Part shown: positions 1 through 64,000 of the stretch, in pieces
How the letters are laid out: every line of letters starts with the position of its first letter
Position numbering within the stretch: position 1 is the first letter of the stretch
Origin: Minisyncoccota bacterium
GTDB lineage: Bacteria > Patescibacteriota > Minisyncoccia > Phycocordibacterales > Phycocordibacteraceae
Length of the DNA stretch: 64,000 bases
Assembly: GCA_035547315.1 (NCBI GenBank)
Contig: DASZVH010000004.1
Coordinates: 76,108 to 140,107, forward strand
Reading direction: 5' to 3'
Made by a program: the position numbers and the translations under genes
The notes under the pieces: generated by a model
Databases searched by the model: none
Seen by the model: the letters and a program-made list of their open reading frames with translations, nothing else
What the model was told of the DNA's origin: nothing

Positions 1-1606
1 CGCGCAGCATCTTGGCCCCGATATCGGCGAAGCTGCCGCCGACCTTCTTGCCGGGGTTGAAGATGCCCCCCGGGTCGAATGTCTTCTTGGTCTCTTCAAA
101 GAGCCGCATCATCTCCGGGCCGAAGAGCATCGGGAGATAGGGGGTGCGGATGATGCCGTCGTTGTGCTCGCCGGTGGTGGTGCCGCCATACTTGATCACG
201 AGCGCGTAGACCTTGGGTGCGAGCTCGAGCACCACCTGCTTGGTCGCGGGGCTCGCGAGGTCCATGAGCGGGATGATATGGAAATTGCCGTTGCCGATAT
301 GCCCGGCGATCGTGTAGATCATCTTGCCTTCATACTGCGCGAGCAGGGCGTTAAGCTCGGGCAGGAACTGCGGGTACGAGGCCGGCGGCACGACGAAGTC
401 GTCGATGAAGGGCGCGGCGTAGAGGCCGTGCAGGTTCTTGCGCAGGAGCGAGAAGGACTCGCGCCGGACCACCCAATACTTCTCGCTCTCTTTCTCATTC
501 TTCTCTATCTTGAGGCGGATCGGCAGCCCCGCAAGCGCCTCCATTGCGCTTTGCGCCTTCTGGTCCGCCTCCGCGATCGTCTCCTCGGCGAACTCGGCCA
601 TGAGGATGAGCTTGGGGACGCCGCCCTCGGCGACCATGAGCGCCTCGGGGATAAAGTCGACCCCGAGGCGCGCCGCCTTCGCGAGGCCCATCTGCGCGAG
701 CATCTGGGGGAGGAACTTGATCGCGAGGGTGAAGGTCTTGTCGTCGTAGCTCTCGAAGGACTCGGGCGCGAAGGGCAGCACCTTGGCGACGATCTCGGGC
801 AGGGCCGAGAGGTCCTCGAGGAAGCCGACCAGCATCGCGCGGTGGGGCTTGGGGCGCACGAGGCCGAGTTTGGCCTTTGTCCAGAGCGCGAGCGTTCCTT
901 GCGAGCCGCAGATGAGCTTGGCGAGATTCATCCCGCCCTCGGGAGTGCGGATATCCCAGAGGTAGTAGCCGGCGGAGTTCTTGGAGACCTTGGGCTTGCG
1001 CGCCTCGATCAGCGCGGCATTCTCGGCAAGCAGCGCGTCCATCGCGCGATAAATCTGCCCCTCGAAATCGTTTTTGACCTTCTTCATCTGGAGTTCGGAG
1101 GGCGAGAGCGCCTTGAAGGCGGCGATGCTGCCGTCGGCGAGCACGCACTCGAGCTCTTCGACGTACCGCTCCGTCTTGCCGTATTCGAGCGTGCGCTCGC
1201 CGCCGGAGTTGTTGGCGACGATGCCGCCCATCGCGCAGAGCTCGCGGCTCGCCGGATACGAGGGCAGGATCAATCCTCGTGCGAGCGTCGCCTTCTCGAA
1301 GTCGCGGTAGTAGACGCCGGGTTCGGTAACGGCGTAGTCGGCACCGACTTCGAGCACGCGATTCATATATTTGGTGAACTCCACGATCGTGCCCGTGTTA
1401 AGCGGCCCGCCAGACATGTCGGTGCCGGCGGCGCGCGCGGTGATAGAAACTTTCGCACCTCGCTGTCGCTCGGCACCTACGGACTTAACGAGCTCTGCGA
1501 GCTCGTTAACGTCCTTGGGCCAGGCGACCTCGCTCGGCATCACCTCGAAGAGGGAGGTGTCGCGGCTCGCCTTGGCGAGCTCGGCCTTGTCCGTAGAGAT
1601 CTCCAT
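1..1606 (-). CDS. FAD-binding oxidoreductase (FAD-linked oxidase, GlcD / D-lactate dehydrogenase family); 3' end lies beyond the window
   Basis: Minus-strand reading frame from ATG (cat at 1604-1606) translating MEISTDKAELAKASRDTSLFEV... and continuing to window edge; contains ...AGHIGNGNFHIIP... motif typical of FAD-oxidase C-terminal domain; track ORF 164..1663 (+) is its antisense shadow. Confidence 0.75.
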   Translation of the reverse strand, partial: MEISTDKAELAKASRDTSLFEVMPSEVAWPKDVNELAELVKSVGAERQRGAKVSITARAAGTDMSGGPLNTGTIVEFTKYMNRVLEVGADYAVTEPGVYYRDFEKATLARGLILPSYPASRELCAMGGIVANNSGGERTLEYGKTERYVEELECVLADGSIAAFKALSPSELQMKKVKNDFEGQIYRAMDALLAENAALIEARKPKVSKNSAGYYLWDIRTPEGGMNLAKLICGSQGTLALWTKAKLGLVRPKPHRAMLVGFLEDLSALPEIVAKVLPFAPESFESYDDKTFTLAIKFLPQMLAQMGLAKAARLGVDFIPEALMVAEGGVPKLILMAEFAEETIAEADQKAQSAMEALAGLPIRLKIEKNEKESEKYWVVRRESFSLLRKNLHGLYAAPFIDDFVVPPASYPQFLPELNALLAQYEGKMIYTIAGHIGNGNFHIIPLMDLASPATKQVVLELAPKVYALVIKYGGTTTGEHNDGIIRTPYLPMLFGPEMMRLFEETKKTFDPGGIFNPGKKVGGSFADIGAKMLR

Positions 1607-1664
1607 GCCTCCAGTATACCGCCCGCTTTTTATGCACATGCAATTTTCATCGCCCAGCGGTAGT

Positions 1665-2366
1665 ATGAGGGGTATGAGAAGCGGCGCTTGGGCGGTCCTT
1701 ATCGTGCTTATCATCCTCGTGGCGCTGGTCGCCTGGTTCTTCTGGGGCCGCGGTGCAGCGGGCCCCACGGCCTCCTCGACGCCTCCGGCCGCGACCTCGA
1801 GCGAGCAGACCACCACAACCCCGCAGGGGCTCAGCTTCACCCTCCCGGCGGCCTTCGCGCTCGCGACGGGGCAGGAGCCCATCATGGTCCAGAGCTACAT
1901 CCCGCCCTGCGACCAGGGTTATGACTATTGCCTTTACAAGAACGACGACGAGTTCGCGGGCACCAACTTCGAGAGCGCGGGCGTAAGCATCACTGATCGC
2001 GGCGACCTTGGCACCGAGCGCCTCTGCCTCGACACGCCGCCCGCCGGCTACGCGAGCACGATTACCCCGGACAACACCGTCTCGGGCGACACCTACTCCG
2101 CGAGCGTCTTCGCCGGCCTCGGCAACGCCGCCGCCGGCCACAGCGCGGTAGACAGCTACTACCGCCTCTACGACCGCAGCAACAGCACCTGCACCGAGCT
2201 TGACGCGCGGGTCGCAGAGAGCGCCTACGGCAACTACCCGGCCGGCACGATCGAGGAGTTCACCGCCGCCGACCAGGCGCAGGTCGAGAGCGAGCTCCAG
2301 TCCATCCTCAACGGCATGACCCTCGCCCCTTCCGGCACCCACATCAACTGGCCCAGCACCTCTTAA
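1665..2366 (+). CDS. hypothetical membrane-anchored secreted protein (N-terminal TM helix, Thr/Ser-rich linker, Cys-containing domain)
   Basis: In-frame part of track ORF 1371..2366; plausible start at ATG 1665/1674 (MRGMRSGAWAVLIVLIILVALVAWFFW); upstream part of track ORF overlaps antisense of oxidoreductase. Confidence 0.5.
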   Translation: MRGMRSGAWAVLIVLIILVALVAWFFWGRGAAGPTASSTPPAATSSEQTTTTPQGLSFTLPAAFALATGQEPIMVQSYIPPCDQGYDYCLYKNDDEFAGTNFESAGVSITDRGDLGTERLCLDTPPAGYASTITPDNTVSGDTYSASVFAGLGNAAAGHSAVDSYYRLYDRSNSTCTELDARVAESAYGNYPAGTIEEFTAADQAQVESELQSILNGMTLAPSGTHINWPSTS

Positions 2367-2418
2367 ATCAAGGCTTCTCAGGAAAGAAAAAATTTCTCAA
2401 TACTTTTCGTTAGAACAT

Positions 2419-2874
2419 ATGCAGTATTGGTTGATGAAGAGTGAGCCGGGGGAGTTTTCGATAAACGATTTGGAGAAAATTGGGGAGGAACCGTGGTCGG
2501 GAGTGCGGAGCTACCAGGCGCGCAAATATATGAGGGAGGAGATGCAGATTGGCGATAGGGTGCTCTTCTACCACTCCTCCTGCGAAGTGCCGGGGGTCTA
2601 TGGGCTCGCGAGGGTGAGCCACCTGGCCGAGCCGGACCAGGCGCAGTTTGATACGAAGAGCAAATACTTTGAGCCGCGCGCGAAGCGCGCGGCGCCGATC
2701 TGGTATGGCGTGCGGGTGCGCTTTGTCAAAAAGCTCAAGCGGCCGGTGACGCTCGCGGCGATGCGGGCGGATACGCGGCTCAAGGGTTTATTCATCTTTA
2801 AGAACGGCCGCCTCTCGGTGGGGCCGGTGGGCGAGCGGGAGTATCGGCGCATCGTGAAGATGGCGGGGGAGTAA
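2419..2874 (+). CDS. EVE domain (PUA-like) protein
   Basis: MQYWLMKSEPGEFSINDL...WSGVRSYQARKYMREEM..GDRVLFYHS signature of EVE/thymocyte nuclear protein family. Confidence 0.85.
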   Translation: MQYWLMKSEPGEFSINDLEKIGEEPWSGVRSYQARKYMREEMQIGDRVLFYHSSCEVPGVYGLARVSHLAEPDQAQFDTKSKYFEPRAKRAAPIWYGVRVRFVKKLKRPVTLAAMRADTRLKGLFIFKNGRLSVGPVGEREYRRIVKMAGE

Positions 2875-2907
2875 CCAACCGCGGCCCCGGAGGGGCCGCG
2901 GTTGGTT
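2873..2907. terminator. perfect inverted repeat (16-bp arms, 3-nt loop) between convergent genes; putative bidirectional terminator
   Basis: aaccaaccgcggcccc-gga-ggggccgcggttggtt read directly; no strong U-tract. Confidence 0.45.
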
Positions 2908-2923
2908 TGCCTCCGCTCTAGGC

Positions 2924-3787
2924 TTATTGCACTACGACCGTCGTGGTCGCGAGCGGGAGGGTGGCGATGTCGCAGTGCGGATCGCTCCACATGCAGCCGA
3001 TGTAGCCCTCCACCTGCGCGGTGTAGGTGCCGGGGCTCTGGTAGGTGTGCGCGGTGGTAAAGGAGCAGTTGGGCGCAAGCGTGAGCGCGCTCCCGGCCGA
3101 GGCCGAGGAGGCGACCGGCGTCGCCTGGCTGCACGCGGCGCTCATGGAGCCGGAGTTGGCGCCGTCGCCGTAGTCTATGACGAAGGGCCCGCTGCTCGAG
3201 AGGGCGAAGGCGGAGAAGGAGACCGCGAGCGGCGCCGCGCCCGAGGCGGGCGCTGCCGAGAGGCTCGCCTGGCGCGGCGGGTTCGCGGGCGGGGGCGAGG
3301 AGACGCCGCAGCCGAGCTTGGCGCGGGTCATCGGGCCGAAGAAGCCGGTCGAGGGCAGGCCGTTGGCGGCCTGGAGATTTTTCACCGCGGCGGCGGTCAG
3401 GGGGCCGAAGTAGCCGGTCGCCCCGGCGGAGAAGCCGGTCGAGCTCGCAAGATACTGCTGGAGCGCGACGACATTGGCGCCCGTGGCGCCTTGCGAGAGG
3501 TTAAGCGCGACCGGGCAGAGGAAGCGGCCGGCGCCCGCGGCGACGGAACCCGAGAGGCTCCCGCCGCCGGCGGGCGGGCTCGCGATGGCGGTGCCGTTGA
3601 GGCTCGCCTCCACCTGCGCGATCGTGCTCGCGCCCACCCCGAAGGAGGAGATGAGCGAGACGACCGCGTTTACCTGAGCGCTCGAGAGGCTCGCGGCCTC
3701 GGCGGGGACGGCCGCGAAAGAGAGCGCGAAGAGGGCGAACGCGAACGGGGCGAGGAATTTGGCGAAGTATGCGGCGAGACGGTTCAT
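2924..3787 (-). CDS. secreted peptidoglycan-binding domain (PG_binding_1) protein with C-terminal PKD-like domain
   Basis: Signal peptide MNRLAAYFAKFLAPFAFALFALSFAAVPAEA (start cat 3785-3787); LSQGATGANVVALQQYLA...YFGPLTAAAVKNLQAANGL PG-binding repeat; C-terminal PLAVSFSA...VIDYGDG...AHTYQSPGTYTAQV PKD-like. Confidence 0.6.
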   Translation of the reverse strand: MNRLAAYFAKFLAPFAFALFALSFAAVPAEAASLSSAQVNAVVSLISSFGVGASTIAQVEASLNGTAIASPPAGGGSLSGSVAAGAGRFLCPVALNLSQGATGANVVALQQYLASSTGFSAGATGYFGPLTAAAVKNLQAANGLPSTGFFGPMTRAKLGCGVSSPPPANPPRQASLSAAPASGAAPLAVSFSAFALSSSGPFVIDYGDGANSGSMSAACSQATPVASSASAGSALTLAPNCSFTTAHTYQSPGTYTAQVEGYIGCMWSDPHCDIATLPLATTTVVVQ

Positions 3788-3885
3788 AGGGTGAGGTACG
3801 CTACAGGCGGATAAGGCTGCTCTCTTTAGAACGGCTCCCGGGCGGATTTCTTTCATCTGCCGATTCATCAACTCTTCACCCGGCT

Positions 3886-4521
3886 GTGAGGCATAGTAGA
3901 GCCATGCGCCGGCCGGCAGCGGCAGCGATCTTGCTCGGAGCGGCAGCCACCCTTGCCGCGGGGGCGGCGCATCTCTTCCTCTACGCGCCCGAGGCGGCGA
4001 TCGCGCCGCCCGCCGCGCTCGCGGAGGCGGCGGCGCGGGTGAGCACCAGCACGCTCCCGGCGCGTCTCGCGATCCCCGCGATCGGGGTGGACGCGCCGAT
4101 CGACCCGCTCGGCATCGTCGCCGGCGACCGCATGCAGGCGCCCGCCAATTTCACCGATGTGGGCTGGTATAAATACGGCGTCGTGCCCGGGAGCCCGGGC
4201 ATCGCCGTCCTCTACGCGCATCTCGACAACGGGCTCGGGCTCAGCGGCGTCTTCAAGGATCTCGACCGGCTCAAGGCGGGCGACGAGCTGACGCTCACCC
4301 GCAAGGACGGCGCGACGCTCCGCTTCAAGGTAAGCGATGTCGAGACGTACCCCTACGACGCCGTGCCGCCCGCGGCTATAGGCGAATCCTCGCCCGGGCC
4401 GGGGCCCGCAGACCCCGCGCGGGTCGTGCTCATAACCTGCGCGGGGGAGCCGACGCACGACCCCTCGATGGGCTTTACCTACGACCACCGGCTCCTCGTG
4501 ACCGCGACGCTCGAGCCGTAG
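3886..4521 (+). CDS. class F-like sortase (transpeptidase)
   Basis: N-terminal TM, LAIPAIGVDAPI..., His in VLYAHLD, catalytic VLITCAG (TLxTC-like) motif; alternative start ATG 3904. Confidence 0.6.
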   Translation: MRHSRAMRRPAAAAILLGAAATLAAGAAHLFLYAPEAAIAPPAALAEAAARVSTSTLPARLAIPAIGVDAPIDPLGIVAGDRMQAPANFTDVGWYKYGVVPGSPGIAVLYAHLDNGLGLSGVFKDLDRLKAGDELTLTRKDGATLRFKVSDVETYPYDAVPPAAIGESSPGPGPADPARVVLITCAGEPTHDPSMGFTYDHRLLVTATLEP

Positions 4522-4589
4522 TGCTTTACAAAACAAATGAGTAGTGTATTATAGAGCAAGTACGGCCTTTCAAGAGGGAGAGCAGAGTA

Positions 4590-5291
4590 ATGAGCAAACA
4601 TATTGTCGCGGCCGCGCTGGCCGCTCTGACGCTCGCCGGCTGCGCAAGCGCCGGGGGCCAGAACGACCCCTTCGAGGGGGTGAATCGAAAAGTGTTCGCC
4701 TTCAACGAACGCTTCGACGACCGCGTCGCCATCCCGGCGACGCACGCCTACCACAAGATCACGACGCCCGGCATCCGCGCGGCGCTGCACGATATCGTGC
4801 AGAACTTGCGCGAGCCGATCAACTTCTTCAATGACCTCGGCCAGGGGGACTTCTCCCAGGCGGGCGTCACGCTCGGCCGGATGGCGCTCAACAGCACCGC
4901 CGGACTCGGCGGCATCGGCGACCCGGCCGCCAAGGCGGGCCTGCCGTATCGCGAAGAGGACTTCGGCCAGACGCTCGCCGTCTGGGGCGCGCCGGAAGGG
5001 TCCTACCTGGTCCTGCCGCTCCTCGGGCCCTCGAGCCCGCGCGCGCTGGCGGGCAGAGCGGCGGACGCGGCGATGAACCCGTTCTCCTACGCGAGCTTCC
5101 CCGGCTCGCACGCCCTCCATTGGGTGCGCTACGGGGGCGGGACGCTCGATCAGGCGCAACGGCTCTCGGGCCTGCGCGGGATCGAGCGCGAATCGCTCGA
5201 CGCCTACGCGACCGAGCGCAGTCTCTATCGCCAGAATCTGGCGCACGAGATCGCGAACGGCCATGAGCAGCCTCCCGACATCCCGCAGTAG
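4590..5291 (+). CDS. mlaA: MlaA/VacJ family outer-membrane lipoprotein
   Basis: Lipobox LTLAGCAS; DPFEGVNRKVFAFNERFDDRVAIP...IVQNLREPINFFNDLGQGD...GGIGDPAAKAGLPYREEDFGQTLAVWG closely follows MlaA consensus. Confidence 0.8.
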   Translation: MSKHIVAAALAALTLAGCASAGGQNDPFEGVNRKVFAFNERFDDRVAIPATHAYHKITTPGIRAALHDIVQNLREPINFFNDLGQGDFSQAGVTLGRMALNSTAGLGGIGDPAAKAGLPYREEDFGQTLAVWGAPEGSYLVLPLLGPSSPRALAGRAADAAMNPFSYASFPGSHALHWVRYGGGTLDQAQRLSGLRGIERESLDAYATERSLYRQNLAHEIANGHEQPPDIPQ

Positions 5292-5347
5292 CGGGAGTAT
5301 GCGGGCCGGACCTTCGTGTCCGGCCCGCTTTTCTATATAATCGTAGG

Positions 5348-7081
5348 ATGACGCAGCGCGAGGCGCTCGAGATACTCAAGACGGGCGCGAACGTCTTCCT
5401 CACCGGCGAGCCGGGGAGCGGCAAGAGCTACGTGGTGGGGAGCTATGTCGAGTGGCTGCGCGCGCGCGGGCTCGAGCCGGCGGTCACCGCCGCGACCGGG
5501 ATCGCGGCCGCGCAGATCAGCGGGATGACGGTCCACTCTTGGAGCGGGATCGGCGTGCGCGAGCGGCTCTCGGCCGCCGAGGTCGACCAGATCGCAAGTA
5601 AGGAGCACGTCGCGCGCCGCGTGGCGCGCACCTCCACGCTCGTGGTCGACGAGGTCTCGATGCTTTCCGCCGCGCTCCTCGAGGCTCTCGACGCCGTCTG
5701 CAAGGAGATCCGTCGCTCGGAGCGGCCGTTCGGCGGTCTGCAGCTCGTGCTCGTGGGCGACTTCTTCCAGCTCCCGCCCGTGCTCCGCCGGAGCTCCGGC
5801 GGAGGCGAGCGGCAATCGCTCTTCTGCTACGACTCCGCCGCCTGGCGCGAGCTCAACCCGCTGATCTGCTATCTCGGCGAGCAGCACCGCCAGGAGGACA
5901 GGGAGTATCTCGAGGTCTTGAGCGCGATACGCCGCGGCGAGGTCGAGGAGCTGCACTACGAGCGGATCAACGCGCGCCGGATCGAGCCCGGGCAGGCACC
6001 GCGCCTGGGCGAGGCGCCGCGCCTCTACTCGCACAACGCGGACGTCGACCGGGAGAACGCCGCCGAGCTCGCCAAGCTCCCGGGGGCGCCGCGCGCCTTC
6101 CTCATGAGCGCGCGCGGCGCCCCCGCGCTCGTCGAGGGGTTGAAGCGCGGCTGTCTCTCGCCCGAGCGGCTCGAGCTCAAAGAGGGCGCGGCGGTCATGT
6201 TCACCAAGAACTCGCCGACCGGCCGCTACGTCAACGGCACGCTCGGCCGCGTGATCGGGTTTGACGCCGCCGGATTGCCGATAGTCGAGATGCGCAGCCC
6301 CTCGCCGGGCTCGGTGCGGCCGGCTCCGTATATCGCGGAGCCGGTCGAGTGGCAGGTGGAGGAGAACGGCAACGTGCGCGCCGCGATCAGTCAGCTGCCG
6401 CTGCGGCTCGCCTACGCGATGACGGTGCACAAGAGCCAGGGGCAGTCCCTGGACGCCGCGCTCGTCGACCTCTCGCGCGCCTTCGAATACGGCCAGGGCT
6501 ATGTCGCGCTCTCGCGCGTGCGCACACTCGCGGGGCTCCACCTCGCGGGCATCAACGAGCGCGCGCTCCTGGTCCACCCGGAGGTGCTCGAGCGCGACCG
6601 CGATTTCCGCGCGGCCTCAAGCGCCGCGGCCGAGACCTTCGAGGCGATGGGCGCGCCGGAGCGCGAGACGCTGCAAAAGAACTTCGTCAAAGCCTCGGGA
6701 GGCGAGTGGAACGCGCGCGCCGCGCCCGCGCCCGCGCGGCGCGGCGGCGCGGCGGCGCGGCGGCAGGCGATGGAGGCCAAGCTCGCGCAGACGCTCGAGC
6801 GCGTGCGTGCGGCGCCCTCGCTCGCGGAGGCCGCGCGCACGCGCGGGCTCGCCGAGAGCACTATCCTGACGCATCTGGAAAAGCTCGCCGCCGCCGGCGC
6901 GCTCTCGCGGGAGGATTTCTCCCATCTCCTGCCCGCCGCGGGCGACCTCGCCAAGATCAGGCTCGCGCTCAAGGCCAAAGGCGGCGAGAAGCTCGCGCCC
7001 GCCTTCTACGCGCTCAAGGGCCGCTACCCCTACGAGGTTATCCGTCTGGCTCGCTTGGGGTATGATGGGGCGGATGCCTAA
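5348..7081 (+). CDS. PIF1/RecD-like ATP-dependent DNA helicase (P-loop GEPGSGKS, DEVSM box) with C-terminal extension
   Basis: FLTGEPGSGKSYV...LVVDEVSMLS...LVLVGDFFQLPPV...MTVHKSQGQSLD...YVALSRVR motifs. Confidence 0.7.
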   Translation: MTQREALEILKTGANVFLTGEPGSGKSYVVGSYVEWLRARGLEPAVTAATGIAAAQISGMTVHSWSGIGVRERLSAAEVDQIASKEHVARRVARTSTLVVDEVSMLSAALLEALDAVCKEIRRSERPFGGLQLVLVGDFFQLPPVLRRSSGGGERQSLFCYDSAAWRELNPLICYLGEQHRQEDREYLEVLSAIRRGEVEELHYERINARRIEPGQAPRLGEAPRLYSHNADVDRENAAELAKLPGAPRAFLMSARGAPALVEGLKRGCLSPERLELKEGAAVMFTKNSPTGRYVNGTLGRVIGFDAAGLPIVEMRSPSPGSVRPAPYIAEPVEWQVEENGNVRAAISQLPLRLAYAMTVHKSQGQSLDAALVDLSRAFEYGQGYVALSRVRTLAGLHLAGINERALLVHPEVLERDRDFRAASSAAAETFEAMGAPERETLQKNFVKASGGEWNARAAPAPARRGGAAARRQAMEAKLAQTLERVRAAPSLAEAARTRGLAESTILTHLEKLAAAGALSREDFSHLLPAAGDLAKIRLALKAKGGEKLAPAFYALKGRYPYEVIRLARLGYDGADA

Positions 7082-8228
7082 GGAGCGCAGGGAGGAGGGA
7101 AAGCCGCGCGCGGCCGCCGCGCGCGGCGCGCATATCTCGCTCGGCCTCGGCGGGCTCGTCCTGATCGGCGCGGGCGCTTACCTCGCGCTCTGGAGCAACC
7201 TCTTTTCGATCGAGTACACGCGCGCGGACGGCGCGAGCTCGACCCCGCGCTACAAGGCGATCGACCCGGCGCTCTACAACCTCGAGGAGCTCGCGCTCGC
7301 GCACATCGACCCCTCCTTGACCACCCTGCTCCAGCCGCAGAACGCCTCCTCGACCTTGCTGGCCGCGACCACCACCGCCTCGAGCTCGGTGGCGATAGCG
7401 GGGAAGGCCTGGCCCGCGCCCTCGCCCTACCCGGCGCCCGGCGCGCTCCTCCCCGCGCATCGCATCGTGGCCTACTACGGCAACTTCTATTCCACCGCGA
7501 TGGGCGTGCTCGGCGAGTACCCCGCGGACCAGGTGCTCGCGATGCTCGCCTCCACGAGCGCCGAGTGGGAGGCGGCGGATCCGGCCACGCCGGTCATCCC
7601 GGCGATCGACTACATCGCGGTGACCGCGCAGGCCGCCGCCGGCGCCGACGGCAAGTACCGCGCGCGCATGCCGGCGAGCCAGATCGAGCAGGCGATCGCG
7701 ATGGCCAGCCAGCTCCACGGCATCGTGATTCTCGACGTGCAGGTCGGGCTCTCCGACCTGCCGACCGAACTCCCGCTCTTGGCGCCCTATCTCTCGCTCC
7801 CCAACGTCAATCTCGCGATCGATCCCGAGTTCTCGATGCAGACCAGCGGAGCCCGGCCGGGAACCGTCATCGGCACGTATAGCGCCAAGGATATCGACTA
7901 CGCGATCGACTACCTCGACTCCCTGGTGAAGCAAAACGATCTGCCGCCCAAGATCCTGGTGGTGCACCGCTTTACCGAGGACATGGTGACCAATTACCAA
8001 AACATCACGCCGCTCCCGGACGTGCAGGTGGTGATGGACATGGACGGCTGGGGCGACCAAGCCAAGAAGATCAACACCTACGAGCGCGTGATCGCGAGCG
8101 AGCCCGTTGAGTTCACCGGCTTCAAGCTTTTCTACAAGGCGGACTTGAAGCCGCCCTCGACCGGGCTTCTCGCGCCCGCGCAGGTATTGGCGCTCACGCC
8201 CGCGCCGATTTTCATCCAGTATCAATAA
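7062..8228 (+). CDS. hypothetical membrane-anchored protein, possibly TIM-barrel glycoside-hydrolase-like extracytoplasmic domain
   Basis: ORF overlapping helicase stop by 20 nt; TM segment LGGLVLIGAGAYLALW; motifs IVILDVQVG, ILVVHRFTEDMV, VVMDMDGWGD suggestive only. Confidence 0.45.
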   Translation: MMGRMPKERREEGKPRAAAARGAHISLGLGGLVLIGAGAYLALWSNLFSIEYTRADGASSTPRYKAIDPALYNLEELALAHIDPSLTTLLQPQNASSTLLAATTTASSSVAIAGKAWPAPSPYPAPGALLPAHRIVAYYGNFYSTAMGVLGEYPADQVLAMLASTSAEWEAADPATPVIPAIDYIAVTAQAAAGADGKYRARMPASQIEQAIAMASQLHGIVILDVQVGLSDLPTELPLLAPYLSLPNVNLAIDPEFSMQTSGARPGTVIGTYSAKDIDYAIDYLDSLVKQNDLPPKILVVHRFTEDMVTNYQNITPLPDVQVVMDMDGWGDQAKKINTYERVIASEPVEFTGFKLFYKADLKPPSTGLLAPAQVLALTPAPIFIQYQ

Positions 8229-8260
8229 GATGCGCGCTCGCTTCGCGAGCGCGCATCTTG
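8229..8260. terminator. perfect hairpin (aagatgcgcgctcgc-ttcg-cgagcgcgcatctt) between convergent genes
   Basis: 14-bp arms read directly, followed by ...gtttatttat. Confidence 0.5.
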
Positions 8261-8327
8261 CGCACCGTTTATTTATCCCCGGGCGTGCGGCCTGCCTTGA
8301 GGGCGCGCGCCGCGCGCGGCTCGGACG

Positions 8328-8513
8328 CTAGCCGTGCACGAGGCGCTGATGCTCCTGCTGGCTCTCCATCGCCCCCCAGAAGCCCAGCACGAGGATGATG
8401 GCGCCCGTGATGACGAGCGTCCAGGTCAGCGTCGCCGCCGTGAGCGCGAGGAAGGGGATGACGATCACCCAGATGCCGAGGATAGCGTTGATCCAATGCT
8501 GCCAAGTACCCAT
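8328..8513 (-). CDS. small hydrophobic membrane protein (SPW-repeat-like)
   Basis: MGTWQHWINAILGIWVIVIPFLALTAATLTWTLVITGAIILVLGFWGAM two TM helices. Confidence 0.4.
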   Translation of the reverse strand: MGTWQHWINAILGIWVIVIPFLALTAATLTWTLVITGAIILVLGFWGAMESQQEHQRLVHG

Positions 8514-8605
8514 ATGTATGCGCGTTAGGCTGCTAAGTGCGCTATCCTCGCACGCACGCGGTGAATCACGGGTGAATCTCAGCGGCGTGGTACCATAGCC
8601 GGACT

Positions 8606-9388
8606 ATGGCGCTCGCGCTTGAGATACGAAATCTGGAGAAGACCTACGCGAGCGGCACCAAAGCGCTGGCGGGCGTCTCGCTTGAGGTGGGAAAAGGCGA
8701 CTTCTTCGCGCTCCTTGGCCCCAACGGGGCGGGGAAGACCACGCTCATCGGCATTGCCACCGGCCTTGTGGTGCCCACGGCGGGCTCTCTCTCGGTCTTC
8801 GGTATCGATGCCTTCACGCAGCCGGAGCTCGCCCGGAAAAGGATCGGCATCGTGCCGCAGAACTTCAACATGGACATCTTCGGCAAGATCGTGGATACGG
8901 TCGTGAATCAGGCCGGCTACTACGGCATCCCGCGCTCCGTCGCGCTTCCGCGCGCCAAGCAGATCCTTACCGACCTCGGCCTCGGCGACAAGCTCAATGC
9001 GACCGCGCGCGAGCTCTCGGGCGGCATGCAGCGCCGCCTCATGATCGCGCGCGCCTTGATCAACGAGCCGGAGCTCCTCTTCCTTGACGAGCCGACGGCG
9101 GGCGTCGACGTCGAGAGCCGCCGCTCGATGTGGAAGTATGTGCGCGGACTCTCGGAGAAAGGCGTCACCATCCTCCTCACGACGCACTACTTGGAGGAGG
9201 CCGAGCAGCTCGCGAGCCGGATCGCGATCATCAACAAGGGTACGATCGCCGCGCAAGGCACGCTCCAAGAGATCCTCGCTAAAGCGGGAGAGGAGCATCA
9301 CTCCGGCGACGGCTTCCGCGGCGGCAAGCTCGAGGAGGCCTACCTCGCGCTCACCGGCAGCCAGGGTGACCACACCGACGCGCCATGA
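8606..9388 (+). CDS. ABC transporter ATP-binding protein (ABC-2 exporter type)
   Basis: Walker A GPNGAGKTT, signature LSGGMQRRL, Walker B LLFLDEPT. Confidence 0.85.
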   Translation: MALALEIRNLEKTYASGTKALAGVSLEVGKGDFFALLGPNGAGKTTLIGIATGLVVPTAGSLSVFGIDAFTQPELARKRIGIVPQNFNMDIFGKIVDTVVNQAGYYGIPRSVALPRAKQILTDLGLGDKLNATARELSGGMQRRLMIARALINEPELLFLDEPTAGVDVESRRSMWKYVRGLSEKGVTILLTTHYLEEAEQLASRIAIINKGTIAAQGTLQEILAKAGEEHHSGDGFRGGKLEEAYLALTGSQGDHTDAP

Positions 9389-10161
9389 CCGCCTACGAGA
9401 AATGGATCTCCTTCTATACGATCATCCGCAAGGATGTGGTGCGGGTCTTGCGCATCTGGCCGCAGACCTTCCTCCCGGCGATCGTTACCTCGACCTTGTA
9501 CTTCGTCATCTTCGGCTCCTTCTTGGGCTCCCGGATCGGCTCGATACAAGGCGTCTCGTACATCCTCTTCGTCGTCCCGGGCCTCGTGATGCAGGCGGTG
9601 GTGATGGGCTCCTACATGAACACCTCCTTCACGATGTTCTCCTCCAAATTCTTCAACAGGAATATCGACGAGATCCTCGTCTCGCCGACGCCGCCCTGGG
9701 TACTCATCGCGGGCTTCACCTGCTCCGCGCTCTTGCGCGGCGTCATCACCGGCATTTTGGTTCTCCTCGTCGCGCTCCTCTTCACGCCGCTTCAGGTCCA
9801 CTCGCTCTTCGTCATCGCGCTCTTCCTCGTGATCAGCTCGCTTGTCTTCGCCCTCGCCGGATTGGTCAACGGCGTCTACGCCAAATCCATAGACGGCATC
9901 AATATCATCCCGACGTTCGTCCTCACTCCGCTCGTCTATTTGGGCGGCGTCTTCTACTCCACGAGTTCCTTGCCGGGCTTCTGGGGCTCGCTCACCAAAT
10001 TCGATCCGATCTTCTATCTCATCAACGGCTTCCGCTACGGGTTCCTCGGCATCACCGATGTCCCCGTCGCGCTCTCCTTCGGCATCTTGGCCGCGCTCGC
10101 GCTTGTCCTTCTCGGGCTCAACGTCTACCTCATCCGTATCGGCCTCGGTCTGAAGCAGTAG
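9385..10161 (+). CDS. ABC-2 family transporter permease
   Basis: ATGA overlap with ATPase gene; six hydrophobic segments; ABC-2 type permease pattern. Confidence 0.75.
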   Translation: MTAYEKWISFYTIIRKDVVRVLRIWPQTFLPAIVTSTLYFVIFGSFLGSRIGSIQGVSYILFVVPGLVMQAVVMGSYMNTSFTMFSSKFFNRNIDEILVSPTPPWVLIAGFTCSALLRGVITGILVLLVALLFTPLQVHSLFVIALFLVISSLVFALAGLVNGVYAKSIDGINIIPTFVLTPLVYLGGVFYSTSSLPGFWGSLTKFDPIFYLINGFRYGFLGITDVPVALSFGILAALALVLLGLNVYLIRIGLGLKQ

Positions 10162-10785
10162 GGCGCATGCCCTTGGGGAGCGTGCGGAAGGTGATCGAGT
10201 ACCGGAGCGCGCGGGTGGCGGCGACCGCGTGCTGCCACTCCCAGCGGATAGAATCCTGCATGACATACGCGGAGCGCGGCTCCATCTCCACGGAAAATAC
10301 CTCGGCTGCCCGGCGCGAGACGCCGCGCGTTTTCATAGGGCGGAACTTCATCCGCGCCCAGCCGCCAAGCGAGATGCCGACGATATGCTCGAACTTCTCG
10401 TTGTCGCGGTGGAAGCCCAAAGCGGTGCCGGGCGCGTATTCGTTTACCAGCGCTTCGATCACCATGCCTCGCGGCCAGCCGCGCCACTTTTCGATCCGGT
10501 GCGCGAAGCGCGCTAAGAAGCGCGGGAGAGGCGGCCCGGGGATAATCGTGTCGCGTTTGTAATCGTACCCGGCGCCGAAGTCCGCGTGCCGGCGCTTGGC
10601 CTCATACTTGCCTGCGGGGCCCCCGCGCGCATGCTTGAGCCGGTGCGCGCGGATGAACTCGATCAAGAGCTCTTCCTCCTCGGGCGCGATGAACTCGGGC
10701 TTATAAACGAGGCCCGAAGGCAGCCGCGCCTCCGCGTCGAGGAGCTTTCCTTGGGTTCCGCTCCGTTTCATAGGGCTCCCCATTC
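10130..10785 (-). CDS. alkB: alpha-ketoglutarate-dependent dioxygenase AlkB family (DNA/RNA demethylase)
   Basis: FHRDNEKFE (HxD), later H and RYSITFR motifs; start taken at ATG 10785/10773; 32-nt convergent overlap with permease. Confidence 0.7.
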
Positions 10786-10860
10786 TAGCAAGATGAAAGA
10801 AACGGCTCGGGAGAGCGCTCCTACTAAGGCTCGTGCTTACCATAATCCGCTTGCCATCCC

Positions 10861-11572
10861 TATGCCAAAGAAACTGCTTATCCCTATCCTCGGCGCGGCC
10901 GTCATCGGCGGCGCGGTCGCCAGCGTCGGCCTCACCGCGCTGGCCGCCGGGGGCTCGGCCGCGGGCACTACGGCGCTCTCGTATCGGAGATCGCGGTCAC
11001 TTTCCCCACCGCCGCGTTCGTTCTATCTCCAGGCTGCTCGGTCGGCTTGCTATACTTGCCGCATGGCGCTCGAGTGGAACAGGGTCACGTGGTACTCCAA
11101 ACTTCTCGCCGTGCTTCTTTTTCTCGCGACGTTCGCCGTGGCCTTCGCGCTCGGGCGGGAGTACGGCCTCCTCGAGGCGACGCCGAGCGCGTCCGTCGGC
11201 GCCAGCCTCCCGGCGGGGCAGGGCTCGCCGGAGAGCGGCGCGCCGGGCGCCGCCTCGAGCAGCCCGGCCGCGCCCGGCCCGGGCATGCGCACGCTCACCG
11301 AGGACGACCTCGGCGCGACGATCGCGCTCTCGCCGGGCGAGCGGTTCGCGCTCGCGCTCGGGAGCGGCCTCTCGTGGTCCGTGAGCTTCAAGCCGGAGGG
11401 CGTCGTCGTCCGCGTGCCGGGCGCGGACCCGGCTCCGGGCACGCAGGGCTTCTTCGAGGCGGCGGCCTCCGGCACGACCACGCTTTCGGCGAGCGGCCGG
11501 CCGATCTGCAGCCCCGGCGCCGCTTGCCCGCAATTTATCGAGCTTTTCCAGGCGACGATCGCGGTGCGCTAA
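10861..11572 (+). CDS. membrane-anchored protein with C-terminal chagasin-like (protease inhibitor I42 family-like) beta-sandwich domain
   Basis: TM segments; C-terminal LTEDDLGATIALSPGERFALALGSGLSWSVSF...GADPAPGTQGFFEAAASGTTTLSASGRP matches spacing of I42 family (NPTTGY motif replaced); alternative start ATG 11062. Confidence 0.4.
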
Positions 11573-11613
11573 CGTTCACGCCGTGTTCACCCACGCGCGC
11601 ATAGCATCGGCCG

Positions 11614-11985
11614 ATGCGCATCGTCGGCACCGCGCTCTTCTTCCTCCTCGCGGCGGCGGGGCTCGTGCTCGCGGTACGGGACAACCTCAGCGCCGGCCTC
11701 CTCGCCGCACCCGCCGCCGCGCTTCCCGCTCCCCCGGTCGAGCTCGTCGGCACGATCGAGTACTACCCGGACAATCTCGGGACGCCGGTGCCGTATTTGG
11801 TCTACGCGCCGCAGCGGGACAAGGCGCTCCTCTTCGACAGCGCGAGCGCGTGCGTGACCGCCGCGGGCACCTACTCCTGCGCGCTCATCAGCCAGGCGCT
11901 CCACGCGTATTACCCCGGCAAGGTGGCGGCCGAGGGCGTCATCGAGGCCGAGCATTTGCGGGTCTCCCGCCTCGCTCCCGCGTGA
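11614..11985 (+). CDS. hypothetical small secreted protein
   Basis: N-terminal hydrophobic segment MRIVGTALFFLLAAAGLVLA; high GC3 coding pattern. Confidence 0.35.
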   Translation: MRIVGTALFFLLAAAGLVLAVRDNLSAGLLAAPAAALPAPPVELVGTIEYYPDNLGTPVPYLVYAPQRDKALLFDSASACVTAAGTYSCALISQALHAYYPGKVAAEGVIEAEHLRVSRLAPA

Positions 11986-12012
11986 TATACTCGAGCCATA
12001 ATCACCACCACT

Positions 12013-12966
12013 ATGAAAATCTCGGAAGTACTCGGCTGGGGCGTGCTCGTGGTCATCATTCTCGCGCTCGGCGCCTACGCGCTCCTCTACACGACGCCGA
12101 TGGGCAACCCGTATACCGCCTCCTCGACGACCGCGGCCGACGGCGGCGCGCTCGGCGCCGGCGGAGCAAGCGGCGCGGGAAGCGGCGGGAACGCCGGCGG
12201 CCCCGTCACCTTCTACTGCACGGAGGGCAGTTTCACCGCGACCTTCAGCGCCGACGCGGTGCAAATCGACCTCGACAACGGGCGCTACTTCGCCCTCCCG
12301 AGGGCCGCGAGCGGCTCGGGCATCCGCTACGAGGGCACGGTGAGCGGCAAGGACGAGCTCCTCACCAGCGAGGGCTCCTGGGCCGCGCTCTCGGAGGACG
12401 GCGAGGCCCTCTACAGCAACTGCATCGCCGCGCAGGTGAGCGAGTCAGGCGGCGCCAAGACTTTCATCGATGAGTCTGGGCTCTTCTCCTTCAAGTTCCC
12501 CGACGCTTTCTCGATCGTGGGCACCGAGCCCGGATACACGCAGAGCTGGATGGTGAACGCGACCACCTCGGGCATGCTGCTTGCGGAGGTGCAGCTCCCG
12601 GCGAGCGCGATGCCTAAGACCAACTTTGGCGGGGCCGACTTCACCGTCGGGGTCTCGAGCGACCCCTCCGCTATCGCGAGCTGCCTCTCCTACAACCCCA
12701 CGGGCGCGCCCGGCAGCGGCCCCGTCACCGCCCTCATCAACGGCGTGACCTTCGACAAGTTCACCAGCCACGACATCGGCGCGGGCAACCTCTACGACAC
12801 CACCTCCTACCGCCTGATCCGCGACGGCGAGTGCTACGCGCTCGAGTACACGATCCACTCCACGCAGATCGCCAACTACCCCAAGGGCACGGTGACCGCC
12901 TTCAATGCGCAGCAGATCACGAAGGAGCTCGACGGCATTGCGACCTCCTTCCAGTTCCTGCAGTAG
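12013..12966 (+). CDS. membrane-anchored MliC-family (lysozyme inhibitor) domain protein fused to C-terminal domain of unknown function
   Basis: VTFYCTEGSFTATFSADAVQIDLDNGRYFALPRAASGSGIRYEG...WAALSEDGEALYSNC fits MliC pattern (Y.C...ASGA.Y...C). Confidence 0.65.
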   Translation: MKISEVLGWGVLVVIILALGAYALLYTTPMGNPYTASSTTAADGGALGAGGASGAGSGGNAGGPVTFYCTEGSFTATFSADAVQIDLDNGRYFALPRAASGSGIRYEGTVSGKDELLTSEGSWAALSEDGEALYSNCIAAQVSESGGAKTFIDESGLFSFKFPDAFSIVGTEPGYTQSWMVNATTSGMLLAEVQLPASAMPKTNFGGADFTVGVSSDPSAIASCLSYNPTGAPGSGPVTALINGVTFDKFTSHDIGAGNLYDTTSYRLIRDGECYALEYTIHSTQIANYPKGTVTAFNAQQITKELDGIATSFQFLQ

Positions 12967-12972
12967 CGCGCC

Positions 12973-13671
12973 ATGGCGCAGCTCGTGATCGGGCTCGGCT
13001 CCGGCAGGTCCGGATCCGTCTCGCTCGCGCGCTTCCTGGATACGCAGCCGGGCGCCTTCTTCTGCCACGAGAGCGCCTACGCGCGGCCGCGCCTCCTGCG
13101 CTACACCTTCGGCGATATCCTGCCCTGGGAGCCGGACGAGCGCGCCTTCGGCGCGTGGCTCGCGGGGCTCGAGCGCGCGGCCGCGCCCGCGCTCTTCTAT
13201 GGAGACGTCGCGCCCTATCTCCTGCCGTATACCGAGCGCATCCTCGCCGAGCGGCCGGCGGCGCGCTTCATCTGCGTCAAGCGCGAGCGCGCCGCGGTCG
13301 TGGCGAGCTTCCTGCGCCATAGCGCCGGCACCAACCCTTGGCAGGAGCACGACGGCCGCCGCTGGCTCCGGCGCTCCTGGGACCGCGCCTTCCCCACGTT
13401 CGCGGCGGCGAGCAAGGCCGAGGCGGCGGGGAAGTACTGGGATCTCTACTACGCCCGCGCCGCCGGATACGAGCGCCGCTACCCGGAGCGGTTCAGGCTC
13501 TTCGACTTCGCGCGGCTGAACGAGCGCGGCACGCAGGAGGCCATGCTCGACTTCGCCGGCTTCCCGCGCGCGGGCCGCGCATACGGCATGCGGCGCACCA
13601 ACGGATCGCTCCCCGCCCCGCTCATGTTCTGCCTCATCCGGCTCGGCACCGCGCTCGGACTCGACCCGTAG
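12973..13671 (+). CDS. sulfotransferase-family protein (P-loop-like GSGRSGS PAPS-binding motif)
   Basis: LVIGLGSGRSGSVSLARFL N-terminal motif; family-level call only. Confidence 0.45.
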   Translation: MAQLVIGLGSGRSGSVSLARFLDTQPGAFFCHESAYARPRLLRYTFGDILPWEPDERAFGAWLAGLERAAAPALFYGDVAPYLLPYTERILAERPAARFICVKRERAAVVASFLRHSAGTNPWQEHDGRRWLRRSWDRAFPTFAAASKAEAAGKYWDLYYARAAGYERRYPERFRLFDFARLNERGTQEAMLDFAGFPRAGRAYGMRRTNGSLPAPLMFCLIRLGTALGLDP

Positions 13672-13750
13672 GATTGCGGAGCGCCGATTCCTCTGGTATC
13701 GTGCGCGTATCGGCCGCACGGCCTCCGCCGCTGGCGGATTTAATTTTTTC

Positions 13751-15547
13751 ATGGAAATCCGCAACATCGCCATCATCGCGCACGTCGACCACGGCAAGAC
13801 GACGCTCACCGACGCGCTCTTGCGTTTTTGCGGCGCGGCGGGCGAGGGCGTCTCGATGGACAGCGACGCTCTGGAGCGCGAGCGCGGCATCACCATCTAC
13901 GCCAAGAACGCGGCGGTGGAGTATAAGGGCACCAAGATCAATATCGTCGATACGCCCGGGCACGCGGATTTCGGCTCCGAGGTCGAGCGCGTGCTGCGTT
14001 CGATCGACTCCGTGCTGCTCATCGTGGACGCGGCGGAGGGCCCGATGCCGCAGACGCGCTTCGTCCTCAAGAAGTCGCTCGAGCTCGGGCTCAAGCCCAT
14101 CGTCGTGCTCAACAAGATAGACAAGCCGGCCGCGGACCCGGCGCGCGCGCAGCTGCAGGTCCTGGAGCTCTTCCTCGAGCTCGGCGCGAGCGACGCGCAG
14201 AGCGATTTCCCGCTCCTCTACGCGATCGGCCGCGCGGGCGTCGCGATGCGGACGCTCGAGGAGGAGCGTCGCGACCTCGCGCCGCTCCTCGACACCATCC
14301 TCGAGAAGGTGCCGCCCGCCAACGCGCCGGGAGAGGAGGAAAAGCCGCTCCTCCTGCAGCCCTTCAATCTCGCCTATGATAATTTCCTCGGTCGGCTCGC
14401 GGTCGGGCGCATCTACGCGGGCACCGTGCGGCCCAATCAGAACGTGTTCATACGGAAGGCGGGCGGCGAGCTGCGCGCCGGCCGCACCACCAAAGTGTTC
14501 CTCTTCAAGGGGCTCGAGCGCGTCGAGGCGGAGTCCGCGGGTGCGGGCGACATCTGCCTCGTCGCCGGGCTTCCGGACATCTATATCGGCGAGACGATTA
14601 CCACCGACGAGGCCGCGGCGCCGCTGCCGGCGATCGCGGTCGACGAGCCCACGATCGCGCTCAATTTCCTGGTCAATAACTCGCCGTTCGCCGGCCGGGA
14701 GGGGAAGTACGTCACCAGCCGCCAGATCCGCGAGCGGCTCGAGAAGGAGCTCGAGGTTAACGTCGGCCTCAAGATCGACTTTACGAGCGCGGAGGCCTTC
14801 AAGGTCTCGGGCCGCGGCGAGCTCCATATCGCGGTCTTGCTCGAGAACATGCGGCGCGAGGGCTACGAGCTGCAGGTCTCCCAGCCGCAGGTCATCTTCC
14901 ACGAGGAGAACGGCCAGATGCTCGAGCCCTTCGAGGAGGCGACGATCGACACGCCGAGCGCGTATCAAGGAGCCATCATCGAGAAGCTCGGCGCGCGGGC
15001 TTTCATCCTGCAGGACGTCGCGCGGCACGAGAATCAGGTGCGCCTCACCTTGCTCGGCCCCACCCGCGGGCTCCTCGGCTACCGCAACCAGTTCGTCATC
15101 GACACGCGCGGCGAGGGCATCCTCGCCTCGCGCGTGGTCGGCTTCAAGCCCTACGCGGGCGAGATCAAGAAGCGCCAGGTCGGCTCGATGATCTCGATGG
15201 CGAGCGGCAAATCGCTCGGCTACTCGCTGTGGACCCTCCAGGAGCGCGGCACGCTCTATATCACTCCCGCGGTGGAGGTCTACGAGGGCATGGTGGTCGG
15301 CAACACCGCCAAGGGCGAGGAGATGATGGTCAACCCGACCAAGAACAAGAACATGAGCAACGTCCGCTCCTCCGGCACCGACGAGGCGATCGTGCTCTTC
15401 CCGGCGTTCGAGCTCACTATCGAGCGCGGCCTCGAGGTCATGGCGGAGGACGAGTATCTCGAGATAACGCCCAAGAGCGTGCGTCTGCGCAAGCAATTCC
15501 TCACCGAGAACGACCGCGCCAAGGCGCGGCGCGGCGCGGCGCGCTAA
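13751..15547 (+). CDS. typA: translational GTPase TypA/BipA
   Basis: [24 protein letters not shown]..., [14 protein letters not shown]-motifs; full-length EF-G-like architecture. Confidence 0.9.
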
Positions 15548-15622
15548 GCGCGTCCTTCATAACGGCCTCATGCGCGGGCGGGTATGGTGGCGTTATTAGC
15601 CGCTAATCAAGCCATTACCCCG

Positions 15623-16273
15623 ATGAAACGCAAGAAATTTCTCACGCTGGCCGGCCTCGCGCTCCTCGCCGCGCCGCTTGCCGCGAGCGCGCAGAGCTCC
15701 CTCGAGCTCGACGCGAACCTCTCGGCGGGCACCGGCACCGCGCTTGCGGCCGAGGCGGGCGCCTCGACGAGCGTCTCCGCCGCCGCCCCGGTGGCGATCA
15801 CCGCGGCGGAGGCGGCGAACGGCTCGCCGACGCTTTCCTCGAGCGCGCAGGTGGCGAGCGAGGCCGACTTCGCCGCCTACGCGCGCGGCGCGATCAAGAG
15901 CAACGCCTCGATCAAGGAGGTAGACTCGAACGCGGACTCGGTTACGGTCCGCTTCTCCGAGCCGGCGCGGATCCTCGGGATCTTCCCGGTTACGCTGCGC
16001 TCCGCCGCGACCATCGCGGCGGACGGCTCCGTGCGGGTCGAACATCCTTGGTATTACTTCCTCGCCGCAAGCGACGCGGACGAGACGGGGCTCAAGACCG
16101 CGCTCGCCGAGGAGGCGACCGTCTTCAGCCGCGCGCCCTCGCCGGCCGCCGCCGGCGCGACCTCGACCGCGGGAGCGGAGGCGACGCTCTCCGCAAGCGA
16201 GAAGGCGCGCCTCCTCTCGGGCATGACCATGGCGCTTGGCAGCGCGCTCTCGAGCTCCGCGAGCGCCCGATGA
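15623..16273 (+). CDS. hypothetical Ala-rich secreted protein
   Basis: Signal peptide MKRKKFLTLAGLALLAAPLAASAQ; remainder low complexity. Confidence 0.4.
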   Translation: MKRKKFLTLAGLALLAAPLAASAQSSLELDANLSAGTGTALAAEAGASTSVSAAAPVAITAAEAANGSPTLSSSAQVASEADFAAYARGAIKSNASIKEVDSNADSVTVRFSEPARILGIFPVTLRSAATIAADGSVRVEHPWYYFLAASDADETGLKTALAEEATVFSRAPSPAAAGATSTAGAEATLSASEKARLLSGMTMALGSALSSSASAR

Positions 16274-16340
16274 TATGCCGCGCGCGCGATCACGCCGGAG
16301 GCGCTACGGCACGGGGGCGAAGCGCACGGTGAAGAAGGTC

Positions 16341-16499
16341 ATGCGCGAATACAAGCGCGGAAAATTAAAGAGCGGCAAGGGCCGCCATCCCAAGGTCAAG
16401 AGCCGCAAACAGGCGATCGCGATCGGCCTCTCCGAGGCGCGCCGGGTGGGGGAAAAGGTCCCGCCCCGCCGGCGCGGCACGAAGCGCTCGCGCCGCTAG
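16341..16499 (+). CDS. small basic protein, DUF6496-like (MREYKRGKLKSGKG...SRKQAIAIGLSEARR)
   Basis: Conserved core of track ORF 16236..16499; start uncertain (upstream in-frame ATGs exist). Confidence 0.4.
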   Translation: MREYKRGKLKSGKGRHPKVKSRKQAIAIGLSEARRVGEKVPPRRRGTKRSRR

Positions 16500-16522
16500 G
16501 ATTATCAATTTACGAAACTAGT

Positions 16523-16684
16523 ATGCTTGTCGCCATCGCCGTCATCCTCTTCATCCTCTGGCTTCTCGGCATCGTCGGCCTCTACACGATCGGCTGGTTC
16601 GTGCATATCCTGCTGATCCTCGCGATCATCGCGATCTTGATCCGCATCATCTACGGGGAATACCCCTTCGGCCCGAATCCCTAG
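16523..16684 (+). CDS. lmo0937-family small membrane protein (53 aa)
   Basis: MLVAIAVILFILWLLGIVGLYTIGWFVHILLILAIIAILIRIIYGEYPFGPNP read on + strand; not in ORF track; the - ORF 16505..16708 is its antisense. Confidence 0.55.
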   Translation: MLVAIAVILFILWLLGIVGLYTIGWFVHILLILAIIAILIRIIYGEYPFGPNP

Positions 16685-16701
16685 GCGCGCGGCCGTATTT
16701 C

Positions 16702-16730
16702 TTGACATAGAGCGAGAAGTGGGATATATT
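16702..16730 (+). promoter_or_regulatory. near-consensus sigma70-type promoter (TTGACA-17 nt-TATATT) upstream of cfa
   Basis: cttgacatagagcgagaagtgggatatatt read directly; about 55 nt upstream of GTG/ATG start with AAAGGAGAG RBS. Confidence 0.45.
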
Positions 16731-16786
16731 ACCCGCGGAGCGGATCATTCCGTAATCATTCAGACAAGCGAAAAGGAGAGTGCGAC

Positions 16787-17983
16787 GTGAACATGTCAGT
16801 CAATCCTCACGAGACCGATCGGCTCCGGCCGACCTATGACCCCGCGCCGAGCCTCGCGCGCGTACTTGCGCCCTTGGCCGCCAAGGCGGGCATACGCTTC
16901 AACGGCGCGGACCCGTGGGACATCCAAGTCTACGACCCGCGCTTCTACCGCCGGGTGCTCGCGGACCGTTCGCTCGGCCTCGGCGAGGCTTATATGGACG
17001 GTATGTGGGGCTCCGGAGCGGCGGATGAGACCATCTGCCGCATCGTGCGCGCCGACCTCGCGAGGGAGCTCACCCGGGCCCCGAGCCTCTCCCTCCTTTG
17101 GCAGGGAGCGGCGGCGCGGCTCACGAGCACGGTGACGAGGGAGCGCGCCCGCGAAGCGATCGCCGCGCATTATGACATCGGCAACGAGCTCTACGAGGCG
17201 ATGCTCGACGCGCGCATGAACTACTCCTGCGCGTATTATCAGGGCCAGCCGCTTCCTCAGACGCTCGGACAGGCCCAGGAGGCCAAGCTCGACCTCGTCT
17301 GCCGGAAGATCGGCCTCCAGCCGGGCCAGCGCGTGCTCGACATCGGCTGCGGCTGGGGCTCCTTCGCGAAGTTCGCGGCGGAGCGCTATGGCGCGCGGGT
17401 GACCGGCGTCACGCTCTCGCGGGAGCAGAAGGCATGGGCGCAGAGGTCCTGCGGCGATCTCCCCGTGACCATCCGCCTGTGCGACTACCGCGACATCGAA
17501 GGGCGCTTCGATCGCATCGTCTCGATCGGTATGTTCGAGCATGTGGGGCCGGAGGAGTACCGCACGTTCTTCGAGCAGGCGGACCGTCTCTTGAAGCCGG
17601 GCGGCATACTCCTCCTGCACTGCATCGTGGGCAATCGCTCGAGACTGGTGGGCGAGGCCTGGATGTCGAAGTACGTCTTCAAGAAAGGCGTACTGCCTTC
17701 GTTCAAGCAGATCGCGGAAGCCTCGGAGGGCTTGTTCGCCCCCTGGGACGCGCACAACTTCGGCCCGGACTACGACCGTACGCTCATGGCCTGGTTTGAG
17801 AACTTCGACCGGGCGTACCGGGAGGGAAGGCTCGACCGCAAGAGGTACGACCAGCGCTTCTACCGCACGTGGAAGTACTACCTGCTCTCCTGCGCAGGGC
17901 TCTTCCGCGCCGGGGGCGCGCAGCTCGGCCAGTTCGTCTTCGCGCGGCCGGGCGAATTGCGCGGGTATCGTACCGCGCGTTGA
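16787..17983 (+). CDS. cfa: cyclopropane-fatty-acyl-phospholipid synthase
   Basis: VLDIGCGWGSF SAM motif, ...IVSIGMFEHVG..., YYLLSCAGLFRAGGAQLGQFVFARPG C-terminal signature of CFA synthases. Confidence 0.85.
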   Translation: MNMSVNPHETDRLRPTYDPAPSLARVLAPLAAKAGIRFNGADPWDIQVYDPRFYRRVLADRSLGLGEAYMDGMWGSGAADETICRIVRADLARELTRAPSLSLLWQGAAARLTSTVTRERAREAIAAHYDIGNELYEAMLDARMNYSCAYYQGQPLPQTLGQAQEAKLDLVCRKIGLQPGQRVLDIGCGWGSFAKFAAERYGARVTGVTLSREQKAWAQRSCGDLPVTIRLCDYRDIEGRFDRIVSIGMFEHVGPEEYRTFFEQADRLLKPGGILLLHCIVGNRSRLVGEAWMSKYVFKKGVLPSFKQIAEASEGLFAPWDAHNFGPDYDRTLMAWFENFDRAYREGRLDRKRYDQRFYRTWKYYLLSCAGLFRAGGAQLGQFVFARPGELRGYRTAR

Positions 17984-18000
17984 ATGACTGGAAATACGAC

Positions 18001-18033
18001 GCGGCGGCCTCTACGGCCGCTGCGTTTTTTCTT
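18001..18033 (+). terminator. rho-independent terminator after cfa
   Basis: gcggcggcc-tcta-cggccgctgc hairpin followed by gttttttctt. Confidence 0.5.
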
Positions 18034-18045
18034 ATCTGATGACAA

Positions 18046-18062
18046 AACCGCCTCGGGCGGTT
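18046..18062. terminator. hairpin aaccgcc-tcg-ggcggtt flanked by T-runs on both strands; likely terminator for ssrA (minus)
   Basis: Read directly; on minus strand hairpin is followed by UUUUGUC. Confidence 0.4.
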
Positions 18063-18071
18063 GTCATTTTG

Positions 18072-18486
18072 TGGAGGCGGGGGGAATTGAACCCCCGTCC
18101 GAATCCGGATTTGAGAGCGCTTCTACGACGCGTAGCTAGAGTTAGGCGCTAGGGCAGGATGCGAGGAACTCCAGCGAAACCATTCCTGCTTGATCCCTTT
18201 GTTTAATCCCGAGCCAGGGAATGGCGAAGGACGAGCCTATAGAAGATTCCGCCCCTCGCCGCGCTATAGGCGCCGGTGAGCGAGGGACGTCGCGCTAAGC
18301 GAAGGGAGCGAAACGCTCGACCTTACGCGTACGCGAACGCGAAGTTGCCCATACCGAAGTACGGAGACTTCACGCTTGCAAGAGTGTTCTTGGCAAGTTT
18401 GGCGCTCGAGAGGATTAGAGTGTCAGTCGAGCATGCACTGCGTCGCACGATTCTCAAAGAACGGACCGTCTAAGCCGGTCACCCCC
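18072..18486 (-). ncRNA. ssrA: tmRNA (transfer-messenger RNA)
   Basis: Minus strand starts GGGGGUGACCGGCUUAGACGG and ends ...GGACGGGGGUUCAAUUCCCCCCGCCUCCA (T-arm + acceptor with G3:U70 pair); directly downstream of smpB; internal short ORF ending UAA consistent with tag reading frame. Confidence 0.8.
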
Positions 18487-18925
18487 GTTTCAAAACCCGC
18501 TCGGCTTCCCGCATCGCTTCGCGCTTCTTCAAGGTCTCGCGCTTGTCGCTCTTGCCCTTGCCGCGCACGATCGCGATGCGGATCTTCACCAAGCGGCTTT
18601 TACTATACACCTCAAGCGGGACTATTGTCAACCCTTTTCGATCTTCCGCGGCCGCGAGCTTGGCGATCTCTCGCTTCGTGAGGAGGAGGCGGCGCGAGCG
18701 CTCCGGGTCGTAGCGCTCGCCCGTATTCTTGGGCTGGTAGGGAGGGATCGTGGCGCCCGCGAGGAAGGCCTCGCCCGCGCGCGCCACCACGCGCGCACCT
18801 TCAAGGGAACCGCGCTTATCGCGCAGGCTCTTCACCTCGCTCCCGGTGAGCTCCAAGCCAGCCTCGAAGCTCTCGAGTATCGAATACTTGAGCCGCGCTT
18901 TCTTATATTCGACCAGAGTGGCCAT
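18479..18925 (-). CDS. smpB: SsrA-binding protein SmpB
   Basis: MATLVEYKKARLKYSILESFEAGLELTGSEVKSLR...LLLTKREIAKL SmpB family signature. Confidence 0.85.
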   Translation of the reverse strand: MATLVEYKKARLKYSILESFEAGLELTGSEVKSLRDKRGSLEGARVVARAGEAFLAGATIPPYQPKNTGERYDPERSRRLLLTKREIAKLAAAEDRKGLTIVPLEVYSKSRLVKIRIAIVRGKGKSDKRETLKKREAMREAERVLKRG

Positions 18926-18989
18926 AGCGCGACTATAGCATTAGCCGTTCATTTTTATTCCACCCCCTTTTCCTATATAGTATGGCTTC

Positions 18990-20966
<1,977 letters not shown>

Positions 20967-20994
20967 GGTTTTATAAAGCCTTATAAAAAAGATC

Positions 20995-21016
20995 GCCCCG
21001 GCGCTTTGGCCGGGGC
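20995..21016. terminator. GC hairpin (gccccggc-gctttg-gccggggc); U-tract on minus strand so mainly terminator of pyrC, possibly bidirectional
   Basis: Read directly; plus-strand ttataaaaaag precedes it (= U-run on minus). Confidence 0.5.
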
Positions 21017-21037
21017 AGTGATTCTCTGAACGCGAGG

Positions 21038-22240
21038 CTACGCGGCGACGCGGTATTTGCGCGTCTCGCCGCCCATGGCGACCCGCGCCTGGATCTTCCC
21101 CCAGTGGGGAGAATCGCGGCCGATCGTCATAGGGACTTCCCAGTCTTCGCGCGTGAGCTTGAGGACCGTCTGGGCCGGCGGGAGCTCGAAGGCCCTCCGA
21201 GCGTTTTCCGAAAGGAAGCCGCTCAGGTGTTGGAGACGGCCCCGCTCGGCAAAGCGCTCGACGACATACGAGATAGTCGCCTGGGGGATCTGCGTCTGGC
21301 CGCCAAGGACGATACCGTCCTTGTTGATCTTCACGCCGGTGGCGCGCGCCGTGTCGTCGACATGGCATGCGTCGTCGGCGCCGAAGTGCCAGAACGGCTC
21401 TCCTGAGACCATCGCGTCCTCGACCGCCTGTTGGTCGGAGGAGAGGCCGAAGATCGGCAAGCAGAAGGGATGTACATTGAGCGCGGTGCCGCCCTTGCCG
21501 TCCTCGAAGAGATCGTCGATGCAGTACTGGGTGTAGTGCGGCGCGATCTCGCCGAAGATGTTGTAGCCCTTCTTCCTCAGGTAGCGGATGATCTCGAGGG
21601 TCGAGGCGCGGGAGACATGGCAGATATTCACCCATGCCTCAGGCACGGCGTCGTAGATCTGCATCAGGTCCCGCTCGATCGACTCCGGCTCGCGCATAAG
21701 GAAATTGACGCGGCGCCCCGAGCGGTAATACTTCCGCTCGAAGTGGCCCATCAGCATGAAGTGCTGCTGGCTGTACACGCGGCGTCCCATATCGTTCATG
21801 GCTCGCACGAAGGGGATGATCTTACTGACATCGTCCACATCTCTGCCGTTGCTGTTGCTCGCGGCCTTGATGAAGACTTTCACTGCATCCACGGCCCGCC
21901 TTTCTTCAGGCTGATCGAACCCGGCGATGAGGTCGTTCGGATCGGTCTTCTCCGTGAGCAGGGGCGCGACCAGGATCTGGAGCGGCGCGCCCTCCGGCAC
22001 GAACGACTGCCAGCGCTTCTTCTTTGCGCCGGCGAGCGCTGCGGTCGTGAGCGCCGTCGCGGTATTGCCCATGCCGATGATCGTCTCGAAGACTTTGGCG
22101 AAGCGCGGGACGAGCATTTCGGTGCGCCCGTCCTTGTCTTCGTCATCGTCGCGCGGATGCGTATGAGTATTGAAGATCCCCGGGATGGAGATCTCGGCAG
22201 GATAATGGGTCGCATCTGCGACCGGGTGGCCCAAGGACAT
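21038..22240 (-). CDS. pyrC: dihydroorotase
   Basis: MSLGHPV...IPGIFNTHTHPRD..., PHYTQY, FGADDACHV motifs; start cat 22238-22240 with AAGGGGG RBS; upstream part of track ORF 21038..22507 is spurious extension. Confidence 0.8.
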   Translation of the reverse strand: MSLGHPVADATHYPAEISIPGIFNTHTHPRDDDEDKDGRTEMLVPRFAKVFETIIGMGNTATALTTAALAGAKKKRWQSFVPEGAPLQILVAPLLTEKTDPNDLIAGFDQPEERRAVDAVKVFIKAASNSNGRDVDDVSKIIPFVRAMNDMGRRVYSQQHFMLMGHFERKYYRSGRRVNFLMREPESIERDLMQIYDAVPEAWVNICHVSRASTLEIIRYLRKKGYNIFGEIAPHYTQYCIDDLFEDGKGGTALNVHPFCLPIFGLSSDQQAVEDAMVSGEPFWHFGADDACHVDDTARATGVKINKDGIVLGGQTQIPQATISYVVERFAERGRLQHLSGFLSENARRAFELPPAQTVLKLTREDWEVPMTIGRDSPHWGKIQARVAMGGETRKYRVAA

Positions 22241-22307
22241 GATTGCCCCCTTTCTGTATGGCCGTTGCGATAAGGACTGCGAATCCGGGCGGAATCTACC
22301 ACGGGAA

Positions 22308-22346
22308 CGGGCAAAAAGAAACGCCGCGGGGCAAGGCCCCGCGGCG
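22308..22346 (-). terminator. rho-independent terminator downstream of pyrD-like gene
   Basis: On minus strand: gccgcggggc-ctt-gccccgcggc hairpin followed by GUUUCUUUUUG. Confidence 0.45.
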
Positions 22347-22352
22347 CTGCAT

Positions 22353-23303
22353 TCAATAGGATTTACCAGCCAACTCATGGCCGCGCTCGATGATAGAGCG
22401 CACGCGCCAGGGCCGGAGCATCGCGACCGTCGTGAAGAAGATCGAGTCGGCGCCTGCTTCGCGGATAAGATCCACGTCGCTTGGCCGCATGATCCCGCCA
22501 CCGCCATTGATGTAGGTCGTGGCGTCGAGTGTGCGGAATCTCCGTATCCAATCCGCGACTAAAGGAGCGAGGCCGCTGCCCGAGAGACCGCCTTTCCCAT
22601 AGTCGCGCTTCTCGAGCGGAGAGCCATTGGGATAGACCAAACTCCAGCTGATATCGTGCGGCATCTCGCCGAACGGGATCGTATTGGTGAGGCAGAGCCC
22701 AGCGCACTCATGCATCTGGGCGATCTCTGCCGCGGCCTCTGGAGCGACGGTGAGATTGATCTTCACCACGATGGGGATCCCGAGCTTTGCAAGGATGGGG
22801 AGAAGGCGTTTTGCCTTTTCCACAATCTTTGAGAGATCGGCACCGACGTTCGGACACGTGAGATTGAACTGCAGCGCCACAAAGCGGCTCTCGAAGCTCC
22901 GCAGCGCAATCTTAAGCTCGATCGCGAACTCCTCGGTCTCACGCTCTTGTTCCTCGTCCGTCTTGCCGATTGGCATGAAGGAGACGAAGAAGGGTTCGGC
23001 GATGTGCTGCCAGCGCTCCGTAGCGAGGAAGGCTTTGATTCCGGGATTCGAAAGGCCAACGGCATTGAGCGCACGTCCGCCAATCACGCGGGCATCGATA
23101 CAGTCGGGGAAGAGTGCGTATGGCTGGTAATCCGCCGTAAGCAGCATGTTGCCTTTGTTTGGAAAGGCGGTAATCGTCTTTGCGACGAGCGTCGAGCCCT
23201 TGAAGGAGAGGTTCGGTACCAGCTTATGGAACCAATAGCCCTCTCCTGAAAAGCCGCGTACGCCGCAGCCGTCCCAGACGGGGCCGAAAATACGAAGATC
23301 CAT
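22353..23303 (-). CDS. pyrD: dihydroorotate dehydrogenase family protein (class 1-like, Cys active site NLTCPN)
   Basis: ALNAVGLSNPG and FNLTCPNVG motifs; start cat 23301-23303 with AGGAGA RBS; track ORF extension to 23438 runs into tRNA and is rejected. Confidence 0.6.
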   Translation of the reverse strand: MDLRIFGPVWDGCGVRGFSGEGYWFHKLVPNLSFKGSTLVAKTITAFPNKGNMLLTADYQPYALFPDCIDARVIGGRALNAVGLSNPGIKAFLATERWQHIAEPFFVSFMPIGKTDEEQERETEEFAIELKIALRSFESRFVALQFNLTCPNVGADLSKIVEKAKRLLPILAKLGIPIVVKINLTVAPEAAAEIAQMHECAGLCLTNTIPFGEMPHDISWSLVYPNGSPLEKRDYGKGGLSGSGLAPLVADWIRRFRTLDATTYINGGGGIMRPSDVDLIREAGADSIFFTTVAMLRPWRVRSIIERGHELAGKSY

Positions 23304-23374
23304 CGGATGTCTCCTATGCACAATCCGCTCGCACGCTAGCACGGAAGCGGAGAGGGTGTAAAGTGAGTTCGTTC

Positions 23375-23447
23375 CCGCCCCTAGCTCAATGGTTAGAGCA
23401 CCGAGCTTATACCTCGGCGGTTCTTGGTTCGAGTCCAAGGGGGCGGA
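23375..23447 (+). tRNA. tRNA-Ile (anticodon UAU)
   Basis: Hand-folded cloverleaf: acceptor CCGCCCC/GGGGCGG, D GCTC-AATGGTTA-GAGC, anticodon stem CCGAG/CTCGG loop CUUAUAC, T-arm CTTGG-TTCGAGT-CCAAG, discriminator A; CCA not encoded. Confidence 0.7.
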
Positions 23448-23449
23448 CT

Positions 23450-24025
23450 ATGCCGCACTTCATCCTCGCGCAGTCGTATCTCCTCCTCGCGATCCTCGCC
23501 TTGCTCGAGGGGCCTTTCGTCGCCATCGCCTGCGGGGTGGGGGTGGGGCTCGGCTATTTCAATCCGCTCGCGGCCTACGGCATCTTGGTGGCCGGCAGCA
23601 TCATCCCCGACTTCTTCTATTACTCGATCGGGCGCTATGCCCGGAGCATCCCGGCGGTCGAACGCTTCGCGCTGCGCACGCGCCTGATCCGCGAGGTCTA
23701 CCTGCCGCTCAAGGAGCTCTGGCGCGAGAGCCCGCTCTTCATGCTCGCGCTCGGCAAGCTCGCCTACGGCATCACGCCGCCCATCACGATCACCTCCGGG
23801 CTCGCCGAGGTCCCGCTCCCGCGCTTCGCCTACGCCTCCTTCCTGGCGGGGACGATCCTCTACGGCGCGCTCGGCTGTCTCGGCTTCCTCCTCGCGCGCC
23901 TCTACGGCTTCGTCGACCTCAAGACGGGCGCCGCGCCCTATCTGGTCGGCGCCGCGGGCCTCGGCTGCTTCGCGCTGCTCGTGTTCCTCATGCGGGCGGC
24001 GCGGCGGCGCCTCGGCCGCGGCTAG
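23450..24025 (+). CDS. DedA/VTT-domain family membrane protein
   Basis: MPHFILAQSYLLLAILALLEGPFVAIACGVG...GSIIPDFFYYSIGRYA; start ATG only 2 nt after tRNA-Ile. Confidence 0.6.
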   Translation: MPHFILAQSYLLLAILALLEGPFVAIACGVGVGLGYFNPLAAYGILVAGSIIPDFFYYSIGRYARSIPAVERFALRTRLIREVYLPLKELWRESPLFMLALGKLAYGITPPITITSGLAEVPLPRFAYASFLAGTILYGALGCLGFLLARLYGFVDLKTGAAPYLVGAAGLGCFALLVFLMRAARRRLGRG

Positions 24026-24645
24026 GTGCGCGGGTCGCGTTTCGGCCACTCTTCGAGGCGGCCGGCCTTGAGTTCCATCGCGTCGGCGCGCCGCAGATAC
24101 GCGCGCTCCTTGCCGGGCAGGAGCCGGTAGTGGGGGAGCGCGTTCAAGAGATCGTCGAGCTCCCAGAGGTCCTCCGCGCCCGCGAGCCAGTCGAGCTTCA
24201 CGCGATCCAGATTGAGCGGCCGCGAGTAGCTCTCGAGCGTCTTCACGCCGCTCGTGTTGAGGAACCACTCGTGGAAATAGGAGAGCGCGAGCTCGCGCAG
24301 CGTCTTGTAGGCCGGGTCGCGGTAGCGGATGGTCGCGTGATTGGTCTTGGAGATCGCGCCCCAGCGCCCGCGGCGCTTATAGAGCGCGACGACGTGGTCC
24401 ACGTCGCCCGCGCCCTCGACCGCGTAGAGGTCCATGATCAGAGGCGGTTTGCCGTGGCGCTTCAAGGCCGCGGCGGCGATGAGCGCGCCCTCGATGCAAT
24501 GGGCTTTGCGCGCAGAGAGCGCCGCGAGGGCGCTCCGATGCGTCTCTCCCGACTTCTCCCAGTTCATCGGGAGGCGGTCGAGAAAGTCTTGTATCTTGGC
24601 GGGCGTGTCGAGCGTGTCGAGGAGCGCTAAGCCGGGCCGTGCCAT
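24022..24645 (-). CDS. hypothetical protein, possible Cys-His cysteine-peptidase-like fold
   Basis: SARKAHCIEGALIAAAALK...VDHVVALYKRRGRWGAISKTNH; function not recognised. Confidence 0.35.
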   Translation of the reverse strand: MARPGLALLDTLDTPAKIQDFLDRLPMNWEKSGETHRSALAALSARKAHCIEGALIAAAALKRHGKPPLIMDLYAVEGAGDVDHVVALYKRRGRWGAISKTNHATIRYRDPAYKTLRELALSYFHEWFLNTSGVKTLESYSRPLNLDRVKLDWLAGAEDLWELDDLLNALPHYRLLPGKERAYLRRADAMELKAGRLEEWPKRDPRT

Positions 24646-24685
24646 GCCGCCAGCATAGCAGGCGGCATGGTCCGCCTCGATGAAG

Positions 24686-27600
24686 CTACCAGAACCGGCT
24701 CTGCAGCAGGCTCTTGGTCAGCGGCCCGACGGCGCCCACCGCGGCGAGGCCGTTGGCCTGCTGGAAGGCGGCGAGCGCGGACTCGGTGATCGAGCCGAAG
24801 TATCCCGTCACGCTCGTCTTGAAGTAGCCGAGCTTGGAGAGGATCTGCTGGAGCGTCATGACGTCCGCGCCGCTCGCGCCCATCGCGAGCCCGCGCGAGA
24901 CGGGCAGGGCGGAGATCTGGTTCACCACGAAGCGCAGCGTGCCGTCCCAGTAGAGGTCTTCCGTGCCGGTGCCCGGGATGAAGCCCTGCGAGTCGAATTT
25001 GTTGAACATGCCGCCCTCCGCGGGATAGACGACGCCGTCGTAGGTGAGCGACTGCACGTAGAGGTTGATGTCGTGGCCGTCCTTGGTGTAGCCGTCGTTA
25101 ATGAACTGGATGTCGACGGTCTGCGCGTCCGGATACGAGCCGGTGTAGGAGACGTCCTTCCACTGGTCTTGCGCGTGGTTCGCGGTCACGGTCTGGATGC
25201 CGCCGACCTGCGCGCCGTTCACGTAGACCTTGAACTGCGGGCTGTAGTCGCCCGAGACGTGGAAGGAGAAGGTATCCTGCGCCGCCGCCTTGATCGTCAC
25301 CGTCGCGCTGCCGCTCGCCTGGCCGCCGGCGCCGGTGCAAGTGAGGGTGTAGGTCTGCGGGCTCGTGATGCCGTTGAAGGTCTGCGAGCCGCTTGTCGCC
25401 TTGGAGCCGTTCCAGTCGCCCGAGGCGATGCAGGAGTTCGCGTCGGTCGAGGACCAGCTGACCTTGCTCGAGCCGCCGGAGGAGACCTGGCTCGGATCGG
25501 CGGCGATGGTGACCGTAGGCGCCGCCGCCTGCGAGACCGTCACGGTCGCCGCGGCGTTCGCCGAGCCGTTCGAGCCGGTGCAGAGCACGGTGTAGGTGGT
25601 GGTCTGTGCCGGCGTCACGCTCGCGCTCCCGGAGACCGCGCCGCCAGTGGAGAAGCCGGTGCCGCTGCAGCTGTCGGCCCCCGTCGAGCTCCAGGTGAGC
25701 GTCGAGGATTGGCCGGCGGCGATCGAGCTCGGGTTGGCCGAGAGGGAGGCGGTGGGCGGCGGGGGCGCACTGCCGAGCGCGAGCGCGGCGATCTCGCTCG
25801 CCGAGAGCGCGCGGTTGTAGAGGCGCACGTCGTCGATCAGGCCATTGGCGTAGCCGTTCTTGACGCTGCCCGAGGCGCGGCCGATGTAGGCGCCGGCGTT
25901 CGTGTCGTAGTAGGCGACCGGCGCGCTCTGCGCCTGCGAGGTCTCGAGCTTGCCATCGAGGTAGAGCGCGACCGTCGAGCCGTCCCAGGCGAGCGTCGCG
26001 TAGTGCCAGGAGCCGTTCGGGATGATGCTCGGGCCGGTGAGGTACTGGTTCGTCCCCTTATTACTGACCTCGCCCATCAGGTGCATCGGGGAGCCGCCCG
26101 CTCCCTCATAGAGGACGAGGCGGACGCCGCCGTTGTCGCTACCGTTGCCGCTGTTGAGCTTGACGAAGATAGGCCAGACGCTGTCTTGGCCGGTGGCGGG
26201 CGTGCTGACGTAGAACCAGCCGCCGATCGTGCCGGCGCTCGTGAGATTGATGAGCGAGTTGCCCGGGAGGGAGACATAGCTCGAGCCTCCAAGCGAGACC
26301 GCCTGAGCGATCTCGCCGGCGCCGAAGGTCGGGCCGTTCACGCCCTGGCCGTTGATGCCGTTGCCCGAAGCGTCCGCGAATGAGCCGTCAAAGGGCCACT
26401 CGGCGACGGGGCCGGAGCCGCCCCCGCCGCTGCCCGAGGAGACGCTCACCGTCGTCTGCGCGCTCGCCTGGCCGCCCGCGCCCGTGCAGGTGACGGAATA
26501 CGTCGTCGTCTGCGAAGGCGTGACGACCGCGCTTCCTGCAGCGGCGCCCCCGGTGGAGAAGCCGGTACCGGTGCAGGAGTCCGCGTTCGTGGAGCCCCAC
26601 GTGAGCGTGGAAGACTGTCCGCTCGTGATCGAGCTCGGGTTGGCCGAGAGGGAGGCGGTGGGGGCGGCGGCGCCGGAGTATTCGACGAGGTAATCCTCGA
26701 CGCTCCAGCCGTCGGGACTGTTGTCGTAGTCGATATCCCACCAGGTGTAGCCGTCGGCCGCGACGGGGCCGCCGATGACCGTGCCGAGCGCGCTCGGCGG
26801 CTGGGTGCCGAGCAGCGTGCCGGAGAGCGAGGGCGTCTGGCGGACGTTCAGCGTCTCCGTGGTCTCGACGCGCTCGCCGATCGTGAACTTGGTGCTGCCC
26901 GAGGAGACGCTCACCGTCGTCTGCGCGCTCGCCTGGCCGCCCGCGCCGGTGCAGTTCACCGTGTAGGTGGTGGTCTGGGCTGGCGTCACGCCTGTGCTCC
27001 CGGAGACCGCGCCGCCGGTCGAGAAGTTCGTACCCGCGCAGCTCGTCGCGTTGGTCGAGCTCCAAGTGAGGACGGCGGTCTGGCCCGCGGTAATCGAGGA
27101 AGGATTCGCCGAGAGGGAGGCGGTGGGGGGCGGAGTGCCGCCGCTGCCGGAAGGGATAATGTGGAACTTGAGCGCGCCGGCCAGATATGATGCTTGCATC
27201 GAGGCGAGATCCGGGAAGTTGGGGTGGAGCGGCAGGAGGGTGTTGTAGGCCTGGAGCGCGCTGGCGTTGCCGGTGGCGTTATACAGCTCAGCCTGCGCCA
27301 TGAGGCCGAGCTGGCCGTAGTCGCAGTACTCGCAATTGGCGAGCGAGTCCGGCGGGTTCTGCGCGCCGACCTTCGACCAGCTCGCAGGCGTAGTGAAGGA
27401 GAGGTTGTAGTTGACTCCCGAGGCCGGCTGCATGCCCTGGCTGCTGTTGAGGAAGCGCCCGGCAGACCAGTTCGCGATCCAGTTGAGGACCGTCTTCGCG
27501 TCGTTATCGCCGAACAGCGCCGCCTGCGCAACGGCGGTCATGAGGTAATCCTGCTGCCAAGGCGCCATCACGACGTTCGGCGGGTTGCTGCCTTCATAAT

Positions 27601-29134
27601 CGCCGGGGAGGTAACCATAGATCGAGCCCTCCTGGCTCTGCAGGGAGGAGAAGTTACTGATCCAGTTCTGGTAGTTGTTGTTGACGATTCCGGTCCAGTA
27701 GGACTTGTCGGCGCTTCCGTCCGGGTTGGCCCACATGGCCTCGTCGATCTGCCGCAGCGGCCAGGCTTGCCCGCGTACCTGATCGAGGAAGTTGATCATG
27801 AGCCCCTTGCCGTCGCCGCGATAGCCGTTCCAGGAAACGAGCTCGGAGAAGGTGGCTTGTGCGTTCAGCTGGTCGAGATCCCAGCGGCTGCCGGTGAGCA
27901 GGTACGGGACGAAGGAGAGATCCGGTTCGTGCGCATTGTCGAGGGTCCAGTCGGTTGCGCCGGTGAACTGCTTCAAGGTCGGGTTGCCGCGCGAGTCGGT
28001 CCAGAGCGTCGGATAATTCACGAGCGAAAGATAGTCGCCCGTGTTCGGGTCGAAGTAGTGCCAGGGCACGGTGCCGGCCGCGTCGGCTTGTGCGAGCGCG
28101 TACTTAGCGGCGGAGGCGTCTTGCGAGAGGAGCCAGTCGGCGTTCTGTGAGGTGGTGGGCCCGACATCAGGGCGGTCGCCGGTCGTGGGCATGTACTTGG
28201 CAATGCCGGCGGAGCTGAGCGGGCTGTAGCTCTCCGGAACGAAGCCCGAGGTATCGATCCCGTCGGCGATGTCGTAGTTGGGGATGGTGCCGGTCTTGAT
28301 GAGGTACGCGACGTCGTGCTGGACGTTCACGCCCGGCGCGCCGTTGGTCCAAAATTCCTCGTGCCACTGCTGATATTGATACTCGGTGAGCGTGCCCGAG
28401 TAGACGGTCGAGCCGTTTTGCGTGACGGTCGCGGTGTAGGAGACAGTGCCGCCGCTGCCCCCGTGCGGATCGTTGGAGGACCACGCGTAGTCGTTATCGA
28501 ACTGCACATCGGTGGAGTAGGTGCCGTCAGCGTACTCGGATATGTCGAAGACAAGGTGCATCGAGCTCGTGACCGGCGCGTCGACGCGCGCCTCGCTCAC
28601 CACCGGCCCTTGCCGCCAGTAGGAAGCCTTGCCCGCGTTGAGCGCGGCGGCCAGGAGCGACGCCGCGTCGAAGTGATAGGTCTTGCCCGAGATGACGAGA
28701 TCTACCGTGAAGCTGTAGCCCGGCATCGAGGAGAGGGAGATCGGGGTGCCGGCCGAGAGCGGGGAGAGCATCACCGGCGCGCTGCCGCTGATCGCCGGCG
28801 CGAGCACGGTCACGACGCCGAAGCGCGCGGAGCCGTCGGGATACTTGGTCTTGATATCCACCTGCGCGGGGACGGTGCTGCCGTTGACGGTCGCGGAGAG
28901 GCCGGAGTTCCCGGCGAGCGCGCCGTCGACGAAGGGCTGGCCGAATTCGACCTCGTGCGCGGGCAAGCTGCCGCCGTTGGGATTCTGGAAAATGAGGCCG
29001 ACGATCTGGCCGGCGCCGGCCTGCGGCACCGAGGGCGGGTAGAGTATCGCGGCATGCGTGATCGCCGGGACGGCGAGAGCAAGCGCTGCGGCGGCGCTAA
29101 TAAAAAAACGAAACGCGAGACGCGCTTGGTACAT
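24686..29134 (-). CDS. giant secreted multidomain surface protein: large N-terminal domain, 4 Ig-like repeats, SH3b-like, LamG/ConA-like, CBM-like, C-terminal peptidoglycan-binding domain
   Basis: Signal peptide MYQARLAFRFFISAAAALALAVPAITHAA (start cat 29132-29134); repeats PPTASLSANPSSI.AGQ...LTWSST...VTPAQTTTY.V.CTGAGGQASAQTTVSV; LamG motif IDDVRLYNRALSASEIAAL; C-terminal LQQILSKLGYF...YFGSITESALAAFQQANGL. Confidence 0.7.
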   Translation of the reverse strand: MYQARLAFRFFISAAAALALAVPAITHAAILYPPSVPQAGAGQIVGLIFQNPNGGSLPAHEVEFGQPFVDGALAGNSGLSATVNGSTVPAQVDIKTKYPDGSARFGVVTVLAPAISGSAPVMLSPLSAGTPISLSSMPGYSFTVDLVISGKTYHFDAASLLAAALNAGKASYWRQGPVVSEARVDAPVTSSMHLVFDISEYADGTYSTDVQFDNDYAWSSNDPHGGSGGTVSYTATVTQNGSTVYSGTLTEYQYQQWHEEFWTNGAPGVNVQHDVAYLIKTGTIPNYDIADGIDTSGFVPESYSPLSSAGIAKYMPTTGDRPDVGPTTSQNADWLLSQDASAAKYALAQADAAGTVPWHYFDPNTGDYLSLVNYPTLWTDSRGNPTLKQFTGATDWTLDNAHEPDLSFVPYLLTGSRWDLDQLNAQATFSELVSWNGYRGDGKGLMINFLDQVRGQAWPLRQIDEAMWANPDGSADKSYWTGIVNNNYQNWISNFSSLQSQEGSIYGYLPGDYEGSNPPNVVMAPWQQDYLMTAVAQAALFGDNDAKTVLNWIANWSAGRFLNSSQGMQPASGVNYNLSFTTPASWSKVGAQNPPDSLANCEYCDYGQLGLMAQAELYNATGNASALQAYNTLLPLHPNFPDLASMQASYLAGALKFHIIPSGSGGTPPPTASLSANPSSITAGQTAVLTWSSTNATSCAGTNFSTGGAVSGSTGVTPAQTTTYTVNCTGAGGQASAQTTVSVSSGSTKFTIGERVETTETLNVRQTPSLSGTLLGTQPPSALGTVIGGPVAADGYTWWDIDYDNSPDGWSVEDYLVEYSGAAAPTASLSANPSSITSGQSSTLTWGSTNADSCTGTGFSTGGAAAGSAVVTPSQTTTYSVTCTGAGGQASAQTTVSVSSGSGGGGSGPVAEWPFDGSFADASGNGINGQGVNGPTFGAGEIAQAVSLGGSSYVSLPGNSLINLTSAGTIGGWFYVSTPATGQDSVWPIFVKLNSGNGSDNGGVRLVLYEGAGGSPMHLMGEVSNKGTNQYLTGPSIIPNGSWHYATLAWDGSTVALYLDGKLETSQAQSAPVAYYDTNAGAYIGRASGSVKNGYANGLIDDVRLYNRALSASEIAALALGSAPPPPTASLSANPSSIAAGQSSTLTWSSTGADSCSGTGFSTGGAVSGSASVTPAQTTTYTVLCTGSNGSANAAATVTVSQAAAPTVTIAADPSQVSSGGSSKVSWSSTDANSCIASGDWNGSKATSGSQTFNGITSPQTYTLTCTGAGGQASGSATVTIKAAAQDTFSFHVSGDYSPQFKVYVNGAQVGGIQTVTANHAQDQWKDVSYTGSYPDAQTVDIQFINDGYTKDGHDINLYVQSLTYDGVVYPAEGGMFNKFDSQGFIPGTGTEDLYWDGTLRFVVNQISALPVSRGLAMGASGADVMTLQQILSKLGYFKTSVTGYFGSITESALAAFQQANGLAAVGAVGPLTKSLLQSRFW
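25289..27130 (-). repeat. four tandemly arranged roughly 80-codon Ig-like coding repeats within the giant protein gene (interrupted by SH3b and LamG domains)
   Basis: Repeated peptide PTASLSANPSSI..GQ..LTW.ST.A.SC.GT.FSTGGA..GS..VTP.QTTTY.V.CTG at ORF residues about 695-772, 849-928, 1151-1226, 1231-1308. Confidence 0.6.
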
Positions 29135-29208
29135 ACGCGGGCAAATAGGGGTGGGTAATAAGCACGCCCTCATCATACCGGGCGGAAAGTCCCGCAACAG
29201 GGCGTTTT

Positions 29209-31386
29209 TCACTCGAGGTGGATAGTCGCGGCGGCGCCCCGCGCGAGACGCGCGAGGAGCGGGTAGCTGGCAAGCTCCGGATCCTTGGCAAGGAGGCGCT
29301 TGGCCTCGCTCCGGGCCGCCTCGACGAGGCGTAAATTACCCAATGATTCCATAGCGATGTCGGATACTCCCCACTGATTTCCGCCCATGAGCTCGCCCGC
29401 TCCCCGCAGCGCCAGATCCCGCTTGGCGAGCTCAAAGCCGTTCTTGGCCGTGATGAGCGCGGTGAGGCGGGCCCGCACGCTCGCGGCCTTCGATTCGGCG
29501 AGGAGGAAACAGTACGCTTGGCGGTCGGAGCGGATCACGCGGCCGCGCAGCTGGTGCAGCTGCGCGAGGCCGAAGCGTTCGGCACCCTCAATCAGAATCA
29601 CGGTCGCGTTCGGCACGTTGACGCCCACTTCGACGACCGAGGTCGCGACCAGGATCTGCACCTCGCCCGCCGCGAACATGCGCATGGACTCCTCTTTCTC
29701 GGCTGGCGTCATCTTGGAGTGGAGGATACCGATGTCGAACTCGGGGAAGACCTCCTGGGCGAGCCGCGCGGCCTCCGCTTTTACCGAACGCATCTCACGC
29801 TTCTGGGGCTCGCCCGCGCCGCCGGCTTCTGCCGGGTCGATGCGCGGGCAGATAACGTATGCCTGGCGGCCCGCGGCGAGCTCCGCGCGCATGCGCTCGT
29901 ATGCGGCCGCGCGCGCCGCGGGCGCGACGACCTCGGTGATCACCGGCCGCCGGCCTGCCGGCAGCTCGTCGAGCACGGAGAGATCCAGATCGCCGTAGAG
30001 CGTGAGCGCGAGCGTGCGCGGGATCGGCGTCGCCGTCATCGAAAGCAGATGCGGCGTCAACAAGGTTCGTCCTTGTTTCAAGGTCGAACCTTGTTTGGTG
30101 ACGAGCTTCTGCCGGTGCGCGGTGCCGAAGCGATGCTGCTCTTCGATCACGGCGAGCGCGAGCCGCTTGAAAGAGAGCGTCTCCTGGATGAGCGCGTGCG
30201 TGCCGATGACGATCGGGATGAGGCCGTCGGCCACCCGCTTGCGGAAGGTCGCGCGCGAGAGCGCGGCGGACTCTTCGTAGGAGACGCGCGAGGGGAACAC
30301 GCGCGTCTCGCTGCCCGTGATGAGGCCGATCGGGATCGGGTGCGCGCGGAAATAGGAGACGAAGGTGGAGAAGTGCTGCTTGGCGAGCACCTCGGTCGGG
30401 CACAGGTAGGCGACCTGCGCGCCCGCCGCCGCGGCCAGATACGCCGCCGCCGCCGCGACCGCCGTCTTGCCGCTCCCGACGTCGCCCTCCAGGAGGCGCA
30501 GCATCGGCACGGGGCGCGCGAGGTCGCGCGCGATCGCCGCGATAGCGCGCCGCTGCGCGCGCGTCGGCGGGAAGGGAAAACTCGCGACGAACGCTTCGAG
30601 GAGGCCGGCGCCAGGCGCGAGCTCGAGCGCGCGCGTCGCGCGCACGGTGCGGCGGCGCTCCTCGAGCGCGAGCGTGAGCGCGAGGATCTGCTCGAAGGCG
30701 AAGCGCTTGCGGGCCGCGGCGGCATCTCCGGCCCGCCGGGGCCGATGTATATATATGAGCGCGTTCTCGAACGCCGGGAGCCGGTAGCGGCGCAGGAGCT
30801 CGGGGGGCAGCGGGTCGGCGAGCGCGCCGGCGAGCGCCTTGAGCGTTTTCCCGATCGCGTGGAAGAACCAGAGCGAGCTGATGCCCTCGCTTTCGGGGTA
30901 GACGGGGAAGACGGCGGGAGCGGGCGCCGGGCCGGGAGCCGGAGAGAAGAGCGAGGCATGCGCCTCCTCGGGGTCGATCGGCGCGCGATCCACCTCGGGG
31001 TTCGCGAGATAGGCGCCGCTCCCGGATCCCGCCACCCTCCCGCTCACCTTAACCGCCATGCCTTCGCGCAGCGATTTGGCGATATACGGCTGGGAGAACC
31101 ACATGAGCTTGATGCGTCCGCTCGCGTCCTCGAGCCAGGCCTCGGCCAGCGGGCGGCGGCTCTTCCAGCTCTTGCGTGCCTCGGGCTTGCGGATGACGCC
31201 GTAGAGCGTCGCGCTCGCGCCCGGCGCGACGCCCGCGATCGTCGCCGAGGGGCCGGCGGCCTCGTAGCGGGAGGGGAAGTGGTAGAGCAGGTCGTGCAGG
31301 GTCGCGATCTTGAGGCGCTTCAACGCGCGCCGCTGCTCCGGCTTGAGCTTGGGGAAGAGCTTCTCGAGCGGGTCGGCGGGAGCCAC
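29209..31386 (-). CDS. recG: ATP-dependent DNA helicase RecG
   Basis: Helicase motifs GDVGSGKT, DEQHRFG, LLSMTATPIPRTLALT, ...VEVGVNVPNATVILIEGAERFGLAQLHQLRGRV; start probably GTG/TTG near 31386-31392 (no ATG); upstream part of track ORF is Arg-rich non-coding extension. Confidence 0.85.
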   Translation of the reverse strand: MAPADPLEKLFPKLKPEQRRALKRLKIATLHDLLYHFPSRYEAAGPSATIAGVAPGASATLYGVIRKPEARKSWKSRRPLAEAWLEDASGRIKLMWFSQPYIAKSLREGMAVKVSGRVAGSGSGAYLANPEVDRAPIDPEEAHASLFSPAPGPAPAPAVFPVYPESEGISSLWFFHAIGKTLKALAGALADPLPPELLRRYRLPAFENALIYIHRPRRAGDAAAARKRFAFEQILALTLALEERRRTVRATRALELAPGAGLLEAFVASFPFPPTRAQRRAIAAIARDLARPVPMLRLLEGDVGSGKTAVAAAAAYLAAAAGAQVAYLCPTEVLAKQHFSTFVSYFRAHPIPIGLITGSETRVFPSRVSYEESAALSRATFRKRVADGLIPIVIGTHALIQETLSFKRLALAVIEEQHRFGTAHRQKLVTKQGSTLKQGRTLLTPHLLSMTATPIPRTLALTLYGDLDLSVLDELPAGRRPVITEVVAPAARAAAYERMRAELAAGRQAYVICPRIDPAEAGGAGEPQKREMRSVKAEAARLAQEVFPEFDIGILHSKMTPAEKEESMRMFAAGEVQILVATSVVEVGVNVPNATVILIEGAERFGLAQLHQLRGRVIRSDRQAYCFLLAESKAASVRARLTALITAKNGFELAKRDLALRGAGELMGGNQWGVSDIAMESLGNLRLVEAARSEAKRLLAKDPELASYPLLARLARGAAATIHLE
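30059..30096. repeat. tandem palindromic units CAAGGTTCGTCCTTG-ttt-CAAGGTCGAACCTTG inside recG coding sequence (in-frame)
   Basis: Read directly; related to element in lepA. Confidence 0.55.
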
Positions 31387-31457
31387 GAGCAAAGTATACG
31401 CGCCCGCGCATAGATAAGAAGCGGGCCCGCCAGCGCGATGCTGGCGGGCCCGGAAGT

Positions 31458-31940
31458 TCACGGCCGGTAGGTGAGCCGCGCGAGGATCAGGTCGGCGTCG
31501 GCCGGCCTCCCCCCGAAGCGCGCAACATCGAACGCGGCGACGTGCTCGTAGCGCAGGCCGCCGCCGACGTTGCCGCCCTGCGGCAGGAGGTCGAGATCGG
31601 CGCCCGCCACGAAGGCGGCGTGATCGCCGGCTCCCTGCGCCTCGCCGACGCCGCCGAAGGCGGCGACGGTGATGGTCTTGCCGGCAAGCGGGAAGCGGTA
31701 GCCTCCCCGTGCCGCGACGGCCTCGAGGCTGCGCAGCTCGGGGGCCGAGAAGCCCTCGGCCTGCAGCTCGCCGCCGATGCTCCAAGGGCCGAAGCCCTCC
31801 TCGAGCCCGATGCTGCCGCCGCCCGCGATCGCGGAGCCGGCGCCGACATTGATCGACGCCGTAGTGGCGAAGCCGTCGGCCATCGCGGAAGAGTACGACA
31901 ATACAAGGGCCGCAGCGGCGGCCAAAGCGAACATTCTCAT
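31458..31940 (-). CDS. Gly/Ala-rich secreted protein, possibly small outer-membrane beta-barrel
   Basis: Signal peptide MRMFALAAAAALVLSYSSAMA with AAAGGAG RBS upstream; alternating G/A-rich amphipathic stretches; C-terminal ...RLTYRP. Confidence 0.4.
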   Translation of the reverse strand: MRMFALAAAAALVLSYSSAMADGFATTASINVGAGSAIAGGGSIGLEEGFGPWSIGGELQAEGFSAPELRSLEAVAARGGYRFPLAGKTITVAAFGGVGEAQGAGDHAAFVAGADLDLLPQGGNVGGGLRYEHVAAFDVARFGGRPADADLILARLTYRP

Positions 31941-32080
31941 TCCAAACTCCTTTTTGGATCCGGCCGCCCGCTCACCATGAGAAGAGCAGCCGGGCACTAG
32001 AATAGCATGCCCTACCTGATAAGTCAAGCCCGCTCCGGGTTCCACCCGCGCACATAGCGCGAGCGCGTTATACTTCCCGC

Positions 32081-32506
32081 ATGCGCCACAAGCGGCGACC
32101 CTCCTCGCTCTATCATTTCCTCATCACGTTCCCGGACCGGCTCTACCCGTTCCGCACTCGGATCGAGGGGCAGTGGGTGCGCGGCATCCGTTCCTATGAC
32201 GCCGCGCTCGCGCGCGCTTTCCGCCGCTATGGCGCGGGCCGCTACGGCTACGGCCTCGCGCTCTACCGGCAGTGTTTCCACCTGGCCGGCTCGCTCCTTT
32301 TCATCTACGCCGCGACTTTGCTCGCCTTCGACCTCTTCGGCGGCGAGGCGGCGCTCGCGCTCCTGCTCGCGCTCGCGACCGCGTTCATCACCTATCAGGA
32401 GTTTTTTCTGCAGCCGCGCGTCTACCGCCAGCGCTGGCCCAAGGGCCTCGCGGATTGGTCGGTCTGGTGCCTCCCCATGGCGGCGTATCTCTTCCTCTTG
32501 CACTAG
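32081..32506 (+). CDS. hypothetical membrane protein
   Basis: High GC3 periodicity; three hydrophobic segments; no recognised family. Confidence 0.35.
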   Translation: MRHKRRPSSLYHFLITFPDRLYPFRTRIEGQWVRGIRSYDAALARAFRRYGAGRYGYGLALYRQCFHLAGSLLFIYAATLLAFDLFGGEAALALLLALATAFITYQEFFLQPRVYRQRWPKGLADWSVWCLPMAAYLFLLH

Positions 32507-32531
32507 CCCTCGCGTCACCGGACGCCGCTTT

Positions 32532-32948
32532 TCATAATCGCCGCTGCGCGCGCAGGACGCGGTTGATCGAGTCGCGGATGGCGAGATAGCGGCCGAGCAA
32601 GAGGCCGGCGGCGAGCGCGAGCGAGATGGGGAGCACGAGCGCGGCGGCGAACCAGTGCCCGAGGATCCACTCGCGCGAGGCCGCGAAGGCGATATAGACG
32701 ACGAGCGCGATCGTGCCGGCGGCGTCCGTCTCGCTGATCGCCTGCTCGTCGCTCTCATGCCAGCGGACCTTGAGCATCCGCCCCAGCGCGTAGCCGATGG
32801 GGAGCCCCGCAAGATACGCGCCGAGCACGTCGTACCAGGGCACTGCGCCGCGCGCGAGCTCGTAGAGGAGGAAGAGCGTGAGCAGGCTCGCGATGCCGAG
32901 GAAGAGCGTCTGGCGGACGGAAAGCCGGCGGCTTACGGAATTTGCCAT
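32532..32948 (-). CDS. hypothetical membrane protein (last gene of cupredoxin-DoxX operon)
   Basis: MANSVSRRLSVRQTLFLGIASLLTLFLLYEL...; 4-TM topology; start 4 nt downstream of DoxX stop. Confidence 0.4.
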   Translation of the reverse strand: MANSVSRRLSVRQTLFLGIASLLTLFLLYELARGAVPWYDVLGAYLAGLPIGYALGRMLKVRWHESDEQAISETDAAGTIALVVYIAFAASREWILGHWFAAALVLPISLALAAGLLLGRYLAIRDSINRVLRAQRRL

Positions 32949-32952
32949 GACG

Positions 32953-33333
32953 CTAGGGTACGCGGGCGTCCTGAGCCCCGGATGAAGGCGCGGGCCACGC
33001 GGCGAGCGCGAGCGTCAGGCAGGCGATCGAGATATCGCGGAAGAGGATCCCGATATCATTGAAGTCGAGTATCACGATCGCCGCGAGGATGAGCGTCATC
33101 AGCGCCGCGGGGATGCGGATCTTCCACCCCGAGAGGACCCAGAGCGCGAGGACGGCCTCGAGCGCGCCGAAGCCGTGCAGGAGATAGAGCGTGTCGACGG
33201 GGAGCGCGCGGACGAAGTGGGGGAAATAGCCCTCCCAGCTTACCGGGTCGGCGAGCGCCGCGAGCGGCGGATAGAGGAAGGCGAGTGCGGCGCCGAGCCG
33301 CAGCGCGAGGTGGGCGGCGTTCTCGCGCCGCAT
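32953..33333 (-). CDS. DoxX family membrane protein
   Basis: MRRENAAHLALRLGAALAFLYPPLAAL...LHGFGALEAVLALWVL DoxX-like pattern. Confidence 0.55.
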   Translation of the reverse strand: MRRENAAHLALRLGAALAFLYPPLAALADPVSWEGYFPHFVRALPVDTLYLLHGFGALEAVLALWVLSGWKIRIPAALMTLILAAIVILDFNDIGILFRDISIACLTLALAAWPAPSSGAQDARVP

Positions 33334-33334
33334 G

Positions 33335-33865
33335 CTAGAGCGAGACCTCGGCGGAGGTCGTTACGTCGGTGCTGCTCGCCGCCGCGGGGATCATCGGCGC
33401 GCTCTCGGTCGAGCTCGCGGCGAGGACCGTCACGCTGCCCTGCATGTCGTCGTCGGCATGGTTGTGGTAGCCCCAGGCGCCGACCTGGCCGAACGCGAAG
33501 CTCCATGAGCCGCCCGGCGCGATCATTGCGCAGGAGTCGAAGGGTACGGGCCCCTGATAGCCCGCCGCGCAGTGCTCGCTGCGGGTGGTGCCGTCGTAGC
33601 CGTCGTGGAGCGGGTGCGGGTCGCTCGCGACCCAGAGATTCTCGGAGCTGTCGTTGACCCACTCGACTGCCTCGCCCTGCTCCACCGTCACGGAACTCGG
33701 CGCGAAGCCCTGGTCGGTGTAGTGGACGACGGCTGCAGCCGGCGCGCTCGCGGCGGGGGTGCCGCCGCCCGCGGGCGCCCCGGCTCCGGGCCCGGCGAGG
33801 AAATACCACGCGCCGGCGACGATAAGGATGATGATGACGATAAGACCGATGATTCTGCCGCTCAT
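33335..33865 (-). CDS. membrane-anchored cupredoxin-like domain protein
   Basis: N-terminal TM; VHYTDQGFAPSSVTVEQGEAVEWVNDSSENLWVASDPHPLHDGYDGT...C...YHNHADDDMQG resembles small blue-copper/cupredoxin fold with Cys/His/Met candidates. Confidence 0.45.
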   Translation of the reverse strand: MSGRIIGLIVIIILIVAGAWYFLAGPGAGAPAGGGTPAASAPAAAVVHYTDQGFAPSSVTVEQGEAVEWVNDSSENLWVASDPHPLHDGYDGTTRSEHCAAGYQGPVPFDSCAMIAPGGSWSFAFGQVGAWGYHNHADDDMQGSVTVLAASSTESAPMIPAAASSTDVTTSAEVSL

Positions 33866-33891
33866 AGGTTGTAAGTCGTAAGTGCTACGGA

Positions 33892-34488
33892 ATGAGTAAG
33901 CGAGACGAGGGATATGGTATCATGCCGCCCATGACTATCCTCTATATCGTGCTTATCATCCTGGCCCTCCTGGTGGTCTGGGTCATCGCCGCCTTCAACC
34001 GCCTTATCGGCCTTACGAATCGCGCCAAGGAAGCCTGGGCCGACATAGACGTGCAGCTCAAGCGCCGCTACGATCTCATCCCCAACCTGGTCAATACCGT
34101 GAAGGGCTACGCCGCGCACGAGTCGGGCGTCTTCGAGCGGGTGACCGCCGCGCGCACCGCGGCGATGAGCGCGACGGGGAGCGCCAAAGCCGGCGCGGAG
34201 GATCAGCTCTCCGGCGCGCTCAAATCGCTCTTCGCCGTCGGCGAAGCATATCCCGATCTCAAGGCGAACCAAAACTTCCTCGAGCTCCAGCGCGAGCTCC
34301 AGGATACGGAGGACAAGATCCAGGCCGCGCGCCGCTTCTACAACACGACCGTCATGTCCTTGAACACCGCGATACAGACCTTCCCGAATAACGTCATCGC
34401 CGGCATGGCCAACTTCAAGCCGATGGACCTCTTCCAGCTCTCCTCCGCAGACGCCGCGGCCGCCGAGCCGGTCACGGTGCAGTTTTAA
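33892..34488 (+). CDS. lemA: LemA family protein
   Basis: TM then NRLIGLTNRAKEAWADIDVQLKRRYDLIPNLVNTVKGYAAHE...FYNTTVMSLNTAIQTFP LemA signature. Confidence 0.8.
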   Translation: MSKRDEGYGIMPPMTILYIVLIILALLVVWVIAAFNRLIGLTNRAKEAWADIDVQLKRRYDLIPNLVNTVKGYAAHESGVFERVTAARTAAMSATGSAKAGAEDQLSGALKSLFAVGEAYPDLKANQNFLELQRELQDTEDKIQAARRFYNTTVMSLNTAIQTFPNNVIAGMANFKPMDLFQLSSADAAAAEPVTVQF

Positions 34489-34529
34489 GCGTTTCCGCCG
34501 AGAAGGCGTATACTAGGAGCGGGAGCATT

Positions 34530-34872
34530 GTGGAGGGTGTTATGACCGACCTGCCTAAGCTGGTGCGGGACAAGGTCCCGCACGCTATCCGCCAAGAAGG
34601 CCTCGAGCCCGCGGTACGGACGCTTTCCGAGCATGAGCTGCACGTCCATGCGCTCAAGAAGCTCGTCGAGGAGGCAAACGAGGCGCAAGCCGCGCTCGGC
34701 GCGCGCGCGGCTCCTCGAGGAGCTTGCGGATCTCGCCGAGATCTTCGACTTCGCCTGCGGGCTCTTCGAGATCAAGCCTGCGGACCTCATCGCCGCGCGC
34801 AACAAGAAGCGGCGCGAGAAGGGCGGCTTCGAGAAGCGGCTCTTACTCATCGATATCAGCCAGAAGCAATGA
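34530..34872 (+). pseudogene. MazG-like nucleotide pyrophosphohydrolase, reading frame broken by +1/-1 shift inside (GC)n run near 34695-34712
   Basis: N-terminal part MTDLPKLVRDKVPHAIRQEGLEP...KKLVEEANEAQAA in one frame; conserved C-terminal part ARLLEELADLAEIFDFACGLFEIKPADLIAARNKKRREKGGFEKRLLLI in adjacent frame ending 34872. Confidence 0.6.
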
Positions 34873-35840
34873 ATATCGCCCGGTTTCGCGAGAGCGAAAC
34901 CGGGCGTTCCTTTATCGGGGCGTTTTGCTATCATGCCGCCATGGATCTCTACGCCGAGCGCTCCGCCAATATCCGCAAGACCTGGGCCTTGGTCACGGGC
35001 TTCCTGGTCGTCGTCATCGCGCTCGGCTGGCTGCTCTCCTCCTACTTCAACGACCAGATCATCCTCTATATCGCCGTTGCGCTCGCCGTCGGCACCAATA
35101 TCTACGCCTACTGGGCTTCGGACAAGCTCGTGCTCTCGATGAACAAAGCGCGCCCGGCGACCCGCGAGGAATACTTCGACTTCTACACCGTCGCGGAGAA
35201 TCTCTCGATAGCCGACGGCCTCCCGACGCCGAAGCTCTACGTGATAGACGACCCGGCCCCGAACGCCTTCTCCACCGGGCGGGACGAGAAGCACGCGGTC
35301 GTCTGCGCGACCACCGGCCTCCTCGCGATGATGGACCGCACCGAGCTCGAGGGCGTGATCGCGCACGAGCTCTCGCATATCAAGAATCGCGACATGCTCC
35401 TGATGACGCTCGCGGTGGTGCTCGCGGGCTTCGTGGCTATCGTCGCCAATATCTTCCTGCGCCTCTCCTTCTTCGGCGGCGGAGGCCGGCGCAACAACGA
35501 CGCAGGCGCTCTCGTCATCGCCCTCGCGCTCGTGGGCATGATACTCGCGCCCGTGGCGGCCAACCTCATCAAGCTCGCGATCTCCCGCCGCCGCGAGTAT
35601 CTCGCGGACGCCTCCGGCGCGCTCCTGACGCGCTACCCCGAGGGTCTCGCCGCGGCGCTGAGGAAGCTCGAGAGCTACCAGGCGCCGATGCGCCGAGCCA
35701 ACCTCGCGACCGCGCACCTTTTCATCAACGACCCCTTCGGCGCCAAGGGCGGCGGCTCGAGCGGCTGGCTCGAGCGGCTCTTCTCCACGCACCCGCCGCT
35801 TGAGGCGCGCATAGAGGCTCTCCTGGGGAAATCGGCCTAG
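34869..35840 (+). CDS. htpX: protease HtpX (M48 family zinc metalloprotease)
   Basis: ANIRKTWALV, HELSHIKNRD (HExxH), EYLADASGA motifs; ATGA overlap with MazG-like stop; alternative start ATG 34942. Confidence 0.85.
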   Translation: MNIARFRESETGRSFIGAFCYHAAMDLYAERSANIRKTWALVTGFLVVVIALGWLLSSYFNDQIILYIAVALAVGTNIYAYWASDKLVLSMNKARPATREEYFDFYTVAENLSIADGLPTPKLYVIDDPAPNAFSTGRDEKHAVVCATTGLLAMMDRTELEGVIAHELSHIKNRDMLLMTLAVVLAGFVAIVANIFLRLSFFGGGGRRNNDAGALVIALALVGMILAPVAANLIKLAISRRREYLADASGALLTRYPEGLAAALRKLESYQAPMRRANLATAHLFINDPFGAKGGGSSGWLERLFSTHPPLEARIEALLGKSA

Positions 35841-35886
35841 CGAACGCTCTCGGGCGTTATAATAAAGAAGGAAGCATCAGAGGGAT

Positions 35887-36162
35887 GTGGCCATGATCGT
35901 GCACGGCCATCAGTTGCGTCCGCCGTATGTCGAAGGCGAAACCATGGAGGACTATGGAAAGAAACGCGGCGAATCTCGCGCGGACTGGATCAACCGGGCC
36001 GGCACGCGCCGCCGCAAGGCGGATTTGCGGCTGTGCGACGAGCTCGAGAGCCAGGACCTTTCACTACTGACCGGTCGCCAGAGCGCCGAAGCGAGGCCGC
36101 ATCACCTGCGGCGCCCGCCGAGGACACACATCGATCTCACGAAAGGGAAGCGGCGCGCGTAA
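35887..36162 (+). CDS. hypothetical small protein (uncertain)
   Basis: GTG/ATG start options; no family recognised; included because intergenic gap otherwise 330 bp. Confidence 0.25.
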   Translation: MAMIVHGHQLRPPYVEGETMEDYGKKRGESRADWINRAGTRRRKADLRLCDELESQDLSLLTGRQSAEARPHHLRRPPRTHIDLTKGKRRA

Positions 36163-36198
36163 GCGCGCCGTTAGCCATTGTGGTATAAAAGCGGGAAC

Positions 36199-36285
36199 GG
36201 AGGCGTCGCATAGTGGTCTAGTGCACCGCCTTGGAAAGGCGGCAGGCTCGAAAGGGCCTCGAGAGTTCGAATCTCTCCGCCTCCG
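36199..36285 (+). tRNA. tRNA-Ser (anticodon GGA)
   Basis: Hand-folded: acceptor GGAGGCG/CGCCTCC, anticodon stem CCGCC/GGCGG loop UUGGAAA, long variable arm (18 nt), T-arm GAGAG-TTCGAAT-CTCTC, discriminator G. Confidence 0.8.
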
Positions 36286-36351
36286 CCCTTAGAAAAAAGT
36301 ATCGGACAGACCCGAGTACCCAGAAATCGGGTCCCGAGCTAAAATGGGCAT

Positions 36352-36915
36352 ATGCAGACAAATGTCTTAATTTTCCACGGCACGGAAGGATATCCGGAGG
36401 AAAACTGGTTTCCTTGGATGAAAACCGAGATGGAGCAACGAGACTGCAAAGTGTTTGTGCCACAGTTCCCATCGCCGCCAGAGGTCGCTGCGAAAATCGG
36501 CGAGTGGTTTGACGTCCTGAAGGGGTACGAACAATATCTCGACGAGAACACGATCTTGATAGGTCATAGTTTGGGCGGAAAGTTTGCGCTGCGTCTTTTG
36601 GAAAAGTTGGAATGCCCAGTAAAAGCGGTTGCGTTCGTGGGTACGCCGATCGGAGTTCCGCCTATCGCAAATAACGAGCGCGACAATGCATTTACTGGGA
36701 ATGATTTCGATTGGGATGCAATTCGGAAGAAGGCAAAACATTTCATGGTGTACCAGTCAGATACGGATCCATATGTTGGGCTTGATAATGGAAAGGAACT
36801 CGCGAGACAGCTCGGCGTCGAGCTTTCGTTCGTCCCGAACGCAGGGCACTTCAACGCAAAAGCTGGATATACGAAATTTGATGCGTTGCGCGATGACATC
36901 TTGAAAATCCTCTAA
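36352..36915 (+). CDS. alpha/beta-fold serine hydrolase (YdeN/RBBP9-like)
   Basis: VLIFHGTEGYPEENWFPW..., nucleophile elbow GHSLGG, ...DTDPYV..., GHF. Confidence 0.7.
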   Translation: MQTNVLIFHGTEGYPEENWFPWMKTEMEQRDCKVFVPQFPSPPEVAAKIGEWFDVLKGYEQYLDENTILIGHSLGGKFALRLLEKLECPVKAVAFVGTPIGVPPIANNERDNAFTGNDFDWDAIRKKAKHFMVYQSDTDPYVGLDNGKELARQLGVELSFVPNAGHFNAKAGYTKFDALRDDILKIL

Positions 36916-36924
36916 CGACTTGCC

Positions 36925-37563
36925 ATGAGCTCCTCGGACGACATTGAACTTTCGGAAGCCCAATTCAACGAGTTTTACGAGAACTTCGGCTCCAATTCCT
37001 TTCAACTGCAAGGACGTGTGCTTGAAGACTTAGGGACGAAGCAGCTCGACATATATTTCAAGTCGATAGGATTCGCGACAACCGTAATCGGTGTCGTTGG
37101 TTTGATAGCTGGATTCGGGTTTACAGCCCTCGACCATGTAGAAAGCATGGCGCTATTTTTCTTTGGCGAAGTTCTATTGCTTGGAGGACTTTTTTACGGA
37201 CTCTTCTGGACTCAACAAAAATATCAGGCCGAATTTAAGTCGCTTGAGGAGGAGCGAAAGAAGCTCGCAGCTTTTTACGAGAAGAGGAATGGTAAATTTA
37301 TGGAGCTTTACAACAAATGGATTTCCGAACGGAGAATAAGCCGCACAGCTTTCGTTGAGTTGAACGAGATAGACAAAGGCTCGATAGAGCTTTTTAGAAC
37401 CGAAAAAGACAGACCGATCCCGTCAATCTATTCGCAGGCAATGTATATTCTCATGATCGCGGGTACGGTCGTCCTCCTCTCCTCCTTCTTCATTTGCCTA
37501 AATACAAAAAACAACCCGCGACCCGGAGGCCTCGATAATTTTTATTGGGGGCGGCTAAAATAG
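36925..37563 (+). CDS. hypothetical membrane protein (low-GC islet cargo)
   Basis: Four hydrophobic segments; lower-GC codon usage than flanks. Confidence 0.45.
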   Translation: MSSSDDIELSEAQFNEFYENFGSNSFQLQGRVLEDLGTKQLDIYFKSIGFATTVIGVVGLIAGFGFTALDHVESMALFFFGEVLLLGGLFYGLFWTQQKYQAEFKSLEEERKKLAAFYEKRNGKFMELYNKWISERRISRTAFVELNEIDKGSIELFRTEKDRPIPSIYSQAMYILMIAGTVVLLSSFFICLNTKNNPRPGGLDNFYWGRLK

Positions 37564-37733
37564 CCTTACAAGGATTGACCTCAAAAGTCTGAATCCCTCA
37601 CCCTCCGCAGATAGAAACTTCGGACTCGGACAGAGCCGCGCCGCGAAGCGGCGCGGCAGAGTGGGCGGGCAGAAAATCCCGCCGCGAAGCGGCGAATTCA
37701 GACGGGGCGGCGGCGGAAAAATGCGGGGACTTG

Positions 37734-37770
37734 GCACGAACCGTAGGGTTCGTTCCGATTTTTTGTACAA
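37734..37770 (+). terminator. rho-independent terminator (acgaacc-gtag-ggttcgt + UUCCGAUUUUUUG) ending a structured non-coding stretch
   Basis: Read directly. Confidence 0.45.
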
Positions 37771-37900
37771 ACACGTCTGGCGGAGCTTCAACGTAAAACT
37801 CTTATTGAATCTACCGGATCAGGTGCTTGAGCCCAAAAGTCCGAACTGCTGACGGCCCGCACATGTTAGAATCGGGGCATTAGATAACCCGAGACTGCCT

Positions 37901-38191
37901 ATGTACGGAGACCGGCCGAGAGTGACGCCCCACGAGTTCCAACACTACGTGCGCCCGGAGCTCTTGAACAAGGGATTCACCGAGCACCAGATCAACCAGG
38001 TCGAGACGGCGTTCCACGAATCCTTGGCGGGGAACCCGCACCTGCCCTCGTGGAAGCCGGGCGTAGACGCCGAGAATCTTGCGCAGACGATGCAATACAT
38101 GCGCGCGCACCCGGGCGCGACGATGGTCGGCCCGCACCACTGGGACGCCGTCAACGAGGTGATGGAGAAATATATCCATGAGCGCCACTAG
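37901..38191 (+). CDS. hypothetical protein
   Basis: ORF with high GC3; overlaps cax start by 14 nt; no family recognised. Confidence 0.35.
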   Translation: MYGDRPRVTPHEFQHYVRPELLNKGFTEHQINQVETAFHESLAGNPHLPSWKPGVDAENLAQTMQYMRAHPGATMVGPHHWDAVNEVMEKYIHERH

Positions 38192-39251
38192 AGAGAGCCG
38201 CTCCGATTATTTTTTCCTCGGGCTTCTTATCTTTGTACCGCTCTCCTTGTATACGGCGTGGCGTGGAATGCCGCCCTGGATGGTCTTTGCCGCCTCGCTC
38301 CTCGCGATCGTTCCGCTTGCCCGGTATATCTCGCTTGCGACCGAAGAGCTCGCGAGCCGCTCGGGCCCCGCGCTCGGCGGCTTGTTGAACGCGACCTTCG
38401 GCAACGCGCCCGAGCTCATCATTTCCGGCTTCGCGCTTGCGGCAGGGCTCGTCTCGGTGGTCAAGGCGGCCATCGTCGGCTCGATCCTCGGCAATCTGCT
38501 CCTCGTCTTGGGCACCGCGATCCTCGCCGGCGGCGTGACGCGCACCGCGCAGCGCTTCAATCTCACCGCCGCGCGCGCCAACGCTTCCGTGCTTCTCCTC
38601 GCCGTCGCCGCGCTCGTCATCCCGGCCGTCTTCTTCGCCACTTCGGCCGCCGTCTCGCCGCGCGCGGTCGAGGATCTCTCGCTCGCGATCGCGGGCCTCA
38701 TGATGCTCGTCTACGGCGGCGTGCTCCTTTTCTCGCTCAAGACGCACAAGCACCTCTATGTGGAGGCCGAGGCCGAGGGCGACGGGCGCGGCTGGAGCCG
38801 GGTCGCGAGCGCGCTCGCCCTCCTGGCCGCGACCGCGGCGACCGCGGCGGTGAGCGAGGTCTTCGTCGGCTCGATCCGCCCGATCGTCGACTCTTTCGGC
38901 TGGACGGAAGGGTTCATCGGCGCGGTGGTGATCGCGATCGCGGGCAACGCCGCCGAGCACGCCTCGGCGGTCTCCGCGGCGCTCAAGGACCGCATGGACC
39001 TCGCGCTCGCGATCTCGGTAGGCTCGGCGACCCAGGTGTTGATGTTCGTCACGCCCGCCTTGGTCATTGCGGGCGCCTTGCTCGGTGCGCCCATGACGCT
39101 CGTCTTCTCCACCTTCTCCCTCGTGGCGCTCGTCTTCGGCATCTTCGTCGCCAATTCGATCATCGAAGACGGCGAGAGCAACTGGTTCGAGGGCCTGCAG
39201 CTCATCGCGCTCTACGGCATCGTCGCGGCCGCCTTCTTCTTCCACCCATGA
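38178..39251 (+). CDS. cax: Ca2+/H+ antiporter (CaCA family, ChaA/Cax-like)
   Basis: Two alpha-repeat motifs GNAPELIISGFALAAG and GNAAEHASAVSAAL; 10-11 TM segments. Confidence 0.85.
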   Translation: MSATRESRSDYFFLGLLIFVPLSLYTAWRGMPPWMVFAASLLAIVPLARYISLATEELASRSGPALGGLLNATFGNAPELIISGFALAAGLVSVVKAAIVGSILGNLLLVLGTAILAGGVTRTAQRFNLTAARANASVLLLAVAALVIPAVFFATSAAVSPRAVEDLSLAIAGLMMLVYGGVLLFSLKTHKHLYVEAEAEGDGRGWSRVASALALLAATAATAAVSEVFVGSIRPIVDSFGWTEGFIGAVVIAIAGNAAEHASAVSAALKDRMDLALAISVGSATQVLMFVTPALVIAGALLGAPMTLVFSTFSLVALVFGIFVANSIIEDGESNWFEGLQLIALYGIVAAAFFFHP

Positions 39252-39712
39252 GGGCGCTGGCGTTCGCCGCGCTCGCGCTCCTGTGTCTCATAGGCCTCGC
39301 TGTCGCGTATCGGACAGGAGCGGGGAGCCGCGCGAGCTTCGGTGGCGTGTCCTTGACGCTCGAGTATGCGACAACCACGGCCGAGCGCGAGCTCGGCCTC
39401 GGCGGCCGAGCCGATATTCCGAGCAACTACGGCATGCTCTTCGTCTTCCCGGACGACGAGCGCTGGGGCATCTGGATGAAAAGCATGCGGGTGCCGCTCG
39501 ACCTCTTTTGGCTCGACGACGACCGGCGCGTGGTCTGGATAGAGCGGGAAGTGGCGACCGACACCTATCCGGATGTCTTTTATCCGCCCGTGCCGGCGCG
39601 CTATGTCCTTGAGACGGCCGCGGGCTTCGCCGCGACGCATCAGGTCGCGAGCGGTACGCCGCTCTTCCTGCCTGCTACGCCAAACGCCGCCTCTCATCGA
39701 GGCGGCGTTTGA
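39248..39712 (+). CDS. DUF192 domain protein (COG1430)
   Basis: ATGA overlap with cax; signal-like N-terminus; ERELGLGGRADIPSNYGMLFVFPDDERWGIWMKSMRVPLDLFWLD matches DUF192 core; N-terminal part of track ORF 38258.. is spurious. Confidence 0.65.
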   Translation: MRALAFAALALLCLIGLAVAYRTGAGSRASFGGVSLTLEYATTTAERELGLGGRADIPSNYGMLFVFPDDERWGIWMKSMRVPLDLFWLDDDRRVVWIEREVATDTYPDVFYPPVPARYVLETAAGFAATHQVASGTPLFLPATPNAASHRGGV

Positions 39713-39718
39713 TTTTTT
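39681..39718 (+). terminator. rho-independent terminator overlapping DUF192 stop codon
   Basis: aaacgccgcctc-tcatc-gaggcggcgttt hairpin followed by gattttttgg. Confidence 0.5.
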
Positions 39719-39720
39719 GG

Positions 39721-40080
39721 GGACCCGGCCGATAAGCCGAATTCTGTCTTGCTTCGCCGTAGCCCGGCGAGGCGAGGCGATCATTTATCTGTCTCGATTG
39801 TCGCCAACCGGATCAAGCGGCACCCCCGCCGCACCTCGCAGGTGGGCGGGTACGGCCTTGCACGCGGGTAAGGATTTAGCCGTTTCATCCCGTACCTTGC
39901 GGTACGGCTCGCCCCTCGGGATTACCCTCGGGGCGCTTGCACGCTTTCGCCGCAAGCGTCTCTGTTCGCACCTCGCGCCTCGCGGCGTGCGGGGATTACC
40001 CGCTACCTTGCTGCTCCCGAGGGAGCGCGTGTTCGGACTTTCCTCCCCGCCGAAAGCGGAGCGATCGCCTGGCCGGGTCC
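39721..40080 (-). ncRNA. rnpB: RNase P RNA (bacterial type A-like)
   Basis: Minus strand: P1 GGACCCGGCC...GGCCGGGUCC closing helix; P4 strands GGGAGGAAAGUCCGAACAC and ACAGAAUUCGGCUUAUCGG present at expected 5'/3' positions; about 360 nt; track ORFs here are Arg-rich non-coding. Confidence 0.75.
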
Positions 40081-40178
40081 GCAGGTATTATACCACGGAT
40101 CCGCGGGGAAAACCCCGCCTTGCGCCCGCTCGCGCGGGGTATACTGCATCCATTAATCTCTTAGCCGAAGAATCAATC

Positions 40179-42545
40179 ATGCCTCCGCAAGCAACCGCCA
40201 AACGTCTTTCGCTCGAGACCGTCGTGGTCTGGGCTCTCCTCGCCGTCGTCATCGTCGCCGCTGTCGCGGTGACGCCATGGAACGCGGTGCCCTCCGCCGC
40301 GACCAAGGCGTTCGTCATCGGCGCCGGCGCCATTATCGCGCTCGCGCTCTACATTCTCGCCCGCCTCGGGCGCGGCAGCGTCGTGCTCCCGCCCGCGCTC
40401 CTGCTCGGCGCGCTCTGGCTCCCCGCGCTCGCGTACCTGCTCTCGGCCGCCTTCTCGGGCGCCGGCTTCTCCGCCGCGGCCTTCGGCGCGGCGCTCGACA
40501 CCGACACCTTCGGCTTCATCCTCGCGGCGACGGTGCTTGGCTCGCTCTTCGCGCTTTCGCCGCGCCGCGCCGAGGAGTTCAAACGGCTCTTCTCCCTCTT
40601 CGGCTGGGCGCTCGGCATCATGGCCGCGCTGCAGATCCTTATCGTCATCGTGGGGCAGTTCGCTCCCGGGACCATCGCGCCCTCCTTCTCGCTCCTGGGG
40701 AGTCTCGGCGAGCTCGGCAGCGTCGCGGGGCTCGGCCTCGTGCTCTCGCTCGTCGCCTTGCGCACGCTCGCGCTCTCTCCGCGCCGCCGCGCGCAGCTCT
40801 ACGTGCTCGGCGCGCTCCTCCTGGTCGCGCTCGCCTTTGCCAATCTGACCCTCCCGTGGGTGCTCGTTGCGCTCGCCGCGCTCGCGCTCTTCGTCGAGGC
40901 GGTGATGCGCCGCGCGCCCGCAGGCGGCAGCGAAGAGCTCGAGGGCGCCGCGCTGATCGAGGAGGATGACGCCGGTCCCGCCGGCGGCGAGCGCCCCCTG
41001 ATCGCGCCATTGGTCGTGCTCGCGGTCGCGCTCTTTTTCCTCATCGGCGGCACGCTCGGCAACGGGCTCACCACGGCTCTGCATATCTCTTCGCTCAATG
41101 TCCGGCCCTCCTGGCAGTCGACGCTTGCGACCGCCGGCAGCGTCTATCGCTCCTCGCCCGTCTTCGGCTCGGGGCCCGACACCTTCGGCGCGCACTGGCT
41201 CCTCGCGCGCAACGCGGCGCTCAATAGCACCGTCTTCGCCAACATCGACTTCACCGCCGGCATCGGCAGCGTCCCGACCTCCTTCGTGACCACCGGGCTC
41301 GCGGGCGTGCTCGCCTGGGTGCTCTTCTTGGGCGCGTTCCTCTTCTTCGGCGGCCGGGCGCTCCTCCTGCGCAGCCCCGAGGAGCCGCTGGTGCGCTACG
41401 CGCTGCTCGCCTCGTTCGTCGGCTTCGGCTATCTGGCGCTGCTTGCGATCCTCTCGGTGCCGGGGCCTTTCGTCTATGCGCTGCTCTTCGTCTTCGCGGG
41501 CATCTTCATCTCCGCCGCGCGCTACGCCAAGGGCGCCGCGCAGTGGGGCGTCGTCTTCGGCCGGTCGCCGCGCGTCGGCTTCGTGATCGTCTTCTGCCTC
41601 ACGCTGCTCCTCTTGGCCGCGGTCGCCGCCGCCTATGCGCTCGTCGAGCGCTACGTCGCGGTCGCCGACCTCGCGCGCGCCGAACAGGCGCTCGCCGCGG
41701 GCGATACCGCCGGCGCCGCAGCCGCCGCGCAGAGCTCGCTCTCCTTCGCTCCCTCGGCCGCCGCCTATGAGGCGCAGGCGCTCGCCGCCCTCGGGCAGAT
41801 GAACGCGATCGCCGGCGACGCCACGCTCTCGCAGGCCGCCGCCCAGCAGCAGTTCCAGGCCGCGCTCTCGGCGGGCATCAACGCGGCGCTCACCGCGACG
41901 CAGCTCGCGCCCGCCGACTACACGGCGTGGATCACGCTCGGCAACCTCTACGCGGCGGTGGTCCCGCTCGGCGTCGCGGACTCCTACGACAGCGCCAAGG
42001 CCGCCTACGCCAAGGCCGGAGCGCTCAACCCGACCTCGCCTTCGATCCCGTATCTCCTCGCGCAGCTCGAGATAGCGAACAAAGACCTTCCCGCGGCCGA
42101 GACCGCGCTTAAGCAGGCGATCACGCTCTCGCCGAGCGACACGCAGGCGATCCTCCTGCTCTCGCAGCTCGAGGTGGCTTCGGGCGACCTGCAAAGCGCC
42201 CTCGCCGACGCGAAAGCCGCCGCTTACTTCACCCCGAACGACCCGAACGTCCTCTACCAGCTGGGCGTGCTCGAGGCCGCCTCCGGCGACCTGCAAAGCG
42301 CGGTCTCGGCGCTCTCGGCCGCGGTCGCCGCCAATCCGCAGTTCGCCAACGCGCGCTACCTGCTCGCCGCCGCCTACGCCAAGAGGGCGGATTATACCGA
42401 CGCGCTCGCGCAGCTTTCGGCCATCGCCGCGCTCTCCGACGACAACAAGCAGGCGGTCGCCGCCGACATCGACGCGCTCTCGGCAGGGGAGAACCCGTTC
42501 CCGGCGAACCTCCTCGCGGCGTCCTCGACCAGCCTCTCGCAGTAG
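40179..42545 (+). CDS. O-antigen ligase/Wzy-like polytopic membrane protein with C-terminal TPR repeats
   Basis: Start ATG 40179 (MPPQATAKRLSLETVVVWALL); >10 TM segments then Ala-rich TPR-like repeats (...AKAAYAKAGALNPTSPSIPYLLAQLE...); upstream 600 nt of track ORF covers RNase P RNA and is rejected. Confidence 0.55.
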   Translation: MPPQATAKRLSLETVVVWALLAVVIVAAVAVTPWNAVPSAATKAFVIGAGAIIALALYILARLGRGSVVLPPALLLGALWLPALAYLLSAAFSGAGFSAAAFGAALDTDTFGFILAATVLGSLFALSPRRAEEFKRLFSLFGWALGIMAALQILIVIVGQFAPGTIAPSFSLLGSLGELGSVAGLGLVLSLVALRTLALSPRRRAQLYVLGALLLVALAFANLTLPWVLVALAALALFVEAVMRRAPAGGSEELEGAALIEEDDAGPAGGERPLIAPLVVLAVALFFLIGGTLGNGLTTALHISSLNVRPSWQSTLATAGSVYRSSPVFGSGPDTFGAHWLLARNAALNSTVFANIDFTAGIGSVPTSFVTTGLAGVLAWVLFLGAFLFFGGRALLLRSPEEPLVRYALLASFVGFGYLALLAILSVPGPFVYALLFVFAGIFISAARYAKGAAQWGVVFGRSPRVGFVIVFCLTLLLLAAVAAAYALVERYVAVADLARAEQALAAGDTAGAAAAAQSSLSFAPSAAAYEAQALAALGQMNAIAGDATLSQAAAQQQFQAALSAGINAALTATQLAPADYTAWITLGNLYAAVVPLGVADSYDSAKAAYAKAGALNPTSPSIPYLLAQLEIANKDLPAAETALKQAITLSPSDTQAILLLSQLEVASGDLQSALADAKAAAYFTPNDPNVLYQLGVLEAASGDLQSAVSALSAAVAANPQFANARYLLAAAYAKRADYTDALAQLSAIAALSDDNKQAVAADIDALSAGENPFPANLLAASSTSLSQ

Positions 42546-42571
42546 CGGGGCCGGGCGCGTAGAATAGGGAG

Positions 42572-44236
42572 ATGGTCAAGCGCCTGCTCGAGCGGATCGC
42601 GCGCCCCGTACGCGGCCTGCATCAGGCCGCGTACGTGCTTGCGGGCCTCACGCTCGCCTCGCAGCTCCTCGCGCTGCTGCGCGACCGCACCTTCGCGCAC
42701 GTTTTCGGCGCCTCGCAGACGCTCGACTTCTACTATGCCGCCTTCAAGGTGCCGGATCTGGTGTTCGCCCTCGTCTCCTCGCTCGTCTCCGCCTATATCC
42801 TGATCCCGCGCATCACGGGCGCCTCGCGCGAGGAGGCGGGGCGGTTCCTCTCCGAGTCGCTCACGTTCCTGCTTGCCGGCGGCGGGGTGATCTGTCTCGC
42901 GCTCGCGCTCCTGGCGCCGGAGATCCTCTTCTCCATTTATCCGCAATTCGCCGCCTCGCCGCAGGCGGGCGCCTTCATCCTGCTCGCGCGCATACTCCTC
43001 ATCCAGCCGATCCTCCTCGGCGCTTCCGGCGTCCTCGGGAGCGTGACCCAGGTCGAGCGGCAATTCTTCCTCTTCGCGCTCGCGCCGGTGCTCTACAACC
43101 TCGGCATCATCCTCGGGACGGTGCTCCTCTTCCCGCGGCTGGGCTTGCCGGGGATCGGCTATGGCGTGGTCGCGGGCAGCCTCGCCTATGTCGCGACCAA
43201 TCTCCCCTCGCTCGCGCGGGCCGGCATCCGCATCCGCTTCATCCGGCCGCGGCTCGCCGAACTGCTCCCGGTGGTGCGCGACTCGATCCCGCGCTCCTTG
43301 GCGCTCGGGATGGATTCTTTCACGCTCCTCTTCCTCACCGCGCTCGCGGCGCGGCTCTCCGAGGGCTCGGTATCCGTCTTCACGCTCGCGGGCAACCTGG
43401 AGAACGTGCCGCTCTCGCTTATCGGCGGCTCCTATGCGGTCGCCGCCTTCCCGGCGCTCTCGAAGCACGCTGCGGACCGGGAAGAGTTCACCCGCGTGCT
43501 CTCGGGGAGCGCGCGGCACATCATCCTCTGGTCGATGGTCTTTATCGGGCTCGTAATCACGCTGCGCGCATATATCGTCCGCGTCATCCTGGGCTCGGGC
43601 GCCTTCGACTGGGACGCCACCCGGCTCACCGCCGCCCTGCTCGCGCTCTTCGTCGTCGGGCTCGCGGCCCAGGGGCTGGTGCTCCTCTTCTCCCGCGCCT
43701 TGTACGCCGTCAAACAGTCCTGGCGGCCGTTCTTCTACCAGCTCGGGGCCGCCCTCTTCACCGCGGCCGCGGCGCTCCTCCTGCTCTCGCCCGCCGCGCG
43801 CGGCTCCTTCGCCCCATGGCTCGCGGGCATCCTGCGGGTCGGCGACATCTCCGACGCGCTCGTCCTCACGCTCGCCTTCGCCGCGACGTTGGGCGAGATA
43901 TTCCTCGCCGCCTTCGCGACCTACGCGCTCCGGCAGGCGGCGCCCGGCCTCGCGCGCTCCCTGCTCCGGCCGCTGCTCGAGGGCGGCGTCGCCGCCTTCG
44001 CCGGCGGGGGAGCCGCGTATCTGGCGCTCTGGTATCTCGGCGGGATCGCGCCGCTCTCCACCTCGGGCGTCGTTTTCGCCGACGGCTTCATCGCGGGGGT
44101 GCTCGGCCTCGCCGCCTCGGCGCTCACGCTCTTCCTGCTCAAGAACGAGGAATTCGCCGACATCGTCTCGGCGGCGCGCCGCATCTCGACCAAGATCCTC
44201 CCGCCCTCGGCACCCGAGGAGGCTATCCCCAACTAA
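42572..44236 (+). CDS. murJ: lipid II flippase MurJ (MviN)
   Basis: LASQLLALLRDRTFAHVFGAS..DFYYAAFKVPDLVFAL...; 14 TM MOP-superfamily layout. Confidence 0.8.
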   Translation: MVKRLLERIARPVRGLHQAAYVLAGLTLASQLLALLRDRTFAHVFGASQTLDFYYAAFKVPDLVFALVSSLVSAYILIPRITGASREEAGRFLSESLTFLLAGGGVICLALALLAPEILFSIYPQFAASPQAGAFILLARILLIQPILLGASGVLGSVTQVERQFFLFALAPVLYNLGIILGTVLLFPRLGLPGIGYGVVAGSLAYVATNLPSLARAGIRIRFIRPRLAELLPVVRDSIPRSLALGMDSFTLLFLTALAARLSEGSVSVFTLAGNLENVPLSLIGGSYAVAAFPALSKHAADREEFTRVLSGSARHIILWSMVFIGLVITLRAYIVRVILGSGAFDWDATRLTAALLALFVVGLAAQGLVLLFSRALYAVKQSWRPFFYQLGAALFTAAAALLLLSPAARGSFAPWLAGILRVGDISDALVLTLAFAATLGEIFLAAFATYALRQAAPGLARSLLRPLLEGGVAAFAGGGAAYLALWYLGGIAPLSTSGVVFADGFIAGVLGLAASALTLFLLKNEEFADIVSAARRISTKILPPSAPEEAIPN

Positions 44237-44258
44237 AGGGAGATGCTAGAGTCGCGTA

Positions 44259-46082
44259 GTGGAGATACGCAACTTCTCGATCATCGCGCACATTGACCAC
44301 GGGAAGAGCACCCTGGCTGATCGCCTGCTCGAGAAGACGGGCACTATCCCCGAGCGCAAGATGCGCGCGCAGGTCTTGGACAAGATGGACCTCGAGCGCG
44401 AGCGCGGGATCACGATCAAGATGCAGCCGGTGCGGATGACCTATCGCGCGGCGGACGGTCGCGACTATATTTTGAATTTGATCGATACGCCCGGGCATAT
44501 CGACTTCTCCTATGAGGTCTCGCGGGCGCTTAAGGCGGTCGAGGGCGTCGTCTTGCTTGTGGACTCTACCCAGGGAGTCCAGGCGCAAACGTTGACCACC
44601 CTCGCCGCGGCCAAGGAGGCCGGCTGCGCTATCATCCCGGTGGTCTCCAAGATAGATTCTCCCTACGCGCGCGTGCCGGAGGTCAAAGCGGAGCTCGCGC
44701 GCCTGCTCGAGGTCCGGGAGGGGAGTGTGCTCGCGGTCTCGGGGAAGACGGGCGCCGGCGTAGAGCAATTGCTGCAGGCAATTGTGGAAAGAGTGCCCGC
44801 GCCGACAAGGTCGAACCTCGTAAATCCCGAAGGTTCGACCTTGTCGGGCGAAGCGCGCGGGCTCATCTTCGACTTCTCCTATTCCACGCACCGCGGCATC
44901 GCCGTCTATCTGCGCGTCTTCGACGGCTCGATCAAGGCGGGCGACAAATTGTCCTTCCGCGCGGCAGGCCGTGATTTTACGGCCCTCGAGGTCGGCGTCT
45001 TCACCCCCGAGGAGGCGCCCACCGCCGCGCTTGGCGCGGGAGAGATCGGCTACGTGGTCACCGGCATCAAGGAGCCGGGCGTGGTTGCGGTCGGCGACAC
45101 CGTCGGCGCCACCAAGGGTGCTCTGCCGGCCCTGGCGGGTTTTGAACGGCCGCGTCCGGTGGTCTGGGCCTCCGTCTATCCGGAAAGCCAAGACGATCTG
45201 CCACTTCTTCGCCAGGCGCTTGAGCGCCTGCGGCTCTCCGACTCCTCGCTCTCCTTTGAGGAGGAATCATCCGGGGTGCTCGGGCGAGGCTTCCGCTGCG
45301 GGTTCTTGGGGCTCCTCCATTTGGAGATCATCACGGAGCGCCTGCGGCGCGAGTTCAGCCTCACCTTGGTGGTCACGATCCCGACGATCTCCTATGTGGT
45401 CACCACGGAGAACGGCAAAACAGAGACTTACTACACGCCGGCCAAGTTCCCCGAGTTCGGCGAGATCAAAGAGATCCGCGAGCCTTGGGCAAACGCGATT
45501 ATCATCACGCCCCCAGAGTCCCTCTCCGGCATCATGCAGCTCCTCTACGAGCATGAGGCGGAAGTTAAAAACACCGAGACCTTCCCTGACGGCAGGATCG
45601 AGCTTGCTGCGGAGCTGCCCTTGCGGGAGCTTATGCGCGGATTCTTCGATGCACTCAAGAATGTCTCCTCGGGCTACGCGAGCCTCTCCTATGAGCTCCT
45701 GCCAGAGCGGCCGGCCGACGTGGTGCGTCTCGATATCTTGGTCGCGGAGGAGCCGGTGCCCGCCTTCGCGCGGATCGTCGCGCGGCGGCGCGTACAAGAG
45801 GAGGCGGAGAAGATGGTCGAGCGCCTCCATGCCATACTCCCCAAGCAGCTCTTTGTCACCAAGATCCAGGCGCGCGCCTTGGGGCGGATCATCTCCTCGC
45901 GCTCCTTATCCGCGATGCGCAAGGATGTCACGGGTTACCTCTACGGCGGCGACGTCTCCCGCAAGCAAAAACTCCTGCAAAAGCAGAAGCGGGGCAAGAA
46001 GAAGCTCCTCGCGCACGGCACCGGCCGGGTGACCATCCCCGAGGACGTCTTTATGAAGATGGTGCAGGAAAGCGACCGCTAA
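44259..46082 (+). CDS. lepA: elongation factor 4 (LepA)
   Basis: GTG start; IRNFSIIAHIDHGKSTLADRLL, DTPGHIDF, SKID G-motifs; C-terminal LepA-specific region ...LLQKQKRGKKK. Confidence 0.9.
   Translation: MEIRNFSIIAHIDHGKSTLADRLLEKTGTIPERKMRAQVLDKMDLERERGITIKMQPVRMTYRAADGRDYILNLIDTPGHIDFSYEVSRALKAVEGVVLLVDSTQGVQAQTLTTLAAAKEAGCAIIPVVSKIDSPYARVPEVKAELARLLEVREGSVLAVSGKTGAGVEQLLQAIVERVPAPTRSNLVNPEGSTLSGEARGLIFDFSYSTHRGIAVYLRVFDGSIKAGDKLSFRAAGRDFTALEVGVFTPEEAPTAALGAGEIGYVVTGIKEPGVVAVGDTVGATKGALPALAGFERPRPVVWASVYPESQDDLPLLRQALERLRLSDSSLSFEEESSGVLGRGFRCGFLGLLHLEIITERLRREFSLTLVVTIPTISYVVTTENGKTETYYTPAKFPEFGEIKEIREPWANAIIITPPESLSGIMQLLYEHEAEVKNTETFPDGRIELAAELPLRELMRGFFDALKNVSSGYASLSYELLPERPADVVRLDILVAEEPVPAFARIVARRRVQEEAEKMVERLHAILPKQLFVTKIQARALGRIISSRSLSAMRKDVTGYLYGGDVSRKQKLLQKQKRGKKKLLAHGTGRVTIPEDVFMKMVQESDR
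44804..44845. repeat. 42-nt palindromic element (15-bp perfect arms GACAAGGTCGAACCT / AGGTTCGACCTTGTC, 12-nt spacer) in-frame within lepA
   Basis: Read directly; encodes TRSNLVNPEGSTLS inserted between ...RVPAP and GEARGLIFD... Confidence 0.6.
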
Positions 46083-46100
46083 GAAGGTATACTGGGCCGC

Positions 46101-46439
46101 ATGCGGCGGATCGAGTGGAGGAAGGGGCTTGCGATCGGCGTACTTATCCTGACCGCCGTCTGGCTCGGCTCCCTGATCTGGAGTTTGGCGGGAAAGGCGG
46201 ACCTCGCCTGGCGGCAGGCGCACGACACGCGGGCCGAGTACCTGGCGCTCGAGGCGCGGCGGCAGGAGCTTGCCGCCGACAGCGCCGCGCTCGAGACGCC
46301 GCGCGGGCAGGACGCCGCCATTCGCGAGGCCTTCGGCGTTGCGCGGCCGGGAGAAGAGGTTATCGTGGTAGTGCCGCCTGCCACCTCGACGCCCACCTCG
46401 ACGCCGCCGTGGTGGCGGCAGGTGCTGGATTGGTTCTAA
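46101..46439 (+). CDS. FtsB/DivIC-like septum formation initiator family protein (TM + coiled coil)
   Basis: AAGAAGG RBS; KGLAIGVLILTAVWLGSLIWSL TM then RAEYLALEARRQELAADSAALE coiled coil. Confidence 0.45.
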   Translation: MRRIEWRKGLAIGVLILTAVWLGSLIWSLAGKADLAWRQAHDTRAEYLALEARRQELAADSAALETPRGQDAAIREAFGVARPGEEVIVVVPPATSTPTSTPPWWRQVLDWF

Positions 46440-46467
46440 ATAAGGAAGAACCGGTTTTGCTTTTGGT

Positions 46468-46541
46468 GCAGGATTAGTTTAGTGGCAGAATAGTTGCTTC
46501 CCAAGCAATAGGCGCGAGTTCGATTCTCGCATCCTGCACCA
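46468..46541 (+). tRNA. tRNA-Gly (anticodon CCC), CCA encoded
   Basis: Hand-folded: acceptor GCAGGAT/ATCCTGC, anticodon stem GTTGC/GCAAT loop UUCCCAA, T-arm GCGAG-TTCGATT-CTCGC. Confidence 0.8.
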
Positions 46542-46555
46542 AGCGCAAAACCGAT

Positions 46556-46589
46556 GAAAACGGGGCCCCGCTCCCCGTTTTCATTTTCC
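46556..46589 (+). terminator. rho-independent terminator after tRNA-Gly
   Basis: gaaaacgggg-ccccgct-ccccgttttc followed by auuuucc. Confidence 0.5.
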
Positions 46590-46628
46590 AAGCAATAGGC
46601 GGGAGTTCGATGCTCCCATTCCGCACAG
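46586..46628 (+). repeat. degenerate duplicate of tRNA-Gly 3' half (attachment-site-like)
   Basis: ttccaagcaataggcgggagttcgatgctcccattccgcaca vs tRNA ttcccaagcaataggcgcgagttcgattctcgcatcctgcacca (about 36/43 identical). Confidence 0.5.
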
Positions 46629-46666
46629 CGGTCAGAGACCCGTTTTTAGTCCGCGAGGCCTCTTAA

Positions 46667-46918
46667 AAAGTTCGCAACCGTGAGGCCTGTTCGGTTGAGG
46701 ATCCCACGTTTCAGACGCTCGGCTACGCCGTTGCGAAAATCGACACAACGAAGTTCCTCGGCATCTTTCCGATCAAGCAGAAACCGCGCCCTATCGTCTT
46801 CATCACCGACAACGGCAAGGCGGCGGTCTATGACCGCTCAATTCTCGATATCGTTAACGAAGAACTGGATCGCGCAGGTCTCGGTGCTTGCGCCCAGTTC
46901 GAAGAATGTCCGGTCTAG
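46667..46918 (+). pseudogene. orphan C-terminal gene fragment (83 codons, no start codon) downstream of tRNA-Gly duplicate
   Basis: Frame reads ...DPTFQTLGYAVAKIDTTKFLGIFPIKQKPRPIVFITDNGKAAVYDRSILDIVNEELDRAGLGACAQFEECPV* with protein-like composition but begins immediately after an in-frame TAA. Confidence 0.3.
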
Positions 46919-46936
46919 TTAAACGGGCACAAATAA

Positions 46937-46966
46937 AAAGGCCCGGGGATTTCTCCTCGGGCCTTT
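46937..46966 (-). terminator. rho-independent terminator of 358-aa hypothetical gene
   Basis: Minus strand aaaggcccg-aggagaaatccc-cgggccttt followed by UUUAUUUG. Confidence 0.5.
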
Positions 46967-46985
46967 CGATATTGCGTTAACGGAA

Positions 46986-48062
46986 CTATTCGGTGAACAC
47001 AATGTTGACGAAGGCGCCAATCGAGCCTACCCAGAGCAGATACTTGGGAAAGCAGCGAATAAGTTCCGCCGTGCTCAAGAGCACGTTGCCGCGCGGAAGA
47101 TCGTATTCCCGCTCGGCATACTGCGAATCGCTGATCATCCAGTAGTAGGAGCGGTCATAGCGAACGAAGCCGCATACCACTTGGTTATGCTGGCCGTGCA
47201 TGCGACGCTGCGCATACAGGACGACATTTACCATATAGCCGTTGCAGATCGCCTCCGCCAAGTTGCTCTCGAACTTCGAGAGCGTCCATAAGCGCCATGG
47301 AGCATTGATGCCGTACTTCTGGAGGAAGCTGGTGACTTGCGACGGCAGGGCGTGCTTGAAGTACTTTCCTTGACCGGGATCCTTTTTGAAGGCACCGACG
47401 ATGCTCCTGGCAGCGATCTGCGCGCAGTAGAAACCAGGCTCAAAGTCCGTGATGTAGACGGGCTTCCGAACGCTGGCCACTACTTCGTCCGGCCTCGACT
47501 GCTCGAACGGTTTTGCCGCATCGATCAATTCCTGTTCGCCTGCACGGATGGTACGGACGCGCAGGAGGAAGCGGTGATCAAGCGACCAGCGTTTCTTTGT
47601 CGCCGGGACGCCATAGACCCACTGCTCGCGTTTGTTGCTTGCGGGCAATCGAACGCTCTGGAGAGCGTAGCCGTAGTCAGCATAGGTCAGTGCGGTCAGC
47701 ACTTCACCGAGCTTGTCGGAGTCGTTGTCCAGACAGAGCCGCAAGAGTGCTTCAATGTCGCAAACATCGAATACTTTGCCGCGAGGCAAGTATTTCTTGC
47801 TTGCGGGATATAGGCACCGCGAACCCCTGAGATCTCCCATGAATGGAGGCTCGGTACAACCAAGCTCGCGAGCTGTGAGGATCGCGCACTCAATCGTGCC
47901 AGCCAGTGCCGTTTCGTCGGAAGCACGGTAGTATTTCTTCAGGAAGGCGCGGCCGAGGCTATCAACGCGATAGCCAACAGCACGTAGCTCTTGGGGGAGC
48001 GACTGCGCCAAGCCGCGTTGCCAAGGCAGTAGTGAGATATTGAACGTGGCAATGGTCGCCAT
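46986..48062 (-). CDS. hypothetical protein (lower GC, about 55%); likely horizontally acquired
   Basis: Long ORF with protein-like composition; no family recognised. Confidence 0.5.
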   Translation of the reverse strand: MATIATFNISLLPWQRGLAQSLPQELRAVGYRVDSLGRAFLKKYYRASDETALAGTIECAILTARELGCTEPPFMGDLRGSRCLYPASKKYLPRGKVFDVCDIEALLRLCLDNDSDKLGEVLTALTYADYGYALQSVRLPASNKREQWVYGVPATKKRWSLDHRFLLRVRTIRAGEQELIDAAKPFEQSRPDEVVASVRKPVYITDFEPGFYCAQIAARSIVGAFKKDPGQGKYFKHALPSQVTSFLQKYGINAPWRLWTLSKFESNLAEAICNGYMVNVVLYAQRRMHGQHNQVVCGFVRYDRSYYWMISDSQYAEREYDLPRGNVLLSTAELIRCFPKYLLWVGSIGAFVNIVFTE

Positions 48063-48265
48063 CGCTCTCTCCTTTCTTCAGTTTCTGCTCTTACAAAGAG
48101 CGGTTGCGGGACGATTCCCCCTAGCGACAAAGATAACAGTAATCTGCACCCGTGTCAAGAGCAGATGTGTTCTGAGCTTTTAGGCATTCGTTGGCATTTT
48201 GCAACATGCAACATACCCTCTTTTGGCGTTGCATTCTATATCATTTTGAGCGCTTTCCGAACGCA

Positions 48266-48302
48266 AACCGAACACTCGAAACGGCTCTTTTCGTGTTCGG
48301 TT
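48266..48302. repeat. 10-bp inverted repeat AACCGAACAC...GTGTTCGGTT in divergent intergenic region
   Basis: Read directly. Confidence 0.45.
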
Positions 48303-48314
48303 TGTTCGCTTTTG

Positions 48315-48580
48315 CAGTCCGCAACCGCGAGGCTCGCGCCAGCGACTCGTGAGACACGCTCAAAACGCCGAAATACCTTGCAACTGCTTGCTGGAATGCC
48401 GAAAACGAGACAGTTTCCAATATGGCCTACCTGTGTCTCATTTGTCTCATCTTGTACCCGACCGCGAGGCCTCGATTGGGCCTAGCGACTACTCGCCAAA
48501 CGGCCCTTGTGGTGCCTCGCTTGGGGTAGTCCGCAACTGCGAGGGGGCACCCGTTATCGAGGCGTCTTCATCGAAACAAT
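48315..48580. repeat. three imperfect roughly 50-bp direct repeats (core (g)tccgcaac(c/t)gcgagg...agcgact(a)ctcg...aaacg) in low-GC non-coding region
   Basis: Copies begin near 48315, 48452 and 48523; spacing irregular (137 and 71 bp). Confidence 0.4.
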
Positions 48581-48607
48581 AGGGGAAATATGGCGTACTA
48601 AGGGCAT

Positions 48608-48970
48608 ATGGCATCGACCAAGCAGGTGCTTGCGGCGGGAGCGGCGGCCGCAGTAATGGCTGCGGGCGGGGCGGCAGGGATACCCGCCCCGGCCGCAGCG
48701 GCCGGGGCGGGCGCCCTCGAGCCGCCCGTCGGGAGCGTCTTCTCGGGCACTATAGAGATCGCCTCGACCCAAGGACTCCTGGTCGGCCGCAAGCAGAAGA
48801 AGGGCGGCGGACAGCTTATCGCGGTAGATACCGACGCCTCGACGGTGGTCTCCAAAGGCGGCCTCGAGCGGTCGGTAGAGGATCTTGCAAGCGGCGCGGA
48901 GGTCATCGTCTCAGGCGCAAAGCAGGAGGACGGCAGCATCTTGGCCTCCAAGATCATCATCAGAAATTAA
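48608..48970 (+). CDS. small secreted protein, DUF5666-like beta-barrel repeats
   Basis: Ala-rich signal region; ...GSVFSGTIEIAST.GLLV... and DLASGAEVIVSGAKQEDGSILASKIIIRN repeat units. Confidence 0.45.
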   Translation: MASTKQVLAAGAAAAVMAAGGAAGIPAPAAAAGAGALEPPVGSVFSGTIEIASTQGLLVGRKQKKGGGQLIAVDTDASTVVSKGGLERSVEDLASGAEVIVSGAKQEDGSILASKIIIRN

Positions 48971-49044
48971 TGCCTGCGCCGCCTCGCGCGGCTTCCCGGC
49001 CGAGCGGAGTGCTGGGGATGACTTTGTATGCTACAATCGGCGGT

Positions 49045-49284
49045 ATGAAACCCGTCACGATCTACAGCACCCCGACCTGCCACTTCTGCGGCATGACCAA
49101 GGAGTATTTGAAGGCCAACAACGTCGCCTACACCGAGTTCGACGTCGCGCACGACGCCGCCAAGCGCCAGGAGATGATCCAGAAGTCGGGCCAGATGGGC
49201 GTACCGGTGATTCTCATCGGAGAGGAGCTTATCGTGGGCTTTGACAAGCCCAGGATCCAGGGCGCGCTCGGCCTGCCGGCCTGA
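49045..49284 (+). CDS. glutaredoxin-like protein (NrdH/Grx family, CHFC active site)
   Basis: MKPVTIYSTPTCHFCGMTKEYLKANNVAYTEFDV...GQMGVPVILIGEELIVGFD thioredoxin-fold motif; alternative upstream start 48970. Confidence 0.7.
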   Translation: MKPVTIYSTPTCHFCGMTKEYLKANNVAYTEFDVAHDAAKRQEMIQKSGQMGVPVILIGEELIVGFDKPRIQGALGLPA

Positions 49285-49290
49285 TCCTGA

Positions 49291-49364
49291 GCCCCTATAG
49301 TTCAATGGATAGAACGGCTCACTCCTAACGAGCTGATCCCTGTTCGACTCAGGGTAGGGGCACC
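49291..49364 (+). tRNA. tRNA-Arg (anticodon CCU)
   Basis: Hand-folded: acceptor GCCCCTA/TAGGGGC, D GTTC-AATGGATA-GAAC, anticodon loop CUCCUAA (stem with one A-C mismatch), T-arm CCCTG-TTCGACT-CAGGG, discriminator A, CC encoded. Confidence 0.7.
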
Positions 49365-49392
49365 GCAAACGGCGCGGTATAATCGGGACTAT

Positions 49393-49815
49393 ATGAACTC
49401 ACTTGCACGATTCTTTTACCAGCGCGACTTGGGGCTCCTGCTCTTGCGGGTCTCGACCGGCCTTATATTCCTCCTCCACGGGTGGATGAAGGTCAACGAC
49501 CTCGCGATGACCGCGGGCATGTTCGCGCATATGGGCTTCCCGCTGTGGGTCGGCTATTTCATCGCCTGGCTCGAAGTGATCGGCGGCCTCGCGCTCATCC
49601 TCGGGGTGGCGACGCGCTTCTTCGGCGTCGTCTTCGGGATCGAGATGCTGGTGGCGACCTTCATCGTCGGCTTCTCCCGCGGGCTCGGGCTCGAGTTCTA
49701 TCTCGCCGCGGTCTCCTTCGCTATCGCGCTCGCGGGCAGCGGCCGTTTCTCGATCTATCCGCTCGAGTGCCGGGCGTGCGGGGCGCTCGTCTGCGAGCTC
49801 CACGAGCGCCATTGA
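49393..49815 (+). CDS. DoxX family membrane protein
   Basis: DLGLLLLRVSTGLIFLLHGWMKV... DoxX signature. Confidence 0.6.
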   Translation: MNSLARFFYQRDLGLLLLRVSTGLIFLLHGWMKVNDLAMTAGMFAHMGFPLWVGYFIAWLEVIGGLALILGVATRFFGVVFGIEMLVATFIVGFSRGLGLEFYLAAVSFAIALAGSGRFSIYPLECRACGALVCELHERH

Positions 49816-49854
49816 CGCCGCGGCGTCGCGGGCATATACTTAGAGAATCTAACT

Positions 49855-51396
49855 ATGTCTTCGCGCCTGCTCGCTCTCGCCCGTTTGCTCGCCCGGCCCG
49901 CCATCGCGGTAGGCGGCTCGCTCGCGCTCGCGCTCGCGCTCGCCGGCGGCGCCTGGTATCTCGCGAGCGAGAAGCCCTCCGGCGCCTACGCCGCGGCGCT
50001 CATGGCTCCGCTCGCGGAGGAGGTCCGCGCCTCCGGCCCGGTCGAGAGCGCGCAATCGACCGATCTCTCCTTCCAGATTCCGGGGCAGGTCGCCGCGATC
50101 AACGTCGCGGTGGGCCAGCACGTCGCGGCCGGACAGGTCCTTGTCGCGCTTTCAGGCGGCAGCGCCGCGGCGGCGGTCGAGAGCGCCAAGGCCAATCTCG
50201 CGAGCGCGCAGGCCAATCTCTCCGCGCTCCAGGCGGGTACCCGCCCCGAGCAGCTCGCGATCGAGCAGAACGCGGTCGCCCAGGACCAGGACGCGCTGCG
50301 CGACGCGATCCGCTCGGCATACGTCGCGGCCGACACCGCGCTCCACGCCGATATCGACCCGCTCTTCACCAATCCGCGCACGCCCAATCCGCAGTTCTCC
50401 CTCACGGTGCCCGACTCGACCCTGGTCAACGAGATTAATCGCGAGCGCTCCACGCTCGAGCCGCTCCTCACCGACTGGGGCGCCTCCGTCTCGAGCGCGG
50501 ACTTCGCCACCGCGGAGCCGGCGGCGCTTGGGCAGAGCTCTTCCGCGGATCTCGCGAGCCTGACGAGCTTCGCCGACGACGTGGCGCGGGCGCTCGCGGA
50601 GACCCAGCCCTCCGCCGCGCTCTCGGCAGGAGCGCTCGCGAGCTACCAGAACCAGGTCGCCGCCGCCCGCACGGCGCTCTCCGGCGCGGCCTCCTCGCTC
50701 ACCGGCGCCACCGCCGCGCTCATCGCGGCCGAGGGCGCGCTCGCGCTCGGGCAGGCCGGCGCGACGCCGCAGCAGATCGCGCAGGGGGAGGCGCAGGTCG
50801 GGGCCGCGCAGGCCGCGCTCGACGCCGCTACGGTCGCGCAGGGGGAGACCGCGCTCGTCGCGCCGATCGCGGGCGTGATCACCGTGCAGAACGCAAACCC
50901 GGGCGAGACGGTGGCGCCGGGCGTGCCGCTGGTCTCGATCGAGAGCGACGCCGCCTTCGAGGCCAAGGTGCCGGTCTCCGAGGCCGACATCGCCAAGATC
51001 AAGCCCGGCGAGGCGGTCGAGGCCACTTTCGACGCCTACCCCGGCGTCGTTTTCCCGGCGACGGTGACGGCGGTCGACCCGGCCGCGACCTTCTCGGGCG
51101 GGATCGCGAGCTATCAGGTCACCGCCACCTTCTCGCAGGACGACCCGCGCATCGCCTCGGGCCTCACGGCGCATCTTTCCATACTCACCGACGAGATCCC
51201 GAGCGCGCTCGTGATCCCGGCGAGCGCCGTCATCACCGAGAGCGGCGGGCAGGAGTTCGTCTACGTCAAGGGCGGCCCGGGCCCGGGCACCAAGACGCCG
51301 GTCACCACCGGCCTGCGCGGCGCGGACGGCATGGTGCAGGTCCTTTCCGGCCTCTCGGCGGGCGCGCAGGTGCTCACCTTCGGCTCCGCCGGCTAG
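49855..51396 (+). CDS. HlyD-family periplasmic adaptor (membrane fusion protein) with long coiled-coil
   Basis: N-terminal TM, biotinyl/lipoyl-like hairpin (...QVAAINVAVGQHVAAGQVLVAL...), long Ala/Gln-rich coiled coil, beta-barrel C-terminal region. Confidence 0.6.
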   Translation: MSSRLLALARLLARPAIAVGGSLALALALAGGAWYLASEKPSGAYAAALMAPLAEEVRASGPVESAQSTDLSFQIPGQVAAINVAVGQHVAAGQVLVALSGGSAAAAVESAKANLASAQANLSALQAGTRPEQLAIEQNAVAQDQDALRDAIRSAYVAADTALHADIDPLFTNPRTPNPQFSLTVPDSTLVNEINRERSTLEPLLTDWGASVSSADFATAEPAALGQSSSADLASLTSFADDVARALAETQPSAALSAGALASYQNQVAAARTALSGAASSLTGATAALIAAEGALALGQAGATPQQIAQGEAQVGAAQAALDAATVAQGETALVAPIAGVITVQNANPGETVAPGVPLVSIESDAAFEAKVPVSEADIAKIKPGEAVEATFDAYPGVVFPATVTAVDPAATFSGGIASYQVTATFSQDDPRIASGLTAHLSILTDEIPSALVIPASAVITESGGQEFVYVKGGPGPGTKTPVTTGLRGADGMVQVLSGLSAGAQVLTFGSAG

Positions 51397-51406
51397 CCGC
51401 ATCCGT

Positions 51407-52027
51407 ATGGACTCCGCACTACGCAAGAATCTTCTCATCTTCGGCGGGGCCGGGGTCGTGATCCTCATACTCGGCGTCGTCGCGGCGTATCTCATCCTCA
51501 CGGGCGGCAGCGTCTCGATCGACAACGCCTCTATCGAGGCGCCGCTCATCAACCTCGCGCCGACCTCCGCCGGCCGCTTGAACGCCGTCTACGTCAACGA
51601 GGGAGACGCGGTCGCCGCCGACGAGCCCCTCTTTACCGTGGGGACCGAGGTGGTCACCGCCAAGGTCGCGGGCATCGTCGTCAGCGTGGAGGACACCGTC
51701 GGGGCGAACATCGCGCCGGGCACGCCGGTTGTGAGCGAGGTCGACCCGACCCAGCTGCGCGTGGTGGGCGAGCTCGACGAGAACAAGGGCCTCGCGCGGA
51801 TCGCGGTCGGCGACCCGGTCCGCTTCACCGTCGACGCCTTCGGCGGCAAGACCTTCGCGGGCGTCGTGGACGAGGTCGCGCCCACCGCCAACTCCTCGGG
51901 CGTCGTTTTCAATATTTCGGACCAGCGCGAGGAGCAGAGCTTCGACATCAAGGCGCGCTTCGACACGAGCGCGTATCGCGAGCTCAAGAACGGCATGAGC
52001 GCGCGGATGACGGTGTATACCGAGTAG
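51407..52027 (+). CDS. HlyD/EmrA-like membrane fusion protein (short)
   Basis: TM; AGRLNAVYVNEGDAVAADEPLFTV... lipoyl-like; GDPVRFTVDAFGGKTFAGVV beta-barrel motif. Confidence 0.6.
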   Translation: MDSALRKNLLIFGGAGVVILILGVVAAYLILTGGSVSIDNASIEAPLINLAPTSAGRLNAVYVNEGDAVAADEPLFTVGTEVVTAKVAGIVVSVEDTVGANIAPGTPVVSEVDPTQLRVVGELDENKGLARIAVGDPVRFTVDAFGGKTFAGVVDEVAPTANSSGVVFNISDQREEQSFDIKARFDTSAYRELKNGMSARMTVYTE

Positions 52028-52031
52028 CCGC

Positions 52032-53531
52032 ATGAGCGAACGCGCCGGCCGCCCCTGGCTCGTCCTCCTCACCGTGATGGTGGGGACGCTGCTGATCGGG
52101 CTCGACCGCACCGTGGTCAACCTCGCGGTGCCCAAGATCATTGGCGCCTTCGGCATCTCGGTCTCCACCGCGGCCTGGATCGCGACCGCCTACATCATCA
52201 CCAACGCCGTCTTCGTTCCCGTCTTCGGCAAGCTCGGCGACCTCTACGGCAACCGCGTCATCTATGTCTGGAGCTTTATCGGCTTCATCGCGATGTCGGT
52301 GCTGACCGGGCTCGCGTGGAGCTTCGGCCCGCTGGTCATATTCCGCGCGCTGCAGGGGCTCGTGGGCGCCGCGATCTATCCGACCGCGATGTCCTTGATC
52401 GCCAAATCATTCGTCGAGCCCAAGGCGCGCGCGCAGGCGCTCGGCATCTGGTCCTCCTCCTTCGCCGTCTCGGCGATCATCGGCCCCTTGCTGGGCGGCT
52501 ATCTCATCGACCACTTCTCCTGGCGCATGATCTTTTACATCAACCTCCCCATCGGCGTCCTCGGGCTCGTGATGACGCTCCTCTGGCTCCCGCACGACGC
52601 GCCGACCGAGCGCGGGCGCTTCGACTGGTTCGGCTCGCTCCTCTTGGCCGGAGCCATCACCGCGATGGTGCTGGTGCTCGACCAGGGGCAGAGCTGGGGC
52701 TGGGCCTCGGCGGCGAGCCTCGCCTGCTACGGCGCGACCGCGCTCTTCGGCGGGCTCACCTGGCTCTGGGAGACGCGGCACACGCACCCGATCATTGACT
52801 TCAAGCTCTTCAAGAATCCGACCATAGTCTCGGTCTTGGCGGTCTCGTTCATCTCCTTCGGCGGGATGATGGGCGCGATGTTCCTCCTCCCCGTCTTCAC
52901 CCAGACTTTCCTCGGCTACGACGCCATCAAGACGGGGCTTCTTTTCGTCCCCATGGGGCTCACGCTGCCGATCTTCGCTCCGCTCGGCGGCTGGCTCGCC
53001 GCAAAGCTCCACCCGCGCTACACCGTCTCCTTCGGCATGGCGGTGGCGGCGCTCTCCTTCTACCTCCTGCGCAATCTCGACCCGGCGATGAGCTACGGCG
53101 ACTTCGTCCTGCCGCTCGTGCTCTTCGGGGCGGGCTTGGGGCTGGGCATGGCCCCCCTGACCAACGCCTCGACGACCGCGGTGCCGGTCCATGAGGTCGG
53201 CATGTCCTCGGGGCTCCTCAACCTCGTGCGCAATATCGGCGGCGCCTTCGGCATCGCCATTTTCGGCACGATCCTCACCAACGCGACCAATGCCAACGTG
53301 CTCATGGTCGCGCAGCACTCGGTGATCCGCAGCACCCTCCCGCAGATTATCGCGCAGGGCACGACGCTGATAATCCTCAAAGCCGACCTCCTCGCCTACG
53401 GCACCGTCTTCGAGTTCGCGGCGCTCGCGATGCTCGCGGGATCTCTCCTCGCGCTCCTCCTCCTGCGCGCCTCCAGCGACGCCTCGCACCTCTCGGCCGA
53501 GGCGCGCGCCGCAGCCGCAGCCGGCGGCTAA
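52032..53531 (+). CDS. MFS drug efflux transporter, DHA2/EmrB-QacA family (14 TMS)
   Basis: GLDRTVVNLAVPKI, YGNRVIYVWSFIGFIAMSVLTG, ...signature of EmrB family. Confidence 0.85.
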   Translation: MSERAGRPWLVLLTVMVGTLLIGLDRTVVNLAVPKIIGAFGISVSTAAWIATAYIITNAVFVPVFGKLGDLYGNRVIYVWSFIGFIAMSVLTGLAWSFGPLVIFRALQGLVGAAIYPTAMSLIAKSFVEPKARAQALGIWSSSFAVSAIIGPLLGGYLIDHFSWRMIFYINLPIGVLGLVMTLLWLPHDAPTERGRFDWFGSLLLAGAITAMVLVLDQGQSWGWASAASLACYGATALFGGLTWLWETRHTHPIIDFKLFKNPTIVSVLAVSFISFGGMMGAMFLLPVFTQTFLGYDAIKTGLLFVPMGLTLPIFAPLGGWLAAKLHPRYTVSFGMAVAALSFYLLRNLDPAMSYGDFVLPLVLFGAGLGLGMAPLTNASTTAVPVHEVGMSSGLLNLVRNIGGAFGIAIFGTILTNATNANVLMVAQHSVIRSTLPQIIAQGTTLIILKADLLAYGTVFEFAALAMLAGSLLALLLLRASSDASHLSAEARAAAAAGG

Positions 53532-53533
53532 TC

Positions 53534-53974
53534 ATGAAAACGCACAAGCACCGCAAAGCGGAGGTCGCGCGCGCCGCCACGATCTTCTTCCGCGTGCGCT
53601 CGTTGGTGCGTCACAAGCTCGCGGGCGGCGCGCGCCTCGACCCGTACGCGTGGCTGCGGATCGAGACCTTGGCCTATATCGGGGAGCACAACCCCACCAT
53701 GAGTGAGATCGCAGAGTATCTCGCGATCACCGCGCCCTCGGCGACCTCGCTTATCGCCTCGCTCGCGCGCGCCGGGCTCGTCGCGCGCGCCACGAGCAAG
53801 GAGGATCGCCGCGTGCTCCGAATCTCGCTCACCGCAAAAGGCAAGGCGACCTTGAAGGCTGCCTTTGCTCGTGGCGCGCGCATCTTTAGCGGCGTCTTCG
53901 CGCCGCTCTCCGCTCCCGAGCTCGCCGCTTTTTCGCGCCTGCTCGCCAAGCTCGAGCGGGGGAGCAGGGACTAG
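53534..53974 (+). CDS. MarR family transcriptional regulator
   Basis: Winged-helix region MSEIAEYLAITAPSATSLIASLARAGLVARATSKEDRRVLRISLTAKG. Confidence 0.75.
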   Translation: MKTHKHRKAEVARAATIFFRVRSLVRHKLAGGARLDPYAWLRIETLAYIGEHNPTMSEIAEYLAITAPSATSLIASLARAGLVARATSKEDRRVLRISLTAKGKATLKAAFARGARIFSGVFAPLSAPELAAFSRLLAKLERGSRD

Positions 53975-53975
53975 G

Positions 53976-54048
53976 TGCTTGGAGTCGGGCTCGAACCGAC
54001 GACCCCTTCCTCTTCAGGGAAGTGCTCTACCAACTGAGCTATCCAAGC
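53976..54048 (-). tRNA. tRNA-Phe (anticodon GAA)
   Basis: Minus strand GCTTGGATAGCTCAGTTGGTAGAGCACTTCCCTGAAGAGGAAGGGGTCGTCGGTTCGAGCCCGACTCCAAGCA; anticodon loop CUGAAGA. Confidence 0.85.
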
Positions 54049-54103
54049 GTCTCGAGGAGTTTACCAAATCCGGCCCGTTTTTGCAGCTATACTATCTAAC
54101 GAC

Positions 54104-55189
54104 ATGTTCCGCAGGCTCTTTGCGTGGATGAACAAATACGAGCGGCACTTGAGCGCCGTGGCGATGGTGGGCGGCTTCATCATCGACCAGCTCTTCTTCG
54201 GGCGCATCGACCTCGCGCGCACGGAGGCCGTCTTCCTCGCGTATGTCGCCATCTGCGTCGTCGCGATCGCGTGGCTCCACCGCATCGAGGAGCGCGCGGA
54301 GGCGGGGAAGCCTCGCCCGCGCTGGCGGCCGGTACTGCCCCTCGCCACCCAATTCGCGCTCGGCGGCTTCTGGAGCGGCTTCGTCTTCTTCTACGGCCGC
54401 GCGGGGGTGATCGCGGCCTCCTGGCCGTATCTCGCGCTCCTCATGTTCATCCTCATCTTCAACGAGGTGCTGAAGAAGTACCATGACCGGCTCGTCTTCA
54501 CCAACGTGCTCTTCTTCTTTGCGCTCTTCTCTTACGCCATTTTCGCGGTGCCGCTCGCGACCGGCACGATCGGCGTGGGCGACTTCATCCTCTCGGGAGC
54601 GGTCGCGCTCGGCTTCTTCGCCCTTTTCGAGCTCCTGCTCTACTATCTCGGCCGGCGGCGCTACCGTTCGGGCGCGCGCGCGATCGCGGCAGGCTCGCTC
54701 GCTACCTACGCGCTCATCAACCTTTTCTACTTCACCGGCGTCCTGCCGCCCCTGCCGCTCTCGCTCAAGAGCGGCGGCATCTACCACTCGGTCGTGCACC
54801 AGGCGCCGAGCTACACCGCGCTCGCGGAGCCCGAGCGCTGGGAGGTCCGGCTCGGCCTCGCGGAGCCCGTGCTGCATCTGCCGCTCGGCACGCCGCTCTA
54901 CGCGTTCTCGGCGGTCTTCGCGCCGGTGGCGCTCGCGACCACGATCACGCACCGCTGGGAGTGGTACGACCCTGAGCGCGGCGCGTGGGTCACCGAGGCG
55001 GCGGTGGCATACCCGATCGAGGGCGGGCGCGACGGCGGCTACCTCGGCTACTCGGCCAAAAGCATCGGCCAGGCGGGAAAGTGGCGCGTGCGCATCGAGA
55101 CCATCGACGGCCGGGTGATCGGAGAGCTCGACTTCATCGCGGCCGCCGCCACGACGAGTCCGCCCTTGACCATGAAAACGCTCGATTAG
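54104..55189 (+). CDS. hypothetical polytopic membrane protein with C-terminal extracytoplasmic domain
   Basis: 6-7 hydrophobic segments; no family recognised. Confidence 0.45.
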   Translation: MFRRLFAWMNKYERHLSAVAMVGGFIIDQLFFGRIDLARTEAVFLAYVAICVVAIAWLHRIEERAEAGKPRPRWRPVLPLATQFALGGFWSGFVFFYGRAGVIAASWPYLALLMFILIFNEVLKKYHDRLVFTNVLFFFALFSYAIFAVPLATGTIGVGDFILSGAVALGFFALFELLLYYLGRRRYRSGARAIAAGSLATYALINLFYFTGVLPPLPLSLKSGGIYHSVVHQAPSYTALAEPERWEVRLGLAEPVLHLPLGTPLYAFSAVFAPVALATTITHRWEWYDPERGAWVTEAAVAYPIEGGRDGGYLGYSAKSIGQAGKWRVRIETIDGRVIGELDFIAAAATTSPPLTMKTLD

Positions 55190-55686
55190 CTCGCTTTGAC
55201 GCGGAGCCTCGTCTGGCGGGCTTTGTCGAGCTTAGGCAGGATGATCGTGAGGAGGCCGTCTTTGGCGGAGGCGGAGGAGCTGTCGACGTCCACCTCCTGC
55301 GGCAGGAGGATCGTGCGGGCGAAGGCGCCCCAGAAGAGCTCGCGCGTGAAGGTGTCGCCCGCGGTCACGTTCTCGCGCTCCATGCGCGAGCCCTCGATCG
55401 CGACCATGTCGCGGCTGATGGAGATATTGAGCTCGTCGGGGCGCACTCCCGCGACGAAGGCGCGGATGATGATCTCGGAGGGCGTCTGATAGACGTCCAC
55501 GGGCAGCTCTCCCGCGGAGGGGTCGCGGCGCTCCGCCCCCGCCGCACGCGCGGCGGGGGCGGGGGCCGCCGCCGGCCGGCCGGCCTCGCGCACCGGCAAG
55601 GGCTCGTCGTCGAACTCGGCGTCGTCGAGCGAGCTGGCGCCCGATATCCGGTCGAAGAGGGAGCGTTTCTTGGGGAGTAGTGCCAT
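55186..55686 (-). CDS. Hsp20/alpha-crystallin family small heat-shock protein
   Basis: ...VDVYQTPSEIIIRAFVAGVRPDELNISISRDMVAIEG...GLLTIILPK alpha-crystallin domain pattern. Confidence 0.8.
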   Translation of the reverse strand: MALLPKKRSLFDRISGASSLDDAEFDDEPLPVREAGRPAAAPAPAARAAGAERRDPSAGELPVDVYQTPSEIIIRAFVAGVRPDELNISISRDMVAIEGSRMERENVTAGDTFTRELFWGAFARTILLPQEVDVDSSSASAKDGLLTIILPKLDKARQTRLRVKAS

Positions 55687-55720
55687 GGAAGGTGGGAGAT
55701 TGGGAGTGATAAGGGGTAGA

Positions 55721-56434
55721 TCAGGCCGCGCTGCGATATTGGAAATATTTTAGCACCTCGAAGAGGGCGAAGAACACGACCGCCGCGCTCCAAACGAGGA
55801 AGAAGGCGGAGAGCGCCGCGGAGCCGCCTCCAGAGATGATAAGCGCGTTGAAGGCGGCATGCAATCCGACCGCGAGGATAAGTCCGGCGGCGGCGTAGAC
55901 GATGCGCGCCAGAGGCGACTTCTTCCAGGAGAAGGCGAGCGCGAAGCCGATCGAGGCGGAGGCGACCACGTGGAGCAGGGTCGAGCCGACGAAGCGCAGG
56001 TTGTCGGTCTCGAAGCCCAAGAGGAATTGGCCGGAGGAGAGCGGAGCGAGCAGGAAGAGCGCGTTCTCGCAGGCGGCGAAGCCCAGAGCGACCGTAATCA
56101 GGTAGATGACGTAATCGGGCGCCTCGTCGACAGCGCTGCGCCAGAGGATAAAGAGGGCGCCGGCGAGATACTTGAGCGTCTCTTCGGCGATGGCCCAGGA
56201 GACCAGCACGGGGAGCGAGGTCGCCGCGAGGCCCAAGAGCGCGAGCCGGCTCCGCGCGGCCTCCTCAAGCGGGATCGCGAGCGGGACCGCGAGGGCGCCC
56301 GCGAAGAAGGCGAGCGCGATCAGGGATTTGGGCTCCGGGTGCTCGGCATCCTCCTTGAGCAGGAAATAGAGCCAGATCAGGGCCGGCACTATCCCCCCGA
56401 GCACCGCATATCCGATTGTCTCGAACGAGGGCAT
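55721..56434 (-). CDS. PrsW-family intramembrane metalloprotease
   Basis: EExxK (AIAEETLKY), FxxxE (FAACENALF), HxxxN (HAAFNAL) motifs within TM helices. Confidence 0.6.
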   Translation of the reverse strand: MPSFETIGYAVLGGIVPALIWLYFLLKEDAEHPEPKSLIALAFFAGALAVPLAIPLEEAARSRLALLGLAATSLPVLVSWAIAEETLKYLAGALFILWRSAVDEAPDYVIYLITVALGFAACENALFLLAPLSSGQFLLGFETDNLRFVGSTLLHVVASASIGFALAFSWKKSPLARIVYAAAGLILAVGLHAAFNALIISGGGSAALSAFFLVWSAAVVFFALFEVLKYFQYRSAA

Positions 56435-56471
56435 TACCCCCTCATTCTAGCAGGTGGTTTATACTGAAACG

Positions 56472-56969
56472 ATGAGCCATGTCGTGTGGGTGGACGAACA
56501 AGATAACGTGCTCGGCGCAGTCGAGCGCCAGAAAGCGCATGCAGAAGGATTGCGCCATCGAATTTCAGTTATTTTTCTTGTAAACGAGCAGGGCGAAGTC
56601 TTGGTTAATGAGCGAGCGAAAGACGGTCTTCTTGACCATTCCTCCGCGGGACATCTTGACCCAGGCGAAAGTTATCTCAACGGCGCAAAACGGAAGCTAA
56701 AAGAAGAACTCGGAGTGGAAGCTGAACTCACCGATATCGGCCATGGAGAGAGCCGCGATTATCGGCCTCCTCTCGACGGCAGGCATTTCTTCAAAGTATA
56801 TGTTGCTCACGCAAAGCCAGTAGCGCCTGACCCGACCGAAGTAAAGCATGTCTATTGGGCCGATCCCCAAAAGATTCTCGTGGATATGACAAAAAATCCG
56901 GATCGGTATACCGAGGGCTTTAAGGCCTCACTTCCAATATTCTTAAACCGGCCAATGGGAAATCATTAA
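56472..56969 (+). CDS. NUDIX hydrolase (IDI-like)
   Basis: Nudix box GHLDPGESYLNGAKRKLKEELGV; lower GC than flanks; alternative GTG start 56454. Confidence 0.65.
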   Translation: MSHVVWVDEQDNVLGAVERQKAHAEGLRHRISVIFLVNEQGEVLVNERAKDGLLDHSSAGHLDPGESYLNGAKRKLKEELGVEAELTDIGHGESRDYRPPLDGRHFFKVYVAHAKPVAPDPTEVKHVYWADPQKILVDMTKNPDRYTEGFKASLPIFLNRPMGNH

Positions 56970-59189
56970 GAACTCGGCGTTTTTGGTGGGGAGGGATTGG
57001 TAGATTTCCTCGGTGAGGAAGGGCATGAAGGGGTGGAGCGCCTTCACCAAGGCATCGAGCGCGTAGAGGAGGAAGGCCTGGCGCGAGGCCTTTCCCGCCT
57101 CGGGAGCGCTCGAGGGCGCGACTTTGGTGCCGAGTATCTGCTTCGACTCCTCGAGGATCTCGTCGGCGAGCCGATGCCATGCGTAGTGATAGAGCTTCTC
57201 CGCGGCGAGATAGAAGCGGGACTCCTCGAGATCTTTGGTCACATCCGCGAGGAGAGAATCAAGCTCGTCCGCGAGTTCTTGATCGACCGGCAGCAGCGTC
57301 GAGGGATAGTAAGACTTGGCCGAGCGGCCCGGAGCGCTTTCCCGAGATGCTGCTGCCGGGAGATCTGGCGCGCTCTCCAAGATAAAGCGCGCGATGTTCC
57401 ACAATTTATTCGCGAAGTGCTTGTAGCCCTTGACCTTCTGCTCGTCGAACTTTATGTCGTTGCCGACCGCCGTGCCGACCAAGAGGCCCATCCGCAGCGC
57501 GTCCGCTCCATATTTGTCGATCATTTCCAGGGGGTCGATGCCGTTGCCCTGCGACTTGGAGAACTTGCGCCCGCTCTTGTCGCGTACGAGGCCGTGGATC
57601 AGCACGGTCTTGAAGGGGACCTGCCCAAGATGGAAGCCGGCCATGAGTATCATGCGCGAGACCCAGAGAGTGAGGATCTCGTAGCCCGGGCTCATAAAAG
57701 CGGTCGGGTGGTAGGTGCCGAGATCCAGAGTGTGGTCGGGCCAGCCGAGCGTGGAGAAGGTCCAGAGCGCGGAGGAGAACCAGGTGTCGAGCACGTCCGG
57801 GTCCTGGAGCCAGGTCGCGGAGTCCTCGGGCGCCTCGCCCACGCGGATCTCCTCGCCGCGATACCAGACCGGGATCCGGTGGCCGAACCAGATCTGCCTG
57901 CTGATGCACCAGTCGCGCAGGTTGTCGATCCAGTGGAAGTACGCGTTGCGGAATCCCTCTTGCGGCATCGCGACCGCGCCGCTCTCGACCGCCTTGCGCA
58001 TCAGCTGCTTGAGCGTGATCGGCGCTCCGGCGGGGATTCCGGGGATGGAAGAGTGCGCGAGAGTGAAGGGCTTCTCTACGTCCACCCACCACTGCATCTT
58101 GGGCAAGGGCTCGATAACGGCGCCGGTGCGCTCGGCGGTCGCGATGTTTTGCAACACATCCTCCTCCTTCTCCAAGAGGCCCTGGCTCTGGAGCCAGTCG
58201 ACCACGGCCGCGCGCGCCTCGGCGGCCTTGAGCCCGTTAAGGCGGCCCTCGACCTTCATCTTGGCGTATTCGTTGATCACGACGTTGTCGGTGGGGAGCG
58301 CGTGGCGGCGGGCGATCTCCCAGTCTATTTGCGAGTGCGCCGGAGTGACCCCGACCGCGCCGGTGCCGAAGGAGGGATCAACCGCCGCGTCCGCGACGAT
58401 CTTGAGATGGACAGGCACGTCGCAGAATACGGTGTCGTACTCTTTGCCGAGGAACGGCTGGTAGCGCGGGTCCTCGGGGTGCACCGCGACCGCGACGTCG
58501 CCCGCTTTGGTCTCCGGGCGCGTGGTCGCTATCGAGATCGGGAAGTCTTTGGAATATTTGAAGGTGTAGAGCTTGCCCGGGCGCTCCTCGTAGACGATCT
58601 CGTCGTCGCTGATGGTGGTCTGGCCCTTCGGGTCCCAGTTGACGATGCGGTAGCCGCGATAGATAAGCCCGGCCTTGTACATCCGCGTGAAGGCCTCGGT
58701 GACCGCGCGGCTGCGCGCCTTGTCGAGCGCGTAAGCGTAGCGGCTCCAGTCCAGGCTCGCGCCCATGCGGCGGATCTGGTTGAGGATCGTAGACTCGCTC
58801 TCCTTGGCAAAGGCGGTAATCCGGCGCACGAGCTCCTCGCGCCCGAGATCGTGCCGGCTCTTGCCCTCCTCCTTTTGGATATTCTTCTCTACGCGCGCCT
58901 GGGTCGCGATCGCGGCCGAGTCGGTCCCGGGCACAAACAGCGCGCGCTTTCCGCGCATGCGCGCGTAGCGGATCACCGCGTCCTGGAGCGAGTCTTCATA
59001 GGCATGGCCCAGGTGGAGCACGCCCGTGACATTGACCGGCGGGAGCACGACCGAGAAGGGCTCGGTGCGCTCGCCTGGGAGATTGTCGGGGTTGAAATAC
59101 CCGCTCTTCTCCCAGGCCTCGTAGATTCTCCCCTCGGTCCCTGCCGGGTCGTAGGGCTTGGTGAATTTGGGGTCTACCTCTTTTGCCAT
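56943..59189 (-). CDS. valS: valine--tRNA ligase (short form)
   Basis: PPVNVTGVLHLGHA (HIGH), KFSKSQGN (KMSKS), ValS-type N-terminus YDPAGTEGRIYEAWEKSGYF; 748 aa, shorter than typical ValS. Confidence 0.75.
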   Translation of the reverse strand: MAKEVDPKFTKPYDPAGTEGRIYEAWEKSGYFNPDNLPGERTEPFSVVLPPVNVTGVLHLGHAYEDSLQDAVIRYARMRGKRALFVPGTDSAAIATQARVEKNIQKEEGKSRHDLGREELVRRITAFAKESESTILNQIRRMGASLDWSRYAYALDKARSRAVTEAFTRMYKAGLIYRGYRIVNWDPKGQTTISDDEIVYEERPGKLYTFKYSKDFPISIATTRPETKAGDVAVAVHPEDPRYQPFLGKEYDTVFCDVPVHLKIVADAAVDPSFGTGAVGVTPAHSQIDWEIARRHALPTDNVVINEYAKMKVEGRLNGLKAAEARAAVVDWLQSQGLLEKEEDVLQNIATAERTGAVIEPLPKMQWWVDVEKPFTLAHSSIPGIPAGAPITLKQLMRKAVESGAVAMPQEGFRNAYFHWIDNLRDWCISRQIWFGHRIPVWYRGEEIRVGEAPEDSATWLQDPDVLDTWFSSALWTFSTLGWPDHTLDLGTYHPTAFMSPGYEILTLWVSRMILMAGFHLGQVPFKTVLIHGLVRDKSGRKFSKSQGNGIDPLEMIDKYGADALRMGLLVGTAVGNDIKFDEQKVKGYKHFANKLWNIARFILESAPDLPAAASRESAPGRSAKSYYPSTLLPVDQELADELDSLLADVTKDLEESRFYLAAEKLYHYAWHRLADEILEESKQILGTKVAPSSAPEAGKASRQAFLLYALDALVKALHPFMPFLTEEIYQSLPTKNAEFLMISHWPV

Positions 59190-59230
59190 TGCCTACGAAA
59201 TATAGCAAAAACCGCGCCAAAAGGCGCGGC

Positions 59231-60460
59231 TTAGGCGAGCGAGAGGGCGCCGGAGGCGGAGAGGGTGGCGGGGTCGGCGAAGTCGGAGCGGAGCGCGCGG
59301 AAGTAGCCCGCGAGCGCGATCATGAGCGCGTTGTCGGTGGTGAGGTCCGCGGAGGGGATGCGCAGGTCTACACCCGGAAATTCTTTAGCGATGTTTTCTT
59401 TAAAAACGCGGCGGATGTGAGTGTTGGCCGAGACGCCGCCGCCGATCACCACGGTCTTCGCGCCGGTCTCCTTGAGCGCTCGCGCGGTCTTCGCCCAGAG
59501 CACCTCGCTTACCGCCTCCTCGAAGGCGAGCGCGATACGCTTTTTGTCTTCATCGTTGATGCCGTCCTGCTTCTTCAAGAGATAGAGCACCGCCGTCTTG
59601 AGTCCGGCGAAGGAGAAGTCGCAGGTGGCGTCATGGAGCATCGGGCGGGGGAGCGCGAGGCCTTTTATGAAATCGTCCGGCTCATTGCGCGCCGCCTCCG
59701 CGAGTTTTGATATCTGCGGGCCGCCCGGGTAGAGGAGGCCGAGCATGCGCGCGACCTTGTCGAAGGCCTCGCCGACCGCGTCGTCGCGCGTCTGGCCGAT
59801 CAATTCGTACTCTAACCACTCGCGCATAAGCACGAGCTCGGTGTGTCCACCCGAGATAAGGAGCGCGAGGATAGGCACCTCGACGCCTTTGATCTCAAGC
59901 GTCTCTCCGCTCTTCTGCGCCAGGCCCGCGAGCACATGCCCCTCCATATGATTAACGGCGACTATCGGCAGCCCCCACGCCGCTGCGAGTGCCTTGGCGA
60001 AGTTGATGCCCACCCAGAGCGCGGGCTCGAGCCCGGGGCCCGCGGTGACCGCGATCGCGTCGAGCGCGGGCCGCTCGCACTCCTTCAAAAATTCGAGCAA
60101 ATTCTCCGCGAGCGCGCCCTCGCGCGCGAGCAGATCGGCGAGCGAGGCGCGCAGCGCCTCGTCGAGCTCCTGCTCGCTTTCATGCAAAAGCTCCGCCTCC
60201 TCGAGCGCGGCCTCAAGCAGGGGGACAAGATTCTTGGCGTGCTCGCGCTTGGCGAGCGCGGGGAAGACGCCGCCATATTCCGCGTGCTTCTCCACCTGCG
60301 AAAGCAGGGCGTTGCCGAGAATCTTGAAACTCGCGGAAGAGGGAGCTTCTCTTCGGGTTGAGAGTCCAGCAAAACCCTTCGAGAAGCTCCCTCCTCCGCT
60401 CGCCTCCACGACCGCTACCGCGGTCTCGTCGCAACTGGTCTCGATAGCCAGGATTTTCAT
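59231..60460 (-). CDS. tsaD: tRNA N6-adenosine threonylcarbamoyltransferase TsaD (with about 70-aa insertion)
   Basis: MKILAIETSCDETAVAVV, ...ALLISGGHTELV..., GVEVPILAL; start cat 60458-60460; track ORF extension to 60772 is antisense of orn. Confidence 0.85.
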   Translation of the reverse strand: MKILAIETSCDETAVAVVEASGGGSFSKGFAGLSTRREAPSSASFKILGNALLSQVEKHAEYGGVFPALAKREHAKNLVPLLEAALEEAELLHESEQELDEALRASLADLLAREGALAENLLEFLKECERPALDAIAVTAGPGLEPALWVGINFAKALAAAWGLPIVAVNHMEGHVLAGLAQKSGETLEIKGVEVPILALLISGGHTELVLMREWLEYELIGQTRDDAVGEAFDKVARMLGLLYPGGPQISKLAEAARNEPDDFIKGLALPRPMLHDATCDFSFAGLKTAVLYLLKKQDGINDEDKKRIALAFEEAVSEVLWAKTARALKETGAKTVVIGGGVSANTHIRRVFKENIAKEFPGVDLRIPSADLTTDNALMIALAGYFRALRSDFADPATLSASGALSLA

Positions 60461-60484
60461 AGCGCTATCCTGTACTATAACCGC

Positions 60485-61039
60485 ATGCAGCGCAACGACC
60501 TCCTCTGCTGGGTTGACCTCGAGATGACCTCGCTCGCGGACGCCCGCAAAGACTCGATCATCGAGCTCGCGCTCGTGCTTACGGACGGGGAATTGAACGT
60601 AGTCGCCGAGGGGCCGGATCTCATCATCCACGCGGAGCAGGCAGTTTTTGACGCCCTGCCGGCGGAGGTACGCGCTTTCCACGAGGCGACCGGCATCATC
60701 CCCGAGGCAGTTGCGAGCGAGCTCACGGAAGGGGAGGCCGAAGAGCGGGTGCTCGCTTTCCTCAAGGAGCATTGCGCGCCGCAGTCGGCGCCCCTATGCG
60801 GCAACTCGATCTCGACTGATCGCCACTTCCTCAAGACGCGAATGCCTGCGCTCGACCAGTACCTTTTCTACCGCTCGATAGACGTCTCAAGCATCAAAGA
60901 GCTCGCCAAGCGCTGGGCGCCCGAGGTTTTTGAAAAAGCGCGCGAGCGCAAAGGCGCGAGCGCGCATCGCGCCAAGAGCGACATCATGAAATCGATAGAG
61001 GAGCTCCGCTTCTACCGCGGCGCCCTGTTTACTCGCTGA
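60485..61039 (+). CDS. orn: oligoribonuclease
   Basis: DEDDh motifs: LCWVDLEMTSL, CGNSISTDRHFL, HRAKSDI. Confidence 0.85.
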   Translation: MQRNDLLCWVDLEMTSLADARKDSIIELALVLTDGELNVVAEGPDLIIHAEQAVFDALPAEVRAFHEATGIIPEAVASELTEGEAEERVLAFLKEHCAPQSAPLCGNSISTDRHFLKTRMPALDQYLFYRSIDVSSIKELAKRWAPEVFEKARERKGASAHRAKSDIMKSIEELRFYRGALFTR

Positions 61040-61881
61040 CTTCTTCCCAGGGCAGGGGGCCGCCGGCGGGGATGAAGAAGCCGGCAGAGCCCTTGAGGCC
61101 ATTGCCGCCGTATTTGCGGGCTATCGCGGCGACATCTACTGAGCCGTCGCCGCGTATCGAGACGCCGAAGCCGTCCGGGTGCGCAGAGACCACAAGCGCC
61201 AAGGGCGGCCACTTGCTTGCGAGCTCGTGACCCACATGGGATTTCATCGCCATCACTGGGTGCGTGATGCCGAAGCCGATCTCGTAGCCCTCAAATTTAA
61301 CCTTCTTTGCGCCCGCAACCGACATCTCGGCAAGCTTAAGGAAGTACTCGTTGTAGGTCTTGGCGGTCGAGAGAATCTTGGCCTCTCCCTCTGGCGTCTC
61401 GAGCGCTTTCACGATGCGATCCCAGCTTTCAAAGTCATAGGGCTCGACGATGAGGTAGGAGTAGATCTCCTCGGTCTCGGGGAGCGCGTAGCGGTAGAGG
61501 TCGCCGTCTTCGATGAAGGTGAGGAGCTTCGGCGTTGGCTCGCCCGGGTGGAAGTAGCTCCAGGAAATCGTCGCGCCCGAGTGTTCAGTGTCGAAAACGC
61601 CGGGATACTGTGTCGCCACATCTTTCACACCATGGTGATGGTCGAGAATCGCGATTGATTTCGTGCGTGCAGAAAACTCCTCAAGCTCTTTAGCTGTAGG
61701 GCAGAAGTCGACAAAGACTACATCTCGCTCCTCCATCTTCTCGGGCAGGGGCTTGCCGTAGGAGACGGGGATGTACTCGGCCTCTTCGCCGAACTTCTTC
61801 CAGGCGGCGTATGCGGCGCCGAAACCGTCGATGCACTTGCTGTGATAGAGGATTACCTGCTGCTGCTTCTCGTGCGGGGTC
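61029..61881 (-). CDS. DHH-family phosphoesterase (NrnA-like nanoRNase/pAp phosphatase)
   Basis: DHH motifs: LYHSKCIDGFGAAYAAW, FVDFCP, ILDHHH; DHHA1-like GGNGLKGSAG; start cat 61879-61881. Confidence 0.7.
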
Positions 61882-61888
61882 ATGATGG

Positions 61889-62800
61889 TTATTTTACAAA
61901 ACGAGTATATATCCCTGCGGGGACCACGCGCTCGGTCGAGGACTCTTTGATAAGGAGCTCGCCGGATTCTCCCGCCGTTTCGCCGAAGGCGCTCTCGACT
62001 GCCTGGGAGAAAGCGCGCGGCGAGTAGCCGGCAGCGTAGCCCGAAATAAGGAAGAAGGAGCCTGGCGCCTCGCCCAAGAGCTCTTTGAGGACGGCGAGGA
62101 GCGTGGGCAAGTCCTCCTCGATCTTCCACACCTCGCCTTTGCCGCCGCGGCCGAAGGCCGGCGGGTCGAGTATGATGCCCTCATACTTCGCCCCGCGGCG
62201 CGCCTCGCGCTTGGCGAAGGCGAGGCAATCGTCCGGGATCCAGCGGATCGCGCCCTCGGCGAGGCCGGTGGCGCGCGCGTTCTCATGCGCGTAGTCGAGC
62301 GATTGCTTCGAGGAGTCCACATGCGTCACGAAAGCGCCTGCGTGCGCCGCCGCCAAGGTCGCGACGCCGGTATAGCCGAAGAGGTTCAGCACGCTCGGTT
62401 TCTCGACGCCACCCGCGATAAGCGCTTTGACCCGATCCTTGATCCAGATCCAGTTGGGTTCCTGCTCGGGGAAGACGCCGGTATGCTTGAAGCCCGAGAG
62501 GCGAGCAATGAACTTGAGCGGGCCGCGGCTCATCTCCCAGCCGTTATCGAGGTTTAACCTCGATAACGGAGGTAACGGAGGTTTAACCTCGGTGACGGTC
62601 CAACTGCCTTTGCCGTTTGAGAAGGCGAACTCCGCGCTTGTCTCGCTCCAACGTTCGGGCGCGCGTTTAGCCCAGAGCGCCTGCGTCTCCGGGCGCGCGA
62701 CGACGATCTTGCCGAAGCGCTCGAGCTTCATGTTCTCGCCGCTGTCGAGGAGCTCGTAGTCCTCCCAGCCTTTGGTCACCAGGTGTTTGTCGTGGGTCAT
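61889..62800 (-). CDS. class I SAM-dependent rRNA methyltransferase (RlmI/RlmK-like)
   Basis: VLNLFGYTGVATLAAAHAGA, ...IILDPPAFGRG..., PUA-like N-terminus; start cat 62798-62800 (ATGA overlap with rlmB-like stop). Confidence 0.7.
   Translation of the reverse strand: MTHDKHLVTKGWEDYELLDSGENMKLERFGKIVVARPETQALWAKRAPERWSETSAEFAFSNGKGSWTVTEVKPPLPPLSRLNLDNGWEMSRGPLKFIARLSGFKHTGVFPEQEPNWIWIKDRVKALIAGGVEKPSVLNLFGYTGVATLAAAHAGAFVTHVDSSKQSLDYAHENARATGLAEGAIRWIPDDCLAFAKREARRGAKYEGIILDPPAFGRGGKGEVWKIEEDLPTLLAVLKELLGEAPGSFFLISGYAAGYSPRAFSQAVESAFGETAGESGELLIKESSTERVVPAGIYTRFVK
62541..62598. repeat. 29-nt perfect palindrome (CCGTTATCGAGGTT-t-AACCTCGATAACGG) plus adjacent partial copy (CGGAGGTTTAACCTCGG) inside methyltransferase coding sequence, in-frame
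   Basis: Read directly; encodes ...PPLPPLSRLNLDNG...; AT-richer than flanks. Confidence 0.55.
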
Positions 62801-63561
62801 GCAGAAGGGGTCGACAGGGAAGCGGGGTGCTTTTTGCTCCACTCGTAGAAGACGATGCCTGCCGAGGCTGCGGCGTTAAGCGATTCGGTGCGCGGGTGCA
62901 TCGGGATGGCGAGCGTGATATCGCAGGCCGCGAGCGTCTTTTCCCTGATTCCCGCGCCTTCGTTCCCGATCACGAACGCCGAGGGCTTCTCGAAGCCTTC
63001 GTTCCCGAGCGCTTGGCCCTCCATGTCGAGGCCGTAGGTCCAGAAGCCCTTCTTCTTCAAGACCTCGAGCGCGTGGTTGACGTTGCCTATAGAGACGAGC
63101 GGGATGCGGAAGGCCATGCCCGCCGAGCTCTTCACCACGGCGCCCGTGATCGGCGCCTGATTACGCTCGGGGATGAGCACGGCCGAGAGGCCGAAGGCCG
63201 CCGCCGAGCGGATGATCGCGCCCACGTTGTGCGGGTCTTGCACTTCTCCGAGGACTGCTATCGCGGTATCTTCTGATACCTCAAGCGACTCGATAAAGTC
63301 ATCAAATTGCGTCAGGAGCTTCCCCGGCTCCATGAGCGCGACGACGCCCTGGTGGACCGCGTCGCGCCCAGCCATCTCGTTGCCGTTCTTGAGGAGGTCG
63401 GTCGGGATCTTGTGCGTAGCGAGCATCTCCGCGAGCTCGTGGTCGCGGAGCTCGGGCGCGAGATATACTTTCTTGATGACGGCCGGATTGCCCGCAAGCG
63501 CCTCCTCAAGCGCGTGCTTGCCGTAGATATAGACCTTCTCGTTCTTTTGCGGCCGAGCCAT
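62797..63561 (-). CDS. rlmB: TrmH/SpoU-family RNA 2'-O-methyltransferase (RlmB-like)
   Basis: VYIYGKHALEEAL, QDPHNVGAIIRSAAAFG, FVIGNEGAGI, ...ESLNAAASAGIVFYEW. Confidence 0.8.
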   Translation of the reverse strand: MARPQKNEKVYIYGKHALEEALAGNPAVIKKVYLAPELRDHELAEMLATHKIPTDLLKNGNEMAGRDAVHQGVVALMEPGKLLTQFDDFIESLEVSEDTAIAVLGEVQDPHNVGAIIRSAAAFGLSAVLIPERNQAPITGAVVKSSAGMAFRIPLVSIGNVNHALEVLKKKGFWTYGLDMEGQALGNEGFEKPSAFVIGNEGAGIREKTLAACDITLAIPMHPRTESLNAAASAGIVFYEWSKKHPASLSTPSA

Positions 63562-63563
63562 TT

Positions 63564-63639
63564 TGGTGCGCGGTGAGGGACTTGAACCCCCGACCCCATC
63601 CACGTCAAGGAAGTGCTCTACCAACTGAGCTAACCGCGC
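63564..63639 (-). tRNA. tRNA-Val (anticodon GAC), CCA encoded
   Basis: Minus strand GCGCGGTTAGCTCAGTTGGTAGAGCACTTCCTTGACGTGGATGGGGTCGGGGGTTCAAGTCCCTCACCGCGCACCA; anticodon loop UUGACGU (one U-U mismatch in stem). Confidence 0.7.
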
Positions 63640-63989
63640 GCCCCTGGAGGATACATTTTTTCGCGCAATTCCTCAAGCTGCCGCAAGACGGCGGGATCGG
63701 CGATCTTGGCGAAGCGGGGGAAGCGCTTGCCTTCCTTCTCGACCTCTTCCATGAACATCGACAAGGGGCGCACGTCGAACATCCTGCCATTCTTATAGAC
63801 AAAGGCCTCATAGAGCGGGCGATAGACCACGAGAAAGCGATCGCGCTCCTCACAGTCGTCCTCGGTGTGGTGGCCGATGCCGACGACCTCGTAGGCGTAG
63901 TTATTAAACGCACCGGCGGGGTCGTGCTTGTAGTGGTAATAAAAACCGATCTGCGGTACCTCGGTGGGGACAGACGATTCGTACGCCAT
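63630..63989 (-). CDS. DUF1653 domain protein
   Basis: GFYYHYKHDPAGAFNNYAYEVVGIGHHTEDDCEERDRFLVVYRPLYEA...FDVRPLSMFMEEV matches DUF1653; last 3 codons overlap tRNA-Val 5' end. Confidence 0.55.
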   Translation of the reverse strand: MAYESSVPTEVPQIGFYYHYKHDPAGAFNNYAYEVVGIGHHTEDDCEERDRFLVVYRPLYEAFVYKNGRMFDVRPLSMFMEEVEKEGKRFPRFAKIADPAVLRQLEELREKMYPPGARG

Positions 63990-64000
63990 CCGCTCAGTAT

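Follow-up and report, generated by a model that had tools for sequence, protein, structure and literature searches.

The minus strand of the window (the whole 64,000-nt stretch of DNA analyzed here) carries a single unbroken open reading frame, delimited mechanically at positions 24686..29212 from a GTG start. Translation from the ATG at position 29134 yields a product of 1482 aa that is 100% identical, across 1482/1482 residues, to the protein P0172 in our set, i.e., NCBI HVW82570.1, for which the same ATG start is recorded. That record is entitled "LamG-like ... [Candidatus Paceibacterota bacterium]" and takes its name solely from the LamG domain. The initial annotation of this DNA, made from its letters alone, had described a multidomain protein of roughly 1480 aa at 24686-29134; size and extent were correct, and the gene is here assigned to the minus strand. 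The source is an ultrasmall bacterium of the CPR, Candidatus Paceibacterota or Kaiserbacteria-like, and probably symbiotic. The gene is flanked by recG, a tRNA gene, a gene for a VTT-domain membrane protein, and an unannotated 207-aa ORF. MurJ is also encoded in the window, which indicates that the organism makes peptidoglycan precursors. The features of the gene, from the N to the C terminus of the product, are as follows.

24686..29134, minus strand: whole gene, 1482 codons and a stop codon, with a product identical to NCBI HVW82570.1
29054..29134, minus strand: putative Sec-type signal peptide, residues 1-27, read from the sequence by eye
28316..29053, minus strand: N-terminal all-beta region of the head, residues 28-273, AF2 pLDDT >90
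27149..28315, minus strand: conserved loop and helical toroid, residues 274-662, presumed catalytic from the AF2 model, Foldseek, and conservation
26900..27133, minus strand: Ig-like repeat 1 with a Cys pair, residues 668-745, by repeat comparison
26675..26893, minus strand: bacterial SH3-like domain, residues 748-820 (Pfam SH3_3 at 761-816, below the gathering cutoff)
26435..26668, minus strand: Ig-like repeat 2, residues 823-900, by repeat comparison (best stretch of phrog_2155 at 817-898)
25775..26413, minus strand: LamG/ConA-like jellyroll, residues 908-1120 (Pfam Laminin_G_3 at 949-1116, E 1.3e-23)
25532..25762, minus strand: Ig-like repeat 3, residues 1125-1201, by repeat comparison
25289..25525, minus strand: Ig-like repeat 4, residues 1204-1282, the most divergent (45% to repeat 1)
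24920..25282, minus strand: CBM60-type module, residues 1285-1405 (Pfam at 1295-1373, E 2.4e-13)
24689..24892, minus strand: PG_binding_1 domain, residues 1415-1482 (Pfam at 1421-1476)

The putative signal peptide (MYQARLAFRFFISAAAALALAVPAITHA, ending in THA before the A that opens the mature chain) combines a basic n-region with a hydrophobic core. Behind the large N-terminal module, hereafter the head, the modules follow in the order Ig1-SH3b-Ig2-LamG-Ig3-Ig4-CBM60-PG_binding_1. Three of them scored well above their Pfam gathering cutoffs: Laminin_G_3 (PF13385; 84.3 bits versus 27.6, full-length profile), CBM60 (PF16841; 50.8 bits versus 28.2), and the C-terminal PG_binding_1 (PF01471; E 3.3e-15, 56.5 bits versus 23, full profile). 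CBM60 modules are as a class calcium dependent and bind ligands of the xylan/galactan type, a ligand specificity that the Pfam name does not transfer to the module found here. The PG_binding_1 region also matched the peptidoglycan-binding parts of SleB and of phage endolysins, and the ORF at 2924..3871 likewise carries this domain (E 2.2e-14). The LamG/ConA-like domain, the beta-sandwich carbohydrate-binding-like module, and the terminal domain of the same type as in the ORF at 2924 had all been anticipated from the letters. For the bacterial SH3 domain proposed there, SH3_3 (PF08239) covered nearly the full profile (2-53/54) at E 1.4e-3, with a weak score of 19.2 bits versus a cutoff of 27. 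Some homologues of the C-terminal region have a precomputed PF08239 match.

The four Ig-like repeats of about 78 aa share two invariant Cys residues, in keeping with the four repeats of roughly 80 residues and the conserved Cys pair noted initially; they had been taken as consecutive and are instead interleaved with the SH3b and LamG modules. A profile built from the four matched titin Ig domains weakly (E 1.2e-3) and phrog_2155, a family of phage virion structural proteins, strongly (E 1.2e-22). The same chassis of repeats and PG_binding_1 bears other heads elsewhere, namely GH5, GH16, beta-helix, and DUF4038, and several of the repeat homologues carry Parcubacteria or Kaiserbacteria names. 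HVW82570.1 shares the Cys-pair repeat and the C-terminal PG_binding_1 with these modular glycan-active proteins, several of which come from CPR bacteria, and differs in its head, which resembles PcRGLX (see below).

No second protein with the full architecture of HVW82570.1 occurred in the searched database. This singleton status, the origin of the contig in a MAG, and the presence of repeats are what one would expect of an assembly or annotation artifact, be it a chimeric fusion or repeats collapsed or expanded, a danger that the initial annotation had also raised. We consider such an origin very improbable. The reading frame is uninterrupted across 4449 nt, the boundaries between domains are clean, and the repeat copies are merely 71-78% identical in DNA and therefore too divergent to collapse. 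Moreover, GC and GC3 of both head and tail are similar to those of adjacent genes (GC3, 0.87-0.94), which also rules out a recent compositional island, and tails of the same make occur with other heads in the proteins mentioned above.

The head was the part that the initial annotation could not place, and sequence searches left it so. Residues 28-665 matched nothing in Pfam, NCBIfam, or PHROGs, the single sequence retrieved only noise from PDB chains (phmmer, E>=0.14), and the family profile found no match at E<=10 among all PDB chains, 5xq3/5xqo included (hmmsearch). Structure prediction, the follow-up proposed at the time, was more informative. The AF2 model of residues 28-665 is globular, with a pLDDT of 93.3 and a pTM of 0.94, so that a low-complexity or nonglobular head was rejected. 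In the model, a beta region comes first, with a RIFT-barrel-like segment at residues 57-114 and further beta strands in the rest of 28-273. A conserved loop (YMPTTGDRPDVGP) then precedes a helical toroid of (alpha/alpha)6 type, with 11-13 helices in the models. The best solved match of the whole head was the polysaccharide lyase family 26 (PL26) enzyme 5xqo/5xq3, with a Foldseek E of 4.5e-6, a probability of 1.0, and TM-scores of only 0.32/0.26. The toroid modeled alone matched GH88, AGE/cellobiose epimerases, PL27, GH48, GH105, and GH76 (Foldseek probability 0.9-0.99). Its top 50 matches were almost all (alpha/alpha)6 enzymes (probability 0.7-0.99) at TM-scores of merely ~0.4, and they included neither a close solved relative nor PL26. 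The modeled toroid can accordingly be placed, at the level of predicted fold, in the (alpha/alpha)6-type, six-hairpin glycan-active superfamily, and the link to PL26 leans mainly on the N-terminal beta domains, as PL26 is missing from the toroid-only matches.

The PL26 enzyme is PcRGLX, the exo-rhamnogalacturonan lyase of Penicillium chrysogenum (PDB 5xq3/5xqo), which we take to have the three-domain layout implied by the Pfam naming. In that layout, as in the head model, beta domains come before the (alpha/alpha) toroid; the head is shorter (about 640 versus about 880 aa). At the sequence level, PcRGLX meets many members of the head family in the N-terminal RIFT-barrel motif. PF19501 (PcRGLX_1st) was matched by 39/65 head-family members at E<=0.1, with a best E of 3.7e-6 and with scores exceeding the gathering cutoff in P0103 and P0105. 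HVW82570.1 itself did not match PF19501 at E<=1; its residues 57-114 aligned with the PF19501 protein P0352 (hhalign E 2e-4, probability 44%). P0352 combines PF19501 with Ig-like repeats and was considered as a bridge to the head family, and it was discarded as such since it shares only this 58-residue RIFT-barrel segment. HMMER found no similarity between the head and the PcRGLX chain, and membership in PL26 is therefore not indicated by sequence. We read the head family as a distant relative of PL26. The guess that the N-terminal region was polysaccharide lyase or heparinase like survived in its first half. Heparinase II/III gave no Pfam match at E<=1 anywhere in the protein, and none of the 50 best structural matches of either head or toroid was a heparinase. 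A heparinase-like head was rejected on these grounds and because the order is beta then toroid, not toroid then sandwich.

Searches with the head retrieved 139 homologues, the best about 50% identical, and a head profile reached 4978 representatives at E<=1e-3, of which 2010 lay at E<=1e-30; the stricter figure puts the family at no fewer than 2000 clusters (50% identity). Neither Pfam nor NCBIfam has a model covering it. The family is uncharacterized, with no solved structure and no characterized member. HVW82570.1 retains all 80 family columns that are conserved at >=85%. Residues G319, H402, P404, Y411, G415, R439, R454, W458, W526, W552, and W586 are invariant across HVW82570.1 and 11 phage homologues. 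The toroid holds one conserved carboxylate, D/E421; D/N529 is also conserved, and Arg461 belongs to the invariant pattern. The search for lyase-type catalytic residues that had been recommended initially thus yielded His402, Tyr411, Arg439, and Arg454 as invariant candidates. Judged from the alignment, these four with Arg461 and the lone D/E421 would fit a His/Tyr beta-elimination on a glycan containing uronic acid better than a two-carboxylate glycosidase.

These same data bear on whether the head could hydrolyze glycosidic bonds or have some other activity known from (alpha/alpha)6 enzymes, for example that of an epimerase, a reading to which we grant a real, if minor, chance. The toroid matches GH88, GH48, GH105, GH76, and AGE/cellobiose 2-epimerases about equally well as lyases, and D/E421 and D/N529 provide conserved acids. 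However, the best match of the whole head is a lyase, and an invariant His and Tyr, several Arg residues, and one strictly acidic toroid position resemble the toroid lyases, for which the mechanistic comparison is with the PL5/8/15/17 type. Epimerases of this kind are, in addition, cytosolic, whereas the head family is equipped with a signal peptide here and occurs in RTX and phage tail contexts elsewhere. In many relatives the module is joined to RTX repeats, Calx-beta, or CBM60, which suggests extracellular action. We tentatively prefer a lyase activity.

Some of the relatives are encoded by phages. A phage protein from BFVD matched the head model with an E of 1.3e-16, a TM-score of 0.71, and an rmsd of 3.6 A, and 19 IMG/VR contigs encode head relatives, in which the toroid is kept and the N-terminal beta region is replaced. 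Five phage contigs were examined: three place the relative near tail-fiber, tailspike, or baseplate genes, one next to a gene for a DNA-ejection protein, and one next to phage head genes. Specifically, the relative directly follows genes for a DNA-ejection protein, a tail fiber, and a tailspike in L098, lies between two tail-fiber genes with a baseplate wedge further upstream in L104, and is near a tail fiber in L097. In L100, the order is baseplate hub/lysozyme, DNA-ejection protein, and relative; in L103, the relative adjoins phage head genes, not tail genes. Adjacency to tail genes is a property of these homologues (L098, L097, and L104) and not of the gene for HVW82570.1. Phage tail depolymerases follow the same logic as that envisaged for HVW82570.1, in that a glycan-cutting head is borne on a surface to pass the capsule of another cell; the carrier is the virion in the former and would be the cell wall, via PG_binding_1, in the latter. 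The classical tailspike depolymerases that have been characterized are for the most part trimers with a right-handed beta-helix fold, in contrast to the predicted (alpha/alpha)6-type toroid of the head.

A second context is proteobacterial. In 5/8 loci examined, the head relative lies within or beside a polysaccharide-biosynthesis cluster (P0117, P0111, P0078, P0066, and P0005). P0117 and P0111 are flanked by genes for a GT4, a Wzy_C protein, and an epimerase or flippase, and their locus also holds a kinase, a sigma54 regulator, and a TPR protein. The proteobacterial relatives appear to act on the polymer of the producer itself. They recall the succinoglycan depolymerases ExoK/ExsH of Sinorhizobium and the alginate lyase AlgL, enzymes that are encoded in EPS loci or secreted with RTX repeats and act on own polymers; head relatives, too, sit in polysaccharide clusters or bear RTX repeats. 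The folds are nonetheless unrelated to that of the head family, ExoK/ExsH being GH16 beta-jellyrolls and AlgL a PL5 enzyme. Given these bacterial EPS-locus and phage tail contexts, plant rhamnogalacturonan, the substrate type of PcRGLX, is unlikely as the substrate of the head.

The apparent action of proteobacterial relatives on own polymers would be compatible with a CPR enzyme that likewise targets the envelope glycan of its own cell, for chain-length control, turnover, or release, instead of a host or environmental glycan. PG_binding_1 and SH3b, typical of own-wall enzymes as the endolysin- and autolysin-type matches illustrate, point the same way. We regard this self-directed role as unlikely, although it deserves more weight than a purely adhesive one (see below). 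A scan of 30 ORFs from all over the 64-kb window brought up no polysaccharide-biosynthesis gene, and the flanking genes listed above are of other kinds. Three additional modules of carbohydrate-binding type and a long stalk suit an outward reach, and phages use the same domain, which therefore also serves against foreign surfaces. The occurrence of the head family in phage tail modules and in slime or capsule clusters makes the polysaccharide of another cell the most likely substrate.

Neighborhood conservation, a further point for checking in the initial annotation, was not found: the head lies downstream of recG in 0/80 related Kaiserbacteria/Paceibacterota recG loci, where only scattered PG_binding_1 and Ig-like matches occur. 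The downstream 207-aa ORF, considered as a conserved partner, was absent from every fetched locus. The closest relatives of the head belong to Acetobacteraceae- or Competibacteraceae-like lineages. In a rough and not robust neighbor-joining tree, the HVW82570.1 head grouped with P0001, from a Competibacteraceae contig, and its allies, and P0002, the other CPR homologue, fell in a neighboring group. This tree thus gives no support to a grouping of the CPR heads in one clade.

We infer, in function and catalysis as in substrate, wall anchoring, and the foreign origin of the glycan, that HVW82570.1 is probably a secreted, wall-tethered modular depolymerase, possibly a lyase, that acts on bacterial surface polysaccharide. 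The head would depolymerize a capsule, EPS, or O-antigen-like polymer from the tip of a long stalk built of Ig-like spacers, on which three modules that may bind sugar or wall (SH3b, LamG, and CBM60) are also mounted. PG_binding_1 at the end of the stalk would hold the protein noncovalently on the peptidoglycan of the cell itself, so that the active site would project outward to a neighboring (host) cell or to environmental slime. The fold, the PL26 match, and the contexts of the relatives agree with the initial suggestion that the protein is anchored to peptidoglycan and acts, as an enzyme or an adhesin, on an external glycan, where anchoring is deduced from the domain.

The adhesin half of that suggestion, i.e., a noncatalytic protein whose head merely binds glycan for host attachment, is improbable. 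Ig-like repeats, LamG, CBM60, and SH3b are indeed adhesin-type modules. Extracellular peptidoglycan-binding and Ig-like proteins of Paceibacteria, which are highly expressed in host-attached cells, have been suggested to serve in attachment (PMC10936435). Against a binding-only head, all 80 strongly conserved positions are kept, including the His/Tyr/Arg core common to the phage homologues; one would expect such a pattern in an active site and not in a binding surface adapting to varied ligands. Binding and cutting are furthermore compatible, and phage tailspikes do both.

The depolymerase assignment can be extended to a wider reading that we put forward only tentatively, and for which the odds are against its holding as a whole. 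The head would represent a new CAZyme family, most likely of polysaccharide lyases distant from PL26, specialized on the polymers of bacterial capsules, EPS, or O-antigens, and horizontal transfer would have exchanged it between CPR bacteria, Proteobacteria, and proteobacterial phages. In the Paceibacterota cell it might act as a "cellular tailspike," with which an episymbiont would cut its way into the capsule or slime around an Acetobacteraceae- or Competibacteraceae-like host and then reach the host surface or eat the released sugars.

Collectively, at least 2000 clusters share an extracellular enzyme module of ~640 aa that has been left unannotated, and the contexts in which it occurs, three in number and independent of one another (EPS/O-antigen-type clusters, phage tail modules, and the surface protein of a CPR bacterium), all point to depolymerization of surface polysaccharide. 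This provides a concrete, testable function together with a short list of catalytic candidates (His402, Tyr411, Arg439, and Arg454), in a setting where new capsule and EPS depolymerases are wanted for biofilm and capsule removal. For ultrasmall episymbionts that have to pass the capsule of a host and attach to it, a wall-tethered depolymerase is a plausible tool, and the proteobacterial and phage enzymes that are its nearest relatives could hint at the type of host.

The 1482-residue target is read from one open frame on the minus strand, from a GTG at 29212 to 24686. Its ATG at 29134 gives the N-terminus MYQARLAFRFFISAAAALALAVPAITHA followed by AILYP; the public copy of the protein (P0172, NCBI HVW82570.1, 'LamG-like jellyroll fold domain-containing protein [Candidatus Paceibacterota bacterium]') uses the identical start and is identical across 1482 residues; its contig is 143 kb long. 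The head (residues 28-665) gave no match in Pfam, NCBIfam, PHROG or PDB sequences, yet it has relatives: 139 homologues were recovered, the best about 50% identical. Among representatives of 50%-identity clusters, a family profile built from 93 sequences matched 4978 at E<=1e-3, the weakest of which may cover only the short C-terminal tail of the profile, and 2010 at E<=1e-30. AlphaFold2 modeling on the family alignment yielded a very confident model (pLDDT 93.3, pTM 0.94), all-beta at model residues 1-246 and helical at ~300-620. The initial annotation had guessed at a polysaccharide-lyase-like N-terminal region, and the top Foldseek match in the PDB was the PL26 exo-rhamnogalacturonan lyase PcRGLX (5xqo/5xq3, E 4.5e-6 to 3e-5, probability 1.0), followed by other (alpha/alpha)6 enzymes, every one at E>0.02. 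This structural match is independently supported by PF19501 ('PcRGLX-like N-terminal RIFT barrel'), which was matched by 39/65 family members (best E 3.7e-6; two members above the gathering cut-off); target residues 57-114 align with the PF19501 segment of another PF19501 protein. The relationship is nonetheless distant. TM-scores of the head against PL26 were 0.26-0.32, and the toroid alone (residues 272-665, modeled at pLDDT 91.9) retrieved only generic (alpha/alpha)6 enzymes at TM ~0.4 (GH88, AGE/cellobiose epimerases, PL27, GH48, GH105, and GH76), with PL26 not in its best 50 structural matches. We thus treat the head as a separate uncharacterized family of the six-hairpin superfamily, whose N-terminal beta region is common with PcRGLX-like proteins; PL26 is its nearest structural neighbor, but sequence similarity is too low for membership.

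At all 80 family columns conserved at >=85%, the target has the family residue. The search for candidate catalytic residues pointed to an invariant His and Tyr and several Arg. Invariant across the target and 11 phage homologues are G319, H402, P404, Y411, G415, R439, R454, W458, W526, W552, and W586, while H359, R461, D/E421, and D/N529 are nearly so. The conserved positions are predicted to sit in loops before, or first turns of, successive helices, the part of the fold that forms the funnel in (alpha/alpha)6 enzymes. In toroid lyases (PL5/8/15/17-type), a His and a Tyr, several Arg, and one always-acidic toroid position, as found here, denote His/Tyr beta-elimination with carboxylate neutralization; inverting glycosidases need two carboxylates, and the His/Tyr/Arg pattern is less typical of them. 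Because the invariant residues fit toroid lyases better than inverting glycosidases, we lean, with modest confidence, toward a putative lyase acting on a uronic-acid-containing polymer.

Named relatives of the head belong to the Alphaproteobacteria (Acetobacteraceae, Roseomonas/Falsiroseomonas, Acidiphilium, Reyranella, and Rhodospirillales). The closest match, P0001, comes from a contig of Candidatus Competibacteraceae (RadA there 88-89% identical), and the other closest match, P0002, from a CPR contig whose GAPDH and transketolase share 69-78% identity with one locus from the set of related recG loci. In many relatives the domain is joined to RTX repeats, Calx-beta, or CBM60, suggesting that these proteins act extracellularly. 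P0121 (2023 aa, from a 9-kb Logan contig), in which the head profile matched two stretches alongside RTX repeats, is perhaps an enzyme with two heads in tandem. Five of the eight proteobacterial or unassigned loci inspected have the family member within a polysaccharide-biosynthesis cluster or next to one:

P0117 (Falsiroseomonas bella) and P0111: set between a GT4, a Wzy_C/DUF5935 gene, and a gene for an epimerase or flippase; genes for a histidine kinase, a sigma54 regulator, and a large TPR protein lie upstream
P0078: among GT4s, acetyltransferases, and an FkbM methyltransferase
P0066: beside GT4s, an asparagine synthase, and a beta-helix protein
P0005: beside a GT2, Wzx, two DegT aminotransferases, a dehydratase/epimerase, a hexapeptide acetyltransferase, and a GFO_IDH oxidoreductase
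P0115, P0019, and P0003: outside such clusters

The contigs of the first pair (L083, Falsiroseomonas bella, and L084, a JGI genome) have the same gene order around 8001-10220, from a histidine kinase through a sigma54 response regulator, a ~940-aa TPR protein, Wzy_C/DUF5935, and a GT4 to the family member. The arrangement is reminiscent of exosortase/PEP-CTERM-type EPS loci of the PrsK/PrsR/PrsT type.

The family also extends to phages: in IMG/VR, scanned with a single pattern, 19 viral contigs carry head relatives. An uncultured Caudovirales phage encodes a 430-aa protein that is a far better match to the head than any solved structure (E 1.3e-16, TM 0.71, rmsd 3.6 A, 23% identity). In phage relatives the match begins at about model residue 200-270; they retain the toroid and exchange the N-terminus. 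Gene contexts on the five viral contigs examined are as follows:

L098: DNA-ejection protein, collagen-like tail fiber, and tailspike, then the family member
L100: baseplate hub/lysozyme and DNA-ejection protein, then the family member
L097: tail-fiber gene (phrog_4201, E 3e-132) just upstream of the family member
L104: tail-fiber gene on either side of the family member, baseplate wedge further upstream
L103 (IMG/VR 3300048894_000068), 7494-9197: family member directly after portal and scaffold genes, not tail genes

The major capsid gene is usually expected at the position seen in L103, and the match there is modest (28% identity, E 2e-21).

The accessory domains of the target are ordinary:

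668-745, 823-900, 1125-1201, and 1204-1282: four Ig-like repeats of ~78 residues
761-816: SH3_3, Pfam E 1.4e-3, below the cut-off (19.2 versus 27 bits)
949-1116: Laminin_G_3, E 1.3e-23, above the gathering score
1295-1373: CBM60, E 2.4e-13, above the gathering score
1421-1476: PG_binding_1, E 3.3e-15, above the gathering score

The LamG, carbohydrate-binding, and peptidoglycan-binding modules named initially thus proved to be there, and the SH3 assignment holds as a subthreshold match. The four repeats share 27 invariant positions, two of them the expected Cys, but they are not consecutive, since SH3b and LamG are interleaved (Ig1-SH3b-Ig2-LamG-Ig3-Ig4-CBM60-PG_binding_1). Their profile matched titin Ig domains weakly (E 1.2e-3) and phrog_2155, a phage virion-protein family, strongly (E 1.2e-22). 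Repeat collapse or a chimeric join, raised initially as a possible artefact, left no sign: the repeat copies show 71-78% DNA identity, and GC and GC3 of head and tail are similar to those of neighboring genes.

The window comes from a CPR bacterium of unusually high G+C (0.654). The window encodes a tmRNA, RNase P, six tRNAs, FtsH, RecG, LepA, TypA, MurJ, and a class-I aminoacyl-tRNA synthetase (tRNA-synt_1; ORF labeled leuS). Its RecG is 60-69% identical to those of MAGs labeled Candidatus Kaiserbacteria, Paceibacterota, or Patescibacteria, in line with the organism name in the NCBI protein record; the recG gene ends 74 nt upstream of the target gene. The head domain was absent from 80/80 related recG loci, and the full architecture of the target forms a singleton cluster. 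Other features of the window were observed in passing:

2924-3871, minus strand: the second PG_binding_1 protein of the initial annotation, confirmed (residues 130-186, E 2.2e-14; flanks otherwise without annotation), perhaps a further protein associated with the wall of this cell
8606-10161, plus strand: ABC-2 transporter pair, which with the HlyD-type membrane-fusion protein (49855-51396, plus) and MFS transporter (52032-53531, plus) makes export machinery in a cell presumed to be without an outer membrane
16787-17983, plus strand: cyclopropane-fatty-acyl-phospholipid synthase-type methyltransferase (CMAS E 2e-84); CPR lineages are thought to scavenge lipids, and lipid-modifying enzymes are unexpected there
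23363-24025, plus strand: VTT/DedA-like membrane protein (PF09335 E 3.9e-6, below cut-off), overlapping at its 5' end a tRNA (23375-23447, plus); the true start probably lies downstream (MPHFILAQ...)
24022-24645, minus strand: 207-aa ORF starting 40 nt 3' of the target stop, and because of this gap and shared strand perhaps co-transcribed with the target; no Pfam match, absent from all fetched related loci, with a Cys...His...Asp pattern (AHCIEGAL ... DHVVALY) that recalls a papain/transglutaminase-like fold
36001-38000: G+C of 0.52 versus ~0.65 window-wide, adjoining the tRNA at 36199-36285 and a pair of short ORFs (36352-36915, 36925-37563); perhaps a small tRNA-associated island of foreign DNA
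39573-42545, plus strand: 990-aa TPR protein (matches confined to residues ~777-957), overlapping RNase P RNA (39717-40080, minus); the real start is probably after 40080

The whole protein would be exported by its Sec signal peptide and held on peptidoglycan by the C-terminal PG_binding_1; MurJ in the window argues that the cell makes peptidoglycan precursors. The four Ig-like spacers, with SH3b, LamG, and CBM60 between, would form a long stalk that offers three potential points of contact with glycan or wall, presenting a depolymerase head at its distal N-terminus. In function, the target may resemble a phage tailspike depolymerase or EPS-locus glycanase. The repeat and PG_binding_1 chassis also bears other glycan-active heads (GH5, GH16, beta-helix, DUF4038, and GDSL), and several repeat homologues carry Parcubacteria or Kaiserbacteria names. 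Genes for PG-binding and Ig-like extracellular proteins rank with the most strongly expressed in host-attached Paceibacteria (PMC10936435). Since no polysaccharide-biosynthesis gene was present among the 30 ORFs scanned across the window, we favor a foreign glycan (host capsule, EPS, or environmental slime) as the substrate. A serious rival is that the head cuts the CPR cell's own glycan, because the proteobacterial relatives apparently act on polymers of their own.

Collectively, these findings define a very large extracellular enzyme family without a model, solved structure, or known substrate, whose members occur in EPS loci, in the tails of phages, and in surface proteins of CPR bacteria. 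If the Falsiroseomonas-type loci are of the exosortase type, the family may be an unrecognized standard component of such EPS loci. The target is its first recognizable case on a stalk, probably peptidoglycan-anchored, in a CPR bacterium.

Follow-up and report, generated by a model that had tools for sequence, protein, structure and literature searches.

A REPIN-like palindromic doublet lies in frame in recG of a Minisyncoccota bacterium and belongs to a family spread through Patescibacteria

The recG gene of a Minisyncoccota bacterium, contained in the 64-kb stretch of DNA analysed here (the window), carries a short palindromic doublet that is read in frame through the helicase coding sequence. 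This palindrome is likely to be a small REP/REPIN-type hairpin that is non-autonomous and probably mobile, with a partner resembling the REP-associated tyrosine transposases (RAYTs). The evidence is best read as a non-autonomous element of REPIN/RAYT type, tolerant of coding DNA. REP and REPIN sequences are textbook extragenic repeats, and this picture would change with a related family that resides in essential genes, in reduced genomes that are the most gene-dense known. In the searchable literature, no description was found of the sequence, or of REPIN/RAYT or Rickettsia palindromic elements (RPE) in Patescibacteria (CPR), and a survey of HUH enzymes mentions neither CPR nor intragenic REPs (PMC6006769).

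The insertion in recG

The recG gene occupies positions 29209 to 31386 on the minus strand and, from a GTG start, encodes a protein of 725 amino acids, the same as P0001 except for the start codon. The insert comprises residues 432-444 and lies between helicase motif II, which here reads EEQHRFG, and the sequence SMTATPIPRT, which by the usual SF2/RecG numbering we take to be motif III; the position before motif IV given in the earlier note therefore needs correction. In 111 of 119 RecG orthologues, 26 residues separate EQHRFG from (S/T)ATPIPR, as opposed to 35 in the window RecG. This difference of nine residues bears out the earlier suggestion that a short linker has received an insertion missing from orthologues, which differ from the window RecG in both length and residues at this site. 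The insertion was expected to measure about 11 residues; it is real, but the net gain is about 9, as 39 nt replace 12 nt and the gene thus exceeds its orthologues by 27 nt (9 amino acids). Between the flanking codons AAA and CCG, the window recG reads CAA GGT TCG ACC TTG AAA CAA GGA CGA ACC TTG TTG ACG, where P0004 reads GGA ATC GAG GCG between AAG and CCG.

Relative to orthologues, the insert is a compositionally foreign, in-frame insertion. Its 33-nt core, correctly recognised earlier as in frame, encodes QGSTLKQGRTL on the minus strand and has a GC content of 16/33 (48%) inside a gene of 71% GC. The RecG structures of E. coli and T. maritima have a gap where the insert loop lies, and an AF2 model shows residues 430-442 as coil with pLDDT below 50, between a helix (421-430) and a strand (446-451). 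The nine extra residues are predicted to form a disordered loop that the helicase can tolerate, and RecG presumably remains functional.

Structure of the palindromic doublet

The REPIN-like doublet, to which no strand is assigned, spans positions 30059 to 30095 and reads AACAAGGTTCGTCCTTG-ttt-CAAGGTCGAACCTTGTT, 37 bases whose letters are those quoted previously. The first unit, CAAGGTTCGTCCTTG (30061 to 30075, plus strand), is the reverse complement of a family 15-mer with one mismatch, and after the ttt spacer (30076-78) the second unit, CAAGGTCGAACCTTG (30079 to 30093, plus strand), is the exact family 15-mer found across Patescibacteria. AA/TT flanks extend these units into 17-nt arms that contain one mismatch, of T with T, on either side of the 3-nt spacer. 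The units had been described as tandem; they are inverted instead, the first being the reverse complement of the second apart from the one mismatch. Both are palindromic units, as proposed, but the minimum-energy DNA fold of the doublet is a single long hairpin (-16.2/-17.4 kcal/mol, z -5.7/-6.9) and not the two small hairpins that had been envisaged. The RNA fold has an energy of -24.5 kcal/mol, and the minus-strand reading within RecG is K-QGSTL-K-QGRTL-L.

At two or fewer mismatches, the family 15-mer has four matches in the window against 0.07 expected, and none of 100 shuffled sequences had as many, which rules out a chance palindrome. These four matches are the two recG units and two units in lepA. 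At gathering thresholds, Rfam identified no RNA family at the recG or lepA site; its matches elsewhere in the window are RNase P, tmRNA and six tRNAs only. A relic of a tRNA T-arm was also considered, as GGTTCGA is T-loop-like, and the sole T-arm-like near match, at 18312, is an unrelated sequence inside the tmRNA.

A second copy in lepA

The lepA (EF4) gene, at positions 44259 to 46082 on the plus strand, encodes 607 amino acids identical to P0121 and contains the second family copy of the window. This copy, CCGACAAGGTCGAACCT-cgtaaatcccga-AGGTTCGACCTTGTCGG (44802 to 44847, no strand assigned), has 17-nt arms that are 100% complementary and a 12-nt spacer. Its units, CAAGGTCGAACCTCG (44806 to 44820, plus strand) and CAAGGTCGAACCTTC (44829 to 44843, minus strand), each differ from the family 15-mer by one mismatch. 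The element encodes TRSNLVNPEGSTLS, in frame, in the linker that joins the G domain to domain II. In comparison with P0122, a relative of 85% identity that is without the element, 45 nt replace 21 nt, and the loci of the closest relatives (L121-123 and L206) contain no units, which speaks for a recent gain. The matches in lepA support the proposal that the two sites share a palindromic family. The second recG unit had been called identical to the lepA arm; this holds over 13-14 nt (AAGGTTCGACCTT) but not over the whole 15-mer.

Distribution across Patescibacteria

The doublet pairs two copies of a 15-17 nt unit, ACAAGGTTCGACCTTGT, in inverted orientation with a few bases between them, and the family is spread through Patescibacteria in dozens of metagenome-assembled genomes (MAGs). 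The earlier expectation that the units would occur elsewhere is borne out by their presence in lepA and across many CPR genomes. At least 120 genome loci contain the exact 15-mer; judged by record titles, 60 of them belong to Patescibacteria lineages and 13 to unclassified 'bacterium' genomes. The 15-mer is common to such distant CPR classes as Saccharibacteria, Paceibacteria, Doudnabacteria and Woesebacteria. These loci contain 46 inverted doublets, all from MAGs labelled as CPR or as unclassified 'bacterium', with spacers of 2-20 nt. Doublets of the family measure 32-50 bp, and the two elements of the window 37-46 bp. The genome studied here has two copies within the window and none in an additional 7.6 kb to its left, and Lloydbacteria MHLS01 has 10 doublets in six sampled loci (about 46 kb).

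The element tolerates coding DNA, and its placement relative to genes is nearly random. Long ORFs contain 29 of the 46 doublets (63%), compared with 70% of random segments, and roughly one copy in three is intergenic. Genes that host doublets include those for LeuRS, IleRS, DnaG, UvrA, SecA, FtsK and an HhH-GPD glycosylase, and both copies of the window lie inside conserved genes. This residence in ORFs, essential genes included, distinguishes the family from REP sequences, which are extragenic by definition.

Association with RAYT-like transposase genes

In other genomes, the hairpins are physically associated with RAYT-like genes and co-vary with them. The gene at 985-1602 of locus L007 matches Pfam Y1_Tnp (E 2e-10; 41 bits against a cut-off of 23) and has doublets on both sides. 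Homologues of this Y1 gene in L002, L003 and L054 have the same 15-mer on their flanks within about 40 nt, and those in L055 and L093 have variant palindromes there. Of 80 metagenomic homologues, 33 have an AAGG-N5-CCTT hairpin in the 150 nt upstream, 31 have one in the 150 nt downstream, and 24 have them on both sides. The sequence of the hairpin loop varies between loci, is uniform among copies of one locus and co-varies with the Y1 gene. Across the four variable pairs of the stem, 46 double-change cells were counted against 16+/-3 in shuffled data, with none of 500 shuffles as high, a covariation that attests palindromy only, as a single-strand hairpin and a duplex site recognised by a dimer look alike.

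The HUH (PNHFH) and YIHxNP motifs are invariant in the Y1 proteins, and the cognate enzyme of the element is most probably a transposase of the RAYT-like Y1 (HUH) type that acts on single-strand DNA. We infer that this transposase mobilises the doublets via single-stranded DNA. A tblastn search of the 64-kb window found no RAYT-like gene, and none was found in the 7.6 kb to its left (Logan contig), which weighs against this reading. A contig from run SRR12170514 matches positions 1-5529 of the window at 100% identity. With only two copies seen in this genome, activity of the element here is putative, and the genome presumably has, or had, such a transposase.

The Y1 gene and its flanking hairpins could alternatively constitute an active insertion sequence of the IS200/IS605 type, with the doublets as its transposase-less derivatives, comparable to MITEs or PATEs. 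Like IS200/IS605 elements and their PATEs and MITEs, the CPR family has a transposase of the Y1 HUH class whose gene carries a sub-terminal hairpin to either side, and presumably a single-strand DNA chemistry that leaves no classical target duplications. In line with such an origin, the genes of L002, L054, L148, L149, L158 and L200 lie between single units that point the same way, as do the left and right end hairpins of IS200/IS605, and the presence of the exact 15-mer in distant CPR classes suits horizontal spread better than the strictly vertical inheritance of RAYTs. The end hairpins of the Y1 loci match the short elements. However, the only NCBIfam model matched by the Y1 proteins is REP_Tyr_transpos (NF047646, an equivalog), none of the IS200 TnpA models being matched at E<=0.001, and the only PDB match of the Y1 profile is E. 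coli TnpA-REP (4er8). The proteins, of 206-227 amino acids, also exceed the length of IS200 TnpA, which is about 130-150 amino acids, and the Y1 genes of L124, L137 and L156, like that of L007, have inverted doublets on their flanks, the arrangement seen around RAYT genes. With a protein closer to RAYT than to IS200 TnpA and doublets that are REPIN-like, an insertion sequence of this type is an unlikely source of the elements. The insertion-sequence account and that of a domesticated REPIN-RAYT system involve the same chemistry and differ in classification and evolutionary dynamics.

Comparison with known repeat families

REP/REPIN elements with an associated RAYT have been described in Pseudomonas and E. 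coli (PMC3116915, PMC3337134, PMC3479197). Like these, the CPR family is built of short, imperfect palindromic units, here with an AAGG/CCTT stem, and, as in REPINs, inverted doublets with a short spacer form one long hairpin. At the level of the family, as in REP/RAYT systems, the same units flank a Y1 HUH gene (L002, L003, L007 and L054) whose nearest solved relative is TnpA-REP, and the hairpin sequence co-varies with that gene. Several characteristics nonetheless set the CPR family apart. Classical REPs bear one of two conserved tetranucleotides, GTAG or CGTC, at the 5' hairpin foot (PMC3733652), whereas the CPR hairpins have no GTAG/CGTC head, their feet reading A/C-AAGG with no such conserved flank. 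The CPR stem is AT-rich (AAGG/CCTT) and not GC-rich, one 15-mer is common to distant classes of a phylum, and the RAYT-like genes often have an in-frame internal copy of the hairpin. In addition, the Y1 proteins score 52.4 bits, under the NCBIfam equivalog cut-off of 80 for REP_Tyr_transpos.

A second point of comparison is the RPE, which Ogata et al. are said to have reported in 2000 as lying in frame in conserved housekeeping genes. These elements are about 100-150 bp long, occur only in Rickettsia, and add surface peptide segments to proteins without destroying their function; we know of no transposase associated with them. The CPR family resembles the RPE as a palindromic repeat in frame in conserved ORFs of bacteria with small genomes. 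It differs in the size of its doublets (32-50 bp), its Patescibacteria hosts and its association with Y1 genes, and probably in sequence; size alone already places it outside the RPE.

The uptake sequences of naturally competent bacteria (Neisseria DUS and Haemophilus USS) are likewise short conserved motifs that are tolerated in coding regions and often form inverted pairs, and in both Haemophilus and Neisseria their placement relative to genes is near random. The 15-mer might by analogy be a DNA signal selected by the host, either a competence uptake sequence or a site for a host protein, that accumulates where it is tolerated. Conservation of the exact 15-mer over distant CPR lineages would fit such a signal, as would a motif that is free of stops in all frames and placed nearly at random with respect to genes, and natural competence exists in Saccharibacteria (PMC10633639). 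The same study reports no uptake sequence, however, and no uptake specificity is known for CPR (PMC10633639). Moreover, the units mostly occur as inverted doublets with variable spacers, their density is low, with only two copies in the 64 kb of the window, and the hairpin loop varies by genome and co-varies with the adjacent Y1 gene, which is not the behaviour of an uptake signal. Taken together, a host-selected signal is highly improbable.

Persistence in coding sequence

Selection could in principle act on the inserted peptide or on the mRNA hairpin, as a regulatory loop of RecG and LepA or as a translational pause or stability element, in which case the DNA palindrome would be secondary. 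The hairpins formed in mRNA are of high stability (-24.5 and -39.4 kcal/mol, z -6 to -9), and in the LepA linker the element occurs in the same frame in 12 orthologues. Against this, at least five of the six possible unit frames are used in unrelated host proteins (with the readings QGSTL, QGRTL, RSNL, RFDL and KVEP), and because of this the idea of a functional peptide was rejected. The intergenic third of copies, the absence of the element from the closest relatives and the predicted disorder of the RecG insert likewise argue against selection on the product, which we find very hard to credit. An assembly artefact or chance palindrome is extremely improbable: although the recG allele with the palindrome is known from one assembly (one member, one contig) and chimeric reads can create palindromes, chance is excluded by the shuffles and fold z-scores, and the element is mid-contig, in frame, present a second time in lepA and found in dozens of assemblies made independently by different studies.

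With a REPIN/RAYT-type element as the preferred reading, the element would have inserted into the recG DNA that encodes a surface loop between helicase motifs II and III. It could persist there because the unit is free of stop codons whichever of the six frames is read, because the net length change is a multiple of three, and because the nine additional residues would form a disordered loop tolerable to the helicase. The encoded peptide would then be a by-product and not a feature under selection.

Possible recurrent insertion and its implications

The two window elements and their relatives may together represent a previously undescribed, phylum-wide REPIN/RAYT-like system of Patescibacteria, a broader proposal that we put forward tentatively. 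In such a system, units open in all six frames would colonise essential genes about as readily as intergenic DNA, the same surface loops would be hit repeatedly, the transposase genes would themselves carry an in-frame hairpin, and the flank of the target might be copied in inverted form at insertion. If this is true, the family would keep supplying variation in protein loops to the smallest genomes among bacteria and would give CPR biology its first well-defined endogenous mobile-element system, one directly testable in the few cultivable Saccharibacteria. It would also explain odd insertions of low GC and rare codons in CPR housekeeping proteins, which is relevant to annotation, phylogenomic alignments and structure prediction, and filled and empty sites would provide natural markers for strain tracking. 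The hairpin internal to the transposase genes and the complementarity of element flanks hint at unexplored modes of regulation and insertion among Y1 transposases.

At the LepA linker, at least 10 gains or losses of the element are inferred, and the complementarity of element flanks reaches into host codons. The recurrence of LepA copies at the same site and in the same frame, together with this extension into codons, is not what simple cut-and-paste of a fixed element would lead one to expect. The closest RecG relatives, P0002 and P0003, have an insert of six amino acids (+6) that was considered as a decayed copy; its DNA is a different, GC-rich partial palindrome, at most a doubtful homologue of the element. 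In all, three different palindromic inserts occur in one RecG loop.

The recG palindrome and its insertion site

The palindrome at 30059-30095, within recG (29209-31386, minus strand, GTG start, 725 aa), is most plausibly a REPIN-like doublet belonging to a family spread across the CPR (Patescibacteria), with RAYT-like Y1 transposases as its probable mobilisers. The host protein is identical to one annotated as RecG in a Candidatus Paceibacterota MAG. The element reads AACAAGGTTCGTCCTTG ttt CAAGGTCGAACCTTGTT. A 3-nt spacer separates its 17-nt arms, and one 15-mer is the reverse complement of the other apart from a single mismatch; it is therefore an inverted doublet and not the tandem repeat described in an earlier note. 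Folding favours a single long hairpin in both ssDNA and RNA for the recG element (DNA -16.2/-17.4 kcal/mol, z -5.7/-6.9; RNA -24.5) and for a second copy in lepA (DNA -25 kcal/mol, z about -8; RNA -39.4). At up to two mismatches the 15-mer occurs four times in the window, as two recG and two lepA units, against 0.07 expected, and no shuffle scored as high. An Rfam search gave no match at either element site.

Among 119 RecG orthologues with recognisable motifs, the spacing from EQHRFG to (S/T)ATPIPR is 26 residues in 111, compared with 35 in the window RecG. Where orthologues read ...KLVTK[Dxxx]PHLLS..., the window protein reads ...KLVTK[QGSTLKQGRTLLT]PHLLSMTATPIPRT, and at the DNA level 39 nt stand in place of the 12 nt of the orthologue P0004 (net +27 nt). 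The proposed insertion in the RecG linker is borne out by this spacing, but it lies between helicase motifs II and III and not before motif IV. The 33-nt core of the insert has 48% GC in a gene of 71% GC, and is rich in AAA, CAA, GGT and TTG codons. RecG from E. coli (9wm0) and T. maritima (1gm5) are gapped at the site, and in an AlphaFold2 model of the window RecG (mean pLDDT 74.5) residues 430-442 form a coil of low confidence, preceded by a helix (421-430) and followed by the strand of motif III (446-451).

The same loop has been hit repeatedly. In the RecG P0016 (L204 10001-12193) it holds a perfect 36-nt palindrome, AGTGCTACTGGTATGATAT/ATCATACCAGTAGCACT, giving SATGMIYHTSST; its sequence is unrelated to the element, and it may represent a second palindromic family. 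The peptide GMIYHT is shared by P0047 and P0039, and the linker insert of the LepA P0157 is GMIHIPNRECV. The closest RecG relatives, P0002 and P0003 (L121, L122), carry a 6-residue insert whose coding DNA is a partial palindrome rich in GC, GCCGGCGGC ACC CTG CCTGCCGGC; it may be a decayed copy of the element or a different one. A 57-nt non-palindromic insert in P0060 (L205 10001-12280), QEYFHFSKPEYRQEKLVAP, is flanked by the 7-nt direct repeat GCACCAC and looks like a duplication-type insertion.

Recurrence in the LepA linker

The second window copy lies in lepA (44259-46082, plus strand), with units at 44806-44820 and 44829-44843 matching the 15-mer at up to two mismatches. This element, CCGACAAGGTCGAACCT...AGGTTCGACCTTGTCGG, is translated as TRSNLVNPEGSTLS, within the linker that joins the G domain to domain II. 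At this site the closest LepA relative, P0122 (85% identity), has PRASESAS, with 21 nt compared with 45 nt in the window, and the linker of T. thermophilus EF4 is shorter by 9 residues. No element units were found in the loci of the closest relatives of recG or lepA. The element, whole or half, occurs in 12 of 120 LepA orthologues, in the same linker and the same frame (RSNL...GSTL), among them P0133, P0137, P0139, P0156, P0161, P0170, P0177, P0205, P0218, P0228 and P0234. The nearest neighbours (87-95% identity) of nearly every bearer are without it, and parsimony on a neighbour-joining tree requires at least 10 changes if the root is without the element. This recurrence may reflect an insertion hotspot or target specificity.

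Distribution, coding tolerance and flanks

Beyond lepA, palindromic units of the family were found in other CPR genomes. An exact 15-mer scan of one genome per species (596 Gb) gave at least 120 loci. Among those listed, 60 have record titles naming Patescibacteria lineages (Saccharibacteria, Kaiser-, Adler-, Lloyd-, Doudna-, Woese-, Taylor-, Vogel-, Nomura- and Yanofskybacteria, Paceibacterota) and 13 more are unclassified 'bacterium' MAGs. By our estimate about 1,100 matches would arise by chance on both strands of 596 Gb, and the remaining singletons in large genomes are this chance expectation. The listed loci contain 46 inverted doublets (up to two mismatches), all in CPR-labelled or unclassified 'bacterium' MAGs, in two arrangements (30 and 16) with spacers of 2-20 nt. 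Changes in one arm are compensated in its partner, as in CGAGG...CCTCG (L065), GTGGAAC/GTTCCAC (L084) and TCCGA/TCGGA (L039).

Well inside open frames of at least 200 codons lie 29 of the 46 doublets, compared with 70% of segments drawn at random from these loci, so that coding has almost no influence on where a doublet sits. Among the hosts are three LeuRS (two sharing one site), IleRS, DnaG, UvrA, SecA, FtsK and an HhH-GPD glycosylase. In two different CPR genomes (L004 1617-1657, L052 1853-1893) the doublet sits at the identical LeuRS point, the start of the editing domain (IRFDLSQGSQGRTL / LRFDLKPDSQGRTL). The unit is stop-free in all six frames (QGRTL, KVEP, RSNL, QGSTL, KVRP, RFDL), and at least five of these readings are present in host proteins, which argues against selection for one particular peptide. 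Identical doublets in two paralogous Saccharibacteria genes (L018 4645-4678 and 7321-7354) lie in the 5' leader or at the extreme N-terminus, directly ahead of a hydrophobic stretch that resembles a signal peptide.

In a filled/empty pair of LepA proteins, P0177 and P0186 (95% protein identity), the palindrome runs 5 nt into proline codons (GCCGC...GCGGC), the right-hand partner being new DNA. Extra flank complementarity of at least 3 nt was seen in 43% of 49 doublets (L001-L120, L208 and the window), compared with 4% in a mismatched-flank control, and the extra outer arms are copy-specific even within one genome. At L208 8530-8580, compared with L209, palindromy runs past the 15-mers into host codons. 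This suggests that the target flank is copied in inverted orientation when the element inserts, or that the element enters hairpin loops that were already there.

Association with Y1 transposases

In the locus L007, a 206-aa ORF between two doublets matches Pfam Y1_Tnp (E 2e-10); its sole NCBIfam match, REP_Tyr_transpos, scores 52 bits, below the cut-off of 80. The same 15-mer flanks Y1 homologues within about 40 nt in L002, L003 and L054, and variant palindromes, CAAGGTTCCGAACCTTG and CCAAGGCAAGGCCTTGG, flank those of L055 and L093. The HUH motif (PNHFH) and the YIHxNP tyrosine motif are invariant in these six Y1 proteins, whose profile matched only E. coli TnpA-REP (4er8) in the PDB. L054 (CAZDQA010000072.1), a 3.9-kb contig labelled 'uncultured Pseudomonadales', carries a CPR-type RAYT gene with three 15-mer copies and is probably mis-binned. 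Searches of the 64-kb window and of a further 7.6 kb found no RAYT gene.

A metagenome scan returned at least 592 relatives. Of the best 80 loci, 33 have AAGG-N5-CCTT hairpins within 150 nt upstream of the gene, 31 have them downstream and 24 have them on both sides, against an estimated chance expectation of about 0.02 per flank. The loop is constant among copies of one locus and different between loci (GCAAGGTCCAACCTTGC three times in L148, AAAAGGTTAAACCTTTT three times in L200). Across 40 hairpins, the search pattern left four stem pairs free, and all four co-vary (46 double-change cells vs 16+/-3 in shuffles, 0/500 as high), and the signal collapses in slid controls. Cognate hairpin-transposase pairs are known from REP-RAYT systems (PMC3116915; PMC3337134; PMC3479197), and this pattern is the signature of such a pair.

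Besides the end copies, an in-frame internal hairpin copy occurs in the RAYT-like genes of L002 (~1124), L003 (~4254), L054 (~989), L055 and L093, and in 19 of the best 80 metagenomic loci (L124-L203). Its peptides (for example KLQGSTLEE, KLQGRTLEE, KLTRSNLVS and IQGKALD) usually lie about 20 residues before the HUH motif. It could be autoregulatory, or simply another insertion.

Origin of the doublet

RAYT-like Y1 transposases would mobilise the doublets, one of which would have inserted into a permissive loop-coding segment of recG and been kept there because it leaves the frame intact and brings in no stop codon; mobilisation, the single-strand chemistry and RecG function are what we infer. 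This simple model does not explain the flank complementarity, the repeated targeting of the RecG loop or the recurrent gain in LepA. As a rival reading, an active IS200/IS605-type element with MITE-like derivatives would share the chemistry and differ in classification. A DNA uptake or host-protein signal has in its favour that natural competence exists in Saccharibacteria (PMC10633639), but no uptake sequence is known for them, and covariation ties the hairpin loop to the transposase gene. The several reading frames in use and the intergenic copies contradict a functional peptide or mRNA hairpin. An assembly artefact is excluded by the element's presence in dozens of independent assemblies.

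Elements of this kind are already known, as REP/REPIN-RAYT elements and as the palindromic elements of Rickettsia, which are likewise in-frame. The searchable literature, with many subscription papers outside its coverage, held nothing relevant on the 15-mer, on REPIN/RAYT in CPR or on Rickettsia palindromic elements in CPR; within it, the combination of a CPR host with units that tolerate coding DNA and are open in all six frames, a stem shared across the phylum and an internal transposase-gene copy is not described.

Other features of the window

Three other strong inverted repeats, unrelated in sequence to the element, may be terminators: 2873-2907 (16-nt perfect arms, AACCAACCGCGGCCCC/GGGGCCGCGGTTGGTT), 6081-6125 (16-nt perfect GC-only arms) and 60333-60399 (27-nt arms, 85% complementarity). 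Rfam identified RNase P RNA (39717-40080, minus strand), tmRNA (18069-18486, minus strand) and six tRNA genes. GC content ranges from 52 to 71%, with a low-GC patch (52%) at 36-38 kb.

Follow-up and report, generated by a model that had tools for sequence, protein, structure and literature searches.

A probable REPIN-like palindromic doublet within lepA and its dispersed repeat family in Patescibacteria

The palindrome in lepA and its host gene

The question raised by this locus is why a long, perfect palindrome lies in frame within lepA, the gene encoding translation elongation factor 4 (EF4). The analyzed window, meaning the whole 64-kb stretch of DNA, belongs to a Paceibacterota MAG with a GC content of 65%. 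The host gene (44259..46082, + strand) was a 607-aa ORF, which was 100% identical to the NCBI protein 'translation elongation factor 4 [Candidatus Paceibacterota bacterium]'. A sequence-only reading of the window had described an in-frame palindrome at 44804-44845 with perfect 15-bp arms. The palindrome, GACAAGGTCGAACCT-cgtaaatcccga-AGGTTCGACCTTGTC, was found exactly there and its arms were indeed perfect, but they comprised 17 bp without a mismatch (44802-44818 / 44831-44847), and the complete doublet occupied 44802..44847 on the + strand. It consisted of a left unit AGGTCGAACCT (44808-44818), a 12-nt spacer cgtaaatcccga (44819-44830) and a right unit AGGTTCGACCT (44831-44841). The outer stem, CCGACA/TGTCGG, overlapped the conserved PAP motif at its last Pro codon. 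The element was an inverted repeat throughout, and its flanks were reverse complements (CCG...CGG), not the direct repeats that are a classical MITE feature. The hairpin yielded -25 kcal/mol when folded as DNA (z = -8.0) and -39.4 kcal/mol when folded as RNA (z = -7.5); in both cases, none of 200 shuffles folded as well, a stability well outside the range of chance.

In the frame of lepA, the element reads TRSNLVNPEGSTLS and lies between IVERVPAP and RGLIFD, a position that an alignment to the EF4 structures 5imq and 3cb4 identified as the linker joining the G domain to domain II. This placement rests on the alignment. The AF2 model of the window LepA was of poor quality, with a mean pLDDT of 57.7, and lends only weak support to a disordered loop through its low confidence at residues 185-196. 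Relative to T. thermophilus EF4, the insert amounted to 9 additional residues. A net addition of 14 residues had been claimed; residues were indeed added, but the net gain was only about 8-9, since the element substitutes for part of a variable linker of 5-9 aa. The exact insertion boundaries could not be fixed because the empty-site linker was not alignable. The predicted product includes the peptide PAPTRSNLVNPEGSTLSGEAR, its translation being inferred.

Comparison with orthologs showed that the insert is lineage-specific and not a feature of LepA. The closest ortholog (L007/P0002; handles beginning with L denote loci of other genomes), with 85% identity and likewise 65% GC, had an empty site, PAP-RASESAS-EARG. 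Related palindromes were observed in the LepA linker of L001-L006, with arms of 17-24 bp that were perfect in L001, L003, L004 and L005 and contained one mismatch each in L002 and L006. Together with the window, these loci displayed recurrent hits in the linker; the distinct insertion points numbered at least three and the spacer types at least two, and the carriers were scattered over at least eight places in an NJ tree of LepA. The lepA doublet belonged to a 12-nt-spacer subfamily (compare tgtgaattctaa in L001, tgagaattccga in L002 and taagaattccaa in L011). The lineage specificity of the insert and its position in an inter-domain linker, both anticipated in the sequence-only reading, were thus borne out by the nearest ortholog and the structure alignment, respectively.

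Further repeat sites and the anatomy of the family

The core AGGTNNNACCT matched five times in the 64-kb window against 0.29 expected, and none of 100 shuffles reached five. All five matches were limited to the lepA, recG and SAM methyltransferase sites, where recurrence had been proposed, and all three sites lay in ORFs. It had further been stressed that the copies are always in frame. This held for the three sites, but it is not independent evidence, because an intact essential gene must survive. A hairpin at 21304-21323 was not counted, as CAAGG...CCTTG was present and the AGGT/ACCT core was absent. None of the three repeat sites matched an Rfam family, and the only Rfam matches in the window were RNase P RNA, tmRNA and six tRNAs.

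The recG ORF (29209..31785, - strand, maximal extent; Pfam DEAD, Helicase_C, RecG_wedge and RecG_dom3_C) probably has its true start downstream of 31785. Its doublet, AACAAGGTTCGTCCTTG-ttt-CAAGGTCGAACCTTGTT, was located at 30059..30095 on the - strand, with an intact unit at 30081-30091 and a partner unit carrying one mismatch (AGGTTCGTCCT) at 30063-30073. On the coding strand the doublet is KQGSTLKQGRTLL, and it represented a 7-nt-spacer subfamily that also occurred in L044, L087, L121 and L128. The recG loop between the DEQH and TATP motifs was 6 aa longer than in E. coli RecG and 10 aa longer than in T. maritima RecG. The third host gene encodes a SAM-dependent methyltransferase (61889..62842, - strand; Pfam PF10672, Methyltrans_SAM). 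Its repeat (62541..62598, - strand), read as TVTEVKPPLPPLSRLNLDNG, was composed of two tandem units with the central triplet TTA: a first unit CCGTTATCGAGGT-TTA-ACCTCGATAACGG with a perfect 13-bp stem (unit 62550-62560) and an imperfect second copy (unit 62579-62589). In correction of the sequence-only description, this copy is a variant, a tandem pair of long-stem singlets and not an inverted doublet. The GAGGTTTAACCTC type of this site formed a doublet in L078. The L003 ortholog of the methyltransferase (62% identity) lacked 11 residues at the position of the repeat.

A doublet pattern was scanned over 185,579 species genomes and matched at least 120 stretches, with about 7 chance matches by our own estimate. 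The matches listed came almost entirely from Patescibacteria (CPR), and one Lloydbacteria MAG contained at least nine loci with at least 12 doublets. Doublet sizes across the family were 32-66 nt. Among the matches listed, 82 of 140 doublets (~59%) lay inside long ORFs, defined as open frames of at least 150 aa. These results established a dispersed family extending beyond lepA, in line with the earlier suggestion of a short palindromic repeat whose peptide insertions are tolerated; the family is not confined to genes, as 58 of the 140 listed doublets were outside long ORFs. At L005 14259-14297, a terminator-like doublet was observed between convergent genes. We found no description of the repeat family in the searchable literature, nor any report there linking REP, REPIN, RAYT or IS200 with Patescibacteria/CPR.

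The unit of the family was (A)AGGT-NNN-ACCT(T), a short palindrome able to form a stem-loop. The central triplets were reverse-complementary in 131 of 144 doublets (shuffled mean 25, maximum 41), and at the three central pairs both-side changes were observed in 45-59 of 136 sequences, only 2-6 being unpaired. Covariation at orthologous sites was rejected: loci sharing a spacer (L024/L029 and others) had non-homologous flanks, so these pairs speak for mobility or family structure and not for covariation site by site. Across 328 units, the flank profile revealed only a C-A / T-G stem extension and nothing beyond; neither a conserved tetranucleotide of the GTAG/CGTC type at the hairpin foot nor a target or guide tetranucleotide was found in these units. 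Inteins, introns, CRISPR repeats and tRNA T-arm mimicry were dropped on grounds of size and anatomy.

The coding properties of the units were also determined. All six frames were open, without a stop codon, in units with the central triplets CGA/TCG, CGG/CCG and TGG/CCA, and three of the four common unit variants were stop-free in all six. Within long ORFs, the units were in the RSDL-type frame 77 times, in the QG.TL-type frame 83 times and in the KV.P-type frame 31 times (p = 3e-6). Translation of the elements, followed by selective filtering, would be expected to give such a skew against the proline frame.

A Y1 transposase in relatives

Homologs of a Y1 transposase were identified in 10 of 120 genome loci from the pattern scan (matches listed), as well as in L003 and L005. 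Units or doublets were observed to adjoin or bracket the Y1 gene in L003, L018, L032, L058, L062, L064, L065, L094 and L109. The protein scored above the Pfam Y1_Tnp (PF01797) cutoff (42.6 bits vs 23), and its sole NCBIfam match was the REP-associated tyrosine transposase (NF047646), at 49.5 bits and under the cutoff of 80. Both PNHFH, which is the HUH motif, and YIHLNP, with its tyrosine, were invariant in 38 homologs. The best fold match of its AF2 model (pLDDT 81) was 4er8 (E 5.9e-5), the E. coli RAYT in complex with a REP hairpin, which ranked above the TnpA proteins of IS608, ISDra2 and IS200 (the fold matches include 2a6o, 2xm3 and 2f4f). A search of solved structures by sequence with the same protein returned nothing meaningful, so the link to 4er8 was made by fold search only. 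One unit lay inside the transposase ORF itself at a fixed position, with the consensus K.QGSTL.E, and the motif was present in 104 of 120 homologs, which hints at self-recognition or autoregulation.

A tblastn search with 12 RAYT-like proteins revealed no Y1 homolog in 71.6 kb, comprising the 64-kb window and 7.6 kb of same-population sequence. The evidence for a transposase link thus comes from other genomes, and a transposase in the window genome is inferred. The syntenic slot next to rnpB, which bears the Y1 gene in L003, was empty in the window genome. The L003 region at 3300-5900 gave no Rfam match at the gathering threshold.

Competing origins and known systems

On this evidence, we consider it likely that the lepA palindrome belongs to a CPR-wide REP/RAYT-like system as a REPIN-like doublet, and that the protein tolerates it as a translated insertion in a loop. 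The CPR repeat has not been observed to transpose, to be cleaved or to be translated, and the most likely mechanism is put forward only by analogy with REP/RAYT and IS200/IS605. At the replication fork, where DNA is single-stranded, a transposase would recognise the hairpin and would cut and rejoin beside it, whereby doublets would be copied to new sites. In gene-dense genomes, many copies would land in ORFs and would be kept where the frame is intact and the loop permissive. The lepA copy, in the variable linker, may be translated as TRSNLVNPEGSTLS with the small net gain given above; its neutrality is an inference.

The units could alternatively be a host-selected cis-element (a signal of the DNA-uptake type, a chromosomal-protein binding site, or a module acting as structured RNA or terminator), with the coding copies as by-products and the transposase link secondary. 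We regard this as unlikely. The 11-nt core was almost invariant across very divergent CPR classes with GC from 49 to 65%, whereas classical REPs vary between species; such constancy across a phylum counts against our preferred reading and could indicate a host function instead. A share of 41% of the listed doublets outside long ORFs, despite scarce non-coding DNA and with some of them between convergent genes, would also suit a host element. Uptake sequences of Neisseria and Haemophilus likewise occur as inverted pairs and inside genes. However, RAYT-like genes bracketed by units in many genomes form a REP/RAYT signature that is not expected of uptake signals, and in L016 a RAYT homolog was flanked by a different palindrome, suggesting that enzyme and repeat are paired. 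Moreover, whole doublets, including their spacers, were near-identical in non-homologous flanks of different species (L101/L114 and L034/L038), and presence at the lepA site was patchy, with several insertion points.

Another possibility is that the Y1 gene and its flanking hairpins constitute an ordinary autonomous insertion sequence of the IS200/IS605 type and that the doublets are MITE-like derivatives of it, in place of a domesticated single-copy RAYT with REPINs. Elements of the IS200/IS605 family employ a Y1 HUH transposase that acts on sub-terminal hairpins of single-stranded DNA, and no target site is duplicated. The CPR protein shares the HUH motif, the catalytic Tyr and the Y1_Tnp fold, with the IS608, ISDra2 and IS200 TnpA proteins as secondary fold matches, and it belongs to Pfam Y1_Tnp while falling below the NCBIfam RAYT cutoff. 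In addition, many homologs were on contigs of 1-2 kb, as multi-copy repeats that break assemblies would give, and the L003 cassette was bracketed by a direct repeat of ~50 nt corresponding to the rnpB 3' end, suggesting that the cassette itself was inserted. We nevertheless find this explanation improbable. The RAYT 4er8 was a better fold match than the TnpA of IS608 or ISDra2, and the protein, at ~220 aa with a C-terminal extension, was longer than the matched IS200/IS608/ISDra2 TnpA chains (125-152 residues). The units flanking the gene were those of the dispersed copies, without distinct left and right ends, and no TnpB-sized partner gene was called beside the Y1-family gene in L003 or L005.

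We consider it highly doubtful that the palindrome arose locally in lepA by inverted duplication or template switching (a quasi-palindrome) without any mobile family. The arms do pass the core into host sequence, where the conserved Pro codons are matched by their reverse complement in the right flank (window, CCG...CGG; L001, CCGCCG...CGGCGG; L005, GCCGCC...GGCGGC), and 51 of 130 doublets had a locus-specific outer stem of at least 4 bp. The core and the spacer types are not peculiar to lepA, however, being shared with recG, the methyltransferase and more than 120 loci from other genomes. Template switching explains stem growth after insertion but not the origin of the core, so it is likely a secondary process only. 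An artefact of assembly or chimera formation is scarcely credible as the source of the palindrome: although palindromes can come from assembly errors, and the Logan murJ contig stops at window position 44413, before the lepA site, leaving no second assembly of the lepA copy, homologous lepA-linker palindromes were present in six independent assemblies (ENA, NCBI and JGI), the frame was intact, and the Logan assembly of SRR12170514 contained the methyltransferase copy with 100% identity.

The preferred reading of a REPIN-like doublet has precedents in the E. coli REP-TnpA(REP) system and the REPINs of Pseudomonas fluorescens (PMC3116915, PMC3337134, PMC5581495, PMC3479197). The likeness lies in the short palindromic unit, in the long hairpin formed by two inverted units and a spacer, in copies that are dispersed across genomes and over-represented in the window, and, in relatives, in the Y1/HUH gene that is flanked by repeats and best matched in fold by RAYT 4er8. 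The methyltransferase site resembles the long 'a-palindrome-a^c' singlets found as REPIN excision products. The CPR doublets are much shorter than the 89-bp REPIN example of P. fluorescens (PMC3337134). Whereas REPs are extragenic by definition and typically species-specific, most listed CPR copies lay in ORFs, apparently translated, the core was phylum-wide, and one unit lay within the transposase ORF. The REP hallmarks of extragenic location and a foot tetranucleotide are lacking, and the protein is too distant for the NCBIfam RAYT cutoff; both points count against our preferred reading.

The sequence-only reading had compared the element with the Rickettsia palindromic elements (RPEs). Its view of a selfish or mobile element was supported, mobility itself being inferred, and the comparison with RPEs holds for the outcome only and implies no relatedness. 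The anatomy is that of REP/REPIN, with a candidate RAYT-like Y1 enzyme in relatives and a phylum-wide range in Patescibacteria. RPEs and the CPR elements are both palindromic repeats lying in frame in unrelated housekeeping genes of small-genome hosts that tolerate the peptides. We know of no transposase linked to RPEs. RPEs (Ogata et al. 2000/2002) are ~150 bp, encode a conserved peptide (PMC10969869), which by length would be ~50 aa, and are restricted to Rickettsia. The CPR inserts, in contrast, are 8-14 aa, use all reading frames, are found between genes as well, and can be linked to a candidate transposase. In heterocyst-forming cyanobacteria, Elhai et al. in 2008 reportedly described small dispersed repeats that are palindromic, 20-30 nt long, mobile and also present in coding regions. 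Their sequences are unrelated to the CPR repeat and the phylum differs. To our knowledge, no transposase association has been established for them.

A broader proposal is that a REP/RAYT-like system extends across the phylum Patescibacteria, that its miniature doublets are routinely accommodated in coding genes as translated loops, and that they are a general source of CPR lineage-specific protein insertions, with a transposase gene that carries its own unit and with stems that appear to lengthen outward as the flank under less constraint is converted on the hairpin template; for this, we judge the balance to be even. If true, REP architecture, extragenic in textbooks, would occur with a RAYT-like enzyme mainly inside essential genes of ultra-small bacteria. 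It would then illustrate the fate of non-autonomous mobile DNA when intergenic space is nearly gone, offer a concrete mechanism for part of the unexplained CPR protein insertions, and provide a natural set of insertion-tolerant loop sites and a small hairpin-specific HUH enzyme. The CPR repeats are a plausible cause of metagenome contig breaks, and repeat-derived peptides (RSDL, QGSTL and KVEP) enter annotated proteins and alignments.

The lepA palindrome as an insertion

The sequence-only reading had placed a palindrome within lepA at 44804-44845 (+), and we found it present as described (GACAAGGTCGAACCT-cgtaaatcccga-AGGTTCGACCTTGTC), in frame within the 607-aa ORF of LepA (EF4; 44259-46082, +) and encoding TRSNLVNPEGSTLS. 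The ORF product was 100% identical to the NCBI translation elongation factor 4 of a 'Candidatus Paceibacterota bacterium' MAG. The arms paired perfectly, as had been claimed, but over 17 bp (44802-44818 / 44831-44847) and not 15 bp. In computed folding, the 60 nt around the site formed one hairpin when single-stranded, at an energy of -25 kcal/mol for DNA (z = -8.0) and of -39.4 kcal/mol for RNA (z = -7.5); in both cases, 0 of 200 shuffles folded equally well or better. The window contained five occurrences of the core AGGTNNNACCT, whereas 0.29 would be expected, and 0 of 100 shuffles reached this number. All five occurrences fell at the three sites originally named, namely lepA, recG (30059-30095, -; peptide KQGSTLKQGRTLL) and the PF10672 SAM methyltransferase gene (62541-62598, -; peptide TVTEVKPPLPPLSRLNLDNG). 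A further hairpin, CAAGGACGATACCGTCCTTG (21304-21323, 8-bp stem, within the ORF 21038-22507), shared the ends CAAGG...CCTTG with the family but lacked the AGGT/ACCT core, and it was excluded from the count.

In most of 120 Paceibacterota LepA homologs (76-85% identity), the linker joining the G domain to domain II, read from PxP to E[PA]RG, contained 5-9 residues. The nearest homolog (P0002, 85%) had the linker PAP-RASESAS-EARG, and its DNA (locus L007), which has the same GC content as the window (65%), carried no palindrome at the lepA linker and no 11-nt unit of the form (A)AGGT-NNN-ACCT(T) across 17 kb. Relative to T. thermophilus EF4 (5imq), the window LepA gained nine residues exactly at the G domain/domain II junction. 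The proposal of a lineage-specific insert was thus supported by the empty site in the nearest homolog and by the position in the linker. Extra residues were indeed present; their claimed number of 14 was not upheld, because the length comparison with the P0002 linker and 5imq gave a net gain of about 8-9. At the other two sites, the methyltransferase ortholog in L003, a locus of another genome (62% identity), lacked 11 residues at the repeat position, and the recG loop between the helicase motifs DEQH and TATP exceeded that of E. coli RecG by six residues and that of T. maritima RecG by ten. Judged from these alignments, the lepA palindrome is an insertion and no intrinsic feature of LepA, and the element has replaced or overwritten part of a variable linker.

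Repeated occupation of the LepA linker

Related linker peptides were found in 11 other LepA homologs, for example TRLNLVNSKGSTLS, ARLNLENSEGSTLS, SRSNLEVQGSTLK, RSNLGVQGSTLK and RSNLVEQGSTLA. DNA was fetched for six of these carriers (L001-L006), and all six contained palindromes on the window's core, with arms of 17-24 bp that were perfect in L001, L003, L004 and L005 and had one mismatch each in L002 and L006. The central triplet was TGA/TCA in L001 and L002 versus CGA/TCG in the window, both arms being altered together. The spacers measured 12 nt or 9 nt depending on lineage, and the insertion points differed, the element following PxP immediately in some and PxP-T/A or PPP-QSS/PSP-TSTS in others. 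In a neighbor-joining tree of LepA with the linker masked, which we regard as a rough guide only, the carriers occupied at least eight separate places, and the sister sequences P0019 and P0057 had different spacer types. Taken together, the scattered carriers and the distinct insertion points argue that a permissive linker acquired such elements repeatedly, in preference to a single ancestral feature.

For the lepA copy itself no second assembly was available, the Logan contig SRR12170514_5978 ending at window position 44413, 390 nt before the palindrome; the Logan assembly of this run was fragmented in the region (contigs of 5.8, 8.2 and 20.7 kb versus 143 kb in the MAG). However, an assembly artefact is very unlikely, because homologous palindromes stood at the LepA linker in six independent assemblies and the methyltransferase repeat was reproduced exactly by the Logan assembly.

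The outer stem at lepA was locus-specific: in three lineages, its left side comprised the conserved Pro codons (CCG, CCGCCG, GCCGCC) and its right side the reverse complement of these codons. We infer that an inserted palindrome lengthens outward as its less constrained side undergoes hairpin-templated conversion. This inference fits the excess of extra stem in the whole family, in which 51 of 130 doublets (two inverted units with a spacer) extended the stem by at least 4 bp beyond AGGT..ACCT. Besides its linker copy, L002 (P0098, Kaiserbacteria MAG) had a second doublet elsewhere in lepA (2123-2177; peptide PQQGSTLNQNAPRLNLVEE). Other recurrent linker inserts, seen at the peptide level only, were ..S[FH]AKATEG.. 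/ SHKATEG (P0028, P0031, P0099, P0080, P0039) and SPTEKRESLTLPTLPE (P0016/18/24/35), which may be products of other repeat families.

Distribution and coding use of the repeat family

The pattern AAGGTYSRACCT-N(0-24)-AGGTYSRACCTT was scanned against 596 Gb of sequence, in which each of 185,579 species was represented by a single genome. At least 120 stretches matched, while about 7 were expected by chance according to our own estimate. Among the matches listed, nearly all records were Patescibacteria (Kaiser-, Lloyd-, Zambryski-, Nomura-, Taylor-, Vogel-, Moran-, Uhr-, Yonath- and Nealsonbacteria, with Levyibacteriota and many 'Saccharibacteria' bins also present), and about ten were labelled otherwise. 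A single Lloydbacteria MAG contained at least nine loci with at least 12 doublets. Near-identical entire doublets (45-56 nt) occurred in different species with non-homologous flanks (L101/L114 and L034/L038). Matches outside Patescibacteria were seen in Tenacibaculum agarivorans (L096, a direct and not an inverted pair), Saprospiraceae (L084 and L088) and a Firmicutes MAG (L069); these may reflect chance, wrong binning of contigs or a distant relationship to the family. Two IMG/VR contigs classed as viral also matched (L009, 11323-11407, with three consecutive units within a 269-aa ORF; L008, 3125-3170); they may be CPR phages or misclassified CPR (Patescibacteria) DNA.

Family statistics were calculated from 144 doublets of the fetched loci. 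The central triplets were reverse-complementary in 131 of them (shuffled mean 25, maximum 41). In a fixed-register alignment of 136 sequences, both sides were changed in 45-59 sequences at the three central pairs and unpaired in 2-6. The covariation score was 0.302, compared with 0.137 for shuffles (0/500 as high), and slid partners did not exceed 0.119. Since the aligned doublets are family members and not orthologs, the pattern shows that both arms of any one copy belong to a single variant, and it does not represent site-wise selection. The spacers were concentrated at 12-13 and 16-17 nt, with a GAATTC-like motif in 42 of 130 spacers. Further central triplets were CTG/CAG and TAA/TTA, and L078 had a GAGGTTTAACCTC doublet of the same type as the window methyltransferase repeat.

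Among 140 doublets, 82 were enclosed by open frames of 150 aa or more, with a margin of 30 nt or more, whereas 58 were not; therefore, intergenic DNA is over-used for its share of these compact genomes, yet the majority of copies are intragenic. Units with a CGA/TCG, CGG/CCG or TGG/CCA centre were stop-free in all six frames. Within ORFs of at least 200 aa, frame use was unequal (R[SFL][DN]L, 77 units; [QK]G.TL, 83; KV.P, 31; chi-square 25.4, p = 3e-6, although units of one doublet are not independent). Selection on the translated product, translation being inferred, would give such a deficit of the proline frame.

Association with a Y1 transposase gene

In L003, a Y1_Tnp gene of 225 aa (4455-5132, -) was located 5 kb upstream of lepA, with one unit just upstream of the gene and another abutting its stop codon. 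Using tblastn with this protein, we found homologs in 10 of 120 pattern-fetched loci among the matches listed, and an additional decayed homolog in L005. Units or doublets lay on both sides of the Y1 gene in L018, L032, L058, L062 and L065, and at least immediately upstream in L064, L094 and L109. About 11 of 140 doublets abutted a Y1 gene, by our rough estimate some two orders of magnitude above random placement if about one gene per genome is assumed. The L005 homolog (4266-4937, -) had lost its HUH motif (PNKFD) and its flanking units; it adjoined an RNase P-like sequence, with only a AGGTGACACCT hairpin upstream. At the Y1 gene of L016 (6786-7370, -), the flanking palindrome was of another kind, GCGGGTGTCCAACACCCGC, suggesting that CPR contain several pairs of enzyme and repeat.

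The L003 protein passed Pfam Y1_Tnp (42.6 bits, cutoff 23), and its only NCBIfam match was 'REP-associated tyrosine transposase' (RAYT; 49.5 bits, below the cutoff of 80). PNHFH (HUH motif) and YIHLNP (tyrosine) were invariant in 38 homologs. At least 7,874 database proteins matched at E <= 1e-10; those with a name were called transposases of Patescibacteria, and many lay on 1-2 kb contigs. In a fold search with the AF2 model (pLDDT 81, pTM 0.82), 4er8_A, the E. coli RAYT bound to a REP hairpin, was the only match below E = 0.001 (E 5.9e-5), followed by IS608, ISDra2 and IS200 transposases. The Y1 genes also contained an internal unit of their own, always near aa 55-62 (L003 4952-4962; also L094, L058, L109 and L064). 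Its peptide consensus was K.QGSTL.E, with [QR]G.T[LS] there in 104 of 120 homologs and G58 and T60 nearly invariant, and the segment was a low-confidence loop in the model. This unit could have been inserted long ago and have stayed matched to the repeat since, or it could serve the enzyme for self-recognition.

Repeats flanking a Y1-type transposase gene are the defining arrangement of REP/REPIN-RAYT systems (PMC3337134, PMC5581495). The CPR repeat resembled these in anatomy and transposase association, but failed the criteria of extragenic location and of the GTAG/CGTC tag, and its enzyme remained under the curated RAYT cutoff. Rickettsia palindromic elements (PMC10969869) have a similar outcome, whereas the CPR repeat is far shorter, uses all frames, also occurs between genes and has a candidate enzyme. 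In a limited paper collection, we found no link of REP, REPIN, RAYT or IS200 to Patescibacteria. Collectively, the original observation was real, and its reading as a member of a tolerated mobile palindromic family was essentially right: in lepA, a REPIN-like mobile hairpin has most likely been inserted, tolerated and translated, with translation and mobility inferred. The wider interest lies in a CPR-wide, largely stop-free family that is often inside genes, is linked in relatives to a RAYT-like enzyme, and has one of its units within the gene for this enzyme.

No Y1 homolog was found in the window, nor in the 7.6 kb by which the Logan assembly (run SRR12170514) extended it to the left. The gene order rnpB-TPR-murJ-lepA of L003 was kept in the window (rnpB at 39717-40080, -), and the slot beside rnpB, occupied in L003, contained no transposase. 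In L003, the transposase cassette lay directly 3' of the RNase P RNA (5276-5582, -; RF00010, 64 bits, E 3.6e-19, below the gathering score), bracketed by a direct repeat of ~50 nt (4384-4432, 5270-5318) that equals the 3' end of rnpB; the cassette thus looks as if it had been inserted there. Elsewhere in the window, two stretches had a GC of 0.50-0.57 versus 0.65 overall and may be acquired DNA: 36000-38000, where a tRNA (36199-36285) and a serine hydrolase gene are accompanied by an ORF that matched no Pfam family, and 46986-48062, a 357-aa ORF that likewise matched none.
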